NCBI GenBank assembly: GCA_017405445.1
Contig: JAFRAK010000007.1
Span: forward strand, 28,321 to 92,320
Length of the DNA: 64,000 nt
DNA from: Bacilli bacterium
GTDB lineage: Bacteria; Bacillota_I; Bacilli_A; RF39; UBA660
Reading direction: 5' to 3'
The notes under the pieces were generated by a model that made no database searches, was not told where the DNA came from, and worked only from the letters and a program-made list of their open reading frames with translations. Positions 1 through 64,000 of this stretch are shown in pieces. Position numbers and translations under genes: made by a program. Numbering within the stretch: the first letter of the stretch is position 1; each line of letters opens with the position of its first letter.

Positions 1-169
1 CAAATCCAGCTATTGCCATTCCATTTGTTTTTTTAGAAGAACTTTTATTACTAGTGGTAGTTTGTTGATCCATTTTTTTTATGGCACTAGGAACTTTTTC
101 TCCACAGTTAGGACAAAAAACATCAGTTTTTGATAATTCTTTTCCACATTTACCACAATATTTTTCCAT
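1..169 (-). CDS. Zinc-ribbon domain protein, N-terminal part only (gene continues past window start). Translation MEKYCGKCGKELSKTDVFCPNCGEKVPSAIKKMDQQ... from ATG at 169
   Basis: Read by hand on minus strand: two CxxC pairs (CGKCG...CPNCG). Open to window edge. AG-rich region precedes the ATG. Confidence 0.45.
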   Translation of the reverse strand, partial: MEKYCGKCGKELSKTDVFCPNCGEKVPSAIKKMDQQTTTSNKSSSKKTNGMAIAGF

Positions 170-217
170 AATATACCTCTTTTCTTAAAAAAATTATATC
201 TCTTTTTACTGGAATAA

Positions 218-898
218 TCAAATATATCGCGATATTTGGACAATATAATGATCTTGTTTTGTCATTTTTAATACTTGGTCATATCGATATTTTCCAACTT
301 TACGAATACTAAAAATATCTCCTTCTTTTAATTTATAATCATATTTTGTTAAAATATCATAATTTAAAAATACTTGTTTATCTTGAATAATATCAAGTAC
401 ATTTCCTCTAGAAGTATGTAAAATACTAGATAAAACATTATCAATTCTTAAACTAGATACAATTAATTCTAGTACTTCGTAATCTCGATGATAATCTTCT
501 AGAGTAGATAAAGATACTTTTTCTACTTCGACTTTACAATTTCTTACTTGATGGAAATTTGCTTCAAAATAGTTTTCTACAATAGGTAATATATAAATAT
601 AATAATGATGATCAACTAGTATAATATCTCCAAATAAATCATCTGAAATGTTAAGAGAATACATTGTACCTAAAATATCTTGATGTCGAAGATCTACATT
701 ACAATGAATTTCATATAAACATACATCTGGAGTTTTATCTTTATAAAGAATATTTTTTTCACTATCAGGATAGGGTTTATATATCGTATAATCTTTCTTT
801 TTTAAATGAGAAGTTATTTCATGAACTTCTTTTTGATTTAAAAAATAAGTAGATCCATTATTATGAAATCTTGTTAGATTCTTTTGCGTTGTATACAT
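218..898 (-). CDS. S4-domain RNA-binding protein, YlmH-like
   Basis: ORF track 218..907. C-terminal S4-like segment LRIDNVLSSILHTSRGNVLDIIQDKQVFLNYDI. Start moved to ATG at 898, preceded by AGGTGA at 5-nt spacing. Confidence 0.5.
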   Translation of the reverse strand: MYTTQKNLTRFHNNGSTYFLNQKEVHEITSHLKKKDYTIYKPYPDSEKNILYKDKTPDVCLYEIHCNVDLRHQDILGTMYSLNISDDLFGDIILVDHHYYIYILPIVENYFEANFHQVRNCKVEVEKVSLSTLEDYHRDYEVLELIVSSLRIDNVLSSILHTSRGNVLDIIQDKQVFLNYDILTKYDYKLKEGDIFSIRKVGKYRYDQVLKMTKQDHYIVQISRYI

Positions 899-934
899 AA
901 ATTTCACCTATACCTATTATAACAAAAAAAGACT

Positions 935-1363
935 TTATAAATAGTCTTTTAATTGTTCGACAAATTTTTCTTGCATTTTAACAAATTTTTCACAAATATG
1001 ATGTACCTTTTTATCCATCTTTTTATGATTTAATATTTTTCTACCTTCAATAATACCCATAACAGTACCATTTATCATAATTTCGGCTACTTTAGAATTA
1101 CTTCCATCAAATATCGTATCTTTCATAATACCATACCAAGCCATTACCTTTTCAGGCATATTTACTTCATGTATTTCATCATCTGAATAATGGTGATATA
1201 AATCTTTTATTTCTAAAGAAATAGAATCATATCTTTCTTTATATTCTTCTAATAAATCTGCTAAAGAGTGTTCATCTACTTTTTTTAAAATCATATCAAT
1301 TGCTTCAACACCCATATCAGCACCCTTATGTAATTCATCTAAAATATTAATATTATTATCCAT
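935..1363 (-). CDS. Hypothetical protein (about 142 aa)
   Basis: Track ORF 935..1573 runs into the mnmA promoter region. Trimmed to ATG at 1363 (MDNNINILDEL...), preceded by GGAGGT. Confidence 0.4.
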   Translation of the reverse strand: MDNNINILDELHKGADMGVEAIDMILKKVDEHSLADLLEEYKERYDSISLEIKDLYHHYSDDEIHEVNMPEKVMAWYGIMKDTIFDGSNSKVAEIMINGTVMGIIEGRKILNHKKMDKKVHHICEKFVKMQEKFVEQLKDYL

Positions 1364-1514
1364 AAATACCTCCATAAATAGAATGACCAATATTTTTGCT
1401 TTTATACTATTATTTACGAATAAATGGATTTGTAATATAATATAAGAAGAAAATAATTGAAAAATATGAAAAAAATGATATAATATACAAGAATTAAAAA
1501 AGGAGGTGGAATCT

Positions 1515-2618
1515 ATGAAAAAAGTAGTAATTGGTATGAGTGGTGGAGTAGATTCATCTGTTGCGGCAATCATTCTACAAAAACAAGGTTATGAAGTAAT
1601 AGGATTGTTTATGAGAAATTGGGATTCTCTAGCAGATGGAGAATTAAATGGACCTACAACAGATTCTGGAATTTGTCCTCAAGAAGAAGATTATAATGAT
1701 GCAAAAGCAGTATGCGATAAATTAGGGATTCCTCTACATCGTAAGGATTTTGTAAAAGAATATTGGAATTATGTATTTACATACTTCTTAGATGAATTAA
1801 AAAATGGTCGTACACCAAATCCAGATATTATGTGTAACAAATATATTAAATTTGATATGTTTGCAGAAGAAGCTCGTAAATTAGGAGCAGATTATATCGC
1901 AACAGGACATTATGCTAGAATAAAAGATGGGAAATTACTAAGAGGAGTAGACGAAAATAAAGATCAAACTTATTTCTTATCTCAAGTATCGAAAGAACAA
2001 TTTAAAAATGTATTATTCCCAATTGGTGATATGATAAAACCAGAAGTAAGAAAAATAGCAGAAGAATATGATCTAATTACGGCGAAAAAGAAAGATTCTA
2101 CCGGAATATGTTTTATAGGAGAAAGAAACTTTAAAAACTTTTTAAAGAACTATTTACCTAATCAACCAGGTAATGTAGTTAATATTGATACAAATGAAGT
2201 AATTGGAAAACATATTGGTTTAATGAATTATACAATTGGTCAAAGAAAAGGATTAAATATTGGTGGAACAGAAGATAAAATGTTTGTTGTTGGAAAAGAT
2301 CTAGCAAAGAACGTTTTGTATATTTGTTTAGGAGAAGATAATGAATATTTAATAAGTACTTCTTGTATAGTAGATCAAGTAAACTTTCTAGGAGAAGAAA
2401 AAATAAAGAAATGTACTGCTAAATTTAGATATAGACAACAAGATGTCCCTGTAGAATTAGAATGGTTAGACAATAATGAAGTATTAGTAAAATATCCACA
2501 AGGAGTAAAATCTGTAACTCCAGGACAAGCATGTGTTTTCTATGATGGAGAAGAATGTCTTGGTGGAGGTATTATTAAAGAAGTACAAAAAGATGGTAAA
2601 AAACTTTGGTACTTATAG
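1515..2618 (+). CDS. mnmA: tRNA-specific 2-thiouridylase MnmA
   Basis: PP-loop motif [15 protein letters not shown]. Full-length similarity pattern of MnmA. AGGAGGTG RBS 6 nt upstream of ATG 1515. Confidence 0.9.
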
Positions 2619-2628
2619 GAGGTAGATT

Positions 2629-3318
2629 ATGGATCAAAATAAAATAGGAAATTTTATCAAATCCATTCGTATAGAGAATAATTTAACTCAAAAAGATTTT
2701 GCTGATAAACTAGGAGTAACTCCTCAAGCTGTATCAAAATGGGAGAATGGAAAGAATATCCCAGATATCGCAATTATGAAAGATATTAGTGAAAAATTCC
2801 AAGTAAATATTGATGAAATACTAAATGGAGAAAAAATCTATCAAAGAAAATCATCTAAAATATCAATAATAATTCCAGTAATAATCTTATTATTAGGATT
2901 ATTAATAATATTTCTAATAACAAACTCAACAAAGGATTTTGAGTTTAAAACAATTTCTTCTAAATGTAGTGATTTTAAAATTACAGGTAGTGCTGCCTAT
3001 AATAAAGATAAAGCATCTATTTATATTTCTAATATAGAATTCTGTGGAAAAGAAGATATTGAAAAATATCAATCTATTACTTGTAAGTTATATGAAAAAA
3101 ATAATAAAACAAAAACAGAATTAAGTGAATGTATAGAAAAGAATGATATCAGTTTAGAGAATTATTTAAAAGATGTAAATATAAATGTAAATAATTATTC
3201 TTCTATTTGTAAAAATCAATCTACAACGAAATTAGTATTAGAAATCAATGCTACAACAGAAAATAATAAGACAATTATTTATACAATTCCATTAAAATTA
3301 AATGATAACTGCAAATAA
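2629..3318 (+). CDS. XRE-family HTH transcriptional regulator with C-terminal membrane anchor and extracellular Cys-containing domain
   Basis: HTH_3 motif NLTQKDFADKLGVTPQAVSKWENGK. One TM segment (IIIPVIILLLGLLIIFLI). Confidence 0.7.
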   Translation: MDQNKIGNFIKSIRIENNLTQKDFADKLGVTPQAVSKWENGKNIPDIAIMKDISEKFQVNIDEILNGEKIYQRKSSKISIIIPVIILLLGLLIIFLITNSTKDFEFKTISSKCSDFKITGSAAYNKDKASIYISNIEFCGKEDIEKYQSITCKLYEKNNKTKTELSECIEKNDISLENYLKDVNINVNNYSSICKNQSTTKLVLEINATTENNKTIIYTIPLKLNDNCK

Positions 3319-3387
3319 TTCAATGAAAATTGAATTATTTTTTAATTATTAATAAAAAGATGTTATAATAGATACAAGGTGATGAAA

Positions 3388-4080
3388 ATGAAAAAATTAG
3401 GAAAAATACTATTAATTGTAATTTTATTATTTGGATTAACTGCTTGTCATAAAGACAAAAGTGATGCATCAAAATTTAAAAAAGAATATGAATCTTTAAA
3501 TGGTACTAAATCTCAATCAGGAAAAACCATTCGTACTGTTTCTATTGATAAAGAAAATCCAATGATTTATAAGACTGCAGATGAAATAGTTGAAATGATA
3601 GAAGGAAATGAATCTTTTGTAGTTTATTTTGGATTTGCTTCTTGTCCATGGTGTCGTTCTATGATAGAGACATTATTAAAGAGTGCAAAGGATAATAATA
3701 TCAAAACAATTTATTATGTTGATGTATTAAATATTCGTGATAAATATGAAGTAAAAGATGGAAAACTTGAAAAGACAGAAGAAGGAACAGATAGCTATAA
3801 TGAGTTAATTGATCTATTTGCTGAAGTACTAGATGATTATAAAGTAAAAACAGAAGATGGAGAAGAACTAGATACTAAAGAAAAAAGAATATATGCTCCT
3901 AATGTAGTAGCAGTAGTAAATGGTAAAGCAATTAAAATGATTGAAGGAACTAGTTCTAAATTAGAAGATCCATATTCTGAATTAACAGAAGATATGAAAA
4001 CAGAAAGTTATAATTCATTTAAATGTTTATGGGAATGTCTAGAACAAGAATCAACAATTTGTACGAAAAATGCTTGTTAA
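3388..4080 (+). CDS. Lipoprotein with thioredoxin-like CPWC motif
   Basis: Lipobox LFGLTAC. FASCPWCRS CxxC motif. RBS AAGGTGA. Confidence 0.5.
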   Translation: MKKLGKILLIVILLFGLTACHKDKSDASKFKKEYESLNGTKSQSGKTIRTVSIDKENPMIYKTADEIVEMIEGNESFVVYFGFASCPWCRSMIETLLKSAKDNNIKTIYYVDVLNIRDKYEVKDGKLEKTEEGTDSYNELIDLFAEVLDDYKVKTEDGEELDTKEKRIYAPNVVAVVNGKAIKMIEGTSSKLEDPYSELTEDMKTESYNSFKCLWECLEQESTICTKNAC

Positions 4081-4084
4081 GAAA

Positions 4085-4107
4085 AGGAACTGTATAGTTC
4101 CTTTTTG
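4085..4107 (+). terminator. Rho-independent terminator
   Basis: AGGAACTgtatAGTTCCT hairpin followed by TTTTTG. Confidence 0.6.
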
Positions 4108-4143
4108 ATATTTGTGTTATAATTAGTTTTAGGAGATGAGAAT

Positions 4144-5652
4144 ATGAAAAAGACATTTTTATTATGTATATTAGATGGATGTGGGTTAGCACCTAAGAAT
4201 AAATATAATGCTTTTGATAATGCTAATAAACCTACATTGGATTATATAAGAGAGAATTATCCTCATACCATACTAGAAGCATCTGGTAAACCTGTAGGAC
4301 TTCCAGATGGACAAATGGGTACGAGTGAAGTAGGACATATGAACATTGGTTCTGGAAGAATCTGTTATCAATCATTAGAAATGATTAATCATGCAATTGA
4401 AACAGGAGAGTTTTTTAAGAACAAAAATATTTTAAAAGTAATTGATCATGTAAAAGAAAATCATTCTAAATTACATGTAATGGGATTAATTAGTGATGGA
4501 GGAATTCATTCTCATACTTCTCATTTATTAGCACTAGTTGATATGTGTAAACAAAATGGAATTAAAGAAATCTATTTCCATTTATTTACAGATGGTAGAG
4601 ATACTGGAGTAAAAACAGCTCAAAAGTGGATTAAAAAACTAGAAGATAAAATAGATGAGACTAAGTTAGGTACTATTACAACAATATCTGGTAGATATTA
4701 TGCAATGGATAGAGATAATAATTATGATCGCCTAAAACTTGCTTATGATGCAATTTGTTATGGAATAGGAGAACATTATAATACTGTAAAAGAAGTATTT
4801 GAAGATCAATATAGTAAAGATATTACTGATGAGTTTATCTTACCTAGTATTATAAATGATGGAAAACTTGCAGATAACGATGGAATTATTGTATGGAATT
4901 ATAGACCAGATCGTTTAAGAGAAATGTTTACCGCAATAACGAATCCTGAAGAATCTCCTATGGAAACTACAAATTTTAAGAATATTAAATTTGTATCTAT
5001 GATGCCAATTAATGAAACAGTAAAAGGATTAACTGCTTTCGAGCATCAAGAAATTAATAATGGAATAGGAGAATATGTAGCATCTCTTGGAATGAGTCAA
5101 TTGCGTATTGCGGAAACTGAAAAGTATGTACATGTAACTCATTTCTTTGATGGAGATAAAGATATAGAATTACCAAATGAAAAGAAAATATTAATTCCTT
5201 CTCCTAAAGTAGCAACCTATGATTTAAAACCTGAAATGAGTGCTGAAGAAATAACAGATAGTTTATTAAAAGAATTAGACAAAGACTATCTAGATTTAGT
5301 TATTCTAAATTATGCTAATGGAGATATGGTTGGTCATACAGGAGTTTATGACGCAGCAGTAACTGCAGTAGAATTTATGGATAAATGTGTTAAAAGACTA
5401 TATGACAAAATAGAAGAAATTGGTGGTACCATGATTATTACAGCAGATCATGGAAACTGTGATGTTATGGTAAATCCTGATGGAACACCTTGTACAACAC
5501 ATACAACGAATCCAGTACCATTTTATATTACAAAGAAAGATGTTAAACTAAAAGAACATGGTAAACTAGCAGATATTGCCCCAACTATATTAGATGTAAT
5601 GGGATTACCAATCCCTGTAGAAATAACAGGAGAATCTTTATTAATAGATTAG
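4144..5652 (+). CDS. gpmI: 2,3-bisphosphoglycerate-independent phosphoglycerate mutase
   Basis: N-terminal LCILDGCGLAP...GQMGTSEVGHMNIGSGRI signature of iPGM, about 500 aa. Confidence 0.88.
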   Translation: MKKTFLLCILDGCGLAPKNKYNAFDNANKPTLDYIRENYPHTILEASGKPVGLPDGQMGTSEVGHMNIGSGRICYQSLEMINHAIETGEFFKNKNILKVIDHVKENHSKLHVMGLISDGGIHSHTSHLLALVDMCKQNGIKEIYFHLFTDGRDTGVKTAQKWIKKLEDKIDETKLGTITTISGRYYAMDRDNNYDRLKLAYDAICYGIGEHYNTVKEVFEDQYSKDITDEFILPSIINDGKLADNDGIIVWNYRPDRLREMFTAITNPEESPMETTNFKNIKFVSMMPINETVKGLTAFEHQEINNGIGEYVASLGMSQLRIAETEKYVHVTHFFDGDKDIELPNEKKILIPSPKVATYDLKPEMSAEEITDSLLKELDKDYLDLVILNYANGDMVGHTGVYDAAVTAVEFMDKCVKRLYDKIEEIGGTMIITADHGNCDVMVNPDGTPCTTHTTNPVPFYITKKDVKLKEHGKLADIAPTILDVMGLPIPVEITGESLLID

Positions 5653-5673
5653 ACACCAAAGGTGTCTTTTTTT
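5652..5673 (+). terminator. Rho-independent terminator
   Basis: GACACCaaaGGTGTC followed by T7. Confidence 0.7.
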
Positions 5674-5777
5674 GTAAAGTAAAAAAGTAATAACAATAAT
5701 AATTATTATTATTGTATTATAATGGTAATATAGTAAGGTCATGAAAAAAACTCTATCATAAAAAATAAGGAGTAATT

Positions 5778-8654
5778 ATGAACAAATATAAGAATAAAAA
5801 GAATCTTTATTTAATAATGTTATATTTAATACTATCCTTAGGAATCGTATATGCAATACTACATGCAAATTTACAAATCAATGGTACAGCAAAGATTCAG
5901 TCAAATAATTGGGATGTACATTTTGCTAATATAGAAGTAAATGAGTCAAGTGTAGCTCTTAATCAAGATGATAGTGGAGCAACAATAGATCCAGATAATA
6001 ATTGTAAAATAGATTTTGAAGTAACATTATCTCTACCAGGAGACTTCTATGAATTTACAGTGGATGTTGAAAATTCTGGGACAATAGATGCTATGATTGG
6101 AACAATTTCTAAGACATTAAAGATAAATAACACAATTATAGATACAATACCAGAGTACTTGAATTATTCGATAACATATGATGATGGAATAGAAATACAG
6201 GAGCATCATAAATTATCAGCAGGAGAAAGTGAAACCTATCTTGTTCGATTAGAGTTTAAAACAGATATCGAAGAATTACCAAGTGCCACATCAATAGAAA
6301 TGAGTTTAGAACCACAATATATTCAAGCAGATGAAACAGCCATACAAAAACCATTCAATGGATTTATTGATGGTAAGAGTTTCAATATTAAAGTTAAAAA
6401 ATTAGCTGGAGATGCCTCTGCAAAACAATATTCAGATAATACTAGTATTTCAGCTTTTGTGAGATCAAATAATCCACCAGATATTAATTCCATGACGGAA
6501 GATAATATCATTTCAACAGGAGAAGATGTTATTTATGCTTGGATACAAGGAAGTGCATTATACTATTATACAGAATGTGAAAGACCATTATTAAATCCAG
6601 ATGCTTCAGAGATGTTTCGTAATTTTCTTAATTTGTCATATTTACAATTAGATACAATTGATACATCTAAAACAAAAGATATGTCTTATATGTTTATGGA
6701 TACTGGAGATAATGCTACAGGAATATACTTACCAATTGCTAACTGGGATACTTCTAATGTAAAAAAGATGAGACTGATGTTTTATTCTATTGCAACATCA
6801 GCATCAAGTTTTTCACTAGACTTATCAAACTGGGATGTATCAAATGTTACAGATATGTATGGAGCTTTTGAATCGATTGCTTCAGATATGGCTGGATCAT
6901 TTTATTTAAATCTTACTGGCTGGAATACATCCAAGGTAGAAAATATGGACTACATGTTTATGCAAACAGCTTATAGAGCTTCAAAATGGGAAGTTGTAGG
7001 ATTGGCAAACTGGGATGTTTCCAACGTAACTAGTATGTATGAAATGTTCGATCAAACTGGTGGAAAAGATCCTAATTTTAATTTGGACTTATCAAATTGG
7101 AAACCTTTACAAGTAACTAATATGCAGCAATTGTTTTATTTGGCCGGAGTGAATGCGACAACGTTTAATCTTAATCTACAGAATTGGAATGCACCTAAAG
7201 TCACAAATATGAAAATGATGTTTCTGCAAGCAGGAAGCAAGTCCACTTCTTTCACAATAAATATGACAAATTGGAATACGCCAAGTTTAACAGATATTAG
7301 TGAGATGTTTAATTATATAGGACCTTCTGCAACTGATTTTAATATTATTGGTTTATCTAGTTTAGATACTCAAAACGTCACAAATATGTATAAAGTTTTT
7401 TATGGTTCAGGTCAACATGCAACATCTTATACATTAGATGTTGCAACATGGAACACTTCAAATGTTACAAATATGTATAGTACATTTGAGCAAAGTGGAT
7501 ATTATTCTCCAACTTATAATGTAGATATTTCAAACTGGAACACTTCAAATGTCACGAATATGAATAGGATGTTTTATAGTGCAGGAAGAAATGCCACAAC
7601 ATGGAGTATCGGAGATATATCAAACTGGAACACCTCAAAAGTAACTACAACGATAGAAATGTTTTCTTATGCTGGAAATAACACAACAACTTGGAATATA
7701 GGAGATATATCAAACTGGAACACCTCAAAAGTCACCAATATGTCTTCTATGTTTTATTGTGCAGGCTATAAAGCCACAACATTTCATTTAGACTTATCAA
7801 ATTGGAATACTTCTGAGGTTACTTATATGTCATCTATGTTCAACAGTGCAGGCTATAAATCCACAACATGGAGTATTGGAGATATATCAAACTGGGACAC
7901 CTCAAAAGTCACTGATATGTATAGTATGTTTGAGTATGCAGGATATAATGCCACAACATTTAATTTAGATTTATCAAATTGGAATACTTCTGAGGTTATT
8001 TATATGTCATCTATGTTCAACAGTGCAGGCTATAAAGCTACAACATGGAGTATTGGAGATTTATCAAATTGGGATACCTCAAAAGTCACTTCAATGAGAT
8101 CTATGTTTTCTTATGCCGGGTATAATGCCACAACATTTAGTTTAAATATATCAAACTGGAATACATCAAAAGTAACTGATATGTCATCTATGTTTTCTAA
8201 TGCCGGTTATAATGTCTCAACTTTTAATTTAAGTATATCAAATTGGAACACCTCAAAAGTAACTAATATGTATTCAATGTTTGAATATGCAGGAAGAAGT
8301 GCAACAACATGGAGTATTGGAGATTTATCAAACTGGGATACCTCAAAAGTAACTAATATGTCTTATATGTTTTATTATGCAGGGTATAGTTCCACAACAT
8401 GGAATAGTATAGGAACTTTAAAAGTATATGCCACGAATATTGGCAATATGTTCAACTATTGTATAAATGCAAAAGCTACATTAAAAATTTATAATAATCC
8501 TACAAATTATAGTGCTGTGTTTTCGAGTGCCGCTACAGCATCAGGTAGTTTAATTACCGTAGATTACACAAGTGTTGTTACAGATATTGATAAAATTATT
8601 GCGAAAAAGTCTAGTGATTCTAATGTTGTGAAAGGAAGTTTATTTACTGCATAG
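5778..8654 (+). CDS. Paralog-family surface protein A: conserved ~185-aa N-terminal signal-anchor plus domain, then long DUF285/BspA-type leucine-rich repeat array
   Basis: N-terminus about 65-75% identical to ORFs at 31519, 39625 and 45482. About 26-30-aa repeats of the form NWDTSKVTNMSSMF...AGYNATTF. Confidence 0.8.
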   Translation: MNKYKNKKNLYLIMLYLILSLGIVYAILHANLQINGTAKIQSNNWDVHFANIEVNESSVALNQDDSGATIDPDNNCKIDFEVTLSLPGDFYEFTVDVENSGTIDAMIGTISKTLKINNTIIDTIPEYLNYSITYDDGIEIQEHHKLSAGESETYLVRLEFKTDIEELPSATSIEMSLEPQYIQADETAIQKPFNGFIDGKSFNIKVKKLAGDASAKQYSDNTSISAFVRSNNPPDINSMTEDNIISTGEDVIYAWIQGSALYYYTECERPLLNPDASEMFRNFLNLSYLQLDTIDTSKTKDMSYMFMDTGDNATGIYLPIANWDTSNVKKMRLMFYSIATSASSFSLDLSNWDVSNVTDMYGAFESIASDMAGSFYLNLTGWNTSKVENMDYMFMQTAYRASKWEVVGLANWDVSNVTSMYEMFDQTGGKDPNFNLDLSNWKPLQVTNMQQLFYLAGVNATTFNLNLQNWNAPKVTNMKMMFLQAGSKSTSFTINMTNWNTPSLTDISEMFNYIGPSATDFNIIGLSSLDTQNVTNMYKVFYGSGQHATSYTLDVATWNTSNVTNMYSTFEQSGYYSPTYNVDISNWNTSNVTNMNRMFYSAGRNATTWSIGDISNWNTSKVTTTIEMFSYAGNNTTTWNIGDISNWNTSKVTNMSSMFYCAGYKATTFHLDLSNWNTSEVTYMSSMFNSAGYKSTTWSIGDISNWDTSKVTDMYSMFEYAGYNATTFNLDLSNWNTSEVIYMSSMFNSAGYKATTWSIGDLSNWDTSKVTSMRSMFSYAGYNATTFSLNISNWNTSKVTDMSSMFSNAGYNVSTFNLSISNWNTSKVTNMYSMFEYAGRSATTWSIGDLSNWDTSKVTNMSYMFYYAGYSSTTWNSIGTLKVYATNIGNMFNYCINAKATLKIYNNPTNYSAVFSSAATASGSLITVDYTSVVTDIDKIIAKKSSDSNVVKGSLFTA
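7794..8100 (+). repeat. Intragenic higher-order tandem duplication (period 177 bp, two LRR units) with near-identical DNA copies
   Basis: ttatcaaattggaatacttctgaggtt... block recurs at 7794 and 7971 with only a few substitutions over about 130 nt. Confidence 0.6.
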
Positions 8655-8717
8655 ACAAAAGAAGATTTATTTCTTCTTTTCTTTTTGATATAATAATAAA
8701 ACAAGTGAGATGATTAT

Positions 8718-9617
8718 ATGAAAAAATATATTGTGAGTGATATACATGGAAATGGAGATATCTATAATTCTATTATGGGTTATTTAGATAATGTTTCTTT
8801 AGTGGATGATGTAACTTTATATATAAATGGAGATTTATTTGATAGAGGACCAGATTCTTTAGAAGTATTATTAGATACAAAAAGAAGAATTGAAAATAAC
8901 GAGGGTTTTAAAATCAATTATTTGGGTGGAAATCATGAATTAATGATGTACCAAACCCTAAAAAAAAGAAAACCTGGTAAGTGGATATCTCATTGGTGCG
9001 ATTGGATGTTAAATGGAGGATGGATTATCGAAGGAAAACTAGACTGTATGGAAGATGGAGAAGCAAAATGTGATGAGTTAAGAGACTTTGTTGGGAATCT
9101 AAAACTTTATGAAACATTTGAAGAAACAATAGGAGATAAACCAATTTTATTAGTACATGCATCTGCGCCTAAGAAAGTTGAAAATCCATGTATGAAAACA
9201 ATATCTAATAATGATAGAGATACATTTCATATGGTATGGGATAGAGAAAAAGATGAATTTGGTTTTCGCAATTATTTAGGAAATAAAGATTATTTTACCA
9301 TACTTGGACATACTCCGGTAGCAGCAGGTTTTCATCACAATAAACGAGAAAATTATTTAAATATTGATGGAGGTTGTGCTGGATATGCTGTAGGACAATT
9401 CCAATATCAATATGTACCATTAATTGAAATTATGGATGATTATATTATTATTTTATTATTTAATCATAATAATGAAATTGTAAAAGGATTCCAATTTGAT
9501 GGAAGATTATGGGAGTTACCTGCAAAAGAATTAGAAAAGAGAAAAGAGTTTATTGATCACACTTATGATAATCAACAAGAGAAGTATAAACAAAAAGTTT
9601 TAGAAATTTTACAGTAA
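8718..9617 (+). CDS. PPP-family metallophosphoesterase (PrpE/ApaH-like Ser/Thr phosphatase)
   Basis: Motifs SDIHGNGD, GDLFDRGPDS, GGNHELMM in canonical order. Confidence 0.75.
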   Translation: MKKYIVSDIHGNGDIYNSIMGYLDNVSLVDDVTLYINGDLFDRGPDSLEVLLDTKRRIENNEGFKINYLGGNHELMMYQTLKKRKPGKWISHWCDWMLNGGWIIEGKLDCMEDGEAKCDELRDFVGNLKLYETFEETIGDKPILLVHASAPKKVENPCMKTISNNDRDTFHMVWDREKDEFGFRNYLGNKDYFTILGHTPVAAGFHHNKRENYLNIDGGCAGYAVGQFQYQYVPLIEIMDDYIIILLFNHNNEIVKGFQFDGRLWELPAKELEKRKEFIDHTYDNQQEKYKQKVLEILQ

Positions 9618-9683
9618 AGGAAGTAGAAAAAAAGTCTATTTCCTTTTATTATGATATAATTAAAATGATATGGAGGGTTTTAT

Positions 9684-12600
9684 ATGATGAAAATTATGGA
9701 TGGTAATGAAGCTGCTGCTCATGTATCTTATAACTTTACAGAAGTAGCTGGAATTTACCCAATTACGCCAGCATCTCCTATGGCAGAGTTGACGGATAAA
9801 TGGAGTAGTGAAGGAAAATTAAATTATTTTGGTACCCCAGTAAAAGTAGTAGAAATGGAATCTGAAGCAGGAGCTGCAGGTATGGTCCATGGTTCCTTAC
9901 AAGCAGGAGCTTTGACAACAACTTATACAGCTTCTCAAGGTTTATTATTAATGATTCCAAATATGTATAAAATAGCTGGAGAATTATTACCTTGTGTTAT
10001 TAATGTAGCAGCTAGATCTTTAGCAACACACGCATTAAGTATCTTCGGAGATCATCAAGATATTTATGCAACACGTGCAACAGGTTTTGCTATGCTTGCA
10101 GAAAGTTCTGTACAAGAAGTAATGGATTTAACAGGAGTAGCTCATTTAAGTGCAATTAAAGGAAGTGTTCCATTCCTAAACTTTTTTGATGGATTTAGAA
10201 CCAGTCATGAATTACAAAAAGTAGAAGTAATTGATACTGATAAATTAAAAAATTTAATTGATAAAAAAGCATTACAAGAATTTAGAAATAGAGCCATGAA
10301 TCCTAATAAACCAAGTATACGTGGTACTGCTCAAAACGGAGATATTTATTTCCAAGCAGCAGAAGTAAGAAATAAATATTATGATGAAGTACCAGATATT
10401 GTTAATGAGTATATGACAGATATTAATAAACTAACTGGTAAGGATTATAAACCATTTAATTATTATGGAAATCCTAATGCAACAAAGATTATAGTTGCGA
10501 TGGGTTCTGTCTGTGAAACAGTAAAAGAAACAGTAGAATATTTATATGAAGAAAAAAATGAAGCAGTAGGATTATTAGAAGTTCATTTATATAGACCATT
10601 CAGTTCGAAATATTTCTTAAAAGAATTACCAAAAACAGTTAAGAAAATTGCAGTACTAGATCGTACCAAAGAACCAGGAAGCAATGGAGAACCATTATAT
10701 TTAGATGTTTGTAGAGTAATAAAAGAAATTGATGCTAGAGTAAGTGTATATGGTGGAAGATATGGATTATCTAGTAAGAATACTACTCCAGCAATGATTA
10801 AAGGAGTATTTGATTTCCTAGATACTAGGGATGTTCATAGTAACTTTACAGTAGGTATAGAAGATGATGTTACAAAACTAAGTATCCCATATGATGATAA
10901 ATTTATGCTACCAAGTAAGAATATAGAATTCTTAATTTATGGTTATGGTAGTGATGGAATGGTTTCAGCATCAAAAGATTTAATGAAAATAACAGGAACT
11001 TATACAAATGCTTATGTACAAGGTTATTACCAATACGACTCTAAAAAGAGTGGTGGAATAACAATCTCCCATTTACGTTTTGGTAAAAAGCCAATTCATT
11101 CTACTTATTATGTTGAAAGTGCAAGTTTAATTGTTTGTACGAAAGATAGTTATTTAAAAAGAATGAAAATGCTAGATAAGATTAAACAAGAAGGAACATT
11201 TATTTTAAATACCAGTATGACTCCTGATGAAGTATTATCTACTATGAGTAATCAAGATAAAAAGATTCTTCAAAAGAAGAATATTAAGATGTATATAATA
11301 GATGCTTCTAAAATAGCAAGTGATTGTGGTCTACCTGGAAAAATTAGTGCTATTATGGAAACAATTATCTTTAAATTAGGAAAGATTGTAGATTTTAATT
11401 TTGCAGTTGAAAAAATAAAAGAAAACTTAAATGCAAAATTTGCAAATAAAGGTGGAAATATAGCAGAAAAAAATATTAAAGCAATCGATAATGCAGTAGA
11501 AAAACTAGTATCTGTAAAAATACCATATGTAGATTATGATAAAGAAATAGAACCTAAAAAATCTATGTTTGAAATTATTGATAATATGGATGGAGATTCG
11601 CTACCAGTAAGTACTTTCATTAAGATGCCAAATGGAGAATTTGAAGCTGGTACTTCTAAATTAGATAAGAGAGATAGTAGTGAAGTAGCACCTAGTTATT
11701 GTCCTGAAAACTGTATTGAATGTAATATGTGTAGTTTGGTATGTCCACATGCAGTAGTAAGACCTTTCTTATTAGATGAAAAAGAAGTAATGGATGCTCC
11801 AGAATCAGTTACTAGAGATTTGAAAGATGCTAATATCAAAGACCAAGATTATAAATTTACAATTGGTGTTAGTATTGAAGATTGTACAGGATGTGGATTA
11901 TGTGCTGAAATGTGTCCTGGAAAACAAGGTGCTAAAGCTCTAGTTATGAAAATGAAACATGAACTTAGAGAAGATAAAAAAGATGAAGAGGCAAAATATC
12001 TTTTTGAAGAAGTAAAAGAAAAGAAAAATGTAATGCCTACAAACACTGTAAAAGGAAGTCAATTTGTTAAACCTAAATTTGAATTCCCAGGAGCATGTGC
12101 TGGATGTGGAGAAACTCCATATTTAAAACTATTAACTCAATTATTTGGAGATAGAATGATAGTAGCAAATGCTACAGGATGTTCTTCTATCTATGGAGCA
12201 AGTACTCCATCTATGCCTTATTCTATTCCATGGGCAAATTCATTATTTGAAGATAATGCAGAATTTGGATTTGGTATGAAAGTTGCTGATGAAGCAATGA
12301 AAAATCAAATTATTTCTCTAATTCAAACTAATAAAGATAAGATTAAGAAGAGTGAAAAAGAAATATACAATGCTTATTGTAAAGAACAAACATTAGAAAA
12401 TGCAGAAGCATTGATGAATATTATTGATGATACTTCTATTACAGAATTAAAAGATTTGAAAGACTTTATTATGCCTAAATCTGTATGGATGATTGGTGGA
12501 GATGGATGGGCATATGATATTGGTTACAATGGAATTGATCATGTCTTAGCTAATAATAAAAATGTAAATATCTTAGTTCTAGATACAGAAGTTTACTCAA

Positions 12601-13115
12601 ATACTGGAGGACAAGCATCTAAATCTACAAGAACTGGAGCTATTGCAAAATTTGCTGCAGGTGGAAAAGAAACAGCTAAGAAAAATTTAGCTAAAATGGC
12701 AATGAGTTATCCACATGTATTTGTTGGAACAATCTCTTTAGGAGCAAATCCAATGCAAGCAATTAGAGTTATGAAAGAAGCAGAAGCCTATGATGGACCA
12801 AGTATTATTATTGCTTATGCACCTTGTATTGCTCAAGGAATTATTAAAGGAATGAAGAATTCTATTAACGAAGAGCGTGATGCAACCAATTCTGGTTACT
12901 TCCCAATCTTCAGTTATAATCCAGCAAGTAAAGAATTTAAACTAGATAGTAAAGCAGATTTTACCAAATATGATGAATTTATGCTTGGAGAAGATCGTTA
13001 TAAATCCTTATCTAAAGTAAATAAAGAAGGATCAAAACTTCTATCACAGAATAAAGAACAAGCGGAAGAAACATTTAAGTATTATGAATCATTACTAAAT
13101 AAAGAAAGTGAATAA
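9684..13115 (+). CDS. nifJ: Pyruvate:ferredoxin (flavodoxin) oxidoreductase
   Basis: 1143 aa. N-terminal MDGNEAAAHVSYNFTEVAGIYPITPASPMAE. Two 4Fe-4S ferredoxin CxxCxxCxxxCP motifs. TPP domain GGDGWAYDIG. Confidence 0.92.
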   Translation: MMKIMDGNEAAAHVSYNFTEVAGIYPITPASPMAELTDKWSSEGKLNYFGTPVKVVEMESEAGAAGMVHGSLQAGALTTTYTASQGLLLMIPNMYKIAGELLPCVINVAARSLATHALSIFGDHQDIYATRATGFAMLAESSVQEVMDLTGVAHLSAIKGSVPFLNFFDGFRTSHELQKVEVIDTDKLKNLIDKKALQEFRNRAMNPNKPSIRGTAQNGDIYFQAAEVRNKYYDEVPDIVNEYMTDINKLTGKDYKPFNYYGNPNATKIIVAMGSVCETVKETVEYLYEEKNEAVGLLEVHLYRPFSSKYFLKELPKTVKKIAVLDRTKEPGSNGEPLYLDVCRVIKEIDARVSVYGGRYGLSSKNTTPAMIKGVFDFLDTRDVHSNFTVGIEDDVTKLSIPYDDKFMLPSKNIEFLIYGYGSDGMVSASKDLMKITGTYTNAYVQGYYQYDSKKSGGITISHLRFGKKPIHSTYYVESASLIVCTKDSYLKRMKMLDKIKQEGTFILNTSMTPDEVLSTMSNQDKKILQKKNIKMYIIDASKIASDCGLPGKISAIMETIIFKLGKIVDFNFAVEKIKENLNAKFANKGGNIAEKNIKAIDNAVEKLVSVKIPYVDYDKEIEPKKSMFEIIDNMDGDSLPVSTFIKMPNGEFEAGTSKLDKRDSSEVAPSYCPENCIECNMCSLVCPHAVVRPFLLDEKEVMDAPESVTRDLKDANIKDQDYKFTIGVSIEDCTGCGLCAEMCPGKQGAKALVMKMKHELREDKKDEEAKYLFEEVKEKKNVMPTNTVKGSQFVKPKFEFPGACAGCGETPYLKLLTQLFGDRMIVANATGCSSIYGASTPSMPYSIPWANSLFEDNAEFGFGMKVADEAMKNQIISLIQTNKDKIKKSEKEIYNAYCKEQTLENAEALMNIIDDTSITELKDLKDFIMPKSVWMIGGDGWAYDIGYNGIDHVLANNKNVNILVLDTEVYSNTGGQASKSTRTGAIAKFAAGGKETAKKNLAKMAMSYPHVFVGTISLGANPMQAIRVMKEAEAYDGPSIIIAYAPCIAQGIIKGMKNSINEERDATNSGYFPIFSYNPASKEFKLDSKADFTKYDEFMLGEDRYKSLSKVNKEGSKLLSQNKEQAEETFKYYESLLNKESE

Positions 13116-13177
13116 AAAACTTTCTTTTTTTGGTGTTATATGTTATAATATAACGCAATTGAAATGAGGGGACTATT

Positions 13178-13576
13178 ATGAATAAGAAAGAAGACTTCGG
13201 ATTAGAAGAATATGATGGAAAACATCATGATTTAGATGAAGATATTGATGATGATAGAGAAAAAATAGATATTGATTATCAAAATTTTAATCATCCAGGA
13301 GATTTTGATGTAGACGAAGATTATTTAGAAGATGAATATTCACCTGAAAGTTTAGATAATCATTATAGAGATGATTTATCATCATTAGATACATTAAGAT
13401 CATTCTTTAAATGGTTTGGTATCGTAGGAATGATTATTGCATTTATACTAGTAATATATTTTATTTCTAGAGGAAAAATCTTGGGATTAATATTATATTT
13501 ATTATTATTAGTAGGATCCTACTTTTTAGGATATTTCTTAATGTTTTTATACGTAACAAATTATTATCAGAAATAA
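13178..13576 (+). CDS. Hypothetical acidic protein with C-terminal transmembrane helices
   Basis: ORF with Asp/Glu-rich N-terminal half and two hydrophobic segments, followed by a strong terminator. Confidence 0.5.
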   Translation: MNKKEDFGLEEYDGKHHDLDEDIDDDREKIDIDYQNFNHPGDFDVDEDYLEDEYSPESLDNHYRDDLSSLDTLRSFFKWFGIVGMIIAFILVIYFISRGKILGLILYLLLLVGSYFLGYFLMFLYVTNYYQK

Positions 13577-13580
13577 CAAA

Positions 13581-13610
13581 AAGAAGACGTCGGCAACGTC
13601 TTCTTTTACT
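13581..13610 (+). terminator. Rho-independent terminator
   Basis: AAGAAGACGtcggcaaCGTCTTCTT followed by T-rich tract. Confidence 0.7.
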
Positions 13611-13890
13611 TTCTATCTAAGAGGCTGTCCCCCTGAGGCCAGCCTCCAAAAAGAATAAAAAGGGGTTGGCTAGTGTGATACTAGCGACCAATTCGCCTAA
13701 TTCCGAATTGGTGATACTTATACTAATCGAAATAGAGCAATTTGTCAATAAAAAATCGAAAAAAAAATCATTTTTTTTCATTGATAAAACAATGATTTAT
13801 GTAATTACTGACAATTTATAAAAAACACTTATAAAAATCAAAAAAAAAGTACATTTTTTTCTTTGAAAGATAAGTAGTTTATGATATAAT

Positions 13891-15912
13891 ATGCAAGAAG
13901 GAAGTGGTTGTGTGGCAGAGCTCAAAGATGTCAAAGGAATAGGACCAAAATCTCTTTCTTTATTAAATAAAATAGGAATTAATACCATAGAAGATTTAGT
14001 AACTCATTATCCATTTCGTTATGATATTTTAGAAAGAAATGATCTAACTAAAATAGAAGATGGAGAAAAAATTATTATTGATGGAAAAGTAGAAAGTGTT
14101 CCTATTTTAATGAGATTTAAACAAGGTCTAAATAAAATGAATTTTAGATTAGTAACACAATCAGGTGTTGTAGGAGTATCTATCTTTAATAGAGCATTTT
14201 TAAAGAATCAATTAAGTGTAGGTACTGGTATTACTGTAATTGGTAAATTAGATAAATCTAAAAATGTTATTACTGCAAGTGAGATTAAAATGGATTTATT
14301 ATCTAATAGTGTAAAAATTGAACCTGTATATCATTGTACTAGTGGATTAACAAATAAGAATATGTCTACATATATTAATATGGCATTATTAATGTATGGA
14401 AAAACAATACCAGATTATATTCCAGAGGAATATATTGAAAAGTATAATTTTTTAAATAAAAAGACTTCTCTAAATGTAATTCATAATCCAAGTACTGCTG
14501 ATAAATTAAAAGAAGTAACGATAAGATTAAAATATGAAGAGTTATTTGAATTCATGTTTAAGATTAATTATTTAAAACAATTAAATAAGATTAAGAATAA
14601 TGGTTTAGAAAGAGTCATTGATCATGCTGAAATAGAAAAATTTATGAAGAAAATACCATTTGATTTAACAAATGACCAAAAAAAAGCTGTAGATGAAATA
14701 ATTACAGATTTAGAAGCACCACATCGTATGAATCGATTACTTCAAGGAGATGTTGGATCTGGTAAAACAATTGTTTCTTTTATTGGAATGTATGCCAATT
14801 ATTTAAGTGGATATCAAAGTGCTTTAATGGCACCTACTGAAATACTTGCAACTCAACATTATAATAACTTAGTAGAGTTTTTAAAAGGAACAAAAGTAAA
14901 AGTAGCATTATTAACTGGTTCAACACCAAAAAAAGAAAAAACTGAAATCTATAATGGATTAAAAGAGGGAAGTATTCATATGGTAATTGGTACTCATGCT
15001 TTAATCCAAGATGAAGTAGATTATTATAATCTAGGTTTAGTAATTACTGATGAACAACATCGTTTTGGAGTTCATCAAAGAGCTAATTTACAAAATAAAG
15101 GAAAAACACCAGATGTTTTATATATGAGCGCAACACCAATTCCAAGAACTTATGCACTCACAATCTTTGGAGATATGGATGTATCAACAATTAAAGAAAG
15201 ACCAAAAGGTAGACAAAAAATAGATACAGTGGTTAAAAAAACAAGCGAAATTAAAGAAGTATTAGAGTTGATGTATAAAGAATTAAAAGAAGGACATCAA
15301 GTTTATGTAATTGCTCCATTAATTGAAGAAAGTGAAAATAGTGATCTAACAACAGTAAATGAGTTAAAGGATCAAATGAAATTAGCTTTCAAAGATTTAT
15401 ATAAGATTGATATTGTACATGGTAAGATGGCTGGAGGAGCAAAAGACATTATCATGGAACAATTTAAAGAGAATAAAGTTCAAATATTAATATCTACTAC
15501 GGTAGTAGAAGTAGGAGTAGATGTACCAAATGCTACAACAATGGTTATTTTTGATGCAGATCGCTTTGGATTATCAACTCTACATCAATTACGAGGAAGA
15601 GTAGGTAGAGGAACATCAAAAAGTCAATGTATCTTAATAAGTGATAGTGATACAGAAAGATTAAAAATCATGGAAAGAGAAGATGATGGATTTATCATTT
15701 CTGAAGAAGATTTTAAATTAAGAGGACATGGTGATTTATTTGGAACAAAACAATCAGGAGATATGTCATTTAAAATTGCAAGTATTAAAAATGATTATAA
15801 AATCTTACTACAAGCAAAAAAAGATTCCAAAGAATACTTATTAAATAAAGAGACAGATCAAGATGAATTAAAAATAAAACTAATCCATTCGATCTCAACT
15901 AAAGAATCATAA
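13891..15912 (+). CDS. recG: ATP-dependent DNA helicase RecG
   Basis: Helicase motifs LLQGDVGSGKT, DEQHRFGV, LRGRVGRG. Wedge/N-terminal HhH region. The true start may be the in-frame GTG at 13912, because ATG 13891 directly abuts a TGATATAAT -10 element. Confidence 0.88.
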   Translation: MQEGSGCVAELKDVKGIGPKSLSLLNKIGINTIEDLVTHYPFRYDILERNDLTKIEDGEKIIIDGKVESVPILMRFKQGLNKMNFRLVTQSGVVGVSIFNRAFLKNQLSVGTGITVIGKLDKSKNVITASEIKMDLLSNSVKIEPVYHCTSGLTNKNMSTYINMALLMYGKTIPDYIPEEYIEKYNFLNKKTSLNVIHNPSTADKLKEVTIRLKYEELFEFMFKINYLKQLNKIKNNGLERVIDHAEIEKFMKKIPFDLTNDQKKAVDEIITDLEAPHRMNRLLQGDVGSGKTIVSFIGMYANYLSGYQSALMAPTEILATQHYNNLVEFLKGTKVKVALLTGSTPKKEKTEIYNGLKEGSIHMVIGTHALIQDEVDYYNLGLVITDEQHRFGVHQRANLQNKGKTPDVLYMSATPIPRTYALTIFGDMDVSTIKERPKGRQKIDTVVKKTSEIKEVLELMYKELKEGHQVYVIAPLIEESENSDLTTVNELKDQMKLAFKDLYKIDIVHGKMAGGAKDIIMEQFKENKVQILISTTVVEVGVDVPNATTMVIFDADRFGLSTLHQLRGRVGRGTSKSQCILISDSDTERLKIMEREDDGFIISEEDFKLRGHGDLFGTKQSGDMSFKIASIKNDYKILLQAKKDSKEYLLNKETDQDELKIKLIHSISTKES

Positions 15913-15928
15913 CAAGGAGGAAATGATT

Positions 15929-16285
15929 ATGGATATTGAAACATTTTTAGGAAATAAAGGATTTGAAATAGGAACAGATGGGGCAAAATACTTTTCTATG
16001 TTGTTAGAGGATGTTATCTTTGCCCTAGAAGAAAATATACCAAAAGAGATAATAAGAGAAAAAGTTATCCCATCTGCAAAAGATTTTTATTATCGTTTTC
16101 ACAGAGTATCAAAAAAACAATATTTAAATAAAATAAACAAGTTTTGTAATACAATAATTATTGATGGTAATAAGACTATTACGACAGAAAATGTAGATGA
16201 TATGTTACTTCGTTTAGGAACAAAATATATCAAAGAAAACAAAGCAGAGAAAGTAAAATCATATCAAAAATGTAAAAAGAAATAA
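15929..16285 (+). CDS. Hypothetical protein (about 118 aa)
   Basis: ORF after recG. AGGAGG RBS 8 nt upstream of ATG 15929. Confidence 0.5.
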   Translation: MDIETFLGNKGFEIGTDGAKYFSMLLEDVIFALEENIPKEIIREKVIPSAKDFYYRFHRVSKKQYLNKINKFCNTIIIDGNKTITTENVDDMLLRLGTKYIKENKAEKVKSYQKCKKK

Positions 16286-16401
16286 AATTTGAAAATGGAA
16301 TTGACTTTTTCAAATTTATACCTTATGATTAAAGTACGTGATAGTAAATATCACGTGAGTAATATCTCTAACGACTTTATGTTAGAGTATATTCAACCGA
16401 A

Positions 16402-16480
16402 CCCCCTGAAGACACTGTCGAGAGACAGTGTCACTTTTGTTTATAAGGGTTTTCGAAACTTTGAATTTTTTCTAGATACC
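16402..16480. repeat. Repeat R1: CCCCCTGAAG + 9-bp perfect inverted repeat GACACTGTC-gaga-GACAGTGTC + TTTATAAGGGTTTT + ttttctagata tail
   Basis: Seen directly. Near-identical copies at 17030 and 19926. C5 run is conspicuous in this AT-rich DNA. Confidence 0.85.
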
Positions 16481-16554
16481 ATACAGATACCAAAAATTCG
16501 AAAATATTTGAAAATTTTAACTGTTTATTTTAGTTTGTATGCGTTTATGGTATT

Positions 16555-16583
16555 TTGACAAAGATATAAAAGTATGTTATTAT
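16555..16583 (+). promoter_or_regulatory. Sigma-A-type promoter (TTGACA-17 nt-TATTAT) driving a short + strand transcript
   Basis: Consensus -35 at 16555-16560, 17-nt spacer, -10 at 16578-16583. Confidence 0.6.
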
Positions 16584-16610
16584 GTATACAGATGAGGGAA
16601 ACTTCATAAA

Positions 16611-16660
16611 ATAAAAAAAGGGAACATTCAGTTTTCGCAAGTTGAATGTCTACCCTAAAT
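16611..16660 (-). terminator. Minus-strand rho-independent terminator for the small-peptide mRNA
   Basis: On minus strand GGGuaGACAUUCA...UGAAUGUUCCC followed by U7. Confidence 0.6.
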
Positions 16661-16668
16661 TGGGTTTT

Positions 16669-16705
16669 GACACTTAATCAGTGCTGATTAGAGTGTCATT
16701 TTTTT
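16669..16705 (+). terminator. Plus-strand rho-independent terminator (also forms a hairpin in the minus-strand mRNA around its stop codon)
   Basis: GACACTTAATCAGtgCTGATTAGAGTGTC followed by T7. Confidence 0.65.
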
Positions 16706-16788
16706 ATTACTAAAACCAGTAAGGTTAAGAGTAGTAAAATGAGTGATATGTAGCGAAGCAACTTTATGTTGTATTCACGTTTTTTCAT
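16696..16788 (-). CDS. 30-aa hydrophobic peptide MKKREYNIKLLRYISLILLLLTLLVLVIKK, type I toxin-like small membrane protein
   Basis: Hand-translated. GGAGGT RBS 8 nt upstream. Own promoter and terminator. Below the 60-aa ORF-track threshold. Confidence 0.5.
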   Translation of the reverse strand: MKKREYNIKLLRYISLILLLLTLLVLVIKK

Positions 16789-16854
16789 TCTCTCAAACCT
16801 CCTCTCTATGATGGATTGGAGGTAGACACTCAACAACTAAATGTTCCTAAGATT

Positions 16855-16882
16855 AGTATATCAAATATATGTTCTATGTCAA
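16855..16882 (-). promoter_or_regulatory. Minus-strand sigma-A-type promoter (TTGACA-16 nt-TATACT) for the small-peptide gene
   Basis: Reverse complement of 16855-16882 reads TTGACAtagaacatatatttgaTATACT. Confidence 0.55.
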
Positions 16883-17029
16883 TATATGTTTCTAGATACC
16901 AAATCCAGATACTAATTGTAAAAAAACAAGATGTTTTTATAAACCTTAGTAAATTTAAAAAAATGAAAAAGCCTTATTTTATAAGACTTTAACTAATTAT
17001 TAAATTATTATGGGCTGGTTAATTAAATT

Positions 17030-17110
17030 CCCCCTGAAGAGACTGTCGAGAGACAGTGTCACTTTATTTTATAAGGGTTTTAAGAGTTGATAATCATTTT
17101 CTAGACGTAT
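17030..17110. repeat. Repeat R2 (copy of R1, one substitution in left arm of hairpin)
   Basis: CCCCCTGAAGAGACTGTCGAGAGACAGTGTCACTTTATTTTATAAGGGTTTT...ttttctagac. Confidence 0.85.
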
Positions 17111-17146
17111 TTCAAATATTTTGGTTATTTTATAAACTCTTTTTGT

Positions 17147-17155
17147 GTTATAATA
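17147..17155 (+). promoter_or_regulatory. Extended -10 promoter element TGtTATAAT
   Basis: Perfect TGnTATAAT. Would start a transcript near 17162. Confidence 0.45.
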
Positions 17156-17275
17156 AATATACAATTTACATTATCAAGAGCAAGGGAGAGAATTGGCTCA
17201 ATGATCTTGCACCAACCTATTTAGTTAGGTGGCAAAACCAACAAAGCATAGCTTTGAATGATAAATACGAATTAA

Positions 17276-17305
17276 CCTTATACGTTCGTATAAGGTTTTT
17301 CTTTT
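17276..17305 (+). terminator. Intrinsic terminator or attenuator about 30 nt upstream of the cassette's first RBS
   Basis: Perfect 20-nt palindrome CCTTATACGTTCGTATAAGG followed by TTTTTCTTTT. Confidence 0.55.
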
Positions 17306-17336
17306 CTTGATGGTGTCTATTGGGAAAGGAGAAATT

Positions 17337-17621
17337 ATGGAAAACTATATGAGTTACGGAAATGGAACTATAGGTGTTAGAGATGATGAATTATATGAGA
17401 ATTGGAATTCAGATTTTATTAAGTACCTAAAAGAAAGAGGTTTTAGTAACTGGGGACGCAAAGGTTATTTTTGTGGAAATGTATTATATGTTAATCTAAA
17501 TAGTAAAAGATATGCATTTAGTTGGCCTGGGGTTAAATTCACTGAACCTCTAGCATTAAAATATGTTTCAATTGAAGACTTTAAAAAAATATATGAAATA
17601 TTTGAAAAATATGATAAATAG
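17337..17621 (+). CDS. Hypothetical 95-aa protein, first gene of repeat-bounded cassette
   Basis: AAAGGAG RBS 5 nt upstream of ATG 17337. No recognisable motifs. Confidence 0.55.
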   Translation: MENYMSYGNGTIGVRDDELYENWNSDFIKYLKERGFSNWGRKGYFCGNVLYVNLNSKRYAFSWPGVKFTEPLALKYVSIEDFKKIYEIFEKYDK

Positions 17622-17674
17622 TAAATGATTGAAGATATATGTTATAATTTCTTATAAGAAATGGGTGATATTAT

Positions 17675-18451
17675 ATGACTTATTATAGTAACAGGCAAAT
17701 TAATAAGATGGTAAAAGATGCAATAGATAATTATTGCCCTCCTTCAACATATAAAAATAAAATGCCAACTGAGGAAGAATTTGGCATACAAGATATTGAT
17801 ATTGATCAAATAGAAAAAGAAAGAAACATATTTATGAAAAAAAAGGATAAATATGAAACTCTGATGGGTGCTTCGTTTATTTTTGGTTGTTTGCCTGCAT
17901 GGATAGTTTCATCTTTAGTTGGGCTATTATTTGAATTGTCAGACAATGCTTACATGTGGTTGTTTTCCGCTTCTTGGCTATTTTTAATTGTATTCTTCGG
18001 TATAATGAGTAGTAAAAAATATCCAAATGAAAAAACGTATGAAAAAACAAAAAAATATACTCAAGCAATATCTCAATATTATTGGTGGCAGGAAAGAAAG
18101 AAAAAGGATTTTTGGATTAAACTAGATGGAAGAAAGTTTGAAATTGAGGTAGCAAGAATATTTAAAAAATTAGGATATAAGACTAAAATATGCAAACAAG
18201 GTGGAGATGAAGGAGTAGATTTAGAAATAGAAAAAGAAGGAGTTTTAGAGATAGTTCAATGCAAAGCACATAAAGCAAAGGTATCTCCTTCAGTAGCAAG
18301 AGATTTATTAGGTACAATGTTAAATAAAAAAGTTAACCATTCATATTTAGTAACGTTAAATGGTGGTACTACTGGAACTATTGATTTTTGTAAAAAGAAC
18401 AACATTACTTTATGGGATATAGATGACATTATTAGATATGACAAAATGTAA
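17675..18451 (+). CDS. Membrane-anchored (2 TM) protein with C-terminal Mrr-like restriction-endonuclease catalytic domain
   Basis: FEIEVARIFKKLGYKTKICKQGGDEGVDLEIE...EIVQCKAHKAKV matches the Mrr_cat pattern (GxDxGxD...QCK). Two hydrophobic helices at residues about 65-115. Confidence 0.7.
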   Translation: MTYYSNRQINKMVKDAIDNYCPPSTYKNKMPTEEEFGIQDIDIDQIEKERNIFMKKKDKYETLMGASFIFGCLPAWIVSSLVGLLFELSDNAYMWLFSASWLFLIVFFGIMSSKKYPNEKTYEKTKKYTQAISQYYWWQERKKKDFWIKLDGRKFEIEVARIFKKLGYKTKICKQGGDEGVDLEIEKEGVLEIVQCKAHKAKVSPSVARDLLGTMLNKKVNHSYLVTLNGGTTGTIDFCKKNNITLWDIDDIIRYDKM

Positions 18452-18484
18452 TCTATATTAATTATTTGTATGGAGGTGATAGCA

Positions 18485-19792
18485 ATGAGAAAATATGAGT
18501 TACAATTTGATGATGAAAGTATTAAAGATACTATCCACTCTAATACTTTAAATAGAAATGATAAACTATTTAATTTAATAAGATTATTAAATAGTATGAA
18601 TGAAAATCATATTATTTCTATTGATGGTGGTTGGGGAAGTGGAAAAACTTTTTTTATAAAGCAACTTATATATTTAAAAAACAATCATAATGATTGTAAT
18701 TTTCTAAAGCAAGATGTTCATGATATTATTACTGAATTTAATGAAAAATATATAGTAGTTTATTATAACGCTTGGGAAAATGATGATCATAATGATCCGA
18801 TAGAATCAATTATTTATAATATATTAAATATTTTACCAAAGTACTCAGATACATTTATTGATACATCAGAGTTATTTGATTTAATAAAGAAATCCTGGAT
18901 GAATTTTATTGAAGTTTCATCACTAGGAATTGTTAAAACTGAAGATGTCAAAGAAATGAAAACTTTTTCTGATTTGGCAGATTCTGTTAATACAATAGAG
19001 GAAAAGAAAAATGCAGTTTTGACTTTGTTAAGTCATATTACTAAGTATAAAAGAATTCTTTTAATAATTGATGAGTTGGATAGATGTAAACCAGATTTTG
19101 CTGTTAAATCAATTGAAACCATAAAACATTTTTATGATAGTCCTAAAATAAGTACAATTTTTGTTACAAATAATAATCAGTTATCTAAGACAATAAAAAA
19201 ATTTTATGGTAATGAATTCGATGGATATAGTTATTTGAATAAAATATACGATGCAGTTATACCTTTACATTGTGATAATATTGAGCAATACTCTAAAAAG
19301 TATTTAGATATTAATCATAGTACTAATCTTCCTGAAGATGTTTCTATTTTTCTATTTAAACATTATAACCTTTCATATCGTGAATGTAATAAATATATGT
19401 CTATGTATAGGTTAATTGAGCCTTATATCCATTGGAAAGATAAATTTTCTGAAAATAATAGTAATATTGATATTTCATGTATATTTGTTCCTATAGCTAT
19501 TGCTTTAAAGGTAAAAGATATATACTTATATGAAAGATTTATACAAAATGATGCTTCAGATATCTTAAAGGAACTTTTTGATGATGATAAATTAAATAGC
19601 ACCAATGGTAATTTATATAGATGGTTTTGTGAAATCTTCAAAGTTAAAGAAGGAATGGAATTATCTAATAGAGTTGCTAATAGATATAAGGAAATATTTA
19701 GTGTAGATAATGTTTATGATTATAATAAATATCCTTATATGGAAGCTATATCTATGCTAGGTAATCTTATTCATATTGAAGATGATAAATAA
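18485..19792 (+). CDS. KAP-family P-loop NTPase
   Basis: Walker A ISIDGGWGSGKTFF. Walker B plus KAP signature LLIIDELDRCKPDFAVK. GGAGGTGA RBS. Confidence 0.8.
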   Translation: MRKYELQFDDESIKDTIHSNTLNRNDKLFNLIRLLNSMNENHIISIDGGWGSGKTFFIKQLIYLKNNHNDCNFLKQDVHDIITEFNEKYIVVYYNAWENDDHNDPIESIIYNILNILPKYSDTFIDTSELFDLIKKSWMNFIEVSSLGIVKTEDVKEMKTFSDLADSVNTIEEKKNAVLTLLSHITKYKRILLIIDELDRCKPDFAVKSIETIKHFYDSPKISTIFVTNNNQLSKTIKKFYGNEFDGYSYLNKIYDAVIPLHCDNIEQYSKKYLDINHSTNLPEDVSIFLFKHYNLSYRECNKYMSMYRLIEPYIHWKDKFSENNSNIDISCIFVPIAIALKVKDIYLYERFIQNDASDILKELFDDDKLNSTNGNLYRWFCEIFKVKEGMELSNRVANRYKEIFSVDNVYDYNKYPYMEAISMLGNLIHIEDDK

Positions 19793-19925
19793 TAATTTTT
19801 AGGTTCTATTTAGGTTCTATAAATAGTAAAAAATCTTAAAAAATAGTAAAAAATTATAATACAGAGGGTTAACGATTATATTGATTTAACAGGTTTTAAT
19901 AAGCAAAAGGTCTATTAAATCGCGA

Positions 19926-20000
19926 CCCCCTGAAGACACTGTCGAGAGACAGTGTCACTTTATTTTATAATAGTTTGTGAAACTTTATATTTTTTCAAAT
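19926..20000. repeat. Repeat R3 (copy of R1)
   Basis: CCCCCTGAAGACACTGTCGAGAGACAGTGTCACTTTATTTTATAA...gaaactttatattttttc. Confidence 0.85.
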
Positions 20001-20357
20001 ACTAATTAAAAAAATTCACATTTTATATGTGAAGTTTTTTATTATACTATTTTTTCTTTTTATTGTTAATTGTTACATATGCTATACTACCTAATAAAAG
20101 TGATATAGCAACAATCATTACACATATTAGTTTTAAATTATCTGTATTTTCATTTGACTCTTCAATCGTATCAAAACTCATATTCTTATATGATATTAAT
20201 GGATTATATTCTTCATCATTATTACTAGATCCTAATAATAGTCCATTATCTTCTTCATTACTATTTTTATAACATAATAAAAAACATTTTTATGATTATT
20301 GTCTTTGACATTTTAGATTGTTGTAAATATAATAGAAATTTATAGGGAGGATTTATT

Positions 20358-20678
20358 ATGTTAGGAGAAAACATAGTAGCAGCGGTTATCGATGTAGATT
20401 GTTATCAAAATACAGAAGAAGAAATAAAATACGGTGGACCTAAATACTTAGGTTTTGAGTTTTGGGTTAGAAAAAAAGAAAAAGAATTTATGACAGAGTA
20501 TGTTAGATGCATGTTACATGAATATAATGTACCGATTATCAATATAAGAAATACAAAATCAAAAATAGTGAATGAAACAGAACTACATACTTTAGATCAA
20601 ATAAGAGAAGTAATAGAAAATAACAAAGATCACATGTTTGAAGATTACAAGTATTATAGTAAAAAAAGATGCAAATAA
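20358..20678 (+). CDS. Hypothetical 106-aa cytoplasmic protein
   Basis: GGGAGG RBS. Followed by terminator. Confidence 0.55.
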   Translation: MLGENIVAAVIDVDCYQNTEEEIKYGGPKYLGFEFWVRKKEKEFMTEYVRCMLHEYNVPIINIRNTKSKIVNETELHTLDQIREVIENNKDHMFEDYKYYSKKRCK

Positions 20679-20687
20679 TGACTAATA

Positions 20688-20714
20688 AAAACAGATAAAA
20701 ATCTGTTTTTATTA
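20688..20714 (+). terminator. Rho-independent terminator
   Basis: AAAACAGATaaaaATCTGTTTT followed by T-rich. Confidence 0.65.
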
Positions 20715-20826
20715 TGGAATAGTTTAGTTATAAAGAAGTTTTATTGTAAATAATAGTAAACTTATAAAAATTAATTTACTATCAATTATTATTATGAGAT
20801 AATGACAATAGGAGGGTTGTGAAAAA

Positions 20827-23800
20827 ATGGTCGAAGACAATGGATTGATAGAGAATTCTAAAAATAAAGGATTCAAACAAAAGAAAATAAAAGAATTTTT
20901 AGATGAATATGCCGATAGTAATCTAAAATTTACAGATGAAAGAATAAAGTTATGTTCATCAGATGATTTTAATGAATTAGCTGATGTTTTTAAAAGTTTA
21001 CAAAAACAAAAACATGCTCCTATTATGATTAGTCAAGTAGGAGGTTTTTACGTTATGGCTTCTTTGGCAGGCCATGCAGCAGATAATAGTAGAACCAAAC
21101 CAGTTTTACTTTTTTTTGATAAAAAAACGAATAATATTGCCAATGCTATTTACAATACTTTGTTAATGCAAGCATGTGATACAAAAGAAAGATATATCGC
21201 AACTTTATTTGGATTAGATGATAAAGATATTATTATAAGTTTAGATGAAAATAAATATATTGATTATATTGTACAAGTATTTAAAGAAAAAGAAGATACT
21301 ACAAAAATTGATAAGAAAAGAATTACTATAAAAGCATTACGAAAATATAAAGAAAATAAAGAAGAATATGATGAAATCATTGCGAAAGAACATGATTTGG
21401 CTCATAGAGCTATGAGAGAATTAGAAGAAAACTTTAATATTGCGAATATAGAAAAATATGCTGAATCAAAAAAATATGATAAAGAAAAACATCTTAATAT
21501 CATCAATAAAGCAATTGAAGGAAAACTAAGTAAAGAACATAAAGCATTATTTGAACCAATTGCCAAATCTATGACAGATTATTTAGCTAAAGGAGAAAAC
21601 TATTACGACTTAGTCAATTATTTATCTAGAGATATTCAAAAGAATCAAGAAAATCATATTTTATGTAATGATGATATTTATGAAGGATATAAATCATTAA
21701 TTAGTAAAAAAGGACAATCATCCGTAAAATTTGTACCAGGAGTAGATATTTCTACAGAAGCCGGTATTAATAAATTAGAAAAAATACTAACAAATGAAGG
21801 CTTCATTAATAAAAATGATAAACCTAATAATTTCCCAATAGACATTGCTTTTTTACCACATATAGAGACATTCCAAGGAGCTTATCCTTTTATCAAGAAA
21901 AATGTAGAAAAATATATCAGAGTTAACCGTGAAAATGCTAATAATTTTTCAATGCATCCAACTGCTTCATTACATGTAAGAACATATGATAGTATAGGAG
22001 CTAATTTTATAGAAGAAGAAAGAAAAAGTAGAAAGCCATTAACGCATCTAACTCCAATTGAAAAACAAGAAAAAGGATTCCCATTACTTACATTTATCGC
22101 AGGTGCCAATATTGGTAATATTTATAATAGTGAAGTAGATTTACAAAATGTTATTGATATGGCAATTGCAGATAAAGTAGATACAGTTTATATTCAAGGA
22201 TTAATCTATTCTACATACTATCATAATCAAACCAATAGGAGATTACTAGTAGATCCTAAATATGAGACATTAGATCAAAGATTAAAAGCAGCAAAGAAAC
22301 TTGTAAAAAAATTAAATGATAATGGAATTAAAGTAGTCTATCAAATGGGTGATGAAGAATATCACTTATATGAAGATATGTTTAAGATTTATACAAGAGA
22401 ACAAGGTGTAAAAGGAAATGATTTCTTAAGAAGAGATGATTTAAAATCAGCTCATGATTGGGTTAGACCAATTATTATTCAAGAATTGATTCCATATTTA
22501 ATTCGTAGTGGAGAAGATTTAACCAATTTCTATACAGATGAAGAAAGAGAAACAAGAGTTACAGAACTATGTAATGCTTTAAAGAATTATAAAGAAGGAC
22601 TACCTTTAGGAGAACTAGCAAAATATATTAAACCCGAATTTCTAAAAGATACAGATATGTTTAGAGTTGTTTATTCTACAATAGATAGATATGATAAAGA
22701 CCCAGCATTATCTGTAAACATTTTAAGTAATCCAAATTTTTCCACAAATGCACAATATTCCAATCCAACAGGAGGAATAATTAAAAACTTAAAAATCTAT
22801 CAAACAGGGGCACTTGGAAGTGGAAAACTTGCCCAAACTCCACAATTATTTGTAGATGGAAGACAAGGTATGATGTCCATTTCTTATCGTGGTGATCAAG
22901 TAACGATGAATGTACCACAAATGATAGATGATGCCAAATATATAGAACATCCTGAATTATTGTCGGGAATTAAAGAACATATAACTTCTGATCCAACTCA
23001 TGCTAGAGTAACAAAAGGAAGTACTAGACCAAATTATCCAGGTTCTTGGACTATTACTGGAGATGCTCGTGAGAAAATGACAATAGTTCCATATTGGAAA
23101 AGAGCAAGAGAAGTAATGGATTATGTTAATAAAACAGGAAAAGGATTAGAAGAAATTGATGTATTCTATTTAAATGATATACAAGCAGGATCATTAACAG
23201 AAAGATTAGAATATACGTTAAAAGCATTAGATCATTTTTACTATGATTATCCTGCACCTAAAGGAATCTGGGGAAATGGAGATTTTCAACAAGGATGGAA
23301 TTATTCTTCATTTGCTAATGAATCTAGACATTTAGGAACAATGAGTGTAGCAGGGCAAATGGAAGACTTTATTAAACTAATTCGTCCATGGATGAGAGAA
23401 TCATTTGGAGTAATTGATCCAACAGTATTTGTAGGAAAATACCCAGATTATAAAATTGATAAAGAAACAGCCGCAAAGATTATGACTCATCTAAGTAGTG
23501 TAAATGTGATTGATTCTAATAAAGGAATTAATCATAATACAGATTTAATTAAAGATGGTGTTGATTATAAAAAAGTAGATTTAAAATTACCTCCAGATTT
23601 ACAACCATATGAAGATACAATTCGTGAAAAATTATCTAATATTAAATTATTAAAATTTATCCATCTAGCAGAAGGAAATCATGAATATAATTCTGATTGG
23701 GATAAAAAAGGATTTAATTTAATTAAACTATTACGTCAAGAATTAAATGGTATGAAGGATTATTCTGGAGCTGATACAGAAATAGCTTTAAGTGAATTTA

Positions 23801-24348
23801 TTATAAATAAAAGAGGAGATATCCTACAGGCACCTCATGGTAGTAAAACTGTAAATGGATATAATGTAGCATATAGTCATTTGTATAGAGCTGCAACAGG
23901 AGAAACTCCTACGAAAGGAATGTCTAAACATTTTGATCGGATGGGAGATTTATCAAATGAGGTTCATAGAGCTTTCATGGGACATTTACATGTATTTGAA
24001 ACATCTGTTATTGATAATAAACTATTTAGTATTACTGGTAGTGGAGCAGGACAAAGTGGTTTTGAACAAAACCTAGGCCTTGCTAGTAGACCATTATTTG
24101 TAATTGATAGATATTTACCAGATGGTAGAGTTGCTGTAGATACTATTGGTACTGAATTTTTAAAGAATTATAAAATTCAAAATCCAGTTGTAAAAGCAAT
24201 GGGACTTGAAAATTTCATTGATGCCTGTCTAACAGAAGAAGTAGGAGTATATGGATTTAATGGTACTCCAAAAGATATTCAACCAGTTCATCAAAGAAAA
24301 TTAGTGATTGCTGAACCAAATAAAATAGTAGGACCTAAAATAGACTAG
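20827..24348 (+). CDS. Large (1173 aa) cytoplasmic hypothetical protein. Weak C-terminal metallophosphoesterase-like motifs (GNHE ... GHLHVFE)
   Basis: Single uninterrupted ORF. No signal peptide or TM. GGAGGG RBS. Motif assignment is tentative. Confidence 0.6.
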   Translation: MVEDNGLIENSKNKGFKQKKIKEFLDEYADSNLKFTDERIKLCSSDDFNELADVFKSLQKQKHAPIMISQVGGFYVMASLAGHAADNSRTKPVLLFFDKKTNNIANAIYNTLLMQACDTKERYIATLFGLDDKDIIISLDENKYIDYIVQVFKEKEDTTKIDKKRITIKALRKYKENKEEYDEIIAKEHDLAHRAMRELEENFNIANIEKYAESKKYDKEKHLNIINKAIEGKLSKEHKALFEPIAKSMTDYLAKGENYYDLVNYLSRDIQKNQENHILCNDDIYEGYKSLISKKGQSSVKFVPGVDISTEAGINKLEKILTNEGFINKNDKPNNFPIDIAFLPHIETFQGAYPFIKKNVEKYIRVNRENANNFSMHPTASLHVRTYDSIGANFIEEERKSRKPLTHLTPIEKQEKGFPLLTFIAGANIGNIYNSEVDLQNVIDMAIADKVDTVYIQGLIYSTYYHNQTNRRLLVDPKYETLDQRLKAAKKLVKKLNDNGIKVVYQMGDEEYHLYEDMFKIYTREQGVKGNDFLRRDDLKSAHDWVRPIIIQELIPYLIRSGEDLTNFYTDEERETRVTELCNALKNYKEGLPLGELAKYIKPEFLKDTDMFRVVYSTIDRYDKDPALSVNILSNPNFSTNAQYSNPTGGIIKNLKIYQTGALGSGKLAQTPQLFVDGRQGMMSISYRGDQVTMNVPQMIDDAKYIEHPELLSGIKEHITSDPTHARVTKGSTRPNYPGSWTITGDAREKMTIVPYWKRAREVMDYVNKTGKGLEEIDVFYLNDIQAGSLTERLEYTLKALDHFYYDYPAPKGIWGNGDFQQGWNYSSFANESRHLGTMSVAGQMEDFIKLIRPWMRESFGVIDPTVFVGKYPDYKIDKETAAKIMTHLSSVNVIDSNKGINHNTDLIKDGVDYKKVDLKLPPDLQPYEDTIREKLSNIKLLKFIHLAEGNHEYNSDWDKKGFNLIKLLRQELNGMKDYSGADTEIALSEFIINKRGDILQAPHGSKTVNGYNVAYSHLYRAATGETPTKGMSKHFDRMGDLSNEVHRAFMGHLHVFETSVIDNKLFSITGSGAGQSGFEQNLGLASRPLFVIDRYLPDGRVAVDTIGTEFLKNYKIQNPVVKAMGLENFIDACLTEEVGVYGFNGTPKDIQPVHQRKLVIAEPNKIVGPKID

Positions 24349-24368
24349 AAAACTAGTCTTTTTTTATT
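24341..24368 (+). terminator. Rho-independent terminator overlapping stop codon
   Basis: AGACTAGaaaaCTAGTCT followed by T9. Confidence 0.7.
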
Positions 24369-24470
24369 AAAATAATCTATGATATAATAAAAATGATAAG
24401 GAGATATACTAAGGATTAAAAAAAGAAAAAGTAGAAATAAAAATAATAGAGAAAAAATAGAGAGGTTTAT

Positions 24471-25253
24471 ATGAAAAAAAGTTTAATAATAATAGGAATT
24501 ATATTATTAATAGGAATAGGAGTGATTATGATGGTATTATTAAAACCAAAAAAAGAAATAAATTCTATTAAATCATTAGAGTATAGAGAATCAGATGGAA
24601 GAAGTATGTATGGTGCGTTAGAATATACTTATCATTGTGGAAAAGATTGTACTCTAACCACAAAACCACAAGGAGTAAAGGATGAAGATGCTTTAAAAGT
24701 AGAAGTGACAGAGGAAGAACAAGAAGAATTATTAGAATTAGTAAAAAAATATAAAGTTGCTTCATGGGATGGGTTTAAAGGATCAGATAAATATGTATTA
24801 GATGGATCTAGTTTTACACTTTCAATAAAAACAAAAGATGATGTTACCATTGATGCTAGTGGATATATGAAATATCCAAGAAACTTTCATAATTTTATGA
24901 AGGAATTAGAAGAATTATTCGCAAGAATTAATCGAAAAAAACTATTTATCATATTTGATCATGAAAAATATAAAGACTTTAAAATTGAAAATGTATCAAA
25001 ACTAGTAATTACAAAAGAAACAGAAGGTGGATTAGATACAGAAGAAATTATAGAAAAAGAAGAAATTGAAAAGAAATATGATTATTGGAAACATATAGTA
25101 ATAGGACCAAAATGCTCTATGGCTTGTGAAGACAATACAACAATCTATAAATTTATCATGAATGATGGAAAAGAATATACAATTGAAAAGGAATGTGATT
25201 GGGTAATTATTGATAAAGATAGATATTATTATCAATATAGAAAGGATGTATAA
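24471..25253 (+). CDS. Membrane-anchored hypothetical protein (N-terminal TM, Cys-containing ectodomain)
   Basis: ORF with N-terminal hydrophobic helix IIIGIILLIGIGVIMMVLL. Confidence 0.55.
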   Translation: MKKSLIIIGIILLIGIGVIMMVLLKPKKEINSIKSLEYRESDGRSMYGALEYTYHCGKDCTLTTKPQGVKDEDALKVEVTEEEQEELLELVKKYKVASWDGFKGSDKYVLDGSSFTLSIKTKDDVTIDASGYMKYPRNFHNFMKELEELFARINRKKLFIIFDHEKYKDFKIENVSKLVITKETEGGLDTEEIIEKEEIEKKYDYWKHIVIGPKCSMACEDNTTIYKFIMNDGKEYTIEKECDWVIIDKDRYYYQYRKDV

Positions 25254-25254
25254 A

Positions 25255-25473
25255 ATGAATGGTTTTTCATGTTTAATGATAATATTTGGAGTTTTAATCT
25301 TTCTCGCCGGATTATACATTTATACAGGACATAAAAACCCAGTTCTATTATGGAAAGTATATAATCTAGATACGATTAGTAAAAAAGAACTTCAAAATAT
25401 CGGAAAATGGACAATGATTTCCAGTATTATTCCATTTCTACTATCCATATTAGGATTCTTTATAGAAGTTTAA
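25255..25473 (+). CDS. Small 2-TM membrane protein (72 aa)
   Basis: Starts 2 nt after previous stop. Two hydrophobic helices. Confidence 0.45.
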   Translation: MNGFSCLMIIFGVLIFLAGLYIYTGHKNPVLLWKVYNLDTISKKELQNIGKWTMISSIIPFLLSILGFFIEV

Positions 25474-25597
25474 AAATTATTATAAGACTAAATAAAACTT
25501 TTATATTATTACATTTAAAAGTTATATTTACCTTTTTAATAATATTGACTAATCATAATAGCTATTTTATAATCATATTAAAGATAGGAGAAGTATT

Positions 25598-26277
25598 ATG
25601 AATAATAACGAAATTAATGAGAGTGAACAAAATCAAAATATCATGACAGAAGGGAATCAAACACCACAAGTCCCTTTAACAAATTCAAATAATGAAAAAG
25701 GAAAAAATAATAATGTTATTCCAATTGTTCTATTAGTTTTAATAGTTGCAGTAGGGGCATTTATAGTATTTATGAATAAAGATAAATGGTTCAATACAAA
25801 AACAATAAAGAATTTAAATACAGAAGAAAAATCAAATAAAGAAAAAGAAAAACAAACAATTAACAGCGATGAAACCAAAGAAGAAAAAACAGAACGTCAA
25901 CCGAAACTTCTACAAATCAAGAAACGAAAACATCAACCGAAACTTCTGCAAATCAAGAAACACAAACACCTACTGAACCTTCTACACCTCAAGAATCACA
26001 ACCTGCTTCTGACCCTGAACCAACACCTACAGTGAATGAAATTGAAGAAATACCAGGAACAACCTTATATCTATATTCAGATGGTTCTATAGGAATGGAT
26101 GGAATGAATTTTGAATATGTAAGTTCAAATTCAGGTGTATTGAATGTTAATATAACAATTAATGGTAGTACAAAAAACTATAATCTTCCAATTGGACAAG
26201 AAACAAAAATTGATAATTTAAAAAATCCCATTCTAGTGGAAGCGGAAGATGACTATTTTTTAATTAATTTTAGATAA
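25598..26277 (+). pseudogene. Frameshifted gene for an N-terminally anchored secreted protein with Thr/Glu/Pro-rich linker. A +1 shift at the A6 run 25884-25889 splits it into track ORFs 25598..26035 and 26032..26277
   Basis: Adding one A to the A6 run fuses both ORFs into one about 226-aa protein: ...EEKNRTSTETSTNQETKTSTETSANQETQTPTEPSTPQESQPASDPEPTPTVNEIEEIPG... Confidence 0.55.
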
Positions 26278-26390
26278 TATTGAAAAAATAAAAGAATTGT
26301 CAATAAATGACAATTTTTTTTGTATAAATATAATTATAAAGAAAAAGTATTATAGAATATGTTATAATAATAACTTTGAGGAGGAATAAT

Positions 26391-26903
26391 ATGTCAAAAT
26401 CATTACCTTACATAAATAATCTAGAAATATATAATGGAGCATTTATTACACCCTCTAATGCTATTATTTTAGTAAAAGATAAACATGATATTACAGCAAA
26501 AAAGTATTGTGAAGGAGAAAACGAGCAATCATCTCAATTAAGTATAAAAGAACAAGAACTATATGAATATTGGAAAAATTATAATAAATGGAGAAAAAAT
26601 AATAGAGAAACAGATTTTTTAATCACTGTCTTAGGATTTGATAAAATAGAAAATATTGTAAAGCATAGTATTATGACCTCTTCACTAGAACCCCATATTC
26701 GTTTTTATAATTATTTGTTAATGGATTGGACCATTAATTTACAAACTAGAGTTATATATAATCCAGACAAGAAAACATTTGAAAGACAATCTCTTAGTAG
26801 TTGGCATATAGGTAGTTTAGAAGAACAAGAAGCAAGAGAAGAAATCGAAGATATAAAAAAACGTGTAAAAAAAATAGATAGACCATTATTCTTTAAAAGC
26901 TAA
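26391..26903 (+). CDS. Hypothetical protein (about 170 aa)
   Basis: GAGGAGG RBS 6 nt upstream of ATG 26391. Confidence 0.55.
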   Translation: MSKSLPYINNLEIYNGAFITPSNAIILVKDKHDITAKKYCEGENEQSSQLSIKEQELYEYWKNYNKWRKNNRETDFLITVLGFDKIENIVKHSIMTSSLEPHIRFYNYLLMDWTINLQTRVIYNPDKKTFERQSLSSWHIGSLEEQEAREEIEDIKKRVKKIDRPLFFKS

Positions 26904-26963
26904 AATCTTTACAAAATAGAACTTTTATGATATAATACATAACCATTAAAGAGAGGGGTACGT

Positions 26964-27533
26964 ATGGAGAAAAAATTAAATTTATATTTAAATATAATAG
27001 AATCAGTTCTTATCTTTATATTAGTAGGAATGGGAACGATTCTTTATGTAAATCAAATAAGATTTGGAATGTTAGAGAAAAATCTAATTATTACAGGAAG
27101 TTTTATTTTAGAATTTTTATTAATTTCCATTGAATTATTTATTTTCTATAACTTAAAAAATAAATATAAATGGACTACGATGGTATTCTATTTATTAGAT
27201 TTTGTCTTATTATTTGTTATAGCAGCAAAAATACCATTCTATGGAATTATGATATTATTAATATTGAATATAACAAAGAACATTTTAAGAGTATTAAAAT
27301 TAGAAGAAATAAAAGATTTAAATCAATACTATAAAATATGTGAAACATTTAATATAAAAGTAAAAAAATCTACAAAGAAAAGAACAACTACATCTAAAGT
27401 TAGTGCTCCAAAGACTAAAAAAGAACCAACAAAAGTTCCAAAAACAACTACGAAAAAAGCACCTGATAAGAAAGCAACTTCAACAAAACCTAAAACAACA
27501 ACTTCTAAAAAAACAAGAAAAAGTTATGCTTAA
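26964..27533 (+). CDS. 4-TM membrane protein with Lys/Thr-rich (histone H1-like) C-terminal tail
   Basis: Hydrophobic helices then KKSTKKRTTTSKVSAPKTKKEPTKVPKTTTKKAPDKKATSTKPKTTTSKKTRK. Confidence 0.55.
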   Translation: MEKKLNLYLNIIESVLIFILVGMGTILYVNQIRFGMLEKNLIITGSFILEFLLISIELFIFYNLKNKYKWTTMVFYLLDFVLLFVIAAKIPFYGIMILLILNITKNILRVLKLEEIKDLNQYYKICETFNIKVKKSTKKRTTTSKVSAPKTKKEPTKVPKTTTKKAPDKKATSTKPKTTTSKKTRKSYA

Positions 27534-27596
27534 AACTACTATTCATAGTAGTTTTTTTATTTATTATGTTATAATAAAAAAGAATTAGGAGGATTT

Positions 27597-27962
27597 ATGA
27601 AGATATATAAATGTAAAAAATGTGGAAATTTAGTTTTAACTTTAAATGATAAAAATAGTATTACTTGTTGTGGAGAAGAAATGAAGGAGTTAGTCGCAAA
27701 TACAGAAGATGCTGCTTCAGAAAAGCATGTACCAGTAGTTTCTATTAATAATAATGAAGTAACTGTTAAATGTGGAGAAATGCCTCATCCAATGGAAGAA
27801 AAGCATTATATAGAATTTATTTGTATAGAAACAACAAAAGGAATTCAAATTCACTATTTAAAGCCAAATAATCAACCAGAAACATCTTTTACTCTAATAG
27901 AAGGAGAAGAACTATTAAGCGCTTATGCTTATTGTAATTTACATGGATTATGGAAGAAATAG
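27597..27962 (+). CDS. dfx: Desulfoferrodoxin (superoxide reductase)
   Basis: N-terminal desulforedoxin CKKCGN...CCGE plus neelaredoxin-type EKHVPV...H..E..C.LHGLW centre. Confidence 0.85.
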   Translation: MKIYKCKKCGNLVLTLNDKNSITCCGEEMKELVANTEDAASEKHVPVVSINNNEVTVKCGEMPHPMEEKHYIEFICIETTKGIQIHYLKPNNQPETSFTLIEGEELLSAYAYCNLHGLWKK

Positions 27963-28585
27963 TACTATTTGATTTAGATGGAACTTTATGGGATACTTCT
28001 ATTTGTACTTATGAATTTGTAAAAGACTATTTAAAAAATAATAATTATCCCTATGAAGTATCTTTAGAAGTAGTAAAGAATAATATGGGGAATAATCTAA
28101 GTGGTTGTGCAGAAGGATATTTTCCACAAGTAGAAAAGAAGAAAAGAGAAGAATTATTATTAAAAATATTTCAATATGAAGTAGATCGATTAAATGAATA
28201 TCAAAAATCTGATATTATTTATGACAATGTTTATGAAGTATTAAAAGATTTATCAAAAAAATACAAACTAGGAATTGTGAGTAATTGTTCTACAGAAGAA
28301 TACATTGAAAACTTTTTAAGAATATCTAAAACAAAAGAATTTGTTACTGATTATATCCCTGCATCAAAATATAATCTTACAAAAGGTCAAGCCATGAAAG
28401 AGTTAATGAAAAGAACTCATTGTATGAAAGGAATTTATATAGGAGATACAAAAAAAGATCAAGATGAGTCAAATAAGGCCAATATCCCTTTTGTTTATGC
28501 AGAATATGGTTTTGGAAAAATAGAAAATAAGTATAAAATAAAGTCAATCAAAGAATTACCTGCTTTATTAGAAAGAATAATTTAG
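27950..28585 (+). CDS. HAD-superfamily hydrolase
   Basis: Motif I LFDLDGTLWDT. Motif IV GDTKKD. Confidence 0.75.
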   Translation: MEEIVLFDLDGTLWDTSICTYEFVKDYLKNNNYPYEVSLEVVKNNMGNNLSGCAEGYFPQVEKKKREELLLKIFQYEVDRLNEYQKSDIIYDNVYEVLKDLSKKYKLGIVSNCSTEEYIENFLRISKTKEFVTDYIPASKYNLTKGQAMKELMKRTHCMKGIYIGDTKKDQDESNKANIPFVYAEYGFGKIENKYKIKSIKELPALLERII

Positions 28586-28596
28586 GATGAAGAAAT

Positions 28597-29403
28597 ATGA
28601 AAACAGTAGTAATAACTGGTAGTGCCAGAGGATTTGGTTATGCAATGTTAGAATTCTTTTTAAAGAAAGATTATAATGTTGTAGTATGTGATATTAATAA
28701 AGAAGAATTAGAAAAAGCGAAAAAGAATCTAGAAAAAATAGAATCAAAAGGGAAAGTACTATCTTATGCTGTAGATGTAACAAATGAAGAACAAATATCA
28801 AAGATGATAGAAGATATCCTAAAAAAAGGAAATACCATTGATATATGGGTTAATAATGCAGGAGTAAATCAACCAATGAAAGCAATATGGGAATTGGATT
28901 CTAAGGTTATTAATCGTTTAATAGATATTGATTTAAAGGGCACAATTATATGCAGTAAATGTATTATGCCAATTATGTTAAATCAAAAAAGTGGAGCAAT
29001 CTATAATGTAGAAGGATATGGCTCTAATAATGCTACAATGTTAGGATTATCAATCTATGGAACAGCTAAAAGAGCAGTAACATATTTTACAGAAGCTTTG
29101 GCAAAAGAAAGTAAAGAAACTGGAAATATAGTAAAAATTGGAAAGATTACTCCAGGTATTATGATTACAAATTTTATTGGGACATCTATGGGTGATGGAG
29201 AAAAAATAGAGCTAGATCAAAAAACAAAAAATGTATATAATATCTTAGGAGATAAACCAGAGACTATCGCAGAATTTATGGTTGATAAAATGATTTATAA
29301 TACAAAGAATAATGCAAAATTTACATGGTTAACCACCACTAGAGCCTCATTTCGTTTTATAAAAGCATTATTTGGAAAAAAGAATAATTATTTTGACAAA
29401 TGA
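28597..29403 (+). CDS. Short-chain dehydrogenase/reductase (SDR)
   Basis: TGSARGFG glycine-rich motif. NNAG. YGTAK catalytic YxxxK. Confidence 0.8.
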   Translation: MKTVVITGSARGFGYAMLEFFLKKDYNVVVCDINKEELEKAKKNLEKIESKGKVLSYAVDVTNEEQISKMIEDILKKGNTIDIWVNNAGVNQPMKAIWELDSKVINRLIDIDLKGTIICSKCIMPIMLNQKSGAIYNVEGYGSNNATMLGLSIYGTAKRAVTYFTEALAKESKETGNIVKIGKITPGIMITNFIGTSMGDGEKIELDQKTKNVYNILGDKPETIAEFMVDKMIYNTKNNAKFTWLTTTRASFRFIKALFGKKNNYFDK

Positions 29404-29457
29404 TTTATAAATTCATAAAATAATGTTATAATAAAAATAGAATAATAGGAGAAGATT

Positions 29458-29550
29458 ATGAGAGAAAGATTTAGAAAAAGGGATAAGACAGTTTTTTTCT
29501 TTTTGATTATACTAATCATCATCCTATTATTAGGAATTGGATATGCCTAA
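29458..29550 (+). CDS. 30-aa small membrane peptide MRERFRKRDKTVFFFLIILIIILLLGIGYA
   Basis: Hand-found. AGGAGA RBS. Extended -10 TGtTATAAT upstream. Own terminator. Below track threshold. Confidence 0.4.
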   Translation: MRERFRKRDKTVFFFLIILIIILLLGIGYA

Positions 29551-29562
29551 TTAGAGATTAAA

Positions 29563-29589
29563 ATAGAAGATATTTCTTCTATTTTTTTG
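29563..29589 (+). terminator. Rho-independent terminator
   Basis: ATAGAAGAtattTCTTCTAT followed by T7. Confidence 0.65.
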
Positions 29590-29614
29590 TATAATAAAGA
29601 AGAGGAGGGTACTT

Positions 29615-30880
29615 ATGAATGAAATAAAATGTCCAAATTGTAAAACAGTATTTCAAATAGATGAAAAAGACTATCAATCAATAGTAAAACAAATAAGAGA
29701 TCAAGAATTTGAAAAAGAAATAGAAAGAAAAGAAAGAGAATTTGAAAAAGATAAAGAAAGTTCACTAAAACTAGTAGAATCCAATTTAAAAGAAAAATTT
29801 AAAGAAGAATTACATCAAAAAGAAATAGAACTACAAGAATTAAAAAATGATATTAAAGTAAAAGAAGATAATCAAGAAAAAGAATTAAAAATAAAAGAAA
29901 GTGAATGGAAAGAAAAATCAAAAGAAGAAATAGAAAAATTAACAATAGAAATCAACAACCTCAAAAAAGATTTAGATCTAAAAGACAAAGATAAGGAATT
30001 AGCTATAAAAGATACAATTTATGAAAAAGAAAAAGAAGTACAAAAACTAAAAAATGATCTAGTAACGGTAAAAGAAACTTTTGAAGAAAAAATAAAGAAT
30101 AAAGATGAGCAAATTGCTTATTATAAAGATTTTAAGGCAAGACAATCAACAAAGATGATAGGAGAGTCCTTAGAGCAGCATTGTAGTACAGAGTTTAATC
30201 AGATAAGACCTTTATTTGGAGAAAATGTATACTTTGATAAAGACAATGATGCAAAGACTGGTTCTAAAGGAGATTTTATTTTTAGAGAAACAGATGATGA
30301 TGGAATAGAAATATTATCGATTATGTTTGAAATGAAAAATGAAGCTGACGAAACAGCTACAAAACATAAAAATGAAGATTTCTTAAAAGAATTAGATAAA
30401 GATCGAAAAGAGAAAAATTGTGAATATGCAATACTAGTTTCATTGCTAGAGATGGATAATGATTTTTATAATAATGGAATTGTTGATATGTCACATAAAT
30501 ATCCTAAAATGTATGTGATTCGTCCACAATTCTTTATACCATTAATTACATTACTTAGAGGAGCTGCATTAAACACATTAAAATACAAAAAACAATTAAC
30601 CACAATTCAAAATGAAAATTTAGATATTACTCATTTTGAGGATAATTTAATAGAATTTAAAGAAAAATTTGGTAAGAATTATCGACTTGCGAGTGAAAGA
30701 TTTCATAGTGCAATTGAAGAAATTGATAAAAGTATTGCACATCTTCAAAAGATTAAAGAAAATCTATTAAAATCAGAAGACAATCTAAGACTTGCAAACT
30801 CAAAAGCAGAAGATTTATCTATTGAAAAACTAACAAAGAATGCACCTAGTGTTAGAAAAATGTTTGAAGATAAGGCATAA
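29615..30880 (+). CDS. Zinc-ribbon plus long coiled-coil protein with conserved C-terminal domain (DUF2130-like, tentative)
   Basis: N-terminal CPNCKTVF zinc ribbon. About 180 aa of E/K-rich heptad repeats. Globular C-terminus. Confidence 0.55.
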   Translation: MNEIKCPNCKTVFQIDEKDYQSIVKQIRDQEFEKEIERKEREFEKDKESSLKLVESNLKEKFKEELHQKEIELQELKNDIKVKEDNQEKELKIKESEWKEKSKEEIEKLTIEINNLKKDLDLKDKDKELAIKDTIYEKEKEVQKLKNDLVTVKETFEEKIKNKDEQIAYYKDFKARQSTKMIGESLEQHCSTEFNQIRPLFGENVYFDKDNDAKTGSKGDFIFRETDDDGIEILSIMFEMKNEADETATKHKNEDFLKELDKDRKEKNCEYAILVSLLEMDNDFYNNGIVDMSHKYPKMYVIRPQFFIPLITLLRGAALNTLKYKKQLTTIQNENLDITHFEDNLIEFKEKFGKNYRLASERFHSAIEEIDKSIAHLQKIKENLLKSEDNLRLANSKAEDLSIEKLTKNAPSVRKMFEDKA

Positions 30881-30911
30881 TTTGTAAATTAACACATACA
30901 ATATTAATAAA

Positions 30912-30938
30912 TTAGCACTTAGTACTTGACAGTGCTAA
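30912..30938 (+). promoter_or_regulatory. CIRCE operator (HrcA binding site) TTAGCACTT-N9-CAGTGCTAA
   Basis: Matches CIRCE consensus TTAGCACTC-N9-GAGTGCTAA with one mismatch per arm. Overlaps -35. Confidence 0.75.
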
Positions 30939-30954
30939 TTTAAAGTGGTATAAC
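30926..30954 (+). promoter_or_regulatory. Sigma-A promoter of hsp20 (TTGACA-17-TATAAC with TGg extended -10)
   Basis: -35 at 30926-30931, -10 at 30949-30954. Confidence 0.65.
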
Positions 30955-31026
30955 TAAAATGTAAGGAAAAAATGAGACCTTACAGGTACTAATAGATATA
31001 CAATTTAAGAAAGGAAGATGATTTGT

Positions 31027-31452
31027 ATGATGTTAATGCCTAGAAATAATTTTGATTTACTAGATGATTTCTTTGAGGATCCATTCTTTCATAGAGAACC
31101 AGTTCCAACTCACATTAATCAACTAATGAAAACTGATATTCGTGAAAACGAAAATAGTTATATAATGGATGTTGATCTACCTGGATTTGAAAAAGAAAAT
31201 ATAAAAATAGATTTGGAGAATGGATATTTAAATATTCATGCAAAAATGGATAACTCTAAGAATGAAGAAGAAAAAGGAAAATTTATTAAGCGTGAAAGAT
31301 ACTTTGGAGAATGTTCAAGAAGCTTCTATGTAGGAGAAGACGTTAAAGAAGAAGAAATTAAAGCAGCATTTAATAATGGTATTTTAACACTTGAAGTTCC
31401 TAAAAAATCAGAAGAAAAAGAGCAAGAAAAAAAATACATTGATATTCAATAA
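31027..31452 (+). CDS. Hsp20/alpha-crystallin family small heat-shock protein
   Basis: Alpha-crystallin domain MDVDLPGFEKENIKIDLENGYLNIHAK...GILTLEVPK. Start chosen at ATG 31027 (9 nt after AAAGGAAG). Confidence 0.85.
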   Translation: MMLMPRNNFDLLDDFFEDPFFHREPVPTHINQLMKTDIRENENSYIMDVDLPGFEKENIKIDLENGYLNIHAKMDNSKNEEEKGKFIKRERYFGECSRSFYVGEDVKEEEIKAAFNNGILTLEVPKKSEEKEQEKKYIDIQ

Positions 31453-31476
31453 GACAGAGAAATCTGTCTTTTTTAT
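31452..31476 (+). terminator. Rho-independent terminator
   Basis: AGACAGAgaaaTCTGTCT followed by T6. Confidence 0.7.
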
Positions 31477-31518
31477 TTCTTCTAAATATGATAAAATAAT
31501 TACGAAGGTAGAATTATT

Positions 31519-33225
31519 ATGAAAAGAAACAAGAAACAAATCACAACGTATTTTATATTATTTAGTCTTCTTCTTATAGGAGTAGTGTATGCCATATTAC
31601 AAGCTAATCTACAGATTAATGGTACAGCCAAGATTCAGGCAAATACGTGGAATATATACTTTGATAATATTCAAGAGAATGAGAATAGTGTAGTAATAGG
31701 AAATGATGATCAAGAAGCAGTAATAGATCCAGAAAACAATTGTAAAGTCGATTTTAGTGTTTCATTAGCTATTCCAGGAGATTTCTATGAGTTTACTGTG
31801 GATGTTGTAAATGCTGGAACGATTGATGGAATGATAGATAGTATCAATAATAGTTTTAAAATAAATGGAGTAGATTCTGATATTCCGGACTATTTGGATT
31901 ATACAATAACATATTCAACAGGTGTATCAATTGAGCCAAAACATAAATTAAATCATAATTCTACAGAAACATATAAAGTAAGAGTAGAATATAAAAATGA
32001 CATAGAAGAATTGCCTAGTGCAACGACTCTAACAATGTCATTTGAAATTAACTATGTACAAGCTGATGATACAGCAATTATAGTTCCATTTAATATCTAT
32101 AATGTATTTCAATCTGAATTAGATAGTAATAGTGGTTTAGTACTAGAATATACTGGTACTCATCAAGACTCTTTTACACAAACAGGAAATGAAAAAATAT
32201 ATCACTGGTATGCTGATAGTGACGATAATGCAAATATCATTTTAGAGAAATGGAATGTTATTTTTGCAGGATACTGCTGGGAAATGATTCGTACTACAGA
32301 TACAGGAGGAGTAAAATTGACCTATAATGGAGTACCTGTTGATGGAAAATGTACTGCAACAGGAGCAGACCAACAAATAGGTACATCAAAAATGAATACA
32401 TCAGGGAATTCACCTGCTTATGAAGGATACATGATACCAGAGAGTTCTAAGATAAAAAAATATACAGCTGCATCTGCAGTTAGTGGTAGTCTATACGGAA
32501 CAGGAGTTACTTGGGATGGTACGAATTATACTTTGACAAATACCTCTACATCTTATAATAGTACTCATCATTATACTTGTGCTAATACAACAGGAATTTG
32601 TTCAACAGTAAGATACTATTACTATTATATTTGTTATATTACATTAAGTGGAGGAGAAACAATTGAACCAGTTCTTACAAATATGTTAAATAGTAGTGAT
32701 GTAAACTACAGTAATTCAGTACTTAAAACATATCTAGAAACTTGGTATCAAAATAATATGACAACATATGCCTCAAAACTAGAAGATACCATATTCTGTA
32801 ATGATAGAACCTTAACAAATCTATCATCAGCTGGTTGGAATCCAAATGGAGGAGGAACATACACTTATTTGAAATTTAAAAGTTTATCTATTCAAAATGA
32901 TTTAAGTTGTGAAACTGTAACAGATCAATTTAGTACACAGAATCCAAGTGCTCTACTAACATATCCAGTAGGACTAATGACTACAACGGAATCTAATTTG
33001 TTAAACAATAAAAACTTAAGAAAAACGGGTAATGTTTATTGGCTATTTTCACCATCTGCATATACTGATGGTATGGCCAACAATTATTATGTAAAAGCTG
33101 ATGGAACTTTTGATGATTATGGTGCTAGTCAAACAACTGGCGTTCGTCCAACAATATCTCTAAAACCAGGTACCAAAGTATCATCAGGAGATGGGTCCAA
33201 AAACAATCCATATATTGTGGAATAA
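31519..33225 (+). CDS. Paralog-family surface protein B (conserved N-terminal domain, unique Cys-containing C-terminal region ending GVRPTISLK...GDGSKNNPYIVE)
   Basis: N-terminal 190 aa align with A, C and D. C-terminal motif shared with ORF 53553. Confidence 0.8.
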   Translation: MKRNKKQITTYFILFSLLLIGVVYAILQANLQINGTAKIQANTWNIYFDNIQENENSVVIGNDDQEAVIDPENNCKVDFSVSLAIPGDFYEFTVDVVNAGTIDGMIDSINNSFKINGVDSDIPDYLDYTITYSTGVSIEPKHKLNHNSTETYKVRVEYKNDIEELPSATTLTMSFEINYVQADDTAIIVPFNIYNVFQSELDSNSGLVLEYTGTHQDSFTQTGNEKIYHWYADSDDNANIILEKWNVIFAGYCWEMIRTTDTGGVKLTYNGVPVDGKCTATGADQQIGTSKMNTSGNSPAYEGYMIPESSKIKKYTAASAVSGSLYGTGVTWDGTNYTLTNTSTSYNSTHHYTCANTTGICSTVRYYYYYICYITLSGGETIEPVLTNMLNSSDVNYSNSVLKTYLETWYQNNMTTYASKLEDTIFCNDRTLTNLSSAGWNPNGGGTYTYLKFKSLSIQNDLSCETVTDQFSTQNPSALLTYPVGLMTTTESNLLNNKNLRKTGNVYWLFSPSAYTDGMANNYYVKADGTFDDYGASQTTGVRPTISLKPGTKVSSGDGSKNNPYIVE

Positions 33226-33228
33226 TTA

Positions 33229-33263
33229 ATACAGTAATTCTAGAAATTACTGTATTTTTAGTT
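33229..33263 (+). terminator. Rho-independent terminator
   Basis: ATACAGTAATTtctagAAATTACTGTAT followed by T5. Confidence 0.7.
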
Positions 33264-33287
33264 TATAATACTTTTGGAGGGATAAAT

Positions 33288-34178
33288 ATGATAATAGTAG
33301 ACTCTGATGAAGGATTAAGAATAGATTCTTATTTAGCAAACAAATTAGAAATGTCTCGTAGTAAGATTCAGAAATTACTAAAAGAAGAAAAAATACTAGT
33401 AAATGGAAAAAGTGTTAATAGTTCTTATCCTGTAAAAATAAATGATGAAATAGAAATAGAAGATGAATTAGAATATGAAATAGATGTTGAGCCAGAAAAT
33501 ATTCCTCTTAATATTGTCTATGAAGATGATGATTTTTTAATTATTAATAAAGAAAGTGGTATGGTAGTACATCCTGCTCCTGGACATTATACAAACACCT
33601 TAGTAAATGCTCTTCTGTATCGATATCAAAATCTTGCTGGAGATAAACTAAGACCAGGAATTGTCCATAGATTAGATAAAGACACTAGCGGTTTAATGAT
33701 TGTTGCGAAAACAGAAAAAATGTTAGAAGTACTATCAGAAATGATTTCCAAAAAAGAAGTAGAAAGAAAATATCTTGCTATTGTAAAGGGAGTTATTAAA
33801 AATGACTCTGGTACGATAGATGCTCCTATTGGAAGAGATCCTCATAATAGACAAAAAATGGCAGTAACAGATCAAAATAGTAGAAATGCAATTACTCATT
33901 TTAGAGTATTAGAAAGATTTCAAAATAATACTTATATAGAATGTAGGCTAGATACTGGTAGAACTCATCAAATAAGAGTCCACATGTCTTATATTGGTTA
34001 TCCTATTTGTAATGATCCTTTGTATGGAAAAGGAAAAACAACAGAATTTGGACAAATGTTACATTCCTATTCTTTAAAATTAGTTCATCCTGTTACAAAA
34101 AAAGAACTATCTTTTGAAGTAGAACCTCCAAAAGAATTCAAAGATGAATTAGAAAGATTAAGAAATGAATATGAATAA
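33288..34178 (+). CDS. rluD: RluA-family 23S rRNA pseudouridine synthase (RluD-like)
   Basis: N-terminal S4 domain. Catalytic HRLDKDTSGLMIVAKT. Confidence 0.85.
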   Translation: MIIVDSDEGLRIDSYLANKLEMSRSKIQKLLKEEKILVNGKSVNSSYPVKINDEIEIEDELEYEIDVEPENIPLNIVYEDDDFLIINKESGMVVHPAPGHYTNTLVNALLYRYQNLAGDKLRPGIVHRLDKDTSGLMIVAKTEKMLEVLSEMISKKEVERKYLAIVKGVIKNDSGTIDAPIGRDPHNRQKMAVTDQNSRNAITHFRVLERFQNNTYIECRLDTGRTHQIRVHMSYIGYPICNDPLYGKGKTTEFGQMLHSYSLKLVHPVTKKELSFEVEPPKEFKDELERLRNEYE

Positions 34179-34183
34179 GTAAA

Positions 34184-34218
34184 GAAACTGTAAAGCAAGA
34201 AATTTTACAGTTTTTTTA
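34184..34218 (+). terminator. Rho-independent terminator
   Basis: AAACTGTAAAgcaagaaatTTTACAGTTT followed by T7. Confidence 0.7.
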
Positions 34219-34268
34219 ATGGTACTTTATTGTAATCTATATTATGATAATAATAGGAGGGGTATGTT

Positions 34269-35069
34269 ATGAATAAAGAAAGACCTCGTAAACAACATTA
34301 TTTAAGTGATGTACTAAATAAAATAATTATCTTTTTTATTGTGTTATTATTTATTGTTGCGGCATTCTTAGGAGGATATTATGCTGCAGGATCAGAAGAT
34401 TTCACCATAGTTTTAAAAGAATTAATTTCTTGTAAAAAGGAAACAACAGATAATTCTACTGAAACAGATACCAATCAAGTAGATTTAAAAGATTCTTATA
34501 TTGCCAATCTATTACCAAATATCTTAAAAGGATTTGATTGTTGGGAAATAGAAGAATTCACAACAGATAAAAGAGTAACTGCCAATGATATTAGTAGTAA
34601 AAGAGCATATGCAATAGCTGAAGCAAACTCTTATTACTATTCAGAAAGAGAAGCAATTCCTCTTACAGAATATATGAGGGAAATTCAAAAATATTTAGGA
34701 ACAAGTTATAAATTTGATCCTGAAGAAATTATAGATATGGATGAGTATTGTCCTCAATTTGAATATCAAAGCGATATTCAAAAGTTTGTGAGAATACCAA
34801 AAGCATGTAGTAATAAATGTGTTAATAGTCAATCAGCTTATAAGATTGTAGACATGAAAAAAGAAAAGAAAAATATTATTTTCATTGTAAAAGTATTATT
34901 TGCAGATAGAGATGGAAGAAGATATTATAGTGATTATAATAAGACTAAATTTGTAACAGAAGATCCAGGTTCTTTTGAAACAACAATAGGACAAGGAGCA
35001 GAATATAAATTTACATTCCGTGAAGAAAATGGAAATTATGTATTTGTATCAAGTGAACCAATAGAATAA
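34269..35069 (+). CDS. Membrane-anchored hypothetical protein (N-terminal TM, Cys-containing ectodomain)
   Basis: GGAGGGG RBS. One N-terminal TM helix. Confidence 0.55.
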   Translation: MNKERPRKQHYLSDVLNKIIIFFIVLLFIVAAFLGGYYAAGSEDFTIVLKELISCKKETTDNSTETDTNQVDLKDSYIANLLPNILKGFDCWEIEEFTTDKRVTANDISSKRAYAIAEANSYYYSEREAIPLTEYMREIQKYLGTSYKFDPEEIIDMDEYCPQFEYQSDIQKFVRIPKACSNKCVNSQSAYKIVDMKKEKKNIIFIVKVLFADRDGRRYYSDYNKTKFVTEDPGSFETTIGQGAEYKFTFREENGNYVFVSSEPIE

Positions 35070-35166
35070 TGGTTCACTTTTTTTTACACTTCCTTTACAC
35101 TTTTCTTGAAATGGTTAATAATATAAGCTAGAATAATAATTAGGTAGTTGAAAGGTGGGGACATAT

Positions 35167-37152
35167 ATGTTATCCGTAGAACAAGAAAAAATTAGTGAAT
35201 TACTTGCGAATATGAATGAAGAAGAAAGAAGAAATTATTTTGATTACATCAGCTTTCGAGCAAAAGGGATGACAGGTTATGCCTCTATTGATGAACCTTG
35301 GATGAAAAACTATCAACCAAATGCTAGAGAGATTGCCAATGATATTATAAAAGATCGTTCTATTTCAGATGTTGTATTAGAAAAAATTGATGAACATAGT
35401 GAAATTGATGCCTTAAAATATTTCAATGCTACTATCAGTAGACCTGATTTTAAAATATTAGTAGAAAAGTGGGCTAAAGCATTCAGAGAAATTGGAGTAG
35501 AAGCCGATGAAGTAGTACCAATTTATGGAACTTTCTTTCCAGATGTATGTGCTATGATATTAGCTCTAAATCAGATAGGTGCCACAGTATATCCATTAAA
35601 GCTTAATCAAAGTCAAGATGATTTTAAAAGAGAAACCGCCGAATCTAAAGTAGCGATTGTCTATGATGGTATGTGGAAAAATGTGAAAGATATATTCAGT
35701 GATGATAGATTTAAGTATGTTATTTCTGTAAGTGCAGCTGATGGAGTTTTACCACCGATGAAGCAAGTTGTACAATTAAAAAGTTATTTAGATGCTAAAA
35801 AAACAAAGTCTTTAATGCCTTCATCAAAAAAGTATTTACATTCTAAAGATATGATGAAATTAGCAGATGCTTATAGAGGAGAATATAAAGAACCATTTAA
35901 AGAAAATAGAATAGCTTTTATTAATACTAGTAGTGGTTCTACAATTAATGGTCAAGTAAAAGGAATTATGTCTACCAATGAAGCAGCTCTTGCTCAACTT
36001 GCAAAAACAGAGGCTGCTCAAATTCCATATTATAAAGGAGACAAAGTATTAACAAATTTACCTCCAATGGCCTCTACTGCAATGTTTTGTTTATTTATCT
36101 ATCCACTTTACAAAGGTTTAACTTTAATAGATGAACCAAGACTAAGTGCAGATAAATTCTACTCTCAAGTAATGAAATATAAACCACAAGCTGTTTTAGC
36201 ATCAGGTAGTCTATGGAAGAAATTCTTTAGTGAATTAAAAGAAGATGCTAAAAAAAATGGAATTCCAGATTTAAGTTTCTTTAAAATGCCAATCGTTGGT
36301 GGAGAACCAATAACTCCACGTGAAATGGAATCTATTAACGAATTACTAAAATTTTGTGGTTCTCCAGCAACAATGTTTGATGGTTATGGAATGTCTGAAT
36401 TGTTTTCTGTTTTTTCTACTCAAAAAGAAGAAACAAAAAGTTTAGAAGATAAGAGAAAACCAGTAATATGTGCTGGATTGCCATTCCCAAATATTCAAGC
36501 AGGAATATTTGATGAAAATGGAAAAGAATTAATGTATAATCAACGAGGAGAATTATACATGAAAGATAAAGATATTGTAATGCAAGGATACTACAAAAAA
36601 CCAGAACTTACAAAAGAAACACTAAAAGATGATGGTTGGTTACACAGTGGAGATATTGCAGAAATTGATGAAGAAGGTTTAGTATATATTTATGGTAGAA
36701 AAACGGATAAAGTTACTCTACCAAATGGAAAAGAAGTATATTTGTTTGATATTGCTAATAAAATTAGAGAAGATAAGAATGTTAAAGATGTTATTATTTT
36801 CTCAATACCATTAGCCAATGGAAAAAATTCACTATTAGCACATATCATTTTTGAAGAAAATTTCTATGATGATAAGAATAAAGAGTTAGAATTAATTGAT
36901 AAATATTTGGATTATTCTTTCAATGGAGAAGTAGTAATTGATGGTTATAAAGAACATGATAAAGCATTTACAATTTCTCCAACAACATCAAAAACAGATA
37001 GAAATTCTATGTATCTAGATCGAGACGAATATAAAAAAATTAAAGATGGAGAAGAGCATTTTGTCGACCTAATAAACACAGAAAAAGGATTAGTAAAATT
37101 GATAACGAAAACTGATTCTGAAAAAGGAAAAAAATTCATAAAGCAAATGTAA
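35167..37152 (+). CDS. ANL-superfamily adenylate-forming enzyme (acyl-CoA synthetase-like)
   Basis: AMP-binding motif TSSGSTINGQVKG. DGYGMSE. GDIAEIDEEGLVYIYGRKTD. Start set at ATG 35167 after GGTGGGG. Confidence 0.7.
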   Translation: MLSVEQEKISELLANMNEEERRNYFDYISFRAKGMTGYASIDEPWMKNYQPNAREIANDIIKDRSISDVVLEKIDEHSEIDALKYFNATISRPDFKILVEKWAKAFREIGVEADEVVPIYGTFFPDVCAMILALNQIGATVYPLKLNQSQDDFKRETAESKVAIVYDGMWKNVKDIFSDDRFKYVISVSAADGVLPPMKQVVQLKSYLDAKKTKSLMPSSKKYLHSKDMMKLADAYRGEYKEPFKENRIAFINTSSGSTINGQVKGIMSTNEAALAQLAKTEAAQIPYYKGDKVLTNLPPMASTAMFCLFIYPLYKGLTLIDEPRLSADKFYSQVMKYKPQAVLASGSLWKKFFSELKEDAKKNGIPDLSFFKMPIVGGEPITPREMESINELLKFCGSPATMFDGYGMSELFSVFSTQKEETKSLEDKRKPVICAGLPFPNIQAGIFDENGKELMYNQRGELYMKDKDIVMQGYYKKPELTKETLKDDGWLHSGDIAEIDEEGLVYIYGRKTDKVTLPNGKEVYLFDIANKIREDKNVKDVIIFSIPLANGKNSLLAHIIFEENFYDDKNKELELIDKYLDYSFNGEVVIDGYKEHDKAFTISPTTSKTDRNSMYLDRDEYKKIKDGEEHFVDLINTEKGLVKLITKTDSEKGKKFIKQM

Positions 37153-37168
37153 CATTTGCTTTTTTTAT
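37141..37168 (+). terminator. Rho-independent terminator overlapping stop
   Basis: AAGCAAATGTaaCATTTGCTT followed by T7. Confidence 0.7.
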
Positions 37169-37187
37169 GCTATACTAATTATAGTAG

Positions 37188-39620
37188 GTGAAATGTATGT
37201 GGAGCGTATTATACTTATTTCAATCATTGCTATTTGTATGTTTATTAGTAGTTGTCTTTTTATCAAAAAAGACTATAGAATCTGAAGAAAATAAATTATT
37301 TAATATTTTAACTATTGAAGAAATAATTGTCTTAATAACAGAAATATCTCTTCATTTTTCAACAAAATATGCAGGCACGGAAAGTATCCTAACCATATTG
37401 TTAGCAAAAGTCTTTTTAATTGAGATATTTTCTTGGTTTTGTATTTTCTCAATTTATACATATTATGTTACAAGAGCAAAGAAAATTGAAAATAAAGAAA
37501 AAAGAGAATCTACATATAATATTGTCACTTCAATTATTAGTGGCTTAAATATTGTAGGAAGTTTATTGTTTTTAGTATTACCAATTAAAATAATGATGAA
37601 TGGAGAAGCAAAATATAGTTATGGGCCAGCAGTTAATGCATTAAAAGTTTTCTTGGGAATTGGTTTAACTTTTTGGCTAATCCTATTATTAATCAATCGA
37701 AAAGATATGAAACAAAAGCAATTTGCGCCAATCTATTCTGTTATGCTGTTATTAATTGTTAATCTAATCCTACAAACAATTAATCCATCTATTTTAATTG
37801 CTTCTTCAACCATGGCATTTACTTTATTTATCATGTTCTTTACCATTGAAAATCCAGATTTAAAAATGATTGCTGAATTAGAAGTAGCAAAAGAACAAGC
37901 AGAGAAGGCCAATAATGCAAAAACAGATTTCTTATCAAATATGTCTCATGAAATTCGTACACCATTAAATGCTATAGTTGGATTTAGTGATTGTATTATG
38001 GATAGCAATGATATTACAGAAGCGAAAGAAAATGCTAAAGATATTGTAAATGCAACTCAAACGTTACTTGAAATTGTAAATGGAATACTCGATATTTCAA
38101 AAATAGAAGCAGGAAAACTAGAAATAATAAATTCAAAATATAATCCAGAAGAAACTTTCATGGAACTTGCTAGATTAATCTCTACAAGAATGAGAGAGAA
38201 AGGACTTGATTTTACTTATTATATTGCTCCAGACATTCCAAAAACACTTTACGGAGATTATGCGAATATTAAAAAAGTAGTTACAAACTTATTGAGTAAT
38301 GCTTGTAAATATACAGATAGTGGATTTGTTAGATATGAAGTTAATTGTGTAAATATGAAAGACTACACAAGATTAATTATTTCCGTAGAAGATTCTGGAA
38401 GAGGAATAAAAAAAGACAGTGTTGAGAAATTATTTACAAAATTTCAAAGATTAGAAGAAGATAGAAATACAACAATTGAAGGAACAGGATTAGGACTTGC
38501 CATTACAAAACAATTAACAGAATTAATGGGAGGAAAAGTAATTGTTCATACAGTTTATGGAAAAGGATCTAAATTTACAATTGTCTTAAATCAAAAAATA
38601 ACAGAACCTGATATCAAAAATACAAGAAAAGTAAAAGATACACTTGATTTGTATAATATAAAAATATTAGTAGTAGATGATGCATTTACGAATTTAAAAG
38701 TTGCGACTAAACTATTAGAAAAATTCAATGCAAATTGTATAGAATTATGTGATAGTGGTTTTGAATGTATTGATAGAATCAAAGCTGGAAAAAAATATGA
38801 TGTAATTCTATTAGATGATATGATGCCTAAAATGAGTGGAGTATTAACTCTTCAAGAACTAAAAAAACTTCCAGATTTTCATATCCCAACCATTGCATTA
38901 ACAGCTAATGCTATAACAGGAATGAGAGAAAAATATATTCAAGATGGATTTGATGATTTTTTAGCAAAACCAATTGAGAAAGAAGAATTAATACGTGTCT
39001 TAAATCAAGTCCTTGGTAGATGTGTAACAGAAGAATTAGAAATTGTGTCTGAAACAAAGGAAGAAGAGAAAGAAGAAAATAAAAATGAGATTATCCCAGT
39101 AGAAGATAATATTGAACAGATTTTAGGAGATCAAGTTAAATTAAAGATGAAAGAACAAATCAATGAAAAAGAATCCATAGAAATTGTGGAAGAAAAAAAG
39201 AAAGATAGTAATATTCTTCCAGTTGTGGATATTAACACTGAAATACCAAATAAAGAGTCATATGATGAAAAATATTTACAAGAAAATGGAGTAGATTTAG
39301 AAAAAGCACTTGAACTGTTAGGTGATATGGATATGTATAATTCTACGATTCAAGATTTTAAAGAAGAAATGGAAGAAAAATGGAATCGTATTACAGATTA
39401 TAAAAATCAAAAAGATATGGAAAATTATGCAATAGATGTTCATTCCCTAAAAAGTGATTGTAAATATTTAGGTTTTATGACTCTAGCAGATATTGCTTAT
39501 AATCATGAATTAAAAAGTAAAAAAAATGATCAAAAATATATAGATAATCATTTTGAAGAATTAGAAAATGAATTTAACAAAGTAAAAGAAATTGTAAATA
39601 ATTATGTAAATAACAGGTGA
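37188..39620 (+). CDS. Hybrid sensor histidine kinase / response regulator with C-terminal Hpt domain and polytopic N-terminal sensor
   Basis: HisKA H-box [12 protein letters not shown]. HATPase G-boxes. REC domain ILVVDDAF...[12 protein letters not shown]. Hpt [12 protein letters not shown]. Confidence 0.85.
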
Positions 39621-39624
39621 TTAT

Positions 39625-40923
39625 ATGTATCATAAGTATAAACAAACTACAACTTATTTTATAATGATAAGTTTACTTCTAATAGGAGTAGTCTATGCTA
39701 TTCTACAAGCAAATTTACAAATCAAGGGAACTGCTAAAATAAAAGAAAATACTTGGGATATTCATTTTAATAATATAGAGGTCAATGAAAACTCTGTAAG
39801 TATAGGAGAAAATGATTCCCATGCTTCAATTGATCCAGAAAATAATTGTAAAGTAGATTTTGAAGTAACGTTATCTCTTCCAGGAGACTTCTATGAGTTT
39901 ACTGTAGATGTAGTAAATTCTGGAACAATTGATGGTATGATAGGAGAGTTAAATAAAACTCTAAAAGTAAATGGAGAATCAGTACAAGAAACTCCTGACT
40001 ATCTAAACTATTCTGTAACTTATGCAGATGGAATGGAAATACTAGAAAATCATAAATTATCTGCAGGAACTACTGAAACATTTCTAGTACGTTTAGAGTT
40101 TAAAACTGATATCGAAGAATTACCTGATGCAACAACAGTGATAACTACATTAGAACCTCAATATATTCAAGCAGATTCTAGTGCCAGAATTGTTAGAGTA
40201 AATTTTGCGACAGACTCTTGGAATGATATTATTGATGATTATACCGCTGGTAAAACCAAATATTTAAAAATAGCAATGGAAGCGGGAACAACAAGAGAAG
40301 TTAGGTTAGATATGGATAATGATGGAACAGTTGATACAACCTCACATGTTAGAATTGCGAATTTGAGTACTCCAGCAGAATGTGCGACAACAGGATTTAG
40401 TCAAACAGCATGTGGTTTTGTCATAGAATTTGCAGATATTATTTCAACATATCCTATGAAAAACGATAGTAACAATTCTGGAAGTTGGGAAAATTCAACA
40501 ATGAGAACTTATGTTAATGGTATAATATTTAATTCTCTTCCAACTGCATTAAAGAATGTAGTAATTAATACAAAAGTAGTGTCGGGATATGGATATTTAG
40601 ACTCATTAAAATCAAATTATGTAACAACAGACAAATTGTTTTTATTATCTTCAAAAGAAGTACACGGGAATTCATACTCATCTTTTGATACTTCGAGTGA
40701 TTTATCAAGACAAACCGATTATTACAAGCATTTAGAAATTAATAGTAATAATAATACTGGAACAATTAAAAAGTATAATAATGAAAATGCAAATTGGTGG
40801 TTACGATCACCAAGCAGTAATGGAAATTGGGCTTTTTCTATTACCACCAACAATGGCTATCATTCTTGTAGTAGTTCTGAAAATAACAATGGAGTTTCTC
40901 CAGCCTTCCGTATTGCTGAATAA
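39625..40923 (+). CDS. Paralog-family surface protein C (conserved N-terminal domain, unique C-terminal region ending NNGVSPAFRIAE)
   Basis: Starts 5 nt after the kinase stop, using GGTGA within the kinase 3' end as RBS. Likely co-transcribed. Confidence 0.8.
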   Translation: MYHKYKQTTTYFIMISLLLIGVVYAILQANLQIKGTAKIKENTWDIHFNNIEVNENSVSIGENDSHASIDPENNCKVDFEVTLSLPGDFYEFTVDVVNSGTIDGMIGELNKTLKVNGESVQETPDYLNYSVTYADGMEILENHKLSAGTTETFLVRLEFKTDIEELPDATTVITTLEPQYIQADSSARIVRVNFATDSWNDIIDDYTAGKTKYLKIAMEAGTTREVRLDMDNDGTVDTTSHVRIANLSTPAECATTGFSQTACGFVIEFADIISTYPMKNDSNNSGSWENSTMRTYVNGIIFNSLPTALKNVVINTKVVSGYGYLDSLKSNYVTTDKLFLLSSKEVHGNSYSSFDTSSDLSRQTDYYKHLEINSNNNTGTIKKYNNENANWWLRSPSSNGNWAFSITTNNGYHSCSSSENNNGVSPAFRIAE

Positions 40924-40951
40924 AAAAATAAAGAATAGTACAACTATCCTT

Positions 40952-41410
40952 TTAAATATTTAATACATAAATAGAAAGAGAAAGAATAACTGCAAAGATA
41001 GATAAACCTATGTAAGGAAGTAGATAATACTTCTTTTTATTTTGTAACAGAGAAGTTTCTTCATATAGAAGTAAACAACTAATAAAAGTACCTAAACAAA
41101 AAACAAATCCTAAAAAATGACTTTTTAATCCAAAAAATACCAAAGTATATCCTTGATTAAATAAATAATTTACAAGTAGTGATATTTTATAAGACTTTGG
41201 AATATCTTTTATTTTATAACTACTAATAATAGAATATATTGTATATGCAGTTAAAAGATAAATAATTGACCAAGCAATTGCATAAAAATAAGTAGGTGGT
41301 GCAAAAGATGGTTTTATAATTTCATTATAATAATCATAATCAAGTGGAAATAGATTTCCTAAGAACCAAGGCAGTAAACAAACTGTATATAAGAATAATT
41401 TTTTAATCAT
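40952..41410 (-). CDS. tspO: TspO/MBR family (tryptophan-rich sensory protein) membrane protein
   Basis: IKPSFAPPTYFYAIAWSIIYLL matches the TspO kPswaPP..vF..vWt.LY signature. 5 TM helices. Confidence 0.7.
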   Translation of the reverse strand: MIKKLFLYTVCLLPWFLGNLFPLDYDYYNEIIKPSFAPPTYFYAIAWSIIYLLTAYTIYSIISSYKIKDIPKSYKISLLVNYLFNQGYTLVFFGLKSHFLGFVFCLGTFISCLLLYEETSLLQNKKKYYLLPYIGLSIFAVILSLSIYVLNI

Positions 41411-41479
41411 TTTTTCATCTCCTCTTTTATTATTGTATGTTTTATATTATAATATTATTAGTTTTTTAGGAGGAAATTT

Positions 41480-42631
41480 ATGGAAGAAGATATAATGATG
41501 GATAGAAAAAACGTATTAACAATGAAACTATTACATTATTTCATTACAGAAAAGAATTATAATCCTATCATTTTACAAGGTGTTGAAAATGAAATTTGGT
41601 TAGAAAACCTTGAAGAAAATTGTAAAGTAGTCCGTATAGTTTCCAACTATATACATAATGATGAACAATTTGACTTTGATGTTTTTAAGACAAAAAGAAT
41701 TGTAAAAAAGATTAAGAAAAAAACATTATCTTTGAGTATTAATGTAATGAGTATTTTCTTAGATATGAGTGATAATGTAAAAGAAGATATTAATATAGAT
41801 CCAAAATTAATATGTATTAATGTAAAAGATGAAAAAGATATTCAAAATAGTTCTATTATTAAAAATATATTTCCAGATTTATCAAAAAAAATGGTATATA
41901 CAGAAAATGGTGTAGAATTATTTATGAAAATTACTAGTGATATTAATAAACATAATAAAGAAGATGCAAAAAAATTAGAAGAAATATTTAAAAGTAAAGT
42001 TCCATATATAACTTATTTTTTAATTATTATTAATTGTATATTTTTCTTTGTACCAATATTATTTGGACAATATGATGATATATTAAGTAAGTTCTGGATA
42101 TATGGACCTAAGATACGTGGAGGAGAATATTATAGATTACTTACTGGTATTTTCTTACATGGAAGTATTATGCATTTACTATTAAATTGCTATTCTCTAT
42201 ATATTATTGGTTCTCAAATTGAAAGTTTCTTAGGAAAATGGAAATATATTATTATTTATTTATTCTCTGGAATAACAGGAGCACTCCTTTCAATAACATT
42301 AAATGGAATGATTCCATCAATTGGAGCTAGTGGAGCAATCTTTGGACTTATGGGATCTTTATTATACTTTGGATATTATTATAGAGTATATTTAGGAAAC
42401 GTAGTAAAATCTCAAATCATTCCATTAATTGTATTAGAACTTTCGATGGGATTCTTATCAACGGGAGTTGATAACTTTGCTCATATAGGAGGTTTAGTCG
42501 GTGGAATTATTATCACTATGGCTCTAGGAGTAAAAGATAAAACAACGAATTTTGAAAAAGTAAATGGATGGATTGTTACTGGTATATTTTTCATATTCCT
42601 GATATTCATGGCATTTGTTTTAGCAAACTAA
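41480..42631 (+). CDS. Rhomboid-family intramembrane serine protease with N-terminal cytoplasmic extension
   Basis: GASGAIFGLMGS (GxSG) and AHIGGLVGG catalytic His in 6-TM core. Confidence 0.8.
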   Translation: MEEDIMMDRKNVLTMKLLHYFITEKNYNPIILQGVENEIWLENLEENCKVVRIVSNYIHNDEQFDFDVFKTKRIVKKIKKKTLSLSINVMSIFLDMSDNVKEDINIDPKLICINVKDEKDIQNSSIIKNIFPDLSKKMVYTENGVELFMKITSDINKHNKEDAKKLEEIFKSKVPYITYFLIIINCIFFFVPILFGQYDDILSKFWIYGPKIRGGEYYRLLTGIFLHGSIMHLLLNCYSLYIIGSQIESFLGKWKYIIIYLFSGITGALLSITLNGMIPSIGASGAIFGLMGSLLYFGYYYRVYLGNVVKSQIIPLIVLELSMGFLSTGVDNFAHIGGLVGGIIITMALGVKDKTTNFEKVNGWIVTGIFFIFLIFMAFVLAN

Positions 42632-42656
42632 AAGTCACTTAGTGACTTTTTTTCTT
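42632..42656 (+). terminator. Rho-independent terminator
   Basis: AAGTCACttagGTGACTT followed by T7. Confidence 0.7.
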
Positions 42657-42718
42657 TCTATTGAATTTACAAAGTAGAAATGATAGAATAAATATATAAT
42701 ATTGTGTGAGGTGATATT

Positions 42719-42973
42719 ATGCCACAAGAACAAACTAGCTTATTTGATTTAAAAGAAATCGATACTGAAAATGTTAGAACTACATTAAAAGAAGTACATG
42801 ATTCTTTAGAAGAAAGAGGATACAATCCTACGAATCAAATTGTAGGATATTTAATCAGTGGGGATCCAGGATATATTTCTAGTTACAAAGATGCAAGAAA
42901 TAAAATACAATCTGTAGAAAGAGCCAAAATAGTAGAAATATTATTATCTGAATTTCAAAAGAATAACAAATGA
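42719..42973 (+). CDS. ireB: IreB-family (UPF0297) regulatory phosphoprotein
   Basis: GYNPTNQIVGYLISGDPGYISSYKDARN core signature. Confidence 0.85.
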   Translation: MPQEQTSLFDLKEIDTENVRTTLKEVHDSLEERGYNPTNQIVGYLISGDPGYISSYKDARNKIQSVERAKIVEILLSEFQKNNK

Positions 42974-43386
42974 GATATTTAGGTTTAGATTTAGGTAGTA
43001 GAACATTAGGAGTATCTTTAAGTGATAAAACAGGTTTAATTGCGAGTAGTTTAAAGATTATTCATCATAATGAAGAATATGATAGATTACTAAAAGAAGT
43101 AGAAGAATTAGTAAAAGAATATGAAATTGACGCAGTGGTATTAGGTCTTCCTAAGAATATGAATGGAACAATAGGAGAAAAAGGAGAACTAAGTCAAATC
43201 TTTAAAGAAAACTTAGAAAAAATCTTATCAATACCAGTTTATTTACAAGATGAAAGATTATCTACTAAAGAAGCAACAAATACCTTGATACAAGGCAATA
43301 TGTCTAGAAAAAAAAGAAAAGAAGTAATTGATGCAGTGGCTGCAACTATTATCTTACAATCATATTTAGATAGGAGAGAAAAATAA
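42970..43386 (+). CDS. ruvX: Holliday-junction resolvase-like RuvX/YqgF
   Basis: RYLGLDLGSRTLGVSLSD RNase H-like start. Overlaps ireB stop (ATGA). Confidence 0.85.
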   Translation: MRYLGLDLGSRTLGVSLSDKTGLIASSLKIIHHNEEYDRLLKEVEELVKEYEIDAVVLGLPKNMNGTIGEKGELSQIFKENLEKILSIPVYLQDERLSTKEATNTLIQGNMSRKKRKEVIDAVAATIILQSYLDRREK

Positions 43387-43685
43387 TGAAAAAGAATTCG
43401 TTTAGTATGATAGATGAAAATGAAAATGAAATAATTTATGATGTTTTATTTACATTTGAAAATGAAGAAACAAATAAAAACTATATTGTTTATACAGACA
43501 ATACAAAAGATGAAAAAGGAAATATCCAAGTATATGCTTCAACATATGACCCAGAAGATCCACATAGTAAATTAGAAGCTATTAAATCAGATAAAGAATG
43601 GAAAGTTATTGAAACAATCCTTGAAACACTTCAAGAAGAAGTAAGAAACAAAAAGAATAAAGAAGATGAAAATAACGGAGAATAG
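43386..43685 (+). CDS. DUF1292 family protein
   Basis: IIYDVLFTFENEETNKNYIVYTD. Conserved position after ruvX. Confidence 0.7.
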   Translation: MKKNSFSMIDENENEIIYDVLFTFENEETNKNYIVYTDNTKDEKGNIQVYASTYDPEDPHSKLEAIKSDKEWKVIETILETLQEEVRNKKNKEDENNGE

Positions 43686-43711
43686 TATCTGTTATTTTGG
43701 AGGTTGTAAAG

Positions 43712-44782
43712 ATGAAAGGGTTTAAGAAGTTTTTAATATTTTGTTTATTTTTAATCGCAATCGCATCAATAGGAGCTGGAGTTGGATGGATGTATTTTAC
43801 ATCTCCTGTAAATCCAAATAGTAAAAAAGATGTTAAAGTAGAGATTAAAAGTAATACAAATTCTACTAAAATAGCAGAAACGTTAAAAAGAAAAGATTTA
43901 ATTAAAAGTATTCTTATCTTTAAAATCTATTTAAAAGTGAATAATATTAATAATTTAAAAGCATCAAATTATACATTTAATAAAAGTATGACTATGGAAG
44001 AAATAGTAGATGCTTTACAAAAAGGTGTAGTAACAAATGAAAATGATATTAAAGTTACATTTAAAGATGGATTAAGAGTAACGGATTATGCTACAGTAAT
44101 CGCTAATAATTTTAATAAAGAATATGATATTGTACTTGATGTATTTAAAGATAGAGAATATGCTAAAACATTAATTGAAAAATATTGGTTTTTAACAGAT
44201 AAAATATTAGATGAATCAATATATTATCCATTAGAAGGATATCTTGCTCCAGAAACATATTATTTTGAAAAAGATTCAACGATAGAATCTATTATTATTA
44301 AAATGTTAGATCAAACAGAAACAATATTAGAAGATTATAAAGAAAAAATGAGTAGTGATCCACATTACTATATGACAATGGCTTCTATTGTACAACTAGA
44401 AGGAACTAATTCAGAAAATAGAAAAATGATTACTGGAGTATTTGAAAACAGATTAAATTCCGGAATGAATTTAGGTAGTGATGTAACAACATATTATGCA
44501 TTACAAGAAAGTATGACAATAGATTTGACAAAAGATCAATTTAATACAGAGAATCAATATAATACTAGAGGACCAAATATGATTGGTAAAATGCCAATAG
44601 GACCTATATGTAATCCAAATGCAGGTAGTATTGAAGCTGCAGTAAATCCAACTGCAAATGAGTATTATTTCTTTGTAGCAGATAAAAATGGAGAAATCTA
44701 TTTTACAAAAACAAATGCTGAACATGATCAAAAAGTTGCTGAATTAAAAGCAAATGGATTATGGATAGAATTTAGTAATTAG
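43712..44782 (+). CDS. mltG: Endolytic murein transglycosylase MltG (YceG-like)
   Basis: N-terminal TM. C-terminal GKMPIGPICNPNAGSIEAAVNP motif. Confidence 0.8.
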   Translation: MKGFKKFLIFCLFLIAIASIGAGVGWMYFTSPVNPNSKKDVKVEIKSNTNSTKIAETLKRKDLIKSILIFKIYLKVNNINNLKASNYTFNKSMTMEEIVDALQKGVVTNENDIKVTFKDGLRVTDYATVIANNFNKEYDIVLDVFKDREYAKTLIEKYWFLTDKILDESIYYPLEGYLAPETYYFEKDSTIESIIIKMLDQTETILEDYKEKMSSDPHYYMTMASIVQLEGTNSENRKMITGVFENRLNSGMNLGSDVTTYYALQESMTIDLTKDQFNTENQYNTRGPNMIGKMPIGPICNPNAGSIEAAVNPTANEYYFFVADKNGEIYFTKTNAEHDQKVAELKANGLWIEFSN

Positions 44783-44792
44783 AAGGTGTAGT

Positions 44793-45380
44793 ATGCAAAA
44801 CGATTTAATTGCACAAATGAGAAACTATGCAGAAGAATATAATGTACCAATTATGGTAGATGAAGGAATCAATTTTGTAAGAAATTATATCGCAAGAAAT
44901 GATGTAAAAAGTATTTTAGAAATTGGAACTGCAATTGGTTATTCTGCAATATTAATGGCTATGGTAAGACCAGATATTCAAATTACAACAATAGAAAGAG
45001 ATGAAAAAAGATATCTAGAAGCTATCAAAAATATAAAGAAAGCTAATATGCAAGATAGAATTCATCTAATCTACAAAGATGCTTTAGAAGTAGAATTAGA
45101 AGAACAATATGATTTATTATTTATAGACGCTGCCAAAGCTCAAAATATTAAGTTTTTTGAAAGATTTGAGAAGAACCTAAGACCATTTGGTACAGTAATC
45201 ACTGATAATATGAGTTTTCATGGTTTAGTAAATCAAGATGAAGAACAAATTGAAAGTAGAAATGTAAGACAATTAGTTAGAAAAGTAAAAGACTATAAAG
45301 CCTTTCTAGAGCAAAATCAAGCATTTCGTACAGAATTCCTAGAAATAGGAGATGGAATAGCAGTAAGTATAAAGAAGTAG
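44793..45380 (+). CDS. Class I SAM-dependent O-methyltransferase (YrrM/TrmR-like)
   Basis: SAM motif ILEIGTAIGYSAILMA. Position after mltG as in Bacillus yrr cluster. Confidence 0.75.
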   Translation: MQNDLIAQMRNYAEEYNVPIMVDEGINFVRNYIARNDVKSILEIGTAIGYSAILMAMVRPDIQITTIERDEKRYLEAIKNIKKANMQDRIHLIYKDALEVELEEQYDLLFIDAAKAQNIKFFERFEKNLRPFGTVITDNMSFHGLVNQDEEQIESRNVRQLVRKVKDYKAFLEQNQAFRTEFLEIGDGIAVSIKK

Positions 45381-45399
45381 AAATACTTCTTTTTTTTTT
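45373..45399 (+). terminator. Rho-independent terminator
   Basis: AGAAGTAgaaaTACTTCT followed by T9. Confidence 0.7.
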
Positions 45400-45481
45400 G
45401 TCAAATTTTACATATTGTTTTAAAATGAATAAAAGAAGAGTAATCAAACTATGATACAATAAAATCAAAGGTAGAGAAAAT

Positions 45482-47314
45482 ATGAGAAGAAACAAGGAAC
45501 AAGTAACAATTTATTTTATATTATTTAGTTTAATTCTTATAGGGGTAGTCTACGCTATTTTACAAGCAAATCTACAAATTAATGGAATAGCGAAGATTAA
45601 ATCAAATACTTGGGATATTCATTTTGATAATATTCAGATTAATTCTAATAGTGTTTCTATTGGAGATGATGATTCAGCTGCAACAATTGATCCAAATGAT
45701 ACTAGTAAAGTTGATTTTTCTGTTACTTTATCTACTCCAGGAGACTTTTATGAATTTACTGTTGATGTAGTAAATGCAGGAACAATTGATGGAATGATTG
45801 AATTATTAACACAAGAGATGAAAGTAAATAATGAAGTAGTACAAAAAACACCAAATTATTTAAACTATATTGTTACTTATGAAGATGATTCTTCCATTTT
45901 ACTAAAACACTTATTGGAAGCCGGAGAAACATTAACATATAAAGTAAGATTAGAGTTCAAAACAGATATAGAAGAATTACCTGAAGCCGCAACAATCAAC
46001 TCTTCATTTGGAGTACAATTTGTACAAGCAGATGATACTGCAATAAAAAAGAGACCATATTATGCCTGTACTTTTGATGGAGATTTAGTACAAGGAGCAG
46101 AATATACAAATGGACAATATACATATCGGTATATGCAAGAATATGGCACTTGGAATTCTAGTTCTCAGTCTTATGAATGGAGAAATATAGATAATGATGG
46201 CTGGGGAGTCCATTTATCAGACACTTCTTCAACTGATTCTGTTACTTCAAGATTATGTACTTCTATCAATGATAAGCCTATTGTTTCTATGAGTTATATG
46301 TTTTATGAAAGTAAATCCACAAGCGTTGATACTACAAGTTTTAATACATCAAATGTAACAAATATGATTAATATGTTTAATGGATGTAGTAGTCTAACTG
46401 ATATTGATGTAACTAAATTTGATACATCTAACGTAACAAATATGATTAATATGTTTAATGGATGTAGTAGTCTAACTGATATTGATGTAACTAAATTTGA
46501 TACATCTAACGTAACAAATATGTTTGGAATGTTTGCAAATTGTAGTAATCTTAATGATATTGATGTGACTGAATTTGATACATCTAACGTAACAAATATG
46601 TCTGGAATGTTTGCAAATTGTAGTAATCTTAATGATATTGATGTGACTGAATTTGATACATCTAAAGTAACAAATATGAATGGAATGTTTTCAAATTGTA
46701 GTAATCTTAATGATATTGATGTGACTGAATTTGATACCTCTAATGTAACAAATATGGGTGGAATGTTTTCAGGTTGTAGTAGTTTAACAGAATTAGATTT
46801 AAGTGGTTTTGATTTAAGAGGAGCATCTTCCTTTGGTGCAATTGCAGGAAATATTTTTTATGGAACTTCTTCTTTAAAAAAACTAAATCTAAGTAATATG
46901 AAACTTCCACCTGATATGTCTCATGCTATATTTAGAAGTGGTGCAGCAAGTTCTTCACCAATAGAAGAAATAGATGTTACTGGATGGGATTTAAGTAATA
47001 CTACAAATGTTTCTGGAATGTTAGGCAGTTATGGTTCTAATGGATTTGGAGGAACAGGATTAAAAAGAATAATAGGTCTTGATACCTGGGATACTTCTCA
47101 TATTACAAATATGTCTTATATGTTTCAAGGACTATCTTCTTTAACAACATTAGACCTAAGTAGTTTTAATACTTCTAATGTCACTAATACAGATAACATG
47201 TTTGATGGATGTACATCAGTAACTACTGCTTATGGTAGAACTAATTCTGATATCACAAAATTTAATGCATCAAGTAATAAACCATCTAACATTACATTTA
47301 TACCAAAACCTTAA
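45482..47314 (+). CDS. Paralog-family surface protein D: conserved N-terminal domain plus DUF285/BspA-type LRR array
   Basis: N-terminus aligns with A, B and C. Repeats FDTSNVTNMxxMFxxCSxLxDIDVT. Confidence 0.8.
   Translation: MRRNKEQVTIYFILFSLILIGVVYAILQANLQINGIAKIKSNTWDIHFDNIQINSNSVSIGDDDSAATIDPNDTSKVDFSVTLSTPGDFYEFTVDVVNAGTIDGMIELLTQEMKVNNEVVQKTPNYLNYIVTYEDDSSILLKHLLEAGETLTYKVRLEFKTDIEELPEAATINSSFGVQFVQADDTAIKKRPYYACTFDGDLVQGAEYTNGQYTYRYMQEYGTWNSSSQSYEWRNIDNDGWGVHLSDTSSTDSVTSRLCTSINDKPIVSMSYMFYESKSTSVDTTSFNTSNVTNMINMFNGCSSLTDIDVTKFDTSNVTNMINMFNGCSSLTDIDVTKFDTSNVTNMFGMFANCSNLNDIDVTEFDTSNVTNMSGMFANCSNLNDIDVTEFDTSKVTNMNGMFSNCSNLNDIDVTEFDTSNVTNMGGMFSGCSSLTELDLSGFDLRGASSFGAIAGNIFYGTSSLKKLNLSNMKLPPDMSHAIFRSGAASSSPIEEIDVTGWDLSNTTNVSGMLGSYGSNGFGGTGLKRIIGLDTWDTSHITNMSYMFQGLSSLTTLDLSSFNTSNVTNTDNMFDGCTSVTTAYGRTNSDITKFNASSNKPSNITFIPKP
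46355..46744 (+). repeat. Five consecutive 78-bp tandem repeats inside gene D. Units 1 and 2 are 100% identical. Units 3-5 differ at a few positions
   Basis: Direct comparison of 46355-46432 vs 46433-46510 (identical) and following units. Confidence 0.85.
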
Positions 47315-47324
47315 AAAGATAATA

Positions 47325-47360
47325 AAAAAGTATTTAATTATTTCATTAAATACTTTTTTC
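47325..47360 (+). terminator. Rho-independent terminator
   Basis: AAAGTATTTAAttatttcaTTAAATACTTT followed by T6. Confidence 0.65.
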
Positions 47361-47633
47361 TATATTTTTTAGCAAATAGCAGCACCATAACCTTCATTGC
47401 TATATTGCAAAGATTTAGTACTTATAGAAATTAATAACAGTAATATCAATAATATTATTTTTTTCACAATGGCACCACTTTATTATTATCATTATAATAT
47501 GAATGAAAAAAATGTATACATAATAAAGTATTCACAAAAAAAGACTATAAATTTGAAAATACTTTGCTTTTTCTTTACGTTTTATTAAAAAAGGACTATA
47601 ATATTGTAAATAAAGTTTTTGAGGAGGGGTACA

Positions 47634-48479
47634 ATGTTAAAGGTATTAGTAGAAAATGCTCAAAAAGACAATTTATCATTTGATGCTGATGGTCTTATTT
47701 TACCTTTAAAAGACTATGCAGTTGAGTCAATTGAGACCTTTTCTTTAGATGAGATTAAGAATATTAGGGACACTTATACAAAGGAGATTTTCATTAAAAT
47801 CAATAAAAATTTAATGAACGAAGATATTGAAAAGGTTAAAAGTATATTATTGGAATTAGAAAAGTTAAATATTACTGGGATAATGTTTTATGATTTGGCT
47901 ATTCTACAATTAAAAAAAGAATTAAATTTAAAATTAGATTTAGTTTGGAATCAAACTCATATGGTGAATAATTATAAGACTTGTGATTATTATTATGATA
48001 AAGGAGTAAAATATGCTTATCTTGGTAAAGAGATTACATTAGAAGAGATAATTGAAATTATCAAGAAGAGTAAAATAACTTCAATAGTAGAAGTAATCTC
48101 AAGACCTAGTGTTGGTTTTAGTAAAAGAAAACTAGTAACAAACTATTATAAAGATTTAGAAAAAAAAGCTACTTCTAGTTTACTGGTAAAAGAAAAAGTT
48201 ACTGGAGAATTCTATGATGTTGTGGAAGATTCTAATGGTACTTGCTTTTACTTAGATAAAATTGTAAATGGGACATCTATTATTGAAGAGTTATTTGAAA
48301 AGGATTGTCGCTATATTGTATTAAAAGAATATGGAATTGATTCTTTTAATGAGTTAGTTACTGATACTATTCATTATATTCAAGGAGAATGTAAAGATAA
48401 TAGTTATTTAGAAAAATATAAGAAGTTAGGGGATAGTACAAATTTCTTTTTTAAGAAAACTATTTATAAGGTGAAATAG
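47634..48479 (+). CDS. Peptidase U32 family protein (YrrN-like)
   Basis: Position and size relative to the adjacent U32 gene. GAGGAGGGG RBS. Family call partly by synteny. Confidence 0.55.
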   Translation: MLKVLVENAQKDNLSFDADGLILPLKDYAVESIETFSLDEIKNIRDTYTKEIFIKINKNLMNEDIEKVKSILLELEKLNITGIMFYDLAILQLKKELNLKLDLVWNQTHMVNNYKTCDYYYDKGVKYAYLGKEITLEEIIEIIKKSKITSIVEVISRPSVGFSKRKLVTNYYKDLEKKATSSLLVKEKVTGEFYDVVEDSNGTCFYLDKIVNGTSIIEELFEKDCRYIVLKEYGIDSFNELVTDTIHYIQGECKDNSYLEKYKKLGDSTNFFFKKTIYKVK

Positions 48480-49685
48480 ATGAAAAGAATAGAATTGTTA
48501 TCTCCTGCAGGAGACTTAGAAAGATTAAAAGTAACTCTTTTATATGGAGCAGATGCAGTTTATATTGGTGGAGAAAAATATAGTTTAAGAGCGAATGCTA
48601 ATAACTTTTCTATTGATGAAATTAGAGAAGGATGTAGTTTTGCACATAAACTTGGAAAAAGAGTTCATCTAACATTAAATATAGTTTTTCATAATGAAGA
48701 TATGGATGGAGTAGAAGAATATATTAAAGAAGTAGTAGATGCAGGAATTGATGCATTTATTGTAAGTGACCCATTTATTATTTCTCATATTAAGAATAAT
48801 TATCCAAATGTGGAAGTACATTTATCTACTCAAAATTCTACAAGTAACTATGAAGCAATAAAGTTTTTTGAATCTGAAGGAGTCGATAGAGTAGTACTAG
48901 CTAGAGAAGTTTCAAAAAAAGAAATGAAAGAAATCATTGATAAAGTAAATACTGATATTGAAGTGTTTATTCATGGGGCAATGTGTACTTGTTTCAGTGG
49001 ACGTTGTGCCTTATCAAATTATGTAACTAATCGTGATGCCAATAGAGGTGGTTGTGCTCAAGTATGTCGTTTTTCTTTTGAAAACGAAGGAGAAAAAGAT
49101 TTTACTTTCGCAACGAAAGACTTAAATATGGCAAATTATATTAAAGATTTAATTGAGATTGGTGTTACTAGTCTAAAAGTAGAAGGAAGAATGAGATCCT
49201 TATACTATCTCGCAACAGTAATTGGTACTTATCGTTCCATTATTGATGATTATTATAATAATACATTAACATCAGAGAAAATGAAGATATATCAAAAAAG
49301 ATTGGATCGAGTAGCTAATCGTGAAACATCTACTCATTTCTTCTTAAAAGAAGCAGATGAAACAGATCAATATTATACTGGTAGACAAGAATTATCAAAT
49401 CAAGATTATTTAGGTCAAGTAATAGAGTATAATAAAAAAGAGAATTTAATAAAATTCTATGAAAGAAATTATTTTGAAGTAGGAGATACAGTAGAATTGT
49501 TTACTCCTAATCAAGATCATATTGAATTTGTAGTAGAAGAATTATTTGATGAAGAATTAAATCCTGTCGATGTTGCGAGACATCCAGATAGTATTTATTA
49601 TTTAAGATTAAAAACGAATAAAGAGGTTGTTGAATATTCAATGATAAAGGTGGCACGAAGAAAAAATGAAAACAAAAGCATATAG
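48480..49685 (+). CDS. Peptidase U32 family (collagenase-like, YrrO/RlhA-like)
   Basis: IELLSPAGDLERLKVTLLYGADAVYIGG...E.GVDRVVLAREVS conserved U32 N-terminus. Cys cluster CTCFSGRC. Confidence 0.8.
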   Translation: MKRIELLSPAGDLERLKVTLLYGADAVYIGGEKYSLRANANNFSIDEIREGCSFAHKLGKRVHLTLNIVFHNEDMDGVEEYIKEVVDAGIDAFIVSDPFIISHIKNNYPNVEVHLSTQNSTSNYEAIKFFESEGVDRVVLAREVSKKEMKEIIDKVNTDIEVFIHGAMCTCFSGRCALSNYVTNRDANRGGCAQVCRFSFENEGEKDFTFATKDLNMANYIKDLIEIGVTSLKVEGRMRSLYYLATVIGTYRSIIDDYYNNTLTSEKMKIYQKRLDRVANRETSTHFFLKEADETDQYYTGRQELSNQDYLGQVIEYNKKENLIKFYERNYFEVGDTVELFTPNQDHIEFVVEELFDEELNPVDVARHPDSIYYLRLKTNKEVVEYSMIKVARRKNENKSI

Positions 49686-50070
49686 AGTTCCTCTATACGA
49701 GGTTGGATATAATAATTTAAGTTTAGGAAAATTAACTTTTATTGATTACATTATTGTAAAAAAGAATTTTTCTACAATTCATGAAATAATAACAGACTAT
49801 GATGAAATAGATATAATCCATCATTATTTTCTAAAACATGGTAATTTAGATTTTGTTAGTCGTAAACCAATTAAAGCAAAAGAAATAGGGCATCATTTAG
49901 TAGTATTTACAGAAGATTTAATTGAAGATAACAGAATTCGAGAAGAAGATATTGAAAAATATGTTTCTGAATATGAGACTTCAAGATGGAATCAAATATA
50001 TCAAGACTTACATATACTTACAAAAGAAGAAAAAAAAGATATTAAAAAAAGAGAATACTCTAGGTTTTAA
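49666..50070 (+). CDS. Hypothetical protein (134 aa)
   Basis: ORF overlapping previous gene end by 20 nt. Confidence 0.45.
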   Translation: MKTKAYRVPLYEVGYNNLSLGKLTFIDYIIVKKNFSTIHEIITDYDEIDIIHHYFLKHGNLDFVSRKPIKAKEIGHHLVVFTEDLIEDNRIREEDIEKYVSEYETSRWNQIYQDLHILTKEEKKDIKKREYSRF

Positions 50071-50090
50071 TAATTATAAGGAGAGATTAT

Positions 50091-51209
50091 ATGAATAGTT
50101 TGGAAGAAGCAAAAAACAACTTTCTAAAGAAAGAAGATAATCTAAGTGAATTTGCTACAAAAAGTAGTGAAGCATTTCGTCTAAAAGAGGAGAAAGAAGA
50201 TTTTCGACCTCCATTCTTTCATGATAGCGATCGTATTATTCATTCTCTAAGTTATACAAGATATATGGATAAAACTCAAGTATTTACAAGAGAAGAAAAT
50301 GATCATATAAGTAAAAGAATTACTCATGTACAATTTGTGAGTAAAGTAGCCCGTACGATTGGAAGAGCATTAAATCTAAATGAAGACTTAATTGAAGCAA
50401 TTGCCTTGGGTCATGATATTGGACATACTCCACTAGGACATGAAGGAGAATATTTACTAAATGAAATCTCTTTAAGAGAACTTAATGAGTATTTTGCACA
50501 TAATATACAAAGTGTAAGACACTTAACATATGTAGAAAAAAACGGAGAAGGATTAAATCTAAATGTTCAAGTACTTGATGGAATTATGTGTCATAATGGA
50601 GAAATGGTAGAATCTATTTATACTCCAGTTAAGAAAACGAAAGAAGAATTTATAAAAGAGTATGAAGATTCATATAAAAATATTAAAAAATCAAATAAAA
50701 ACCATCCTATGACGCTAGAAGGTTGTGTTGTGCGTATCTGTGATATTATTGGTTATATTGGAAGAGATATTGAAGATGCAATTGTAATTGGAAAGATTAA
50801 AAGAGAAGAGATTCCAGAAAATATTGTAAAAGTACTAGGATGTACAAATAAAGAAATTATTAATACGATTGTTTTAGATATTATTAATAATAGTATGAAT
50901 AAACCATATATTAAATTAAGTGATGATGTTTTTAAAGCAATATTTGATTTAAAGAAATTTAATTATGAAAATATTTATAGTAAGAGCTTATCTGATGAAG
51001 TAAAAGAGTACTACCGAAAAGGTATGAATAAGATATACTCGAGATATTTAAAAGATATTGAAGAAGATAATCACGAAAGTATTATTTTTAAAACATTTTT
51101 AGATAGTCAAATTGATGAATATTTAGTAAATACCAACAATAAAAGAAAAGTTGTAGACTTTATTGCTGGAATGACCGATGAATTCTTTTTAAGAGAAATT
51201 GAGAAATAA
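50091..51209 (+). CDS. HD-domain dGTP triphosphohydrolase-like protein
   Basis: HVQFVSKVAR...LGHDIGHTPLGHEGE HD motif. Confidence 0.8.
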   Translation: MNSLEEAKNNFLKKEDNLSEFATKSSEAFRLKEEKEDFRPPFFHDSDRIIHSLSYTRYMDKTQVFTREENDHISKRITHVQFVSKVARTIGRALNLNEDLIEAIALGHDIGHTPLGHEGEYLLNEISLRELNEYFAHNIQSVRHLTYVEKNGEGLNLNVQVLDGIMCHNGEMVESIYTPVKKTKEEFIKEYEDSYKNIKKSNKNHPMTLEGCVVRICDIIGYIGRDIEDAIVIGKIKREEIPENIVKVLGCTNKEIINTIVLDIINNSMNKPYIKLSDDVFKAIFDLKKFNYENIYSKSLSDEVKEYYRKGMNKIYSRYLKDIEEDNHESIIFKTFLDSQIDEYLVNTNNKRKVVDFIAGMTDEFFLREIEK

Positions 51210-51378
51210 TATTGATTATCATATACTTTTATGATATAATTATGAAATCTTGATGAGTTTATTGACATCTAAAAAAATGTGAAAACGAGTATTGTATTTA
51301 AGAAAAAAATATGATACAATCTAGCATGTTAAGTCAATGAAGACATATACTTAAAAATAAAATTCTGAGGTGATAAAA

Positions 51379-51849
51379 ATGGGAAATAAAAATACAGTTT
51401 ATTTAACACAACAAGGATTAGATGATTTAAAGAAAGAATTGGATGAATTAATTAATGTACGTCGTCCTGAAAATATACAAGCAATTAAGGAAGCACGCTC
51501 TTTAGGAGATCTTTCTGAAAATGCAGAATATGATGCTGCAAGAAATGAACAAGCTCAAATTGAAGGAAGAATTAAACAATTAGAAAAAATGTTAGAGAAT
51601 GTTTCTATTATTGCAGATGTAACAACTGATACAGTAGGAATTGGAAATACAGTTTCAATTAAATATGTAGATGATGATGAAGAAGACGAATATAAAATCG
51701 TTGGAAGTCAAGAAGCAGATCCATTTGAAAGTAAAATTTCTAATGAGAGTCCTATTGCTCAAGCTTTATTTGATCATAAAGTAGGAGACATTGTAACAGT
51801 AGAAAGTCCTAATGGAAGTTACGAAGTAGAAATTATTGAAATAAAATAA
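51379..51849 (+). CDS. greA: Transcription elongation factor GreA
   Basis: LTQQGLDDLKKELDEL...GDLSENAEYDAARNEQAQIEGRI coiled-coil plus FKBP-like C-terminus. Confidence 0.9.
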   Translation: MGNKNTVYLTQQGLDDLKKELDELINVRRPENIQAIKEARSLGDLSENAEYDAARNEQAQIEGRIKQLEKMLENVSIIADVTTDTVGIGNTVSIKYVDDDEEDEYKIVGSQEADPFESKISNESPIAQALFDHKVGDIVTVESPNGSYEVEIIEIK

Positions 51850-51875
51850 GGAAACCGAAAGGTTTCTTTTTTTTA
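51850..51875 (+). terminator. Rho-independent terminator
   Basis: GAAACCgaaaGGTTTC followed by T8. Confidence 0.75.
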
Positions 51876-51981
51876 GACAAAATTTATTTTTTTTAAATTG
51901 GTGTATTTGTTTTATTTTTTTGTTTGAAACTCTTTTAAAATTTGAAATATTAGTTTATACTTATGATGGAGAATAAGGAGA

Positions 51982-53544
51982 GTGGATAGTATGATTATAC
52001 GTAAACCATATGCATTCTTAATTAAAAATTTTCGTAAAATTCATATTGTATTACTAATCGTAGGACTTTTCTTGTTCTATAAAACAATTGATGTTGCGAG
52101 ATTTGTAAATGATTTTATGAGTTTTGGAGTATATGACGCCTATGTAAATCCTATTTCAAAGCATATTACATTCTTAATGCGTTTTTTAATTTTTTTAATG
52201 ATTGTAGGAAGTGCATCTTTAGGATTGGTTTTAAGACACAAACATAAACCATGGAAAGAATACATATTTCCAACTGCATTGTATTTATTATTATTTTTTA
52301 CAGTAGGAATGATTAAGAGTTTCTTTAATAGCTACACAGAATTAGTAGATACTGCCAATCTTCGATTATCTAGAGATTTACTATTAATATTTTTGTTTGC
52401 ACAACTACCGGCTTTAGTAATCTTTATTGCGAGAGTACTTGGTTTTGATATGAAGAGATTTCATTTTAATCTAGATTTGGAGCAACTAGAATTAAGTGAA
52501 GAAGACCGAGAAGAAATAGAAATTGGATTAAAAATTGATAAGTATACTTTTGTAAGATGGTGGAGAAAGTTTAAACGTAATTTAGGTTATTTTTATAAAG
52601 AACATAAAAAACTAAGTATTCTAGTACTTGGTGTTTTAGCGTTTTTATTACTAAGAAATATCTATATTACAGTATTTGTTTATAATCGTTCTTATAAACA
52701 AGGACAATTATATAGTTTTAATGGATATACAATTACTGTAAAGAATTCCTATTATACAGATAAAGATCATAAAGGACAAATTATTAGTAATGATAGTAAC
52801 TTTGTAATTGTAGAAATGGAAGTTAAAAATAATCATCGTGCTAGAACGATTGATACTTCTAAATTTCATTTAAAAGCCGGGACAAAAGATTTTACTACGA
52901 CAGAAACAACTTATGCCTCTGAATTTGAAGATTTTGGAAAATGTTATAGTAAAGTAAGACATCTTCAAAAAGATGAAACACTAAATTTTATAATCGTTTA
53001 CAAAGTAAATAAAAATATCAGAAAAGGAAGATTTGTCTTATTCTATCAAGAAGATACTGGTATTTTTAAACTTAGAAAAATCAAACTAAAAGTAAAAGAT
53101 TTAAGGAGAATGGAAAAAGCTAGAACTTTGAAATTAGGAGATTCCTTTGCTTTAGATATTAAAGATAAAGAAGATACAATTAGTTTTGATTCTTATGAAA
53201 TCCTTTCAAGTGTAGATTATAAAATGAATAAATGTACAACAACAGAATGCAACATTATAACAGAAACTTATTATGCTCCAGAAGGATATAAAATTCTAAA
53301 ATTAGAGTTTTCATCAGACGACCTAGAAGCCAAAAACGTCATTGACTTTTTGCTCAAGTATGGTACAATTGATTATAAGGATACTAAGAATGAGGATGCA
53401 AGTATGGACATGACAATAGCCGTAGATAAAAACTACTTCGGTAAAGATGTTTATATCAAGATTCCACAAGAAGTAGAAGCATCTGAAAAGATAGATTTCC
53501 ATTTTGTTATTCGCGATGACGTAATAATCTATCAATTGATATAG
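51982..53544 (+). CDS. Polytopic membrane protein (about 6 TM in N-terminal 230 aa) with extracellular beta-rich C-terminal domain
   Basis: Hydrophobic helices then soluble domain. First gene of the pilus-like locus. Function unknown. Confidence 0.55.
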   Translation: MDSMIIRKPYAFLIKNFRKIHIVLLIVGLFLFYKTIDVARFVNDFMSFGVYDAYVNPISKHITFLMRFLIFLMIVGSASLGLVLRHKHKPWKEYIFPTALYLLLFFTVGMIKSFFNSYTELVDTANLRLSRDLLLIFLFAQLPALVIFIARVLGFDMKRFHFNLDLEQLELSEEDREEIEIGLKIDKYTFVRWWRKFKRNLGYFYKEHKKLSILVLGVLAFLLLRNIYITVFVYNRSYKQGQLYSFNGYTITVKNSYYTDKDHKGQIISNDSNFVIVEMEVKNNHRARTIDTSKFHLKAGTKDFTTTETTYASEFEDFGKCYSKVRHLQKDETLNFIIVYKVNKNIRKGRFVLFYQEDTGIFKLRKIKLKVKDLRRMEKARTLKLGDSFALDIKDKEDTISFDSYEILSSVDYKMNKCTTTECNIITETYYAPEGYKILKLEFSSDDLEAKNVIDFLLKYGTIDYKDTKNEDASMDMTIAVDKNYFGKDVYIKIPQEVEASEKIDFHFVIRDDVIIYQLI

Positions 53545-53552
53545 GAGGAATT

Positions 53553-55364
53553 ATGCAAGATAAGTTTAGAGCATTAAAATTAATTCTTGTATTAGTAATT
53601 GTCGGCATCTTTGTATGGTTCTTAGTATTATCTCCTATGATAACTTTCCAAAGAAATGAAAAAATAATGGAAGATGCAGCAAGAAGATATTTCGAACTAA
53701 ACAGTGATGAACTGCCTACCGGAGAAAGAGTAAAAACTCTTTCTTTAAGTGTTTTATTTAAGAAGTCTTATATTAAACAAGACTTTTATGCACCAATTTC
53801 AAACAAAGCATGTTCTGTAGAAAACAGCTGGGTAAAAGTTAAACAAGAAAATGGGAAGTATCGTTACTATGTGTATCTTGACTGTGGAACTTTTACATCT
53901 AATGTTGATCATAAAGGACCAGTCATTAAATTAAATGGAAAAGAAGAAATGTCAGTAAACATAGGAGAAGAATTCACAGATCCTGGAGTAGATAGTGTAG
54001 TAGATGAACATGATGGAGTTATGGATGCATCAAATGTTACTGTAAAAGGAGAAGTTGATACTTCAAAAGTTGGAACATATGAAATTAATTATTCTGCTTC
54101 TGATAATTTTAATAATAAATCAACAGTTACTAGAGTAGTAAAAGTTGTGAAAGTATTAAGCAGTGTTATTTCTAAAGAACTAAACGGAGAAACAAATTTT
54201 AAAGGAAATCCAACAAATAACTACATTAGATTATCAAATATGTATTTCCGCGTACTTGGTTTAGATGAAAATAATAATATTATCATGGTTGCGGAAGAAG
54301 ATGCTGCGAATGTTTCATATGATAAATTAGAAAAATGGCTTGATGAAGTATATATTCCTCATTTTACAAAAAAAGCACAGAAATTATTAGTAAAAACAAA
54401 ATACTGTAATATGGCAGTTCCAGAAAATGAAATTGATTCAGTTTCTCAATGTACAGAATATACAGATCAAAGATATGCCTATGTACCATCAGTTCTAGAT
54501 ATTAATAGTACACAATTAGATAATAATAATTTCTTAAAACCAGTTACAATATCATGGACTGCGAATAATAAAGATGACAAAGAAGCATATGTCATAAGAA
54601 ATGTTTTCTTTGGAAATGAATATGGAAAAAATTATATTACAGTAAATTCTACATATAATTATGGAGTTAGACCAAAATTAGTAATGAAAGGGGATGCTCT
54701 TGTTACAGATGGAGATGGTACTCACGATAATCCATTTGTATTTGGAGAAACAAAGCCTGCTAAGGGAGGAACATTACTGAATAAACGTTTCACTGGAGAA
54801 TATATTACAATTAATGGATTTGAATGGAGAATAATAGAAACTCTTCCAGATGGAACAACAAAAGTAATAAGTGATGATACTTTAGGTACAGATAATGAAA
54901 GACCTACAACATATTCCAATCCTGAAAAATCGACAATTGTTTATGATCCAGAAGATAAAGAAAGCTATGCTTACTTTATAAAAAATAAATCTAGTAAATT
55001 TATTGATACAAAATTATTAATCAAACATGAAGTAGAGATACCAGTTTATAAAAATGAAATCAGATATAAAGAGGAGACAAAAATAAAAACTTATAAATTA
55101 AAAGTATCTCCTCCAAATATGTTTGATATGTTTAGTGCTCAATCAAATACTAGAGAAGGAAAAAAATCACATTCTTATTGGTTAAGCAATACTTCTAACT
55201 CAAAAGATAGAATTGCAGGAGTAATTTCAGATATCGGTGTAGTATTAAATGAACCAATTCAAAAATATGGAATGTATGGAATAAGAGCAGTTGGTTATGT
55301 AAAAAGTGATACGGTTATTACAAGTGGAAAAGGAACAAATCTCTCTCCATATAAGTTAAAATAG
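53553..55364 (+). CDS. N-terminally anchored extracellular protein with DUF5011-type Ig-like domain and two copies of the GVRP...GDG..NP[FY] C-terminal module
   Basis: HKGPVIKLNGKEEMSVNIGEEFTDPGVDSVVDEHDGVMDASNVTVKGEVDTSKVGTYEINYSASDNFNNKSTVTRVVKV fits the DUF5011 pattern. Confidence 0.6.
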   Translation: MQDKFRALKLILVLVIVGIFVWFLVLSPMITFQRNEKIMEDAARRYFELNSDELPTGERVKTLSLSVLFKKSYIKQDFYAPISNKACSVENSWVKVKQENGKYRYYVYLDCGTFTSNVDHKGPVIKLNGKEEMSVNIGEEFTDPGVDSVVDEHDGVMDASNVTVKGEVDTSKVGTYEINYSASDNFNNKSTVTRVVKVVKVLSSVISKELNGETNFKGNPTNNYIRLSNMYFRVLGLDENNNIIMVAEEDAANVSYDKLEKWLDEVYIPHFTKKAQKLLVKTKYCNMAVPENEIDSVSQCTEYTDQRYAYVPSVLDINSTQLDNNNFLKPVTISWTANNKDDKEAYVIRNVFFGNEYGKNYITVNSTYNYGVRPKLVMKGDALVTDGDGTHDNPFVFGETKPAKGGTLLNKRFTGEYITINGFEWRIIETLPDGTTKVISDDTLGTDNERPTTYSNPEKSTIVYDPEDKESYAYFIKNKSSKFIDTKLLIKHEVEIPVYKNEIRYKEETKIKTYKLKVSPPNMFDMFSAQSNTREGKKSHSYWLSNTSNSKDRIAGVISDIGVVLNEPIQKYGMYGIRAVGYVKSDTVITSGKGTNLSPYKLK

Positions 55365-55378
55365 AAAGGAAATGTATT

Positions 55379-56209
55379 ATGAGTGGTAGAAAAAAAGTTT
55401 TATCAGAAAAGTTAAAAAGGTATAATGTGATTTTACTGGTACTGTTAGGTATTCTAATTGTAGGACTAACAATAATGTTAGGCGTAAAACTATTTTATAA
55501 TGATAGTTATTATCGAACAGTAAGTAGAAAAGAGAATATTAAAAAGTCTCAAAAACTAGATACAAATGATTATTCGACAATAGGATGGATTAGAGTACAA
55601 GGAACCAATATTGATTATCCATTATATGGTGTTGTACAAGATACCTTTAAATATCCAGTTACAGAATCCTATCTATGGTCTCTAAATATGGATAAAGACT
55701 ATCACAATGTAATGATAACATATGGACATAACATTATGAATTTAGGAGCTAATCCAAGTAGGAAAGATGAAACATTTACAAGAATGGAAGAATTAATGTC
55801 TTATGTTTATTATGATTTTGCGAAAGAAAATAAATATCTTCAATTAAGTATGAATGATAAAGATTATTTATATAAAATATTTGCAGTAAACTTTATGTAT
55901 GTTGCAGATTTAAATGAATATCCAGAAGGAGAATTTAAACAAGAAGAAAGAAATAAATATGTTGACAGATTATTAAAAGAATCTATTTACGACTATGATG
56001 TTAATATTCAAGATGATGATAACATCTTATCAGTAGTAACCTGTTCAAGATTCTTCGATGATGGAAAAAATTATGATTTCATAGTAACTGGTAGACTTGT
56101 AAGACCAGGAGAAAAAATAGATAATTATAAAGTTAGTAGAAATAAAAACTATACAGTTGTTGATGAAGCCATGAAAGGGGAGATAAACAATGAAGAAGAA
56201 ATTGCTTAA
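55379..56209 (+). CDS. srtB: Class B sortase
   Basis: Alignable to S. aureus SrtB: IGWIRVQGTNIDYPLYG, ITYGHN (His), LSVVTCS (Cys), VTGRLVR (Arg). N-terminal TM. Confidence 0.75.
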   Translation: MSGRKKVLSEKLKRYNVILLVLLGILIVGLTIMLGVKLFYNDSYYRTVSRKENIKKSQKLDTNDYSTIGWIRVQGTNIDYPLYGVVQDTFKYPVTESYLWSLNMDKDYHNVMITYGHNIMNLGANPSRKDETFTRMEELMSYVYYDFAKENKYLQLSMNDKDYLYKIFAVNFMYVADLNEYPEGEFKQEERNKYVDRLLKESIYDYDVNIQDDDNILSVVTCSRFFDDGKNYDFIVTGRLVRPGEKIDNYKVSRNKNYTVVDEAMKGEINNEEEIA

Positions 56210-58871
56210 TAAAATATTTATAATTGCTATAGCGGTTGCTTTATATAGTATAGTACTCCCTGTATCTGCAGAAGAAACAATCTGTCCTGATGGAGAACTT
56301 AGCGGAGTAGATGTAGCACAAAGATATGGTATTTCTCTATCAAAAGAAGAAGGAAACTCTTATAAATTAAAAATGAATCCACCAAGTAATACAGAAGAAA
56401 GATGTAAAATGAAATTTAAAGTATCTAAAATCAATGGCAATGATGTTACTATTGATGATAGATTAAGCTGTAATGAATTAACTCTTCAAATTGATGGTAC
56501 TACAGAAGATACAGTATATGGTCTTCCTGGAATAATCATAGAATTAACAAATGAAGAGAAAATTATTAAGAATGAAAATGAGTCTGGATCATGTTATTTT
56601 CAAAATGCAAAAGTAGAATTAACGTATATTCATGCTGAACCTGAAGTCAAAACAATTACATGTGCAGATCCTAATTATGAAGATTCTACTTTATTAATCC
56701 CAACAATTGATTGTGATAATAATACATATAAAAAAGGAAATGATTTTATCACAATAGAACCAGGTAGTTTCGAAGATAAATTCTGTTATGCCAAAAGAAA
56801 TGCCGGAACAAATTATTCATTTGATTTTCACACAAATCCAAATGATCAAGGAAAACAACTAGATTTTAAATGTGAATCAGATTTGGATAGTGGAAAAATT
56901 CCTCTAAAACAAGAAGATTTAGAAGGAGAAAAATATTACGTTAATAAAAACTATCTTTATGGAAAAAATATTGAAACAATAACAGGAGAAAGATATATTT
57001 ATAACTATGCTCCAGGGGATGAAGTAAAAACTGATCCAATCTCATGCGAAGTAACATGTGAAGAATCAGTTGAAGTGGAATATGGACCACCAGTAGCTTC
57101 AAAAGCAGGAATGTGTTTTGAATATAAAGTAAGAGTTACAAGTAGAACAAGTTGTCACATTTCAAAACTACCAGAAAAACCAAGATCAGATTGTAGTTAT
57201 TGTAATCCAGCTCCTGTCTGTGAAAGTGCCAATGGTAGTGTATGGCAACAAGGTGGACCTAATGAAGAATTTGATGCATGTATTAGAAGTTGTGATGGTG
57301 GAAAATATACTAAAAAATGTTCTAATAAATGTTATAAGAAAGTATATGCATCAAAAACAAGTACAAATCAAAATAATGTTGTTGTAAGAAAACTAAGTAT
57401 GACTACAAATGAATGCTTAAATCTAAATCCAGAAGGATGCTATTACAAGAGTAATGGTAATATTCTATGGCAACCAGGAACTTATACAGAAGGTAGATGG
57501 TATTTTGAAGCTCAAAATCCAAAATACTACTCACCTGGTGCACCATATATAGCATTTGCAGACGGCTTCTTTAGACGTGTATATGCAGATGGAAGTGTAT
57601 GTAATGACTCTTGCCATTGGACAGGATGTTCTGGTCAATATCTAAATCCAAATATAGCAAAAATAGATCTTGAAGAAAATGCTAAGAAATATAATAAAGT
57701 AATCACAGCTTGTAAAGCAAAAGCTTCATGTTCAACAACTACAGCAGAATTTACAATTTCTGCAGATTATACACCTGAGGGAAAATCAAAAGTTACAATT
57801 AACTTCCCTTATGATAATCAAAAAGATACAATTACTCATAATAATTCAACAGTAACAGATACTTCAGAAAATGCGAATACAACATTACTACCAAATGATC
57901 CTACACCAGGAGATGGATTATGGGGTTGCTATAAGAAAAACGATTCACAAGAAAACTTATATCGTTCTACATGGAGTTTCCCAGGTACATGGATTAATGG
58001 AAAAACAGGAGAGATTTCATTCTCACCAAAATCAACAAGTAATCCATCATGGAGAGAACATAATGATAAATTCTGTATACCAGCTGATGCTGAACGTGTA
58101 AATAGTGATTGGTGGAACTGGTATAACAATAAATTAATTGGATTAAATAATTTAACTTTATCTGCTAATACAGATGCGACTGTTAAAGATAAATGTGAAA
58201 ATGTAACAACAAAAACAGTTTTAGATCCAGGAAAAGTTGATTTATCAAAAATTATATATAATATTCATGCTCAAACACAAAAATTTGGATATTTTGATTG
58301 GAATATAGGAATGCATTGTTTCTATGCATTAAATCCTAAACCAACAACTCCAACAACACAAACTTCAATATCTGAAGAAGAACAAAAAGCATGTGTTCCA
58401 ACTACAGAAAACTATCGTGTCAGAGCAGTAGATTTGGAAAATGTATTCCCAGCTTTAGATGGTTCAACTGCACAAACAACTACTGAAGCAGGAAGAACAC
58501 CAGGATTTAACTGGTCAGAATATGCTGAAAATACAAAAAATGAGAAATATACAAGTAATCCAAAGAAATACTTAGAAAAGGTACAATCTCTTGGATATGG
58601 AGTATATGATGAAGGAAATCTTGATTATGAATTTACATTATCACCACAAACAATCCGCAATATGAGAAGTAATTCTTCAGGTGCTTACTCAGGTACTAAC
58701 TATACAAATTTTGATGATAGTGGATTCTATGTAGATTCTAACGGAGTATCAAGATATAAGAGTAATAAGATACGTTCTTTATCTGGAAGCAATAAACTTC
58801 CAACAGATAATGCATTATTATGTAATAACATGGTAAATTATAATTCATCAAACTGTGATATAGCAGGATAA
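56190..58871 (+). CDS. Large (893 aa) Cys-rich secreted protein, translationally coupled to the sortase gene. Candidate adhesin or pilus-associated protein
   Basis: Signal peptide MKKKLLNKIFIIAIAVALYSIVLPVSA/EE. Over 40 Cys. 20-nt overlap with srtB. No canonical C-terminal sorting signal. Confidence 0.65.
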   Translation: MKKKLLNKIFIIAIAVALYSIVLPVSAEETICPDGELSGVDVAQRYGISLSKEEGNSYKLKMNPPSNTEERCKMKFKVSKINGNDVTIDDRLSCNELTLQIDGTTEDTVYGLPGIIIELTNEEKIIKNENESGSCYFQNAKVELTYIHAEPEVKTITCADPNYEDSTLLIPTIDCDNNTYKKGNDFITIEPGSFEDKFCYAKRNAGTNYSFDFHTNPNDQGKQLDFKCESDLDSGKIPLKQEDLEGEKYYVNKNYLYGKNIETITGERYIYNYAPGDEVKTDPISCEVTCEESVEVEYGPPVASKAGMCFEYKVRVTSRTSCHISKLPEKPRSDCSYCNPAPVCESANGSVWQQGGPNEEFDACIRSCDGGKYTKKCSNKCYKKVYASKTSTNQNNVVVRKLSMTTNECLNLNPEGCYYKSNGNILWQPGTYTEGRWYFEAQNPKYYSPGAPYIAFADGFFRRVYADGSVCNDSCHWTGCSGQYLNPNIAKIDLEENAKKYNKVITACKAKASCSTTTAEFTISADYTPEGKSKVTINFPYDNQKDTITHNNSTVTDTSENANTTLLPNDPTPGDGLWGCYKKNDSQENLYRSTWSFPGTWINGKTGEISFSPKSTSNPSWREHNDKFCIPADAERVNSDWWNWYNNKLIGLNNLTLSANTDATVKDKCENVTTKTVLDPGKVDLSKIIYNIHAQTQKFGYFDWNIGMHCFYALNPKPTTPTTQTSISEEEQKACVPTTENYRVRAVDLENVFPALDGSTAQTTTEAGRTPGFNWSEYAENTKNEKYTSNPKKYLEKVQSLGYGVYDEGNLDYEFTLSPQTIRNMRSNSSGAYSGTNYTNFDDSGFYVDSNGVSRYKSNKIRSLSGSNKLPTDNALLCNNMVNYNSSNCDIAG

Positions 58872-58886
58872 GGAGGTTGATATTGT

Positions 58887-59384
58887 ATGAATAAAGGAAT
58901 ATTAACAATAGGAATAATACTACTTGCATTAATTGCACTAAACTTATTAAATGTATTAAATAATTATTCTACAGGTAGTGAATTAGATTATTACTTATTA
59001 AAAGAAACAACAGATGCTGCTATGGTAGATGCCATAGACAAATCTTATCTTAGAACTTGTGGCTTATATCGTATCGATAAAGAAAAGTTTGTTGAAAGCT
59101 TTCTTTATCGATTCGCAAGCAACATTGATGCTTCTCGTGGTTATACAGTAGGCTTCTATGATATAAATGAAGTACCTCCAAAAGTAAGTATCAAAATTGA
59201 TTCATTAACGACATTAAGTTTCAATACAGGTACGGGAGCGGAAGGAAATAAAGAAGCTGCAAACATTTCTACAAGTTATGATGCTATTCTAGAATCAAAT
59301 TATTTAACTGATACACAAACAGAAATTGGTCTTAATACAGATGATGATATGTGTAAAGACTTAAACAAGATCACTAGAAAATAA
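58887..59384 (+). CDS. N-terminally anchored small protein (165 aa), possible minor pilin or assembly factor
   Basis: Single N-terminal TM (ILTIGIILLALIALNLL). Position immediately upstream of cpaB-like gene. Confidence 0.45.
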   Translation: MNKGILTIGIILLALIALNLLNVLNNYSTGSELDYYLLKETTDAAMVDAIDKSYLRTCGLYRIDKEKFVESFLYRFASNIDASRGYTVGFYDINEVPPKVSIKIDSLTTLSFNTGTGAEGNKEAANISTSYDAILESNYLTDTQTEIGLNTDDDMCKDLNKITRK

Positions 59385-59399
59385 TATAGGAGGGATAAA

Positions 59400-60203
59400 A
59401 TGGGGAATTTAACGACAAGCTTTCGAAAATTTTTACAAAATAAAAATACGGTTACCGTAATAGGAATCGTATTAGGAATAATGGTTATCTATATTGCTTA
59501 TACTATGCGTATTAAGGCAGAGATAAATCCCATTACAGTTCCTTATGCAGCAGAGCAAATAAAAGCAGGTGCTCAAATTACAGAAAGTATGATATCTACA
59601 AGAAAAGTTCCACCTTCAATGCTAGAAGGAGAAGTTATTACAAATCTAGGAGATATTGTGGATAAATATGCAGCTGCAGATACGGTAATTCCAAAAGGAA
59701 GTTTATTCTATAAAAGATCTGTAGTAGAAAAAGAACAATTACCAGGAAATATTATCCTACAATATCCAAAAGGATATGTATTATATAATTTATCTGTAGA
59801 TACAGCCAGTACTTATGGTAATTCTGTTTTCCCTGGAAACTACATTGATATTTACTTAAAAGCAGTAAATAAAATAGAAGAAGGTAGTGGATATGGTAGT
59901 GAAGCAGATAGAGTTATGCTTGGAAAACTAATCTCTAATATTGAAGTATTAGCTGTAAAAGATAGTGCTGGACAACCAGTATTCCAAAATATAGATGAAA
60001 ATAGAACTCCAGCTATGGTAGTATTTGCCGTACCTGAAGAATACTTTATCTTACTTAAGAAGACAGAGTATATGAGAACTTATGATACATCTTTAATTTT
60101 AGTACCAACAAATGAAAGTTTAAAAGATGATCCAGCTGATTTGGAAATTAGTAGTGACCAATTAAAACAATGGATCAATGATCATACATATTGGACTGAA
60201 TAA
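59400..60203 (+). CDS. cpaB: Flp pilus assembly protein CpaB/RcpC-like (SAF domain)
   Basis: N-terminal TM then ITVPYAAEQIKAGAQITESMIS...PSMLEGEVITNLGDIVDKYAAADTVIPKGSLF, typical CpaB SAF-domain pattern. Confidence 0.6.
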   Translation: MGNLTTSFRKFLQNKNTVTVIGIVLGIMVIYIAYTMRIKAEINPITVPYAAEQIKAGAQITESMISTRKVPPSMLEGEVITNLGDIVDKYAAADTVIPKGSLFYKRSVVEKEQLPGNIILQYPKGYVLYNLSVDTASTYGNSVFPGNYIDIYLKAVNKIEEGSGYGSEADRVMLGKLISNIEVLAVKDSAGQPVFQNIDENRTPAMVVFAVPEEYFILLKKTEYMRTYDTSLILVPTNESLKDDPADLEISSDQLKQWINDHTYWTE

Positions 60204-60234
60204 TAAAAAAGAATAATAAAGAATAATAAAGGGT

Positions 60235-61998
60235 GTGAACTCCATGAATGAAAATATTTTTGACAAATTAGATTTTGGACCATTTCGTGAATTATTAGAT
60301 AATGATGATATTACCGATATTTCCTACGATAATAATGGACAGATTTGGATTAGATCATTGACACAAGGATCTATGAGAGTAGAAATTGAAGGAGCCACTC
60401 CCGAATTTGTAGAGAAATTAGCTTTTCAATGCTCGAATGTTATGGGTACTACATTTAACAATGCCAAACCATTCCTAGATGCTGAATCTGCTGAGTTACG
60501 TATGAACTTTGTACACCAAAGTATCGCTACCAATGGTATTGCTTTAGTTATTCGTAAAACTCCGGCTAAAATTCGATTATCAAAAGAAAAACTAATTAAA
60601 GAAGATTACTTTACTCCTGCTATTCATGATTTGTTAATCAAATGTGTAGAGGGACATTGTAATATTATGGTTGCTGGAGAAACTGGTTCTGGTAAAACAG
60701 AGTTTGTTAAGTATCTTGCCAGTCATACCATACAAAATGAAAAAATAATTACGATTGAAGATACACTAGAATTACACTTAGATAAAATTTATCCACAAAG
60801 AGATATTGTAGCGATGAAAACAAATAATGTAGCTAGTTATACTGATGTATTAGTTACATGTATGAGACAGAATCCAAAATGGATTTTACTATCAGAAGTT
60901 CGTTCTGCAGAAGCCGTTTCTGCCGTACGTAACTCAATATCTTCAGGACATAATATTTTATCAACAATCCATGCGGATAAAGCATCTGCTATTCCTTATC
61001 GTATGTATTCTTTAATGGAAACAGATTTGGATGTACATCAGTTCTTAACAACAATTTATCGTTACATTCAAATAGGTGTTCACATTAAAGCATTTTATAG
61101 TAAAGAATATGGACAATTTCACCGTGAAGTAGATGAAGTATGTGAATTCTTTGTTGATGATAAAAATGAACCTCAATCAAGAATTATTTATCAAAAACAA
61201 ATGGGTAAAATTATGATGTGTAAACCAAGTTATAATTTAATTGAATACTTGGAAAATCAAAATATTAGTATTCAAGAAATTATTAAAGATTTACCAGATG
61301 AGTTACCAATTACAGAACAAGAAGAATTTAATTCAGAAACAGAAAAACCTGTTGAAAACACAGAACAAAAAAACAATAATCCACAAGAAGTTGTGGAAGA
61401 AAATAATAATGAAGCAGGTACTGAAACAGTAACACCAGATCCTAATTTACCTGGTGCAAAACCAGATGAAGAAGTAACAAAAGAACCTGGGGCAGAAGTA
61501 GGAATAGCAGAATCTATTCCTGTTGTATCAGAGGATGGAAATGTACAATTAAATAATCCAGTAGTAACACCAGGAGGACTAACAACATTAGAACAACAAA
61601 TGACTCCTCCACCACAAAATACTGAACAACCATTTCAAATTCCTACAGCAGTAGAACAGCCTCCAGTTGCTCAGACAGCTCCACCAGTTACAGTAGAACA
61701 ACCAACTGTTCCTATTGCTCCACAAGAAGTTGCAGCACAACCTCCAGTAAATCCACCAGTACAACCAGCAACAGTAGAGCAACCACCTGTACAACCAGCA
61801 ACAGTAGAGCAACCACCTGTAGTACCTGGAATAGTAGCACCTCCTGTGGTAGAAGAGGCACCACCTCCTGCACCACCTGGAGTACCTGTGGCAAATAATC
61901 AATTGCCACAAGCTACAACAAATCAACAATTAATTCAACCAGTAGCACAACAAGCTATGCCAAATGTTATTCCAAATGTTGTGAGATTAGATGCATAA
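60235..61998 (+). CDS. tadA: CpaF/TadA-type secretion ATPase with about 220-aa Pro/Gln/Val-rich repetitive C-terminal extension
   Basis: Walker A MVAGETGSGKTEF. Asp-box ILLSEVRSAEA. His-box LSTIHADKA. Tail has repeats such as PVQPATVEQP. Confidence 0.8.
   Translation: MNSMNENIFDKLDFGPFRELLDNDDITDISYDNNGQIWIRSLTQGSMRVEIEGATPEFVEKLAFQCSNVMGTTFNNAKPFLDAESAELRMNFVHQSIATNGIALVIRKTPAKIRLSKEKLIKEDYFTPAIHDLLIKCVEGHCNIMVAGETGSGKTEFVKYLASHTIQNEKIITIEDTLELHLDKIYPQRDIVAMKTNNVASYTDVLVTCMRQNPKWILLSEVRSAEAVSAVRNSISSGHNILSTIHADKASAIPYRMYSLMETDLDVHQFLTTIYRYIQIGVHIKAFYSKEYGQFHREVDEVCEFFVDDKNEPQSRIIYQKQMGKIMMCKPSYNLIEYLENQNISIQEIIKDLPDELPITEQEEFNSETEKPVENTEQKNNNPQEVVEENNNEAGTETVTPDPNLPGAKPDEEVTKEPGAEVGIAESIPVVSEDGNVQLNNPVVTPGGLTTLEQQMTPPPQNTEQPFQIPTAVEQPPVAQTAPPVTVEQPTVPIAPQEVAAQPPVNPPVQPATVEQPPVQPATVEQPPVVPGIVAPPVVEEAPPPAPPGVPVANNQLPQATTNQQLIQPVAQQAMPNVIPNVVRLDA
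61761..61820 (+). repeat. Perfect 30-bp tandem duplication (acaaccagcaacagtagagcaaccacctgt x2) in the ATPase tail
   Basis: Direct sequence comparison. Confidence 0.85.
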
Positions 61999-62022
61999 AA
62001 TATTTAGAAAAGGGGTGAAATC

Positions 62023-62925
62023 ATGTACATCGAAGAATTATTTATTATTACGATATTTGTAGTGTTCTTTGTCACAATAAGAAACTATAAAGGAGATAAT
62101 TTAGGAAAATTTATTGTTGAACAAATTCAAGGGATGTATGAGAAATTCACTCCATACTCTTTTCGAGTTGTTAGAGAAAAAACAAAACAACTTGGTCAAG
62201 AATATACACCAAGACAATATATGATACAGGTATGTTTATTTGCAGGATTTGCTGGAATTGTATCTTATTTATATTTCTATAATTTGATTATTAGTATTAT
62301 ATATGCAATTGTTGCAGTATCCTTTGTACCATATTTATCTTATTTAAGATGTAAAAAAGTATATTCAGAATTTATTTTTGAACAAATACAAGTATATACA
62401 TCAAATACGATTATGGAATTTAGTACAACTCAATCTTTTGTTAAAGCTCTAGAAGGAGTAAAAGCATCAGGAGTATTAGAAGATCCTGTATTATCCGATG
62501 TTGAGCAAATGATTAGTATGTCATATGATAATGGTACAATAGATGAAGCCTTAGAATATATGAGTAGATTATATCCATACTTTATTGTTAAAAATATGCA
62601 TCAATTATTCTTACAAATTACAAAAGAAGGAGCAAGAAACTCTGCTGATTCTTTAGAAAATATGCAATTAGATATTGATATGCTAGTAGAAAGTGTTTAC
62701 CGCGATAGAATTGAAAGAGCAACCTTTCATAAAAACTTTTTACAATTTGGTATTATGTTATACTTACTTGTTATGTTAGTTCAATATTTATTAGGTAGAG
62801 AAACTTATCTACAATTACTGAATAGATGGTATATTCGTTTCTTAATGCATAGTGTTTTAATTGTAAATACATACTTCCTGATTAAAGGAGAAAAATATTA
62901 TTATGAGAATGTGGGGGCTGAATAA
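62023..62925 (+). CDS. tadB: TadB-like pilus assembly inner-membrane protein (T2SS-F domain)
   Basis: Size, TM topology (N-terminal helix, central cytoplasmic domain, C-terminal helices) and position after the ATPase. Call by context. Confidence 0.55.
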   Translation: MYIEELFIITIFVVFFVTIRNYKGDNLGKFIVEQIQGMYEKFTPYSFRVVREKTKQLGQEYTPRQYMIQVCLFAGFAGIVSYLYFYNLIISIIYAIVAVSFVPYLSYLRCKKVYSEFIFEQIQVYTSNTIMEFSTTQSFVKALEGVKASGVLEDPVLSDVEQMISMSYDNGTIDEALEYMSRLYPYFIVKNMHQLFLQITKEGARNSADSLENMQLDIDMLVESVYRDRIERATFHKNFLQFGIMLYLLVMLVQYLLGRETYLQLLNRWYIRFLMHSVLIVNTYFLIKGEKYYYENVGAE

Positions 62926-63728
62926 TGGAAATAATTATTGCAGGTGCCATTTTGATGTATGTATTTATTTATAATGGAACAATCAATAAAGATAAATTTT
63001 ATGCAGATAATCAAAAATATTTAGAGGCATTAAAAGAAGAAGATTATCAATTCTTACTCTATGCTAAATATGGAGAAGATGTTGATGTAGATAAATTATA
63101 TTCAAAAAGAATTACAATGGGAGTAATTGCATTTTTATTTGTACTCGCTATGACAATTTCTCGTAATAATTCTGTTGAAATTATAAATGCTCAATTCTTT
63201 TTAAATCTTGTTATTGCAGGACTTGCAGGAATAGGAGCATTTAAATTACCTTATTTACAACTAAAGAATTATTATAAACAGCATTTACAAGAAATTGATA
63301 TTTTGCTTCCATATTATTTAAAAAGTTTGGAAATATTAATTCAACATTATACTGTACCAGTAGCGGTAGGAAAATCGATTGCTGATGCACCTGATTTATT
63401 TAAACCAGGACTTAGAAGAATGATTGATAGAATTAATTCTGGAGACTCTTCCGTAGATCCTTATATGGAATTTGCTAATACTTATCCTGTAAGAGATTCT
63501 ATGAGAATGATGCGTTTATTGTATCGTTTAGGAATTGGTTCTCAAGAAAGAAAACAAGAAAGACTAATGATGTTTTCTAAAACGGTGTCTTCTCTTCAAA
63601 ATAAAGCAAGAGAAACAAAATACAAAGAGCGTTTAAATCATATGGAAAGTCAAACAATGATTATGTTAGTATGTACAGGTATTGGAGTTATGCTTGTCAT
63701 ATTAATTTCAATGATGATGATGTTTTAA
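62925..63728 (+). CDS. tadC: TadC-like pilus assembly inner-membrane protein (T2SS-F domain)
   Basis: Start overlaps tadB stop (ATAATGG). Similar topology. Call by context. Confidence 0.55.
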   Translation: MEIIIAGAILMYVFIYNGTINKDKFYADNQKYLEALKEEDYQFLLYAKYGEDVDVDKLYSKRITMGVIAFLFVLAMTISRNNSVEIINAQFFLNLVIAGLAGIGAFKLPYLQLKNYYKQHLQEIDILLPYYLKSLEILIQHYTVPVAVGKSIADAPDLFKPGLRRMIDRINSGDSSVDPYMEFANTYPVRDSMRMMRLLYRLGIGSQERKQERLMMFSKTVSSLQNKARETKYKERLNHMESQTMIMLVCTGIGVMLVILISMMMMF

Positions 63729-63814
63729 AATGTAAACAAAATGTTTAATGATTGTTATTAAAAAATTATTTTGTTATAATTAATTTAGAATACGAAAGGA
63801 TAGGTGATAATTAT

Positions 63815-63961
63815 ATGAAAGCAGCTACAGGTGAATTAAACTTAACAGTAATCACACTTTTGGCTATTTCTGCCGTAATTGCATTTTTCTGGTTAATGTG
63901 GCCTAGTATAAAGGAATCTATTAATACTCAGTGGAATAATCTTTCAACATACAGAGGATAG
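63815..63961 (+). CDS. Small (48 aa) Flp-type pilin-like protein MKAATGELNLTVITLLAISAVIAFFWLMW...
   Basis: AGGTGA RBS 7 nt upstream. Short polar leader ending in Gly followed by about 22 hydrophobic residues. Position after tadC. Lacks canonical G/xxxxEY motif. Confidence 0.4.
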   Translation: MKAATGELNLTVITLLAISAVIAFFWLMWPSIKESINTQWNNLSTYRG

Positions 63962-63979
63962 AATAACAGGAGGCAATAA

Positions 63980-64000
63980 ATGAAAGAAGCATACGGAGGA
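63980..64000 (+). CDS. Start of a further gene (MKEAYGG...), truncated by window end
   Basis: AGGAGG RBS 6 nt upstream of ATG 63980. Confidence 0.3.

Follow-up and report, generated by a model that had tools for sequence, protein, structure and literature searches.

The window analysed here, i.e., the whole 64,000-nt stretch of DNA, comes from RF39, an uncultured reduced-genome gut order, and ends inside a run of co-oriented genes. A preliminary description had placed ten co-oriented open reading frames in this run (520, 603, 276, 893, 165, 267, 587, 300, 267 and 48 aa), and all ten are where it put them. The features, in window coordinates (L001 coordinate + 52924), are as follows:

51848..51869, + strand: intrinsic-terminator-like hairpin (9-bp stem) and T-run, at the end of the greA transcription unit
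51982..53544, + strand: 520-aa polytopic membrane protein (5 predicted TM segments, then an extracellular domain with a weak DUF4352 match)
53553..55364, + strand: 603-aa N-terminally anchored surface protein (PF16403 Bact_surface_Ig-like, E=1e-19)
55379..56209, + strand: 276-aa membrane-anchored class-B-like sortase (PF04203 exactly at gathering score; triad H117, C222, R239 intact)
56190..58871, + strand: 893-aa secreted Cys-rich protein (signal peptide; 33 Cys, 20 invariant; no known domain)
58887..59384, + strand: 165-aa DUF5411 protein (E=6e-43; basic leader MNKG, hydrophobic helix, small alpha/beta domain)
59400..60203, + strand: 267-aa CpaB/RcpC-like protein (N-terminal TM segment, SAF domain, RcpC domain)
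60235..61998, + strand: 587-aa CpaF/TadA/FlaI-type secretion ATPase (T2SSE, E=4e-26; Walker A GETGSGKT, Asp and His boxes)
62023..62925, + strand: 300-aa TadB-like inner-membrane platform protein (GspF/PilC-fold cytoplasmic domain, 4 TM segments)
62925..63728, + strand: 267-aa TadC-like platform protein (colinear paralogue of the TadB-like protein, 18-20% identity, same TM layout)
63752..63780, + strand: promoter-like site (TTGTTA-17-TATAAT, extended -10 TG; a consensus match only)
63815..63961, + strand: 48-aa Flp-like protein (N-terminus MKAATG/ELNLTVITL invariant, then a hydrophobic helix)
63980..64000, + strand: first of two paralogous ~150-aa minor-pilin-like genes (start only, at the window end)

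These genes occupy the first 12 kb of a chromosomal cluster of 24 co-oriented genes, ~31 kb in all. The terminator-like hairpin forms its 5' border, with a 132-nt gap before the first gene, and the co-oriented string continues for ~19 kb past the window end. First come the two minor-pilin-like genes and a 340-aa gene, then two VirB2-like genes with VirB6, a VirB3-like gene and a split VirB4, and finally genes for a SpoIID-type hydrolase, a 259-aa protein, VirD4 and a DUF6273 protein; housekeeping genes lie beyond. Three modules make up the cluster: a T4SS core, a Tad-like type-IV-filament module and a fast-evolving surface cassette. Because the window cuts the locus, the preliminary description was only partly right. 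What it saw as possibly a stand-alone hybrid of Tad and sortase pilus systems is the 5' half of a T4SS cluster whose VirB/VirD4 genes lie past the window; its alternative, a secretion system, came closer, with the T4SS continuation out of that reader's sight. The ‘hybrid’ is a T4SS with a type-IV-filament module and a sortase/adhesin cassette.

The surface cassette begins with the gene for the 520-aa protein, which has orthologues (44-58% identity) at this position in L004, L005 and L095. Interspecies identity is 48-62% for the 603-aa protein, 44-64% for the sortase and 40-50% for the 893-aa protein, the most divergent product of the locus; cassette genes thus span 40-64%, whereas machine genes are 71-87% identical. 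The DUF5011 Ig-like domain reported for the 603-aa protein is recovered as PF16403, which we take to be the same family under its later name. This protein also has weak DUF6273-like regions and shares the C-terminal motif G.GT...PYK(L/V)(K/R) with the product of the last gene of the locus (DUF6273). The class B assignment of the sortase was likewise upheld: the closest solved structures are class B sortases (E 1e-9 to 1e-7), and 10 diverse homologues all retain H117, C222 (in T-C-x-R) and R239. We found 313 homologues, under the NCBI name ‘class B sortase [Bacilli bacterium]’. The placement of the sortase inside the locus, pointed out previously, is conserved in 5 other species examined, at times with duplication of the gene together with its neighbours. 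The 893-aa gene overlaps the sortase gene by 20 nt and is translationally coupled to it, and in L005 and L098 it forms part of a tandemly duplicated cassette; its product is a candidate adhesin or recognition subunit. In agreement with the preliminary description, a permissive regular expression found no LPXTG/NPQTN-type C-terminal sorting signal in the window or the related loci. No canonical sortase substrate is encoded nearby, and the ‘KLPTDN’ of the 893-aa protein is not kept in its orthologues.

The Tad-like type-IV-filament module is assigned partly from direct matches and partly by inference. Two of the earlier assignments are borne out by profiles: the CpaB-like protein exceeds the Pfam gathering scores for both RcpC (31.0 bits, cutoff 28.8) and SAF (23.5 bits, cutoff 21), with 48.5 bits against TIGR03177, under the cutoff of 71, and the CpaF/TadA-type ATPase matches T2SSE. 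The C-terminal tail of the ATPase (~250 aa, Pro/Gln/Val-rich) contains a 30-nt tandem repeat at 61753-61821 and differs in length between species (419 to 601 aa). The start of the TadC-like gene overlaps the stop of the TadB-like gene by 1 nt. Among the small proteins of the locus, three have an invariant 6-residue leader ending in Gly, followed by a hydrophobic helix. The 48-aa protein, with 31 positions invariant across 6 species and its gene found in 61 of 62 testable genomes, is a candidate major pilin on the evidence of its sequence. The ~150-aa minor-pilin-like proteins combine a 6-residue leader, M-(K/R)-(E/D)-x-x-G, with a hydrophobic segment and conserved cysteines; the filament module has two or three minor-pilin-like proteins, and the DUF5411 protein is a candidate minor-pilin-like adaptor. 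A conserved, cytoplasmic 340-aa protein stands in the TadZ position and has no TadZ profile match. At fold and superfamily level, the Tad-like assignments made previously stand; none of the small proteins of the locus matches Pfam Flp_Fap or TadE. The promoter-like site lies in the 86-nt gap 5' of the small pilin gene and is possibly an internal promoter for the major subunit; promoter-consensus matches are fewer in the region than in shuffled controls.

Homology allows the T4SS core to be assigned from its sequences. VirB4 is split into 184- and 596-aa ORFs, with P-loop_TraG, AAA_10 and DUF87 domains and 367 bits to the NCBIfam Mycoplasma-ICE VirB4 family. VirB6 scores over the gathering score for TrbL_4, and the VirD4 coupling protein matches T4SS-DNA_transf (2e-56) and NF045973 (309 bits, curated cutoff 250). 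T4SS_pilin was matched by 16 orthologues of the VirB2-like small pilins (best E=5.6e-6); a VirB3-like protein and a cell-wall hydrolase with a SpoIID domain are also present. Weak CedB/CedD-family similarities were also seen.

The Bacillus subtilis plasmid pLS20 has a conjugation operon of genes 34-54 (Val-Calvo et al. 2021, PMC8557374; Gago-Cordoba et al. 2021, PMC8092201), and within this experimentally studied operon there is likewise a block of a Tad-like ATPase, two platform proteins and a tiny hydrophobic protein. The RF39 ATPase is 35% identical to pLS20 ‘tadA’/p37 (E=4e-43), VirB4 is 24% (E=7e-36) and VirD4 28% (E=9e-59) identical to their pLS20 counterparts, and both VirD4 proteins fall in the NCBIfam CD1115 family. 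In hhalign comparisons, VirB6 matched p49 at 84.5%, and the TadB-like family matched p38 at 97.5% with a diverse phmmer-built alignment and gave no signal with a narrow lineage-only alignment. The TadC-like protein has its best match, a weak one, in p39 (E=1e-3); for TadC, DUF5411 and the small proteins against p39, p36, p40 and p41, homology was weak or absent. The two systems also correspond in layout: a secreted adhesin that lacks a sorting signal, a small protein with an N-terminal anchor (p36, of which the DUF5411 protein is the positional equivalent), two ~250-aa membrane proteins, an N-anchored protein of ~120 aa, a hydrophobic one of 47 aa, a 2-TM small protein, a p028-type VirB6, and a small 2-TM protein and a separate ~190-aa ORF ahead of VirB4, although most of the small-protein similarities are at or under detection. 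pLS20 genes 36 and 38-41 are labelled ‘unknown’ in the searchable literature. Unlike the RF39 locus, pLS20, a plasmid, has a MobL relaxase, is under quorum-sensing control and shows surface exclusion; it lacks the sortase, CpaB-like gene and 340-aa protein, all three of which RF39 has. The pLS20 adhesin is a thioester (TIE) protein whereas the RF39 candidate is Cys-rich, and VirD4 lies ahead of VirB6 in pLS20 but near the cluster end in RF39.

VirB4 relatives occur in at least 544 GTDB species, and the best 80 of these are 81-94% identical, with 79 of the 80 loci colinear. Of 62 testable loci, 61 have the Tad-like genes adjoining those of the T4SS; VirD4 occurs in 64 of 65. In all relatives examined, the locus lies between greA, directly upstream, and rmuC, in a rhodanese/dedA/rmuC downstream flank, and these flanks are identical even where the sortase is only 43-64% identical. 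Mantel correlations with RmuC (r=0.55-0.68) equal the housekeeping control, a result that is also compatible with transfer of a larger block since rmuC and the locus are physically linked. With a mean pairwise distance of 0.13 against 0.20, VirB4 is better conserved than RmuC. There is no break in GC content, and no repeats were found at the locus borders. The locus, its flanks and the window yielded neither a relaxase nor an integrase, and a relaxase elsewhere in the genome is possible. The TadB-like and DUF5411 proteins have no BLAST-level relatives on 72,556 plasmids. The fixed chromosomal site, co-divergence with the chromosome, absence of a relaxase or integrase nearby and occurrence in at least 544 RF39 species argue against a mobile element and for an organelle that has been domesticated and defines the lineage. 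We consider it probable that the cluster is a Gram-positive conjugation-type T4SS of the pLS20 class with a Tad-like filament module and a sortase/adhesin cassette, domesticated and non-mobile, and, as part of this reading, vertically inherited in RF39 with lineage-wide presence. The cluster thus looks like a domesticated cell-contact machine, i.e., Gram-positive conjugation machinery turned into a fixed chromosomal organelle of one lineage.

From these sequences we infer that the locus may form a pilus. With the minor-pilin-like proteins as primers, the ATPase and platform would polymerise the 48-aa subunit into a short wall-crossing pilus or pseudopilus. This filament could display a Cys-rich/Ig-like recognition complex that attaches to a target cell, and the sortase might covalently process or tether a component of that complex via a non-canonical signal. 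A VirB4/VirD4-powered channel would then export a macromolecule (DNA or protein); export is preferred to uptake because a coupling protein is present.

Unlikely, but deserving of real weight, is a reading without a filament, in which the CpaF/VirB11-superfamily ATPase is the ‘VirB11’ of the T4SS and the GspF-fold and small hydrophobic proteins are system-specific membrane subunits of the channel, such as an assembly platform or piston, with attachment by surface proteins only. The literature treats pLS20 p37 as a VirB11 homologue, and reviews hold that Gram-positive conjugation systems and elements make no pili. Consistent with this, the best NCBIfam score of the ATPase is to VirB11 (108 bits), the small proteins match no pilin family, and no A24 prepilin peptidase was found in the locus, flanks or window. 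Among solved structures, however, the ATPase is nearer to FlaI (1.5e-19) and CpaF (1e-18) than to VirB11 (2e-14), and it is accompanied by a TadB/TadC-like GspF-fold pair and a CpaB/RcpC protein. GspF/PilC-fold platform proteins are hallmark partners of type-IV-filament motors, and we know of no VirB11 ATPase that works with them. The leader with its invariant final Gly before a hydrophobic helix, in three proteins, also speaks against this reading. Distinctly less probable is a DNA-uptake machine like Helicobacter ComB or archaeal Ced, in which the filament captures DNA and the T4SS channel imports it. Type IV filaments commonly mediate DNA uptake, the locus is chromosomal, relaxase-free and conserved across a reduced-genome lineage, and the weak CedB/CedD-family similarities could be counted in favour; but a canonical VirD4 is retained in nearly all loci, whereas ComB has no coupling protein, such proteins recruit cytoplasmic substrates for export, and the hypervariable adhesin cassette is better suited to recognising a cell surface than to recognising DNA.

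A self-contained Tad-like/sortase hybrid that builds an adhesive pilus, with the T4SS genes as an unrelated neighbour, would account for the contiguity and co-orientation of the sortase and Tad-like genes (gaps ≤40 nt) and for the conservation of the cassette together with the Tad-like genes; we regard it as very unlikely. Least probable of all, in our judgement, is an ICE or a recent ICE remnant that has moved between gut Bacilli by horizontal spread. In its favour, the locus consists of conjugation-machinery components, the closest named families belong to ICEs or plasmids (Mycoplasma ICE VirB4, CD1115 VirD4, pLS20), and such spread would explain the very high VirB4 identity. It is opposed by housekeeping genes abutting both ends with no integrase, relaxase or border repeats, by an identical insertion context in distant species, by distances that track rmuC as well as the housekeeping control does, by the even GC content and by the plasmid search.

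The preferred reading, a domesticated T4SS with a filament module, shares features with several known systems. Tad/Flp (type IVc) loci, e.g., those of Aggregatibacter and Caulobacter and the tad locus of Bifidobacterium breve, similarly have a CpaB/RcpC-like protein, a CpaF/TadA-type ATPase, a single-domain GspF-fold platform pair, a cytoplasmic protein in the TadZ position, and two ~150-aa pseudopilin-like genes downstream of a very small major subunit. The order ATPase-TadB-TadC-flp-tadE-tadF in RF39 resembles that of monoderm tad loci. RF39 differs in the unmatched Flp_Fap, TadE and TadZ profiles, in having no TadV peptidase in the locus or window, in its leader motif (G/ELNLT vs G/xxxxEY for Flp), and in the embedding of the Tad-like genes in a T4SS cluster with a sortase alongside. 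In Roseburia, Ruminococcus and Eubacterium, also gut Firmicutes, Miller et al. describe a computationally predicted secretion operon with a CpaF-type ATPase, a PilC/GspF-type membrane protein, DUF5411 and an adjacent internalin-like putative adhesin; the description of this operon mentions neither T4SS genes nor a sortase (Miller et al. 2022, PMC9523054).

A type IV filament beside a conjugative T4SS, serving target-cell recognition, is described for the IncI plasmids R64 and TP114, where, according to that account, a thin type IVb pilus with variable tip adhesins assists a separate T4SS in liquid mating (PMC9045228). These systems differ from RF39 in being diderm and plasmid-borne, with a relaxase, shufflon-based adhesin variation and a type IVb, not Tad-like, pilus in a separate operon. 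Patescibacteria/CPR, a different phylum from RF39 (Bacillota/Bacilli), carry a chromosomal, MPF-FATA-related T4SS that is monoderm and near-ubiquitous in a reduced-genome lineage, like RF39 with tandem VirB2-like pilin genes and no associated relaxase; no CpaF/GspF-type module or sortase is reported beside virB4, and type IV pili are treated as separate (PMC12102498). It has been read as co-opted for a non-conjugative lifestyle function (PMC12102498), and the T4SS of Saccharibacteria is described as needed for epibiotic growth (PMC10633639 as cited in PMC12857230).

The ten consecutive + strand ORFs that the preliminary description had reported from position 51982 of the window onward were all present and correctly placed. 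Because the window ends inside the locus, the continuation was read from a 46-kb metagenomic scaffold (L001) that encodes the exact 267-aa protein (window coordinate = L001 + 52924). There, the co-oriented and tightly packed gene string goes on past the 48-aa gene and the window end. The whole cluster comprises 24 genes in ~31 kb. It is delimited by a strong terminator 3' of greA at 51848-51869 and, directly beyond its 3' end, by the housekeeping genes rhodanese, dedA and rmuC, and all gaps between genes within it are ≤98 nt.

Genes of the cluster in 5' to 3' order, all co-oriented on the + strand (window coordinates unless L001, or L009 from a related locus, is named)
From 51982: polytopic membrane protein
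53553-55364: Ig-like protein, 603 aa
55379-56209: sortase, 276 aa
56190-58871: Cys-rich protein, 893 aa
58887-59384: DUF5411 protein, 165 aa
After the DUF5411 gene: CpaB-like protein, then ATPase, 587 aa
62023-62925 and 62925-63728: TadB-like and TadC-like platform proteins, 300 and 267 aa
63815-63961: Flp-like candidate, 48 aa
Directly after the 48-aa gene (L001): two paralogous proteins of ~150 aa with pilin-like N-termini
After the ~150-aa pair (L001): cytoplasmic protein, 340 aa
After the 340-aa gene: two small 2-TM proteins, whose orthologues match T4SS_pilin in 16 cases (best E=5.6e-6)
After the 2-TM pair (L001): TrbL_4/VirB6-like protein, 744 aa
After the VirB6-like gene (L001): 2-TM protein, 107 aa
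L001 16588-18929, after the 107-aa gene: VirB4 ATPase as two ORFs, 184 and 596 aa
3' part of the cluster (seen in close relatives): SpoIID-domain protein, ~780 aa
After the SpoIID gene (seen in close relatives): anchored protein, 259 aa
After the 259-aa gene (seen in close relatives): VirD4 coupling protein
L009 17380-18621, last gene (seen in close relatives): DUF6273 protein, ~420 aa (~413-440 aa)

The Ig-like protein and the product of the last gene share the C-terminal motif G.GT...PYK(L/V)(K/R); since both are also N-terminally anchored, related surface proteins bracket the cluster.

The 3' half carries the core of a type IV secretion system (T4SS). VirB4 matched P-loop_TraG, AAA_10 and DUF87 above their cutoffs and scored 367 bits on NF045975, the NCBIfam Mycoplasma-ICE VirB4 family, and 177 bits on NF045971, both under the equivalog cutoffs. 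It is encoded by an N-terminal 'TraC-like' ORF of ~184 aa and a 596-aa ATPase ORF that overlap by 4 nt and that combined cover the single-chain Mycoplasma-ICE model. Because the split is kept in ~78 of 80 species, and similar ORFs of 192 and 633 aa occur in pLS20, a conjugative plasmid of Bacillus subtilis (L091 22518-25005), it characterizes the class and does not mark a pseudogene. VirD4 matched T4SS-DNA_transf (2e-56), TraG-D_C and TrwB_AAD_bind, and its 309 bits on NF045973 (CD1115 family) exceed the cutoff of 250. The VirB6-like protein scored 33.3 bits on TrbL_4 (cutoff 27), and its N-terminus matched the pLS20_p028 family at 2e-5; the SpoIID domain of the cell-wall hydrolase scored 40-44 bits (cutoff 23). 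Predicted VirB4, VirD4 and VirB6-like proteins together with a cell-wall hydrolase give the locus the features of a monoderm conjugation-type T4SS (MPF-FATA/pLS20 class).

Upstream of this core lies the Tad-like module. The 587-aa protein described as a CpaF/TadA ATPase indeed matched Pfam T2SSE (92 bits vs a cutoff of 24.9, E=4e-26), and its nearest solved structures were FlaI (1.5e-19) and CpaF (1e-18), with VirB11 behind at 2e-14. It fell below every NCBIfam equivalog cutoff, and we place the predicted ATPase with the CpaF/TadA type at the clade/superfamily level only. The CpaB-like SAF protein also held up, scoring 31.0 bits on Pfam RcpC (cutoff 28.8), 23.5 bits on SAF (cutoff 21) and 48.5 bits on TIGR03177, under its cutoff of 71; it is a predicted CpaB/RcpC protein, a feature of Tad/Flp systems. 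The two platform proteins, proposed earlier to be T2SS-F-like, matched no Pfam or NCBIfam model, the very outcome that the preliminary description had set against this assignment, but their fold is supported because the two are colinear paralogues that share one TM layout and because one of 27 full-length distant relatives reached Pfam T2SSF at 2.3e-5. We accordingly count two paralogous GspF/PilC (T2SSF)-family platform proteins, TadB and TadC, as another Tad/Flp feature. An exhaustive HMMER search recovered just 215 relatives among 1.84 billion representatives. Sequence and profile searches of the PDB gave no match for the TadB/TadC family, the CpaB-like protein or the 340-aa family, and a Foldseek search of the PDB with the predicted TadB model matched an EpsF domain, with no significant full-length match. 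The 340-aa protein, in the position where Tad loci encode TadZ (an atypical receiver domain joined to a ParA/MinD-like one), likewise matched nothing in Pfam or NCBIfam, and conserves a degenerate P-loop-like motif, 'HAGATT'.

The ATPase ends in a low-complexity tail of ~250 aa rich in Pro, Gln and Val (window 61250-61998), with a 30-nt tandem repeat (PPVQPATVEQ) at 61753-61821 and a local GC of up to 0.34. This tail is missing in some species (a 419-aa protein in the related locus L098) and extended in others (601 aa in L004). A reduced arrangement was seen in another low-GC lineage (L092 9209-14539, 29% GC, beside rplM/rpsI), in the order CpaB (32% identical), TadB (29%), TadC (28%), the 340-aa protein (39%, the best conserved of the set) and a VirB6-like polytopic protein, with no ATPase or pilin genes between the CpaB and VirB6-like genes.

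Of the candidate filament subunits, the 48-aa protein, described as pilin-like, is Flp-like in size, hydrophobic helix and position, and has the invariant N-terminus MKAATG|ELNLTVITL; against this, it matched no Pfam or NCBIfam model and lacks the signature of a Flp-family major pilin (Flp_Fap; a leader ending in G, then mature xxxxEY), the EY motif being absent. In the ~150-aa paralogues, a common 6-residue leader, M-(K/R)-(E/D)-x-x-G with invariant Gly, precedes a hydrophobic segment and conserved cysteines; these proteins gave no match in Pfam or NCBIfam, TadE included. The 165-aa protein is DUF5411 (E=6e-43), a family whose 120 nearest homologues listed all belong to the same lineage; it starts with MNKG and a hydrophobic helix, and its predicted model (pLDDT 67) has a long N-terminal helix and a three-stranded sheet. 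An A24 prepilin peptidase (TadV) was found neither in the locus and its flanks by Pfam nor in the 64-kb window by a motif scan and Pfam searches of all polytopic ORFs. Filament formation is therefore something that we infer, since the 48-aa, ~150-aa and DUF5411 proteins match neither Flp_Fap nor TadE and the locus and window hold no A24 peptidase. The resemblance of 'KAATG' to xPxTG raised the idea that the sortase cleaves the pilin leader. It was rejected: the motif has no Pro, the other pilin-like proteins do not carry it, and the leader lies in the cytoplasm, whereas the sortase domain is extracellular. Separately, a 383-aa rhomboid intramembrane protease is encoded ~10 kb upstream of the locus (window 41480-42631).

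Compared to characterized systems, the locus is closest to pLS20. Among 72,556 plasmids, the best matches to the ATPase belonged to the pLS20 family, in a gene annotated tadA (35% identity, E=1e-39). In tblastn searches of the same plasmids, the TadB-like and DUF5411 proteins had no match and the sortase found only generic SrtB (23-31%). The pLS20 operon follows the same logic, with the TIE adhesin p34, p36 (126 aa, N-anchored), the p37 ATPase, the membrane proteins p38 and p39 (267 and 245 aa), p40 (120 aa), p41 (47 aa), p45 (2-TM, 76 aa), VirD4, a p028-type VirB6, DUF5592, the 192-aa ORF and after it the 633-aa VirB4, and a relaxase. Between the two systems, VirB4 is 24% identical (E=7e-36) and VirD4 matches at E=9e-59; in hhalign comparisons, p38 matched an alignment of diverse TadB-like proteins (97.5%, E=6e-12) and p49 matched the VirB6 of the locus (84.5%), while TadC/p39 and DUF5411/p36 are best matches by position only (E~1e-3). 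In pLS20, genes 36 and 38-41 are annotated 'Unknown' and gene 37 'putative VirB11', and Gram-positive conjugative elements are held to form no pili (Val-Calvo et al., 2021; PMC8557374). The TIE adhesin has no sorting signal, the plasmid has no sortase, and how the adhesin is attached was called an open question (Gago-Cordoba et al., 2021; PMC8092201). An operon of CpaF, GspF and DUF5411 in gut Clostridia has been flagged computationally (Miller et al., 2022; PMC9523054).

The locus opens with the surface cassette. As proposed, the 603-aa DUF5011 Ig-like protein is a bacterial surface Ig-like protein (Bact_surface_Ig-like, PF16403, E=1e-19), and the sortase is class-B-like: it scored 26.6 bits on PF04203, equal to the cutoff, and its nearest PDB chains are SrtB (1.8e-9 to 5.9e-7). 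H117, C222 and R239 do not vary among ten diverse homologues, and the protein, which is closest to class B, has a sortase fold containing a His-Cys-Arg catalytic triad. It missed the equivalog level of TIGR03064 (SrtB; 47.3 bits vs a cutoff of 153.75) and is, judged by sequence, a distant and separate subfamily relative to SrtB. The 893-aa protein is secreted and Cys-rich as described, with a signal peptide and 33 cysteines, of which 20 are invariant among four orthologues, and it contains no domain known to Pfam or NCBIfam. Substrates of class B sortases, with an NPQTN/xPxTG motif, a hydrophobic segment and a basic tail, are usually encoded nearby. A permissive scan bore out the reported absence of LPXTG/NPQTN-type sorting signals, finding none in the + strand ORFs of the window or in related loci, and the 'KLPTDN' of the 893-aa protein was ruled out as an internal sorting signal since it is not conserved in orthologues. 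Canonical cell-wall sorting or sortase-pilus polymerization by this enzyme is not supported. The sortase is conserved, lacks a canonical substrate and is translationally coupled to a secreted protein rich in Cys, a combination that points to a sortase reaction that may be new.

The cassette is kept as a block (polytopic, Ig-like, sortase, ~900-aa Cys-rich and DUF5411 proteins) in all five other species examined, in two of which its inner part is tandemly duplicated, once without the sortase. Identity between species is 40-64% for the TM, Ig, sortase and Cys-rich proteins, compared with 71-87% for CpaB, ATPase, TadB, TadC and Flp and ~92% for GreA. Such fast divergence of the cassette relative to the machine is the pattern expected for a putative surface-exposed recognition module. 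Elsewhere in the window, two surface proteins (39625-40923 and 45482-47314) are almost the same in their N-terminal anchor and domain (…LIGVVYAILQANLQI.G.AKIK.NTWDIHF…) but differ towards the C-terminus, where one carries DUF6273 (5e-20) and the other DUF285/LRR repeats (6e-58); a third, of 958 aa (5778-8654), has 11 DUF285 repeats. DUF6273 also occurs in two proteins of the locus, and so may be a general surface module of the lineage.

In a scan of one genome per GTDB species, at least 544 genomes carried a relative of VirB4, the best 80 being 81-94% identical. All of these are MAGs of uncultured 'Bacilli/Tenericutes/Mycoplasma sp.' from gut or rumen, a closed 1.52-Mb chromosome among them; Ca. 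Faecimonas (= GTDB genus CAG-877) is placed in order RF39, family CAG-611. Among the best 80 loci, gene order is colinear in 79, Tad-like genes adjoin T4SS genes in 61 of 62 testable loci, and VirD4 was found in 64 of 65. An integrative and conjugative element (ICE) was weighed as an explanation for this conjugation-type core. Neither the locus nor its flanks nor the remainder of the window, which is ordinary chromosome (MnmA, iPGM, PFOR, RecG and others), has a gene of any relaxase or recombinase/integrase family. The site is fixed: mltG, a methyltransferase, two U32 peptidases, HD and greA precede the locus even where the sortase is only 43-64% identical. There is no break in GC content. Pairwise distances of locus genes correlated with those of flanking rmuC (Mantel r=0.55-0.68, p=0.001), as closely as the control dedA does (r=0.57), a co-divergence to be read with the caveat that rmuC is physically linked to the locus; Mantel tests were used instead of single-reference identity correlation, which was too noisy. 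VirB4 evolves more slowly than RmuC (mean pairwise distance 0.13 vs 0.20). The fixed site, the co-divergence, the ordinary chromosomal surroundings and the unbroken GC speak against an ICE and in favor of an apparatus that has been domesticated and is inherited vertically; together with the missing relaxase and recombinase, they point to conjugation-like machinery that, as far as is visible, is not self-transmissible.

The preliminary description had read a sortase inside a Tad-like operon as either a hybrid assembly pathway or a secretion system with substrates encoded elsewhere. That observation stands and its interpretation is supported in part: the locus most likely encodes a monoderm T4SS of the pLS20 class into which a Tad-like module is integrated, a system that has been domesticated, occurs throughout RF39 and carries a sortase/adhesin cassette. 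By homology, its predicted products are a T4SS composed of VirB4, VirD4 and VirB6 together with VirB2-like proteins and a wall hydrolase, an ATPase of the CpaF/FlaI type accompanied by two GspF-fold partners and a CpaB-like protein, and a sortase with an intact active site. In the mechanism that we propose, the ATPase and platform would build a short filament from the 48-aa subunit together with the minor-pilin-like proteins, and this filament would span the wall and present a Cys-rich/Ig-like complex to a target cell; the sortase may tether or process part of this complex, and the channel, fed by the coupling protein, would export a macromolecule. Because VirD4 is conserved, export is favored over ComB-like uptake.

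RF39 bacteria are prevalent in human and animal guts, uncultured, and have reduced genomes of ~1.5 Mb, and to our knowledge their physiology has never been characterized; our literature search found nothing specific linking RF39 to T4SS, VirB4 or pili. A 31-kb, 24-gene apparatus present in hundreds of species, with a VirB4 more conserved than a neighboring housekeeping gene, is likely central to RF39 life. A bolder reading, which we hold to be possible but rather doubtful, is that RF39 universally depends on a domesticated conjugation-type T4SS whose Tad-like filament bears at its tip an adhesin that is processed by the sortase and diversifies rapidly, and that it serves exchange through contact with other cells, be it epibiosis, parasitism or the acquisition of DNA or nutrients. 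The nearest conceptual parallel besides pLS20 is the T4SS of Patescibacteria, which is chromosomal, relaxase-less, VirB2-array-bearing, MPF-FATA-related and nearly ubiquitous there (PMC12102498), and which a 2025 review describes as needed for epibiotic growth. If true, our reading would be a second, independent case of that strategy, inside Bacillota, with the corollary that pLS20-class Gram-positive conjugation systems would contain a hidden machine for a type-IV-filament (pseudo)pilus. According to the same 2025 review, VirB11 homologues are universally absent from Gram-positive T4SSs and no pili are encoded, and this would be contradicted. The locus and, judging by homology, the pLS20 operon with its tractable genetics appear to pair a VirB11-superfamily-type ATPase with a GspF-fold platform and pilin-like subunits, a pairing that bears on the textbook claim that Gram-positive T4SSs have neither VirB11-type ATPases nor pili. 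The adhesin cassette, pilin and ATPases also offer a concrete handle for finding the partners of RF39 and for cultivation.

Two further features of the window were noted. A SAM riboswitch (RF00162, 64.6 bits; 17168-17267) precedes a 104-aa ORF (17307-17621) that matched nothing in Pfam. Positions 17675-26900 encode a 258-aa restriction endonuclease of the Mrr type and a 440-aa P-loop NTPase of the KAP family, then a 1173-aa ORF with no Pfam match (20827-24348) and several small ORFs with no assignment; GC falls to ~0.243 in this segment, which may be a defence or variable island.
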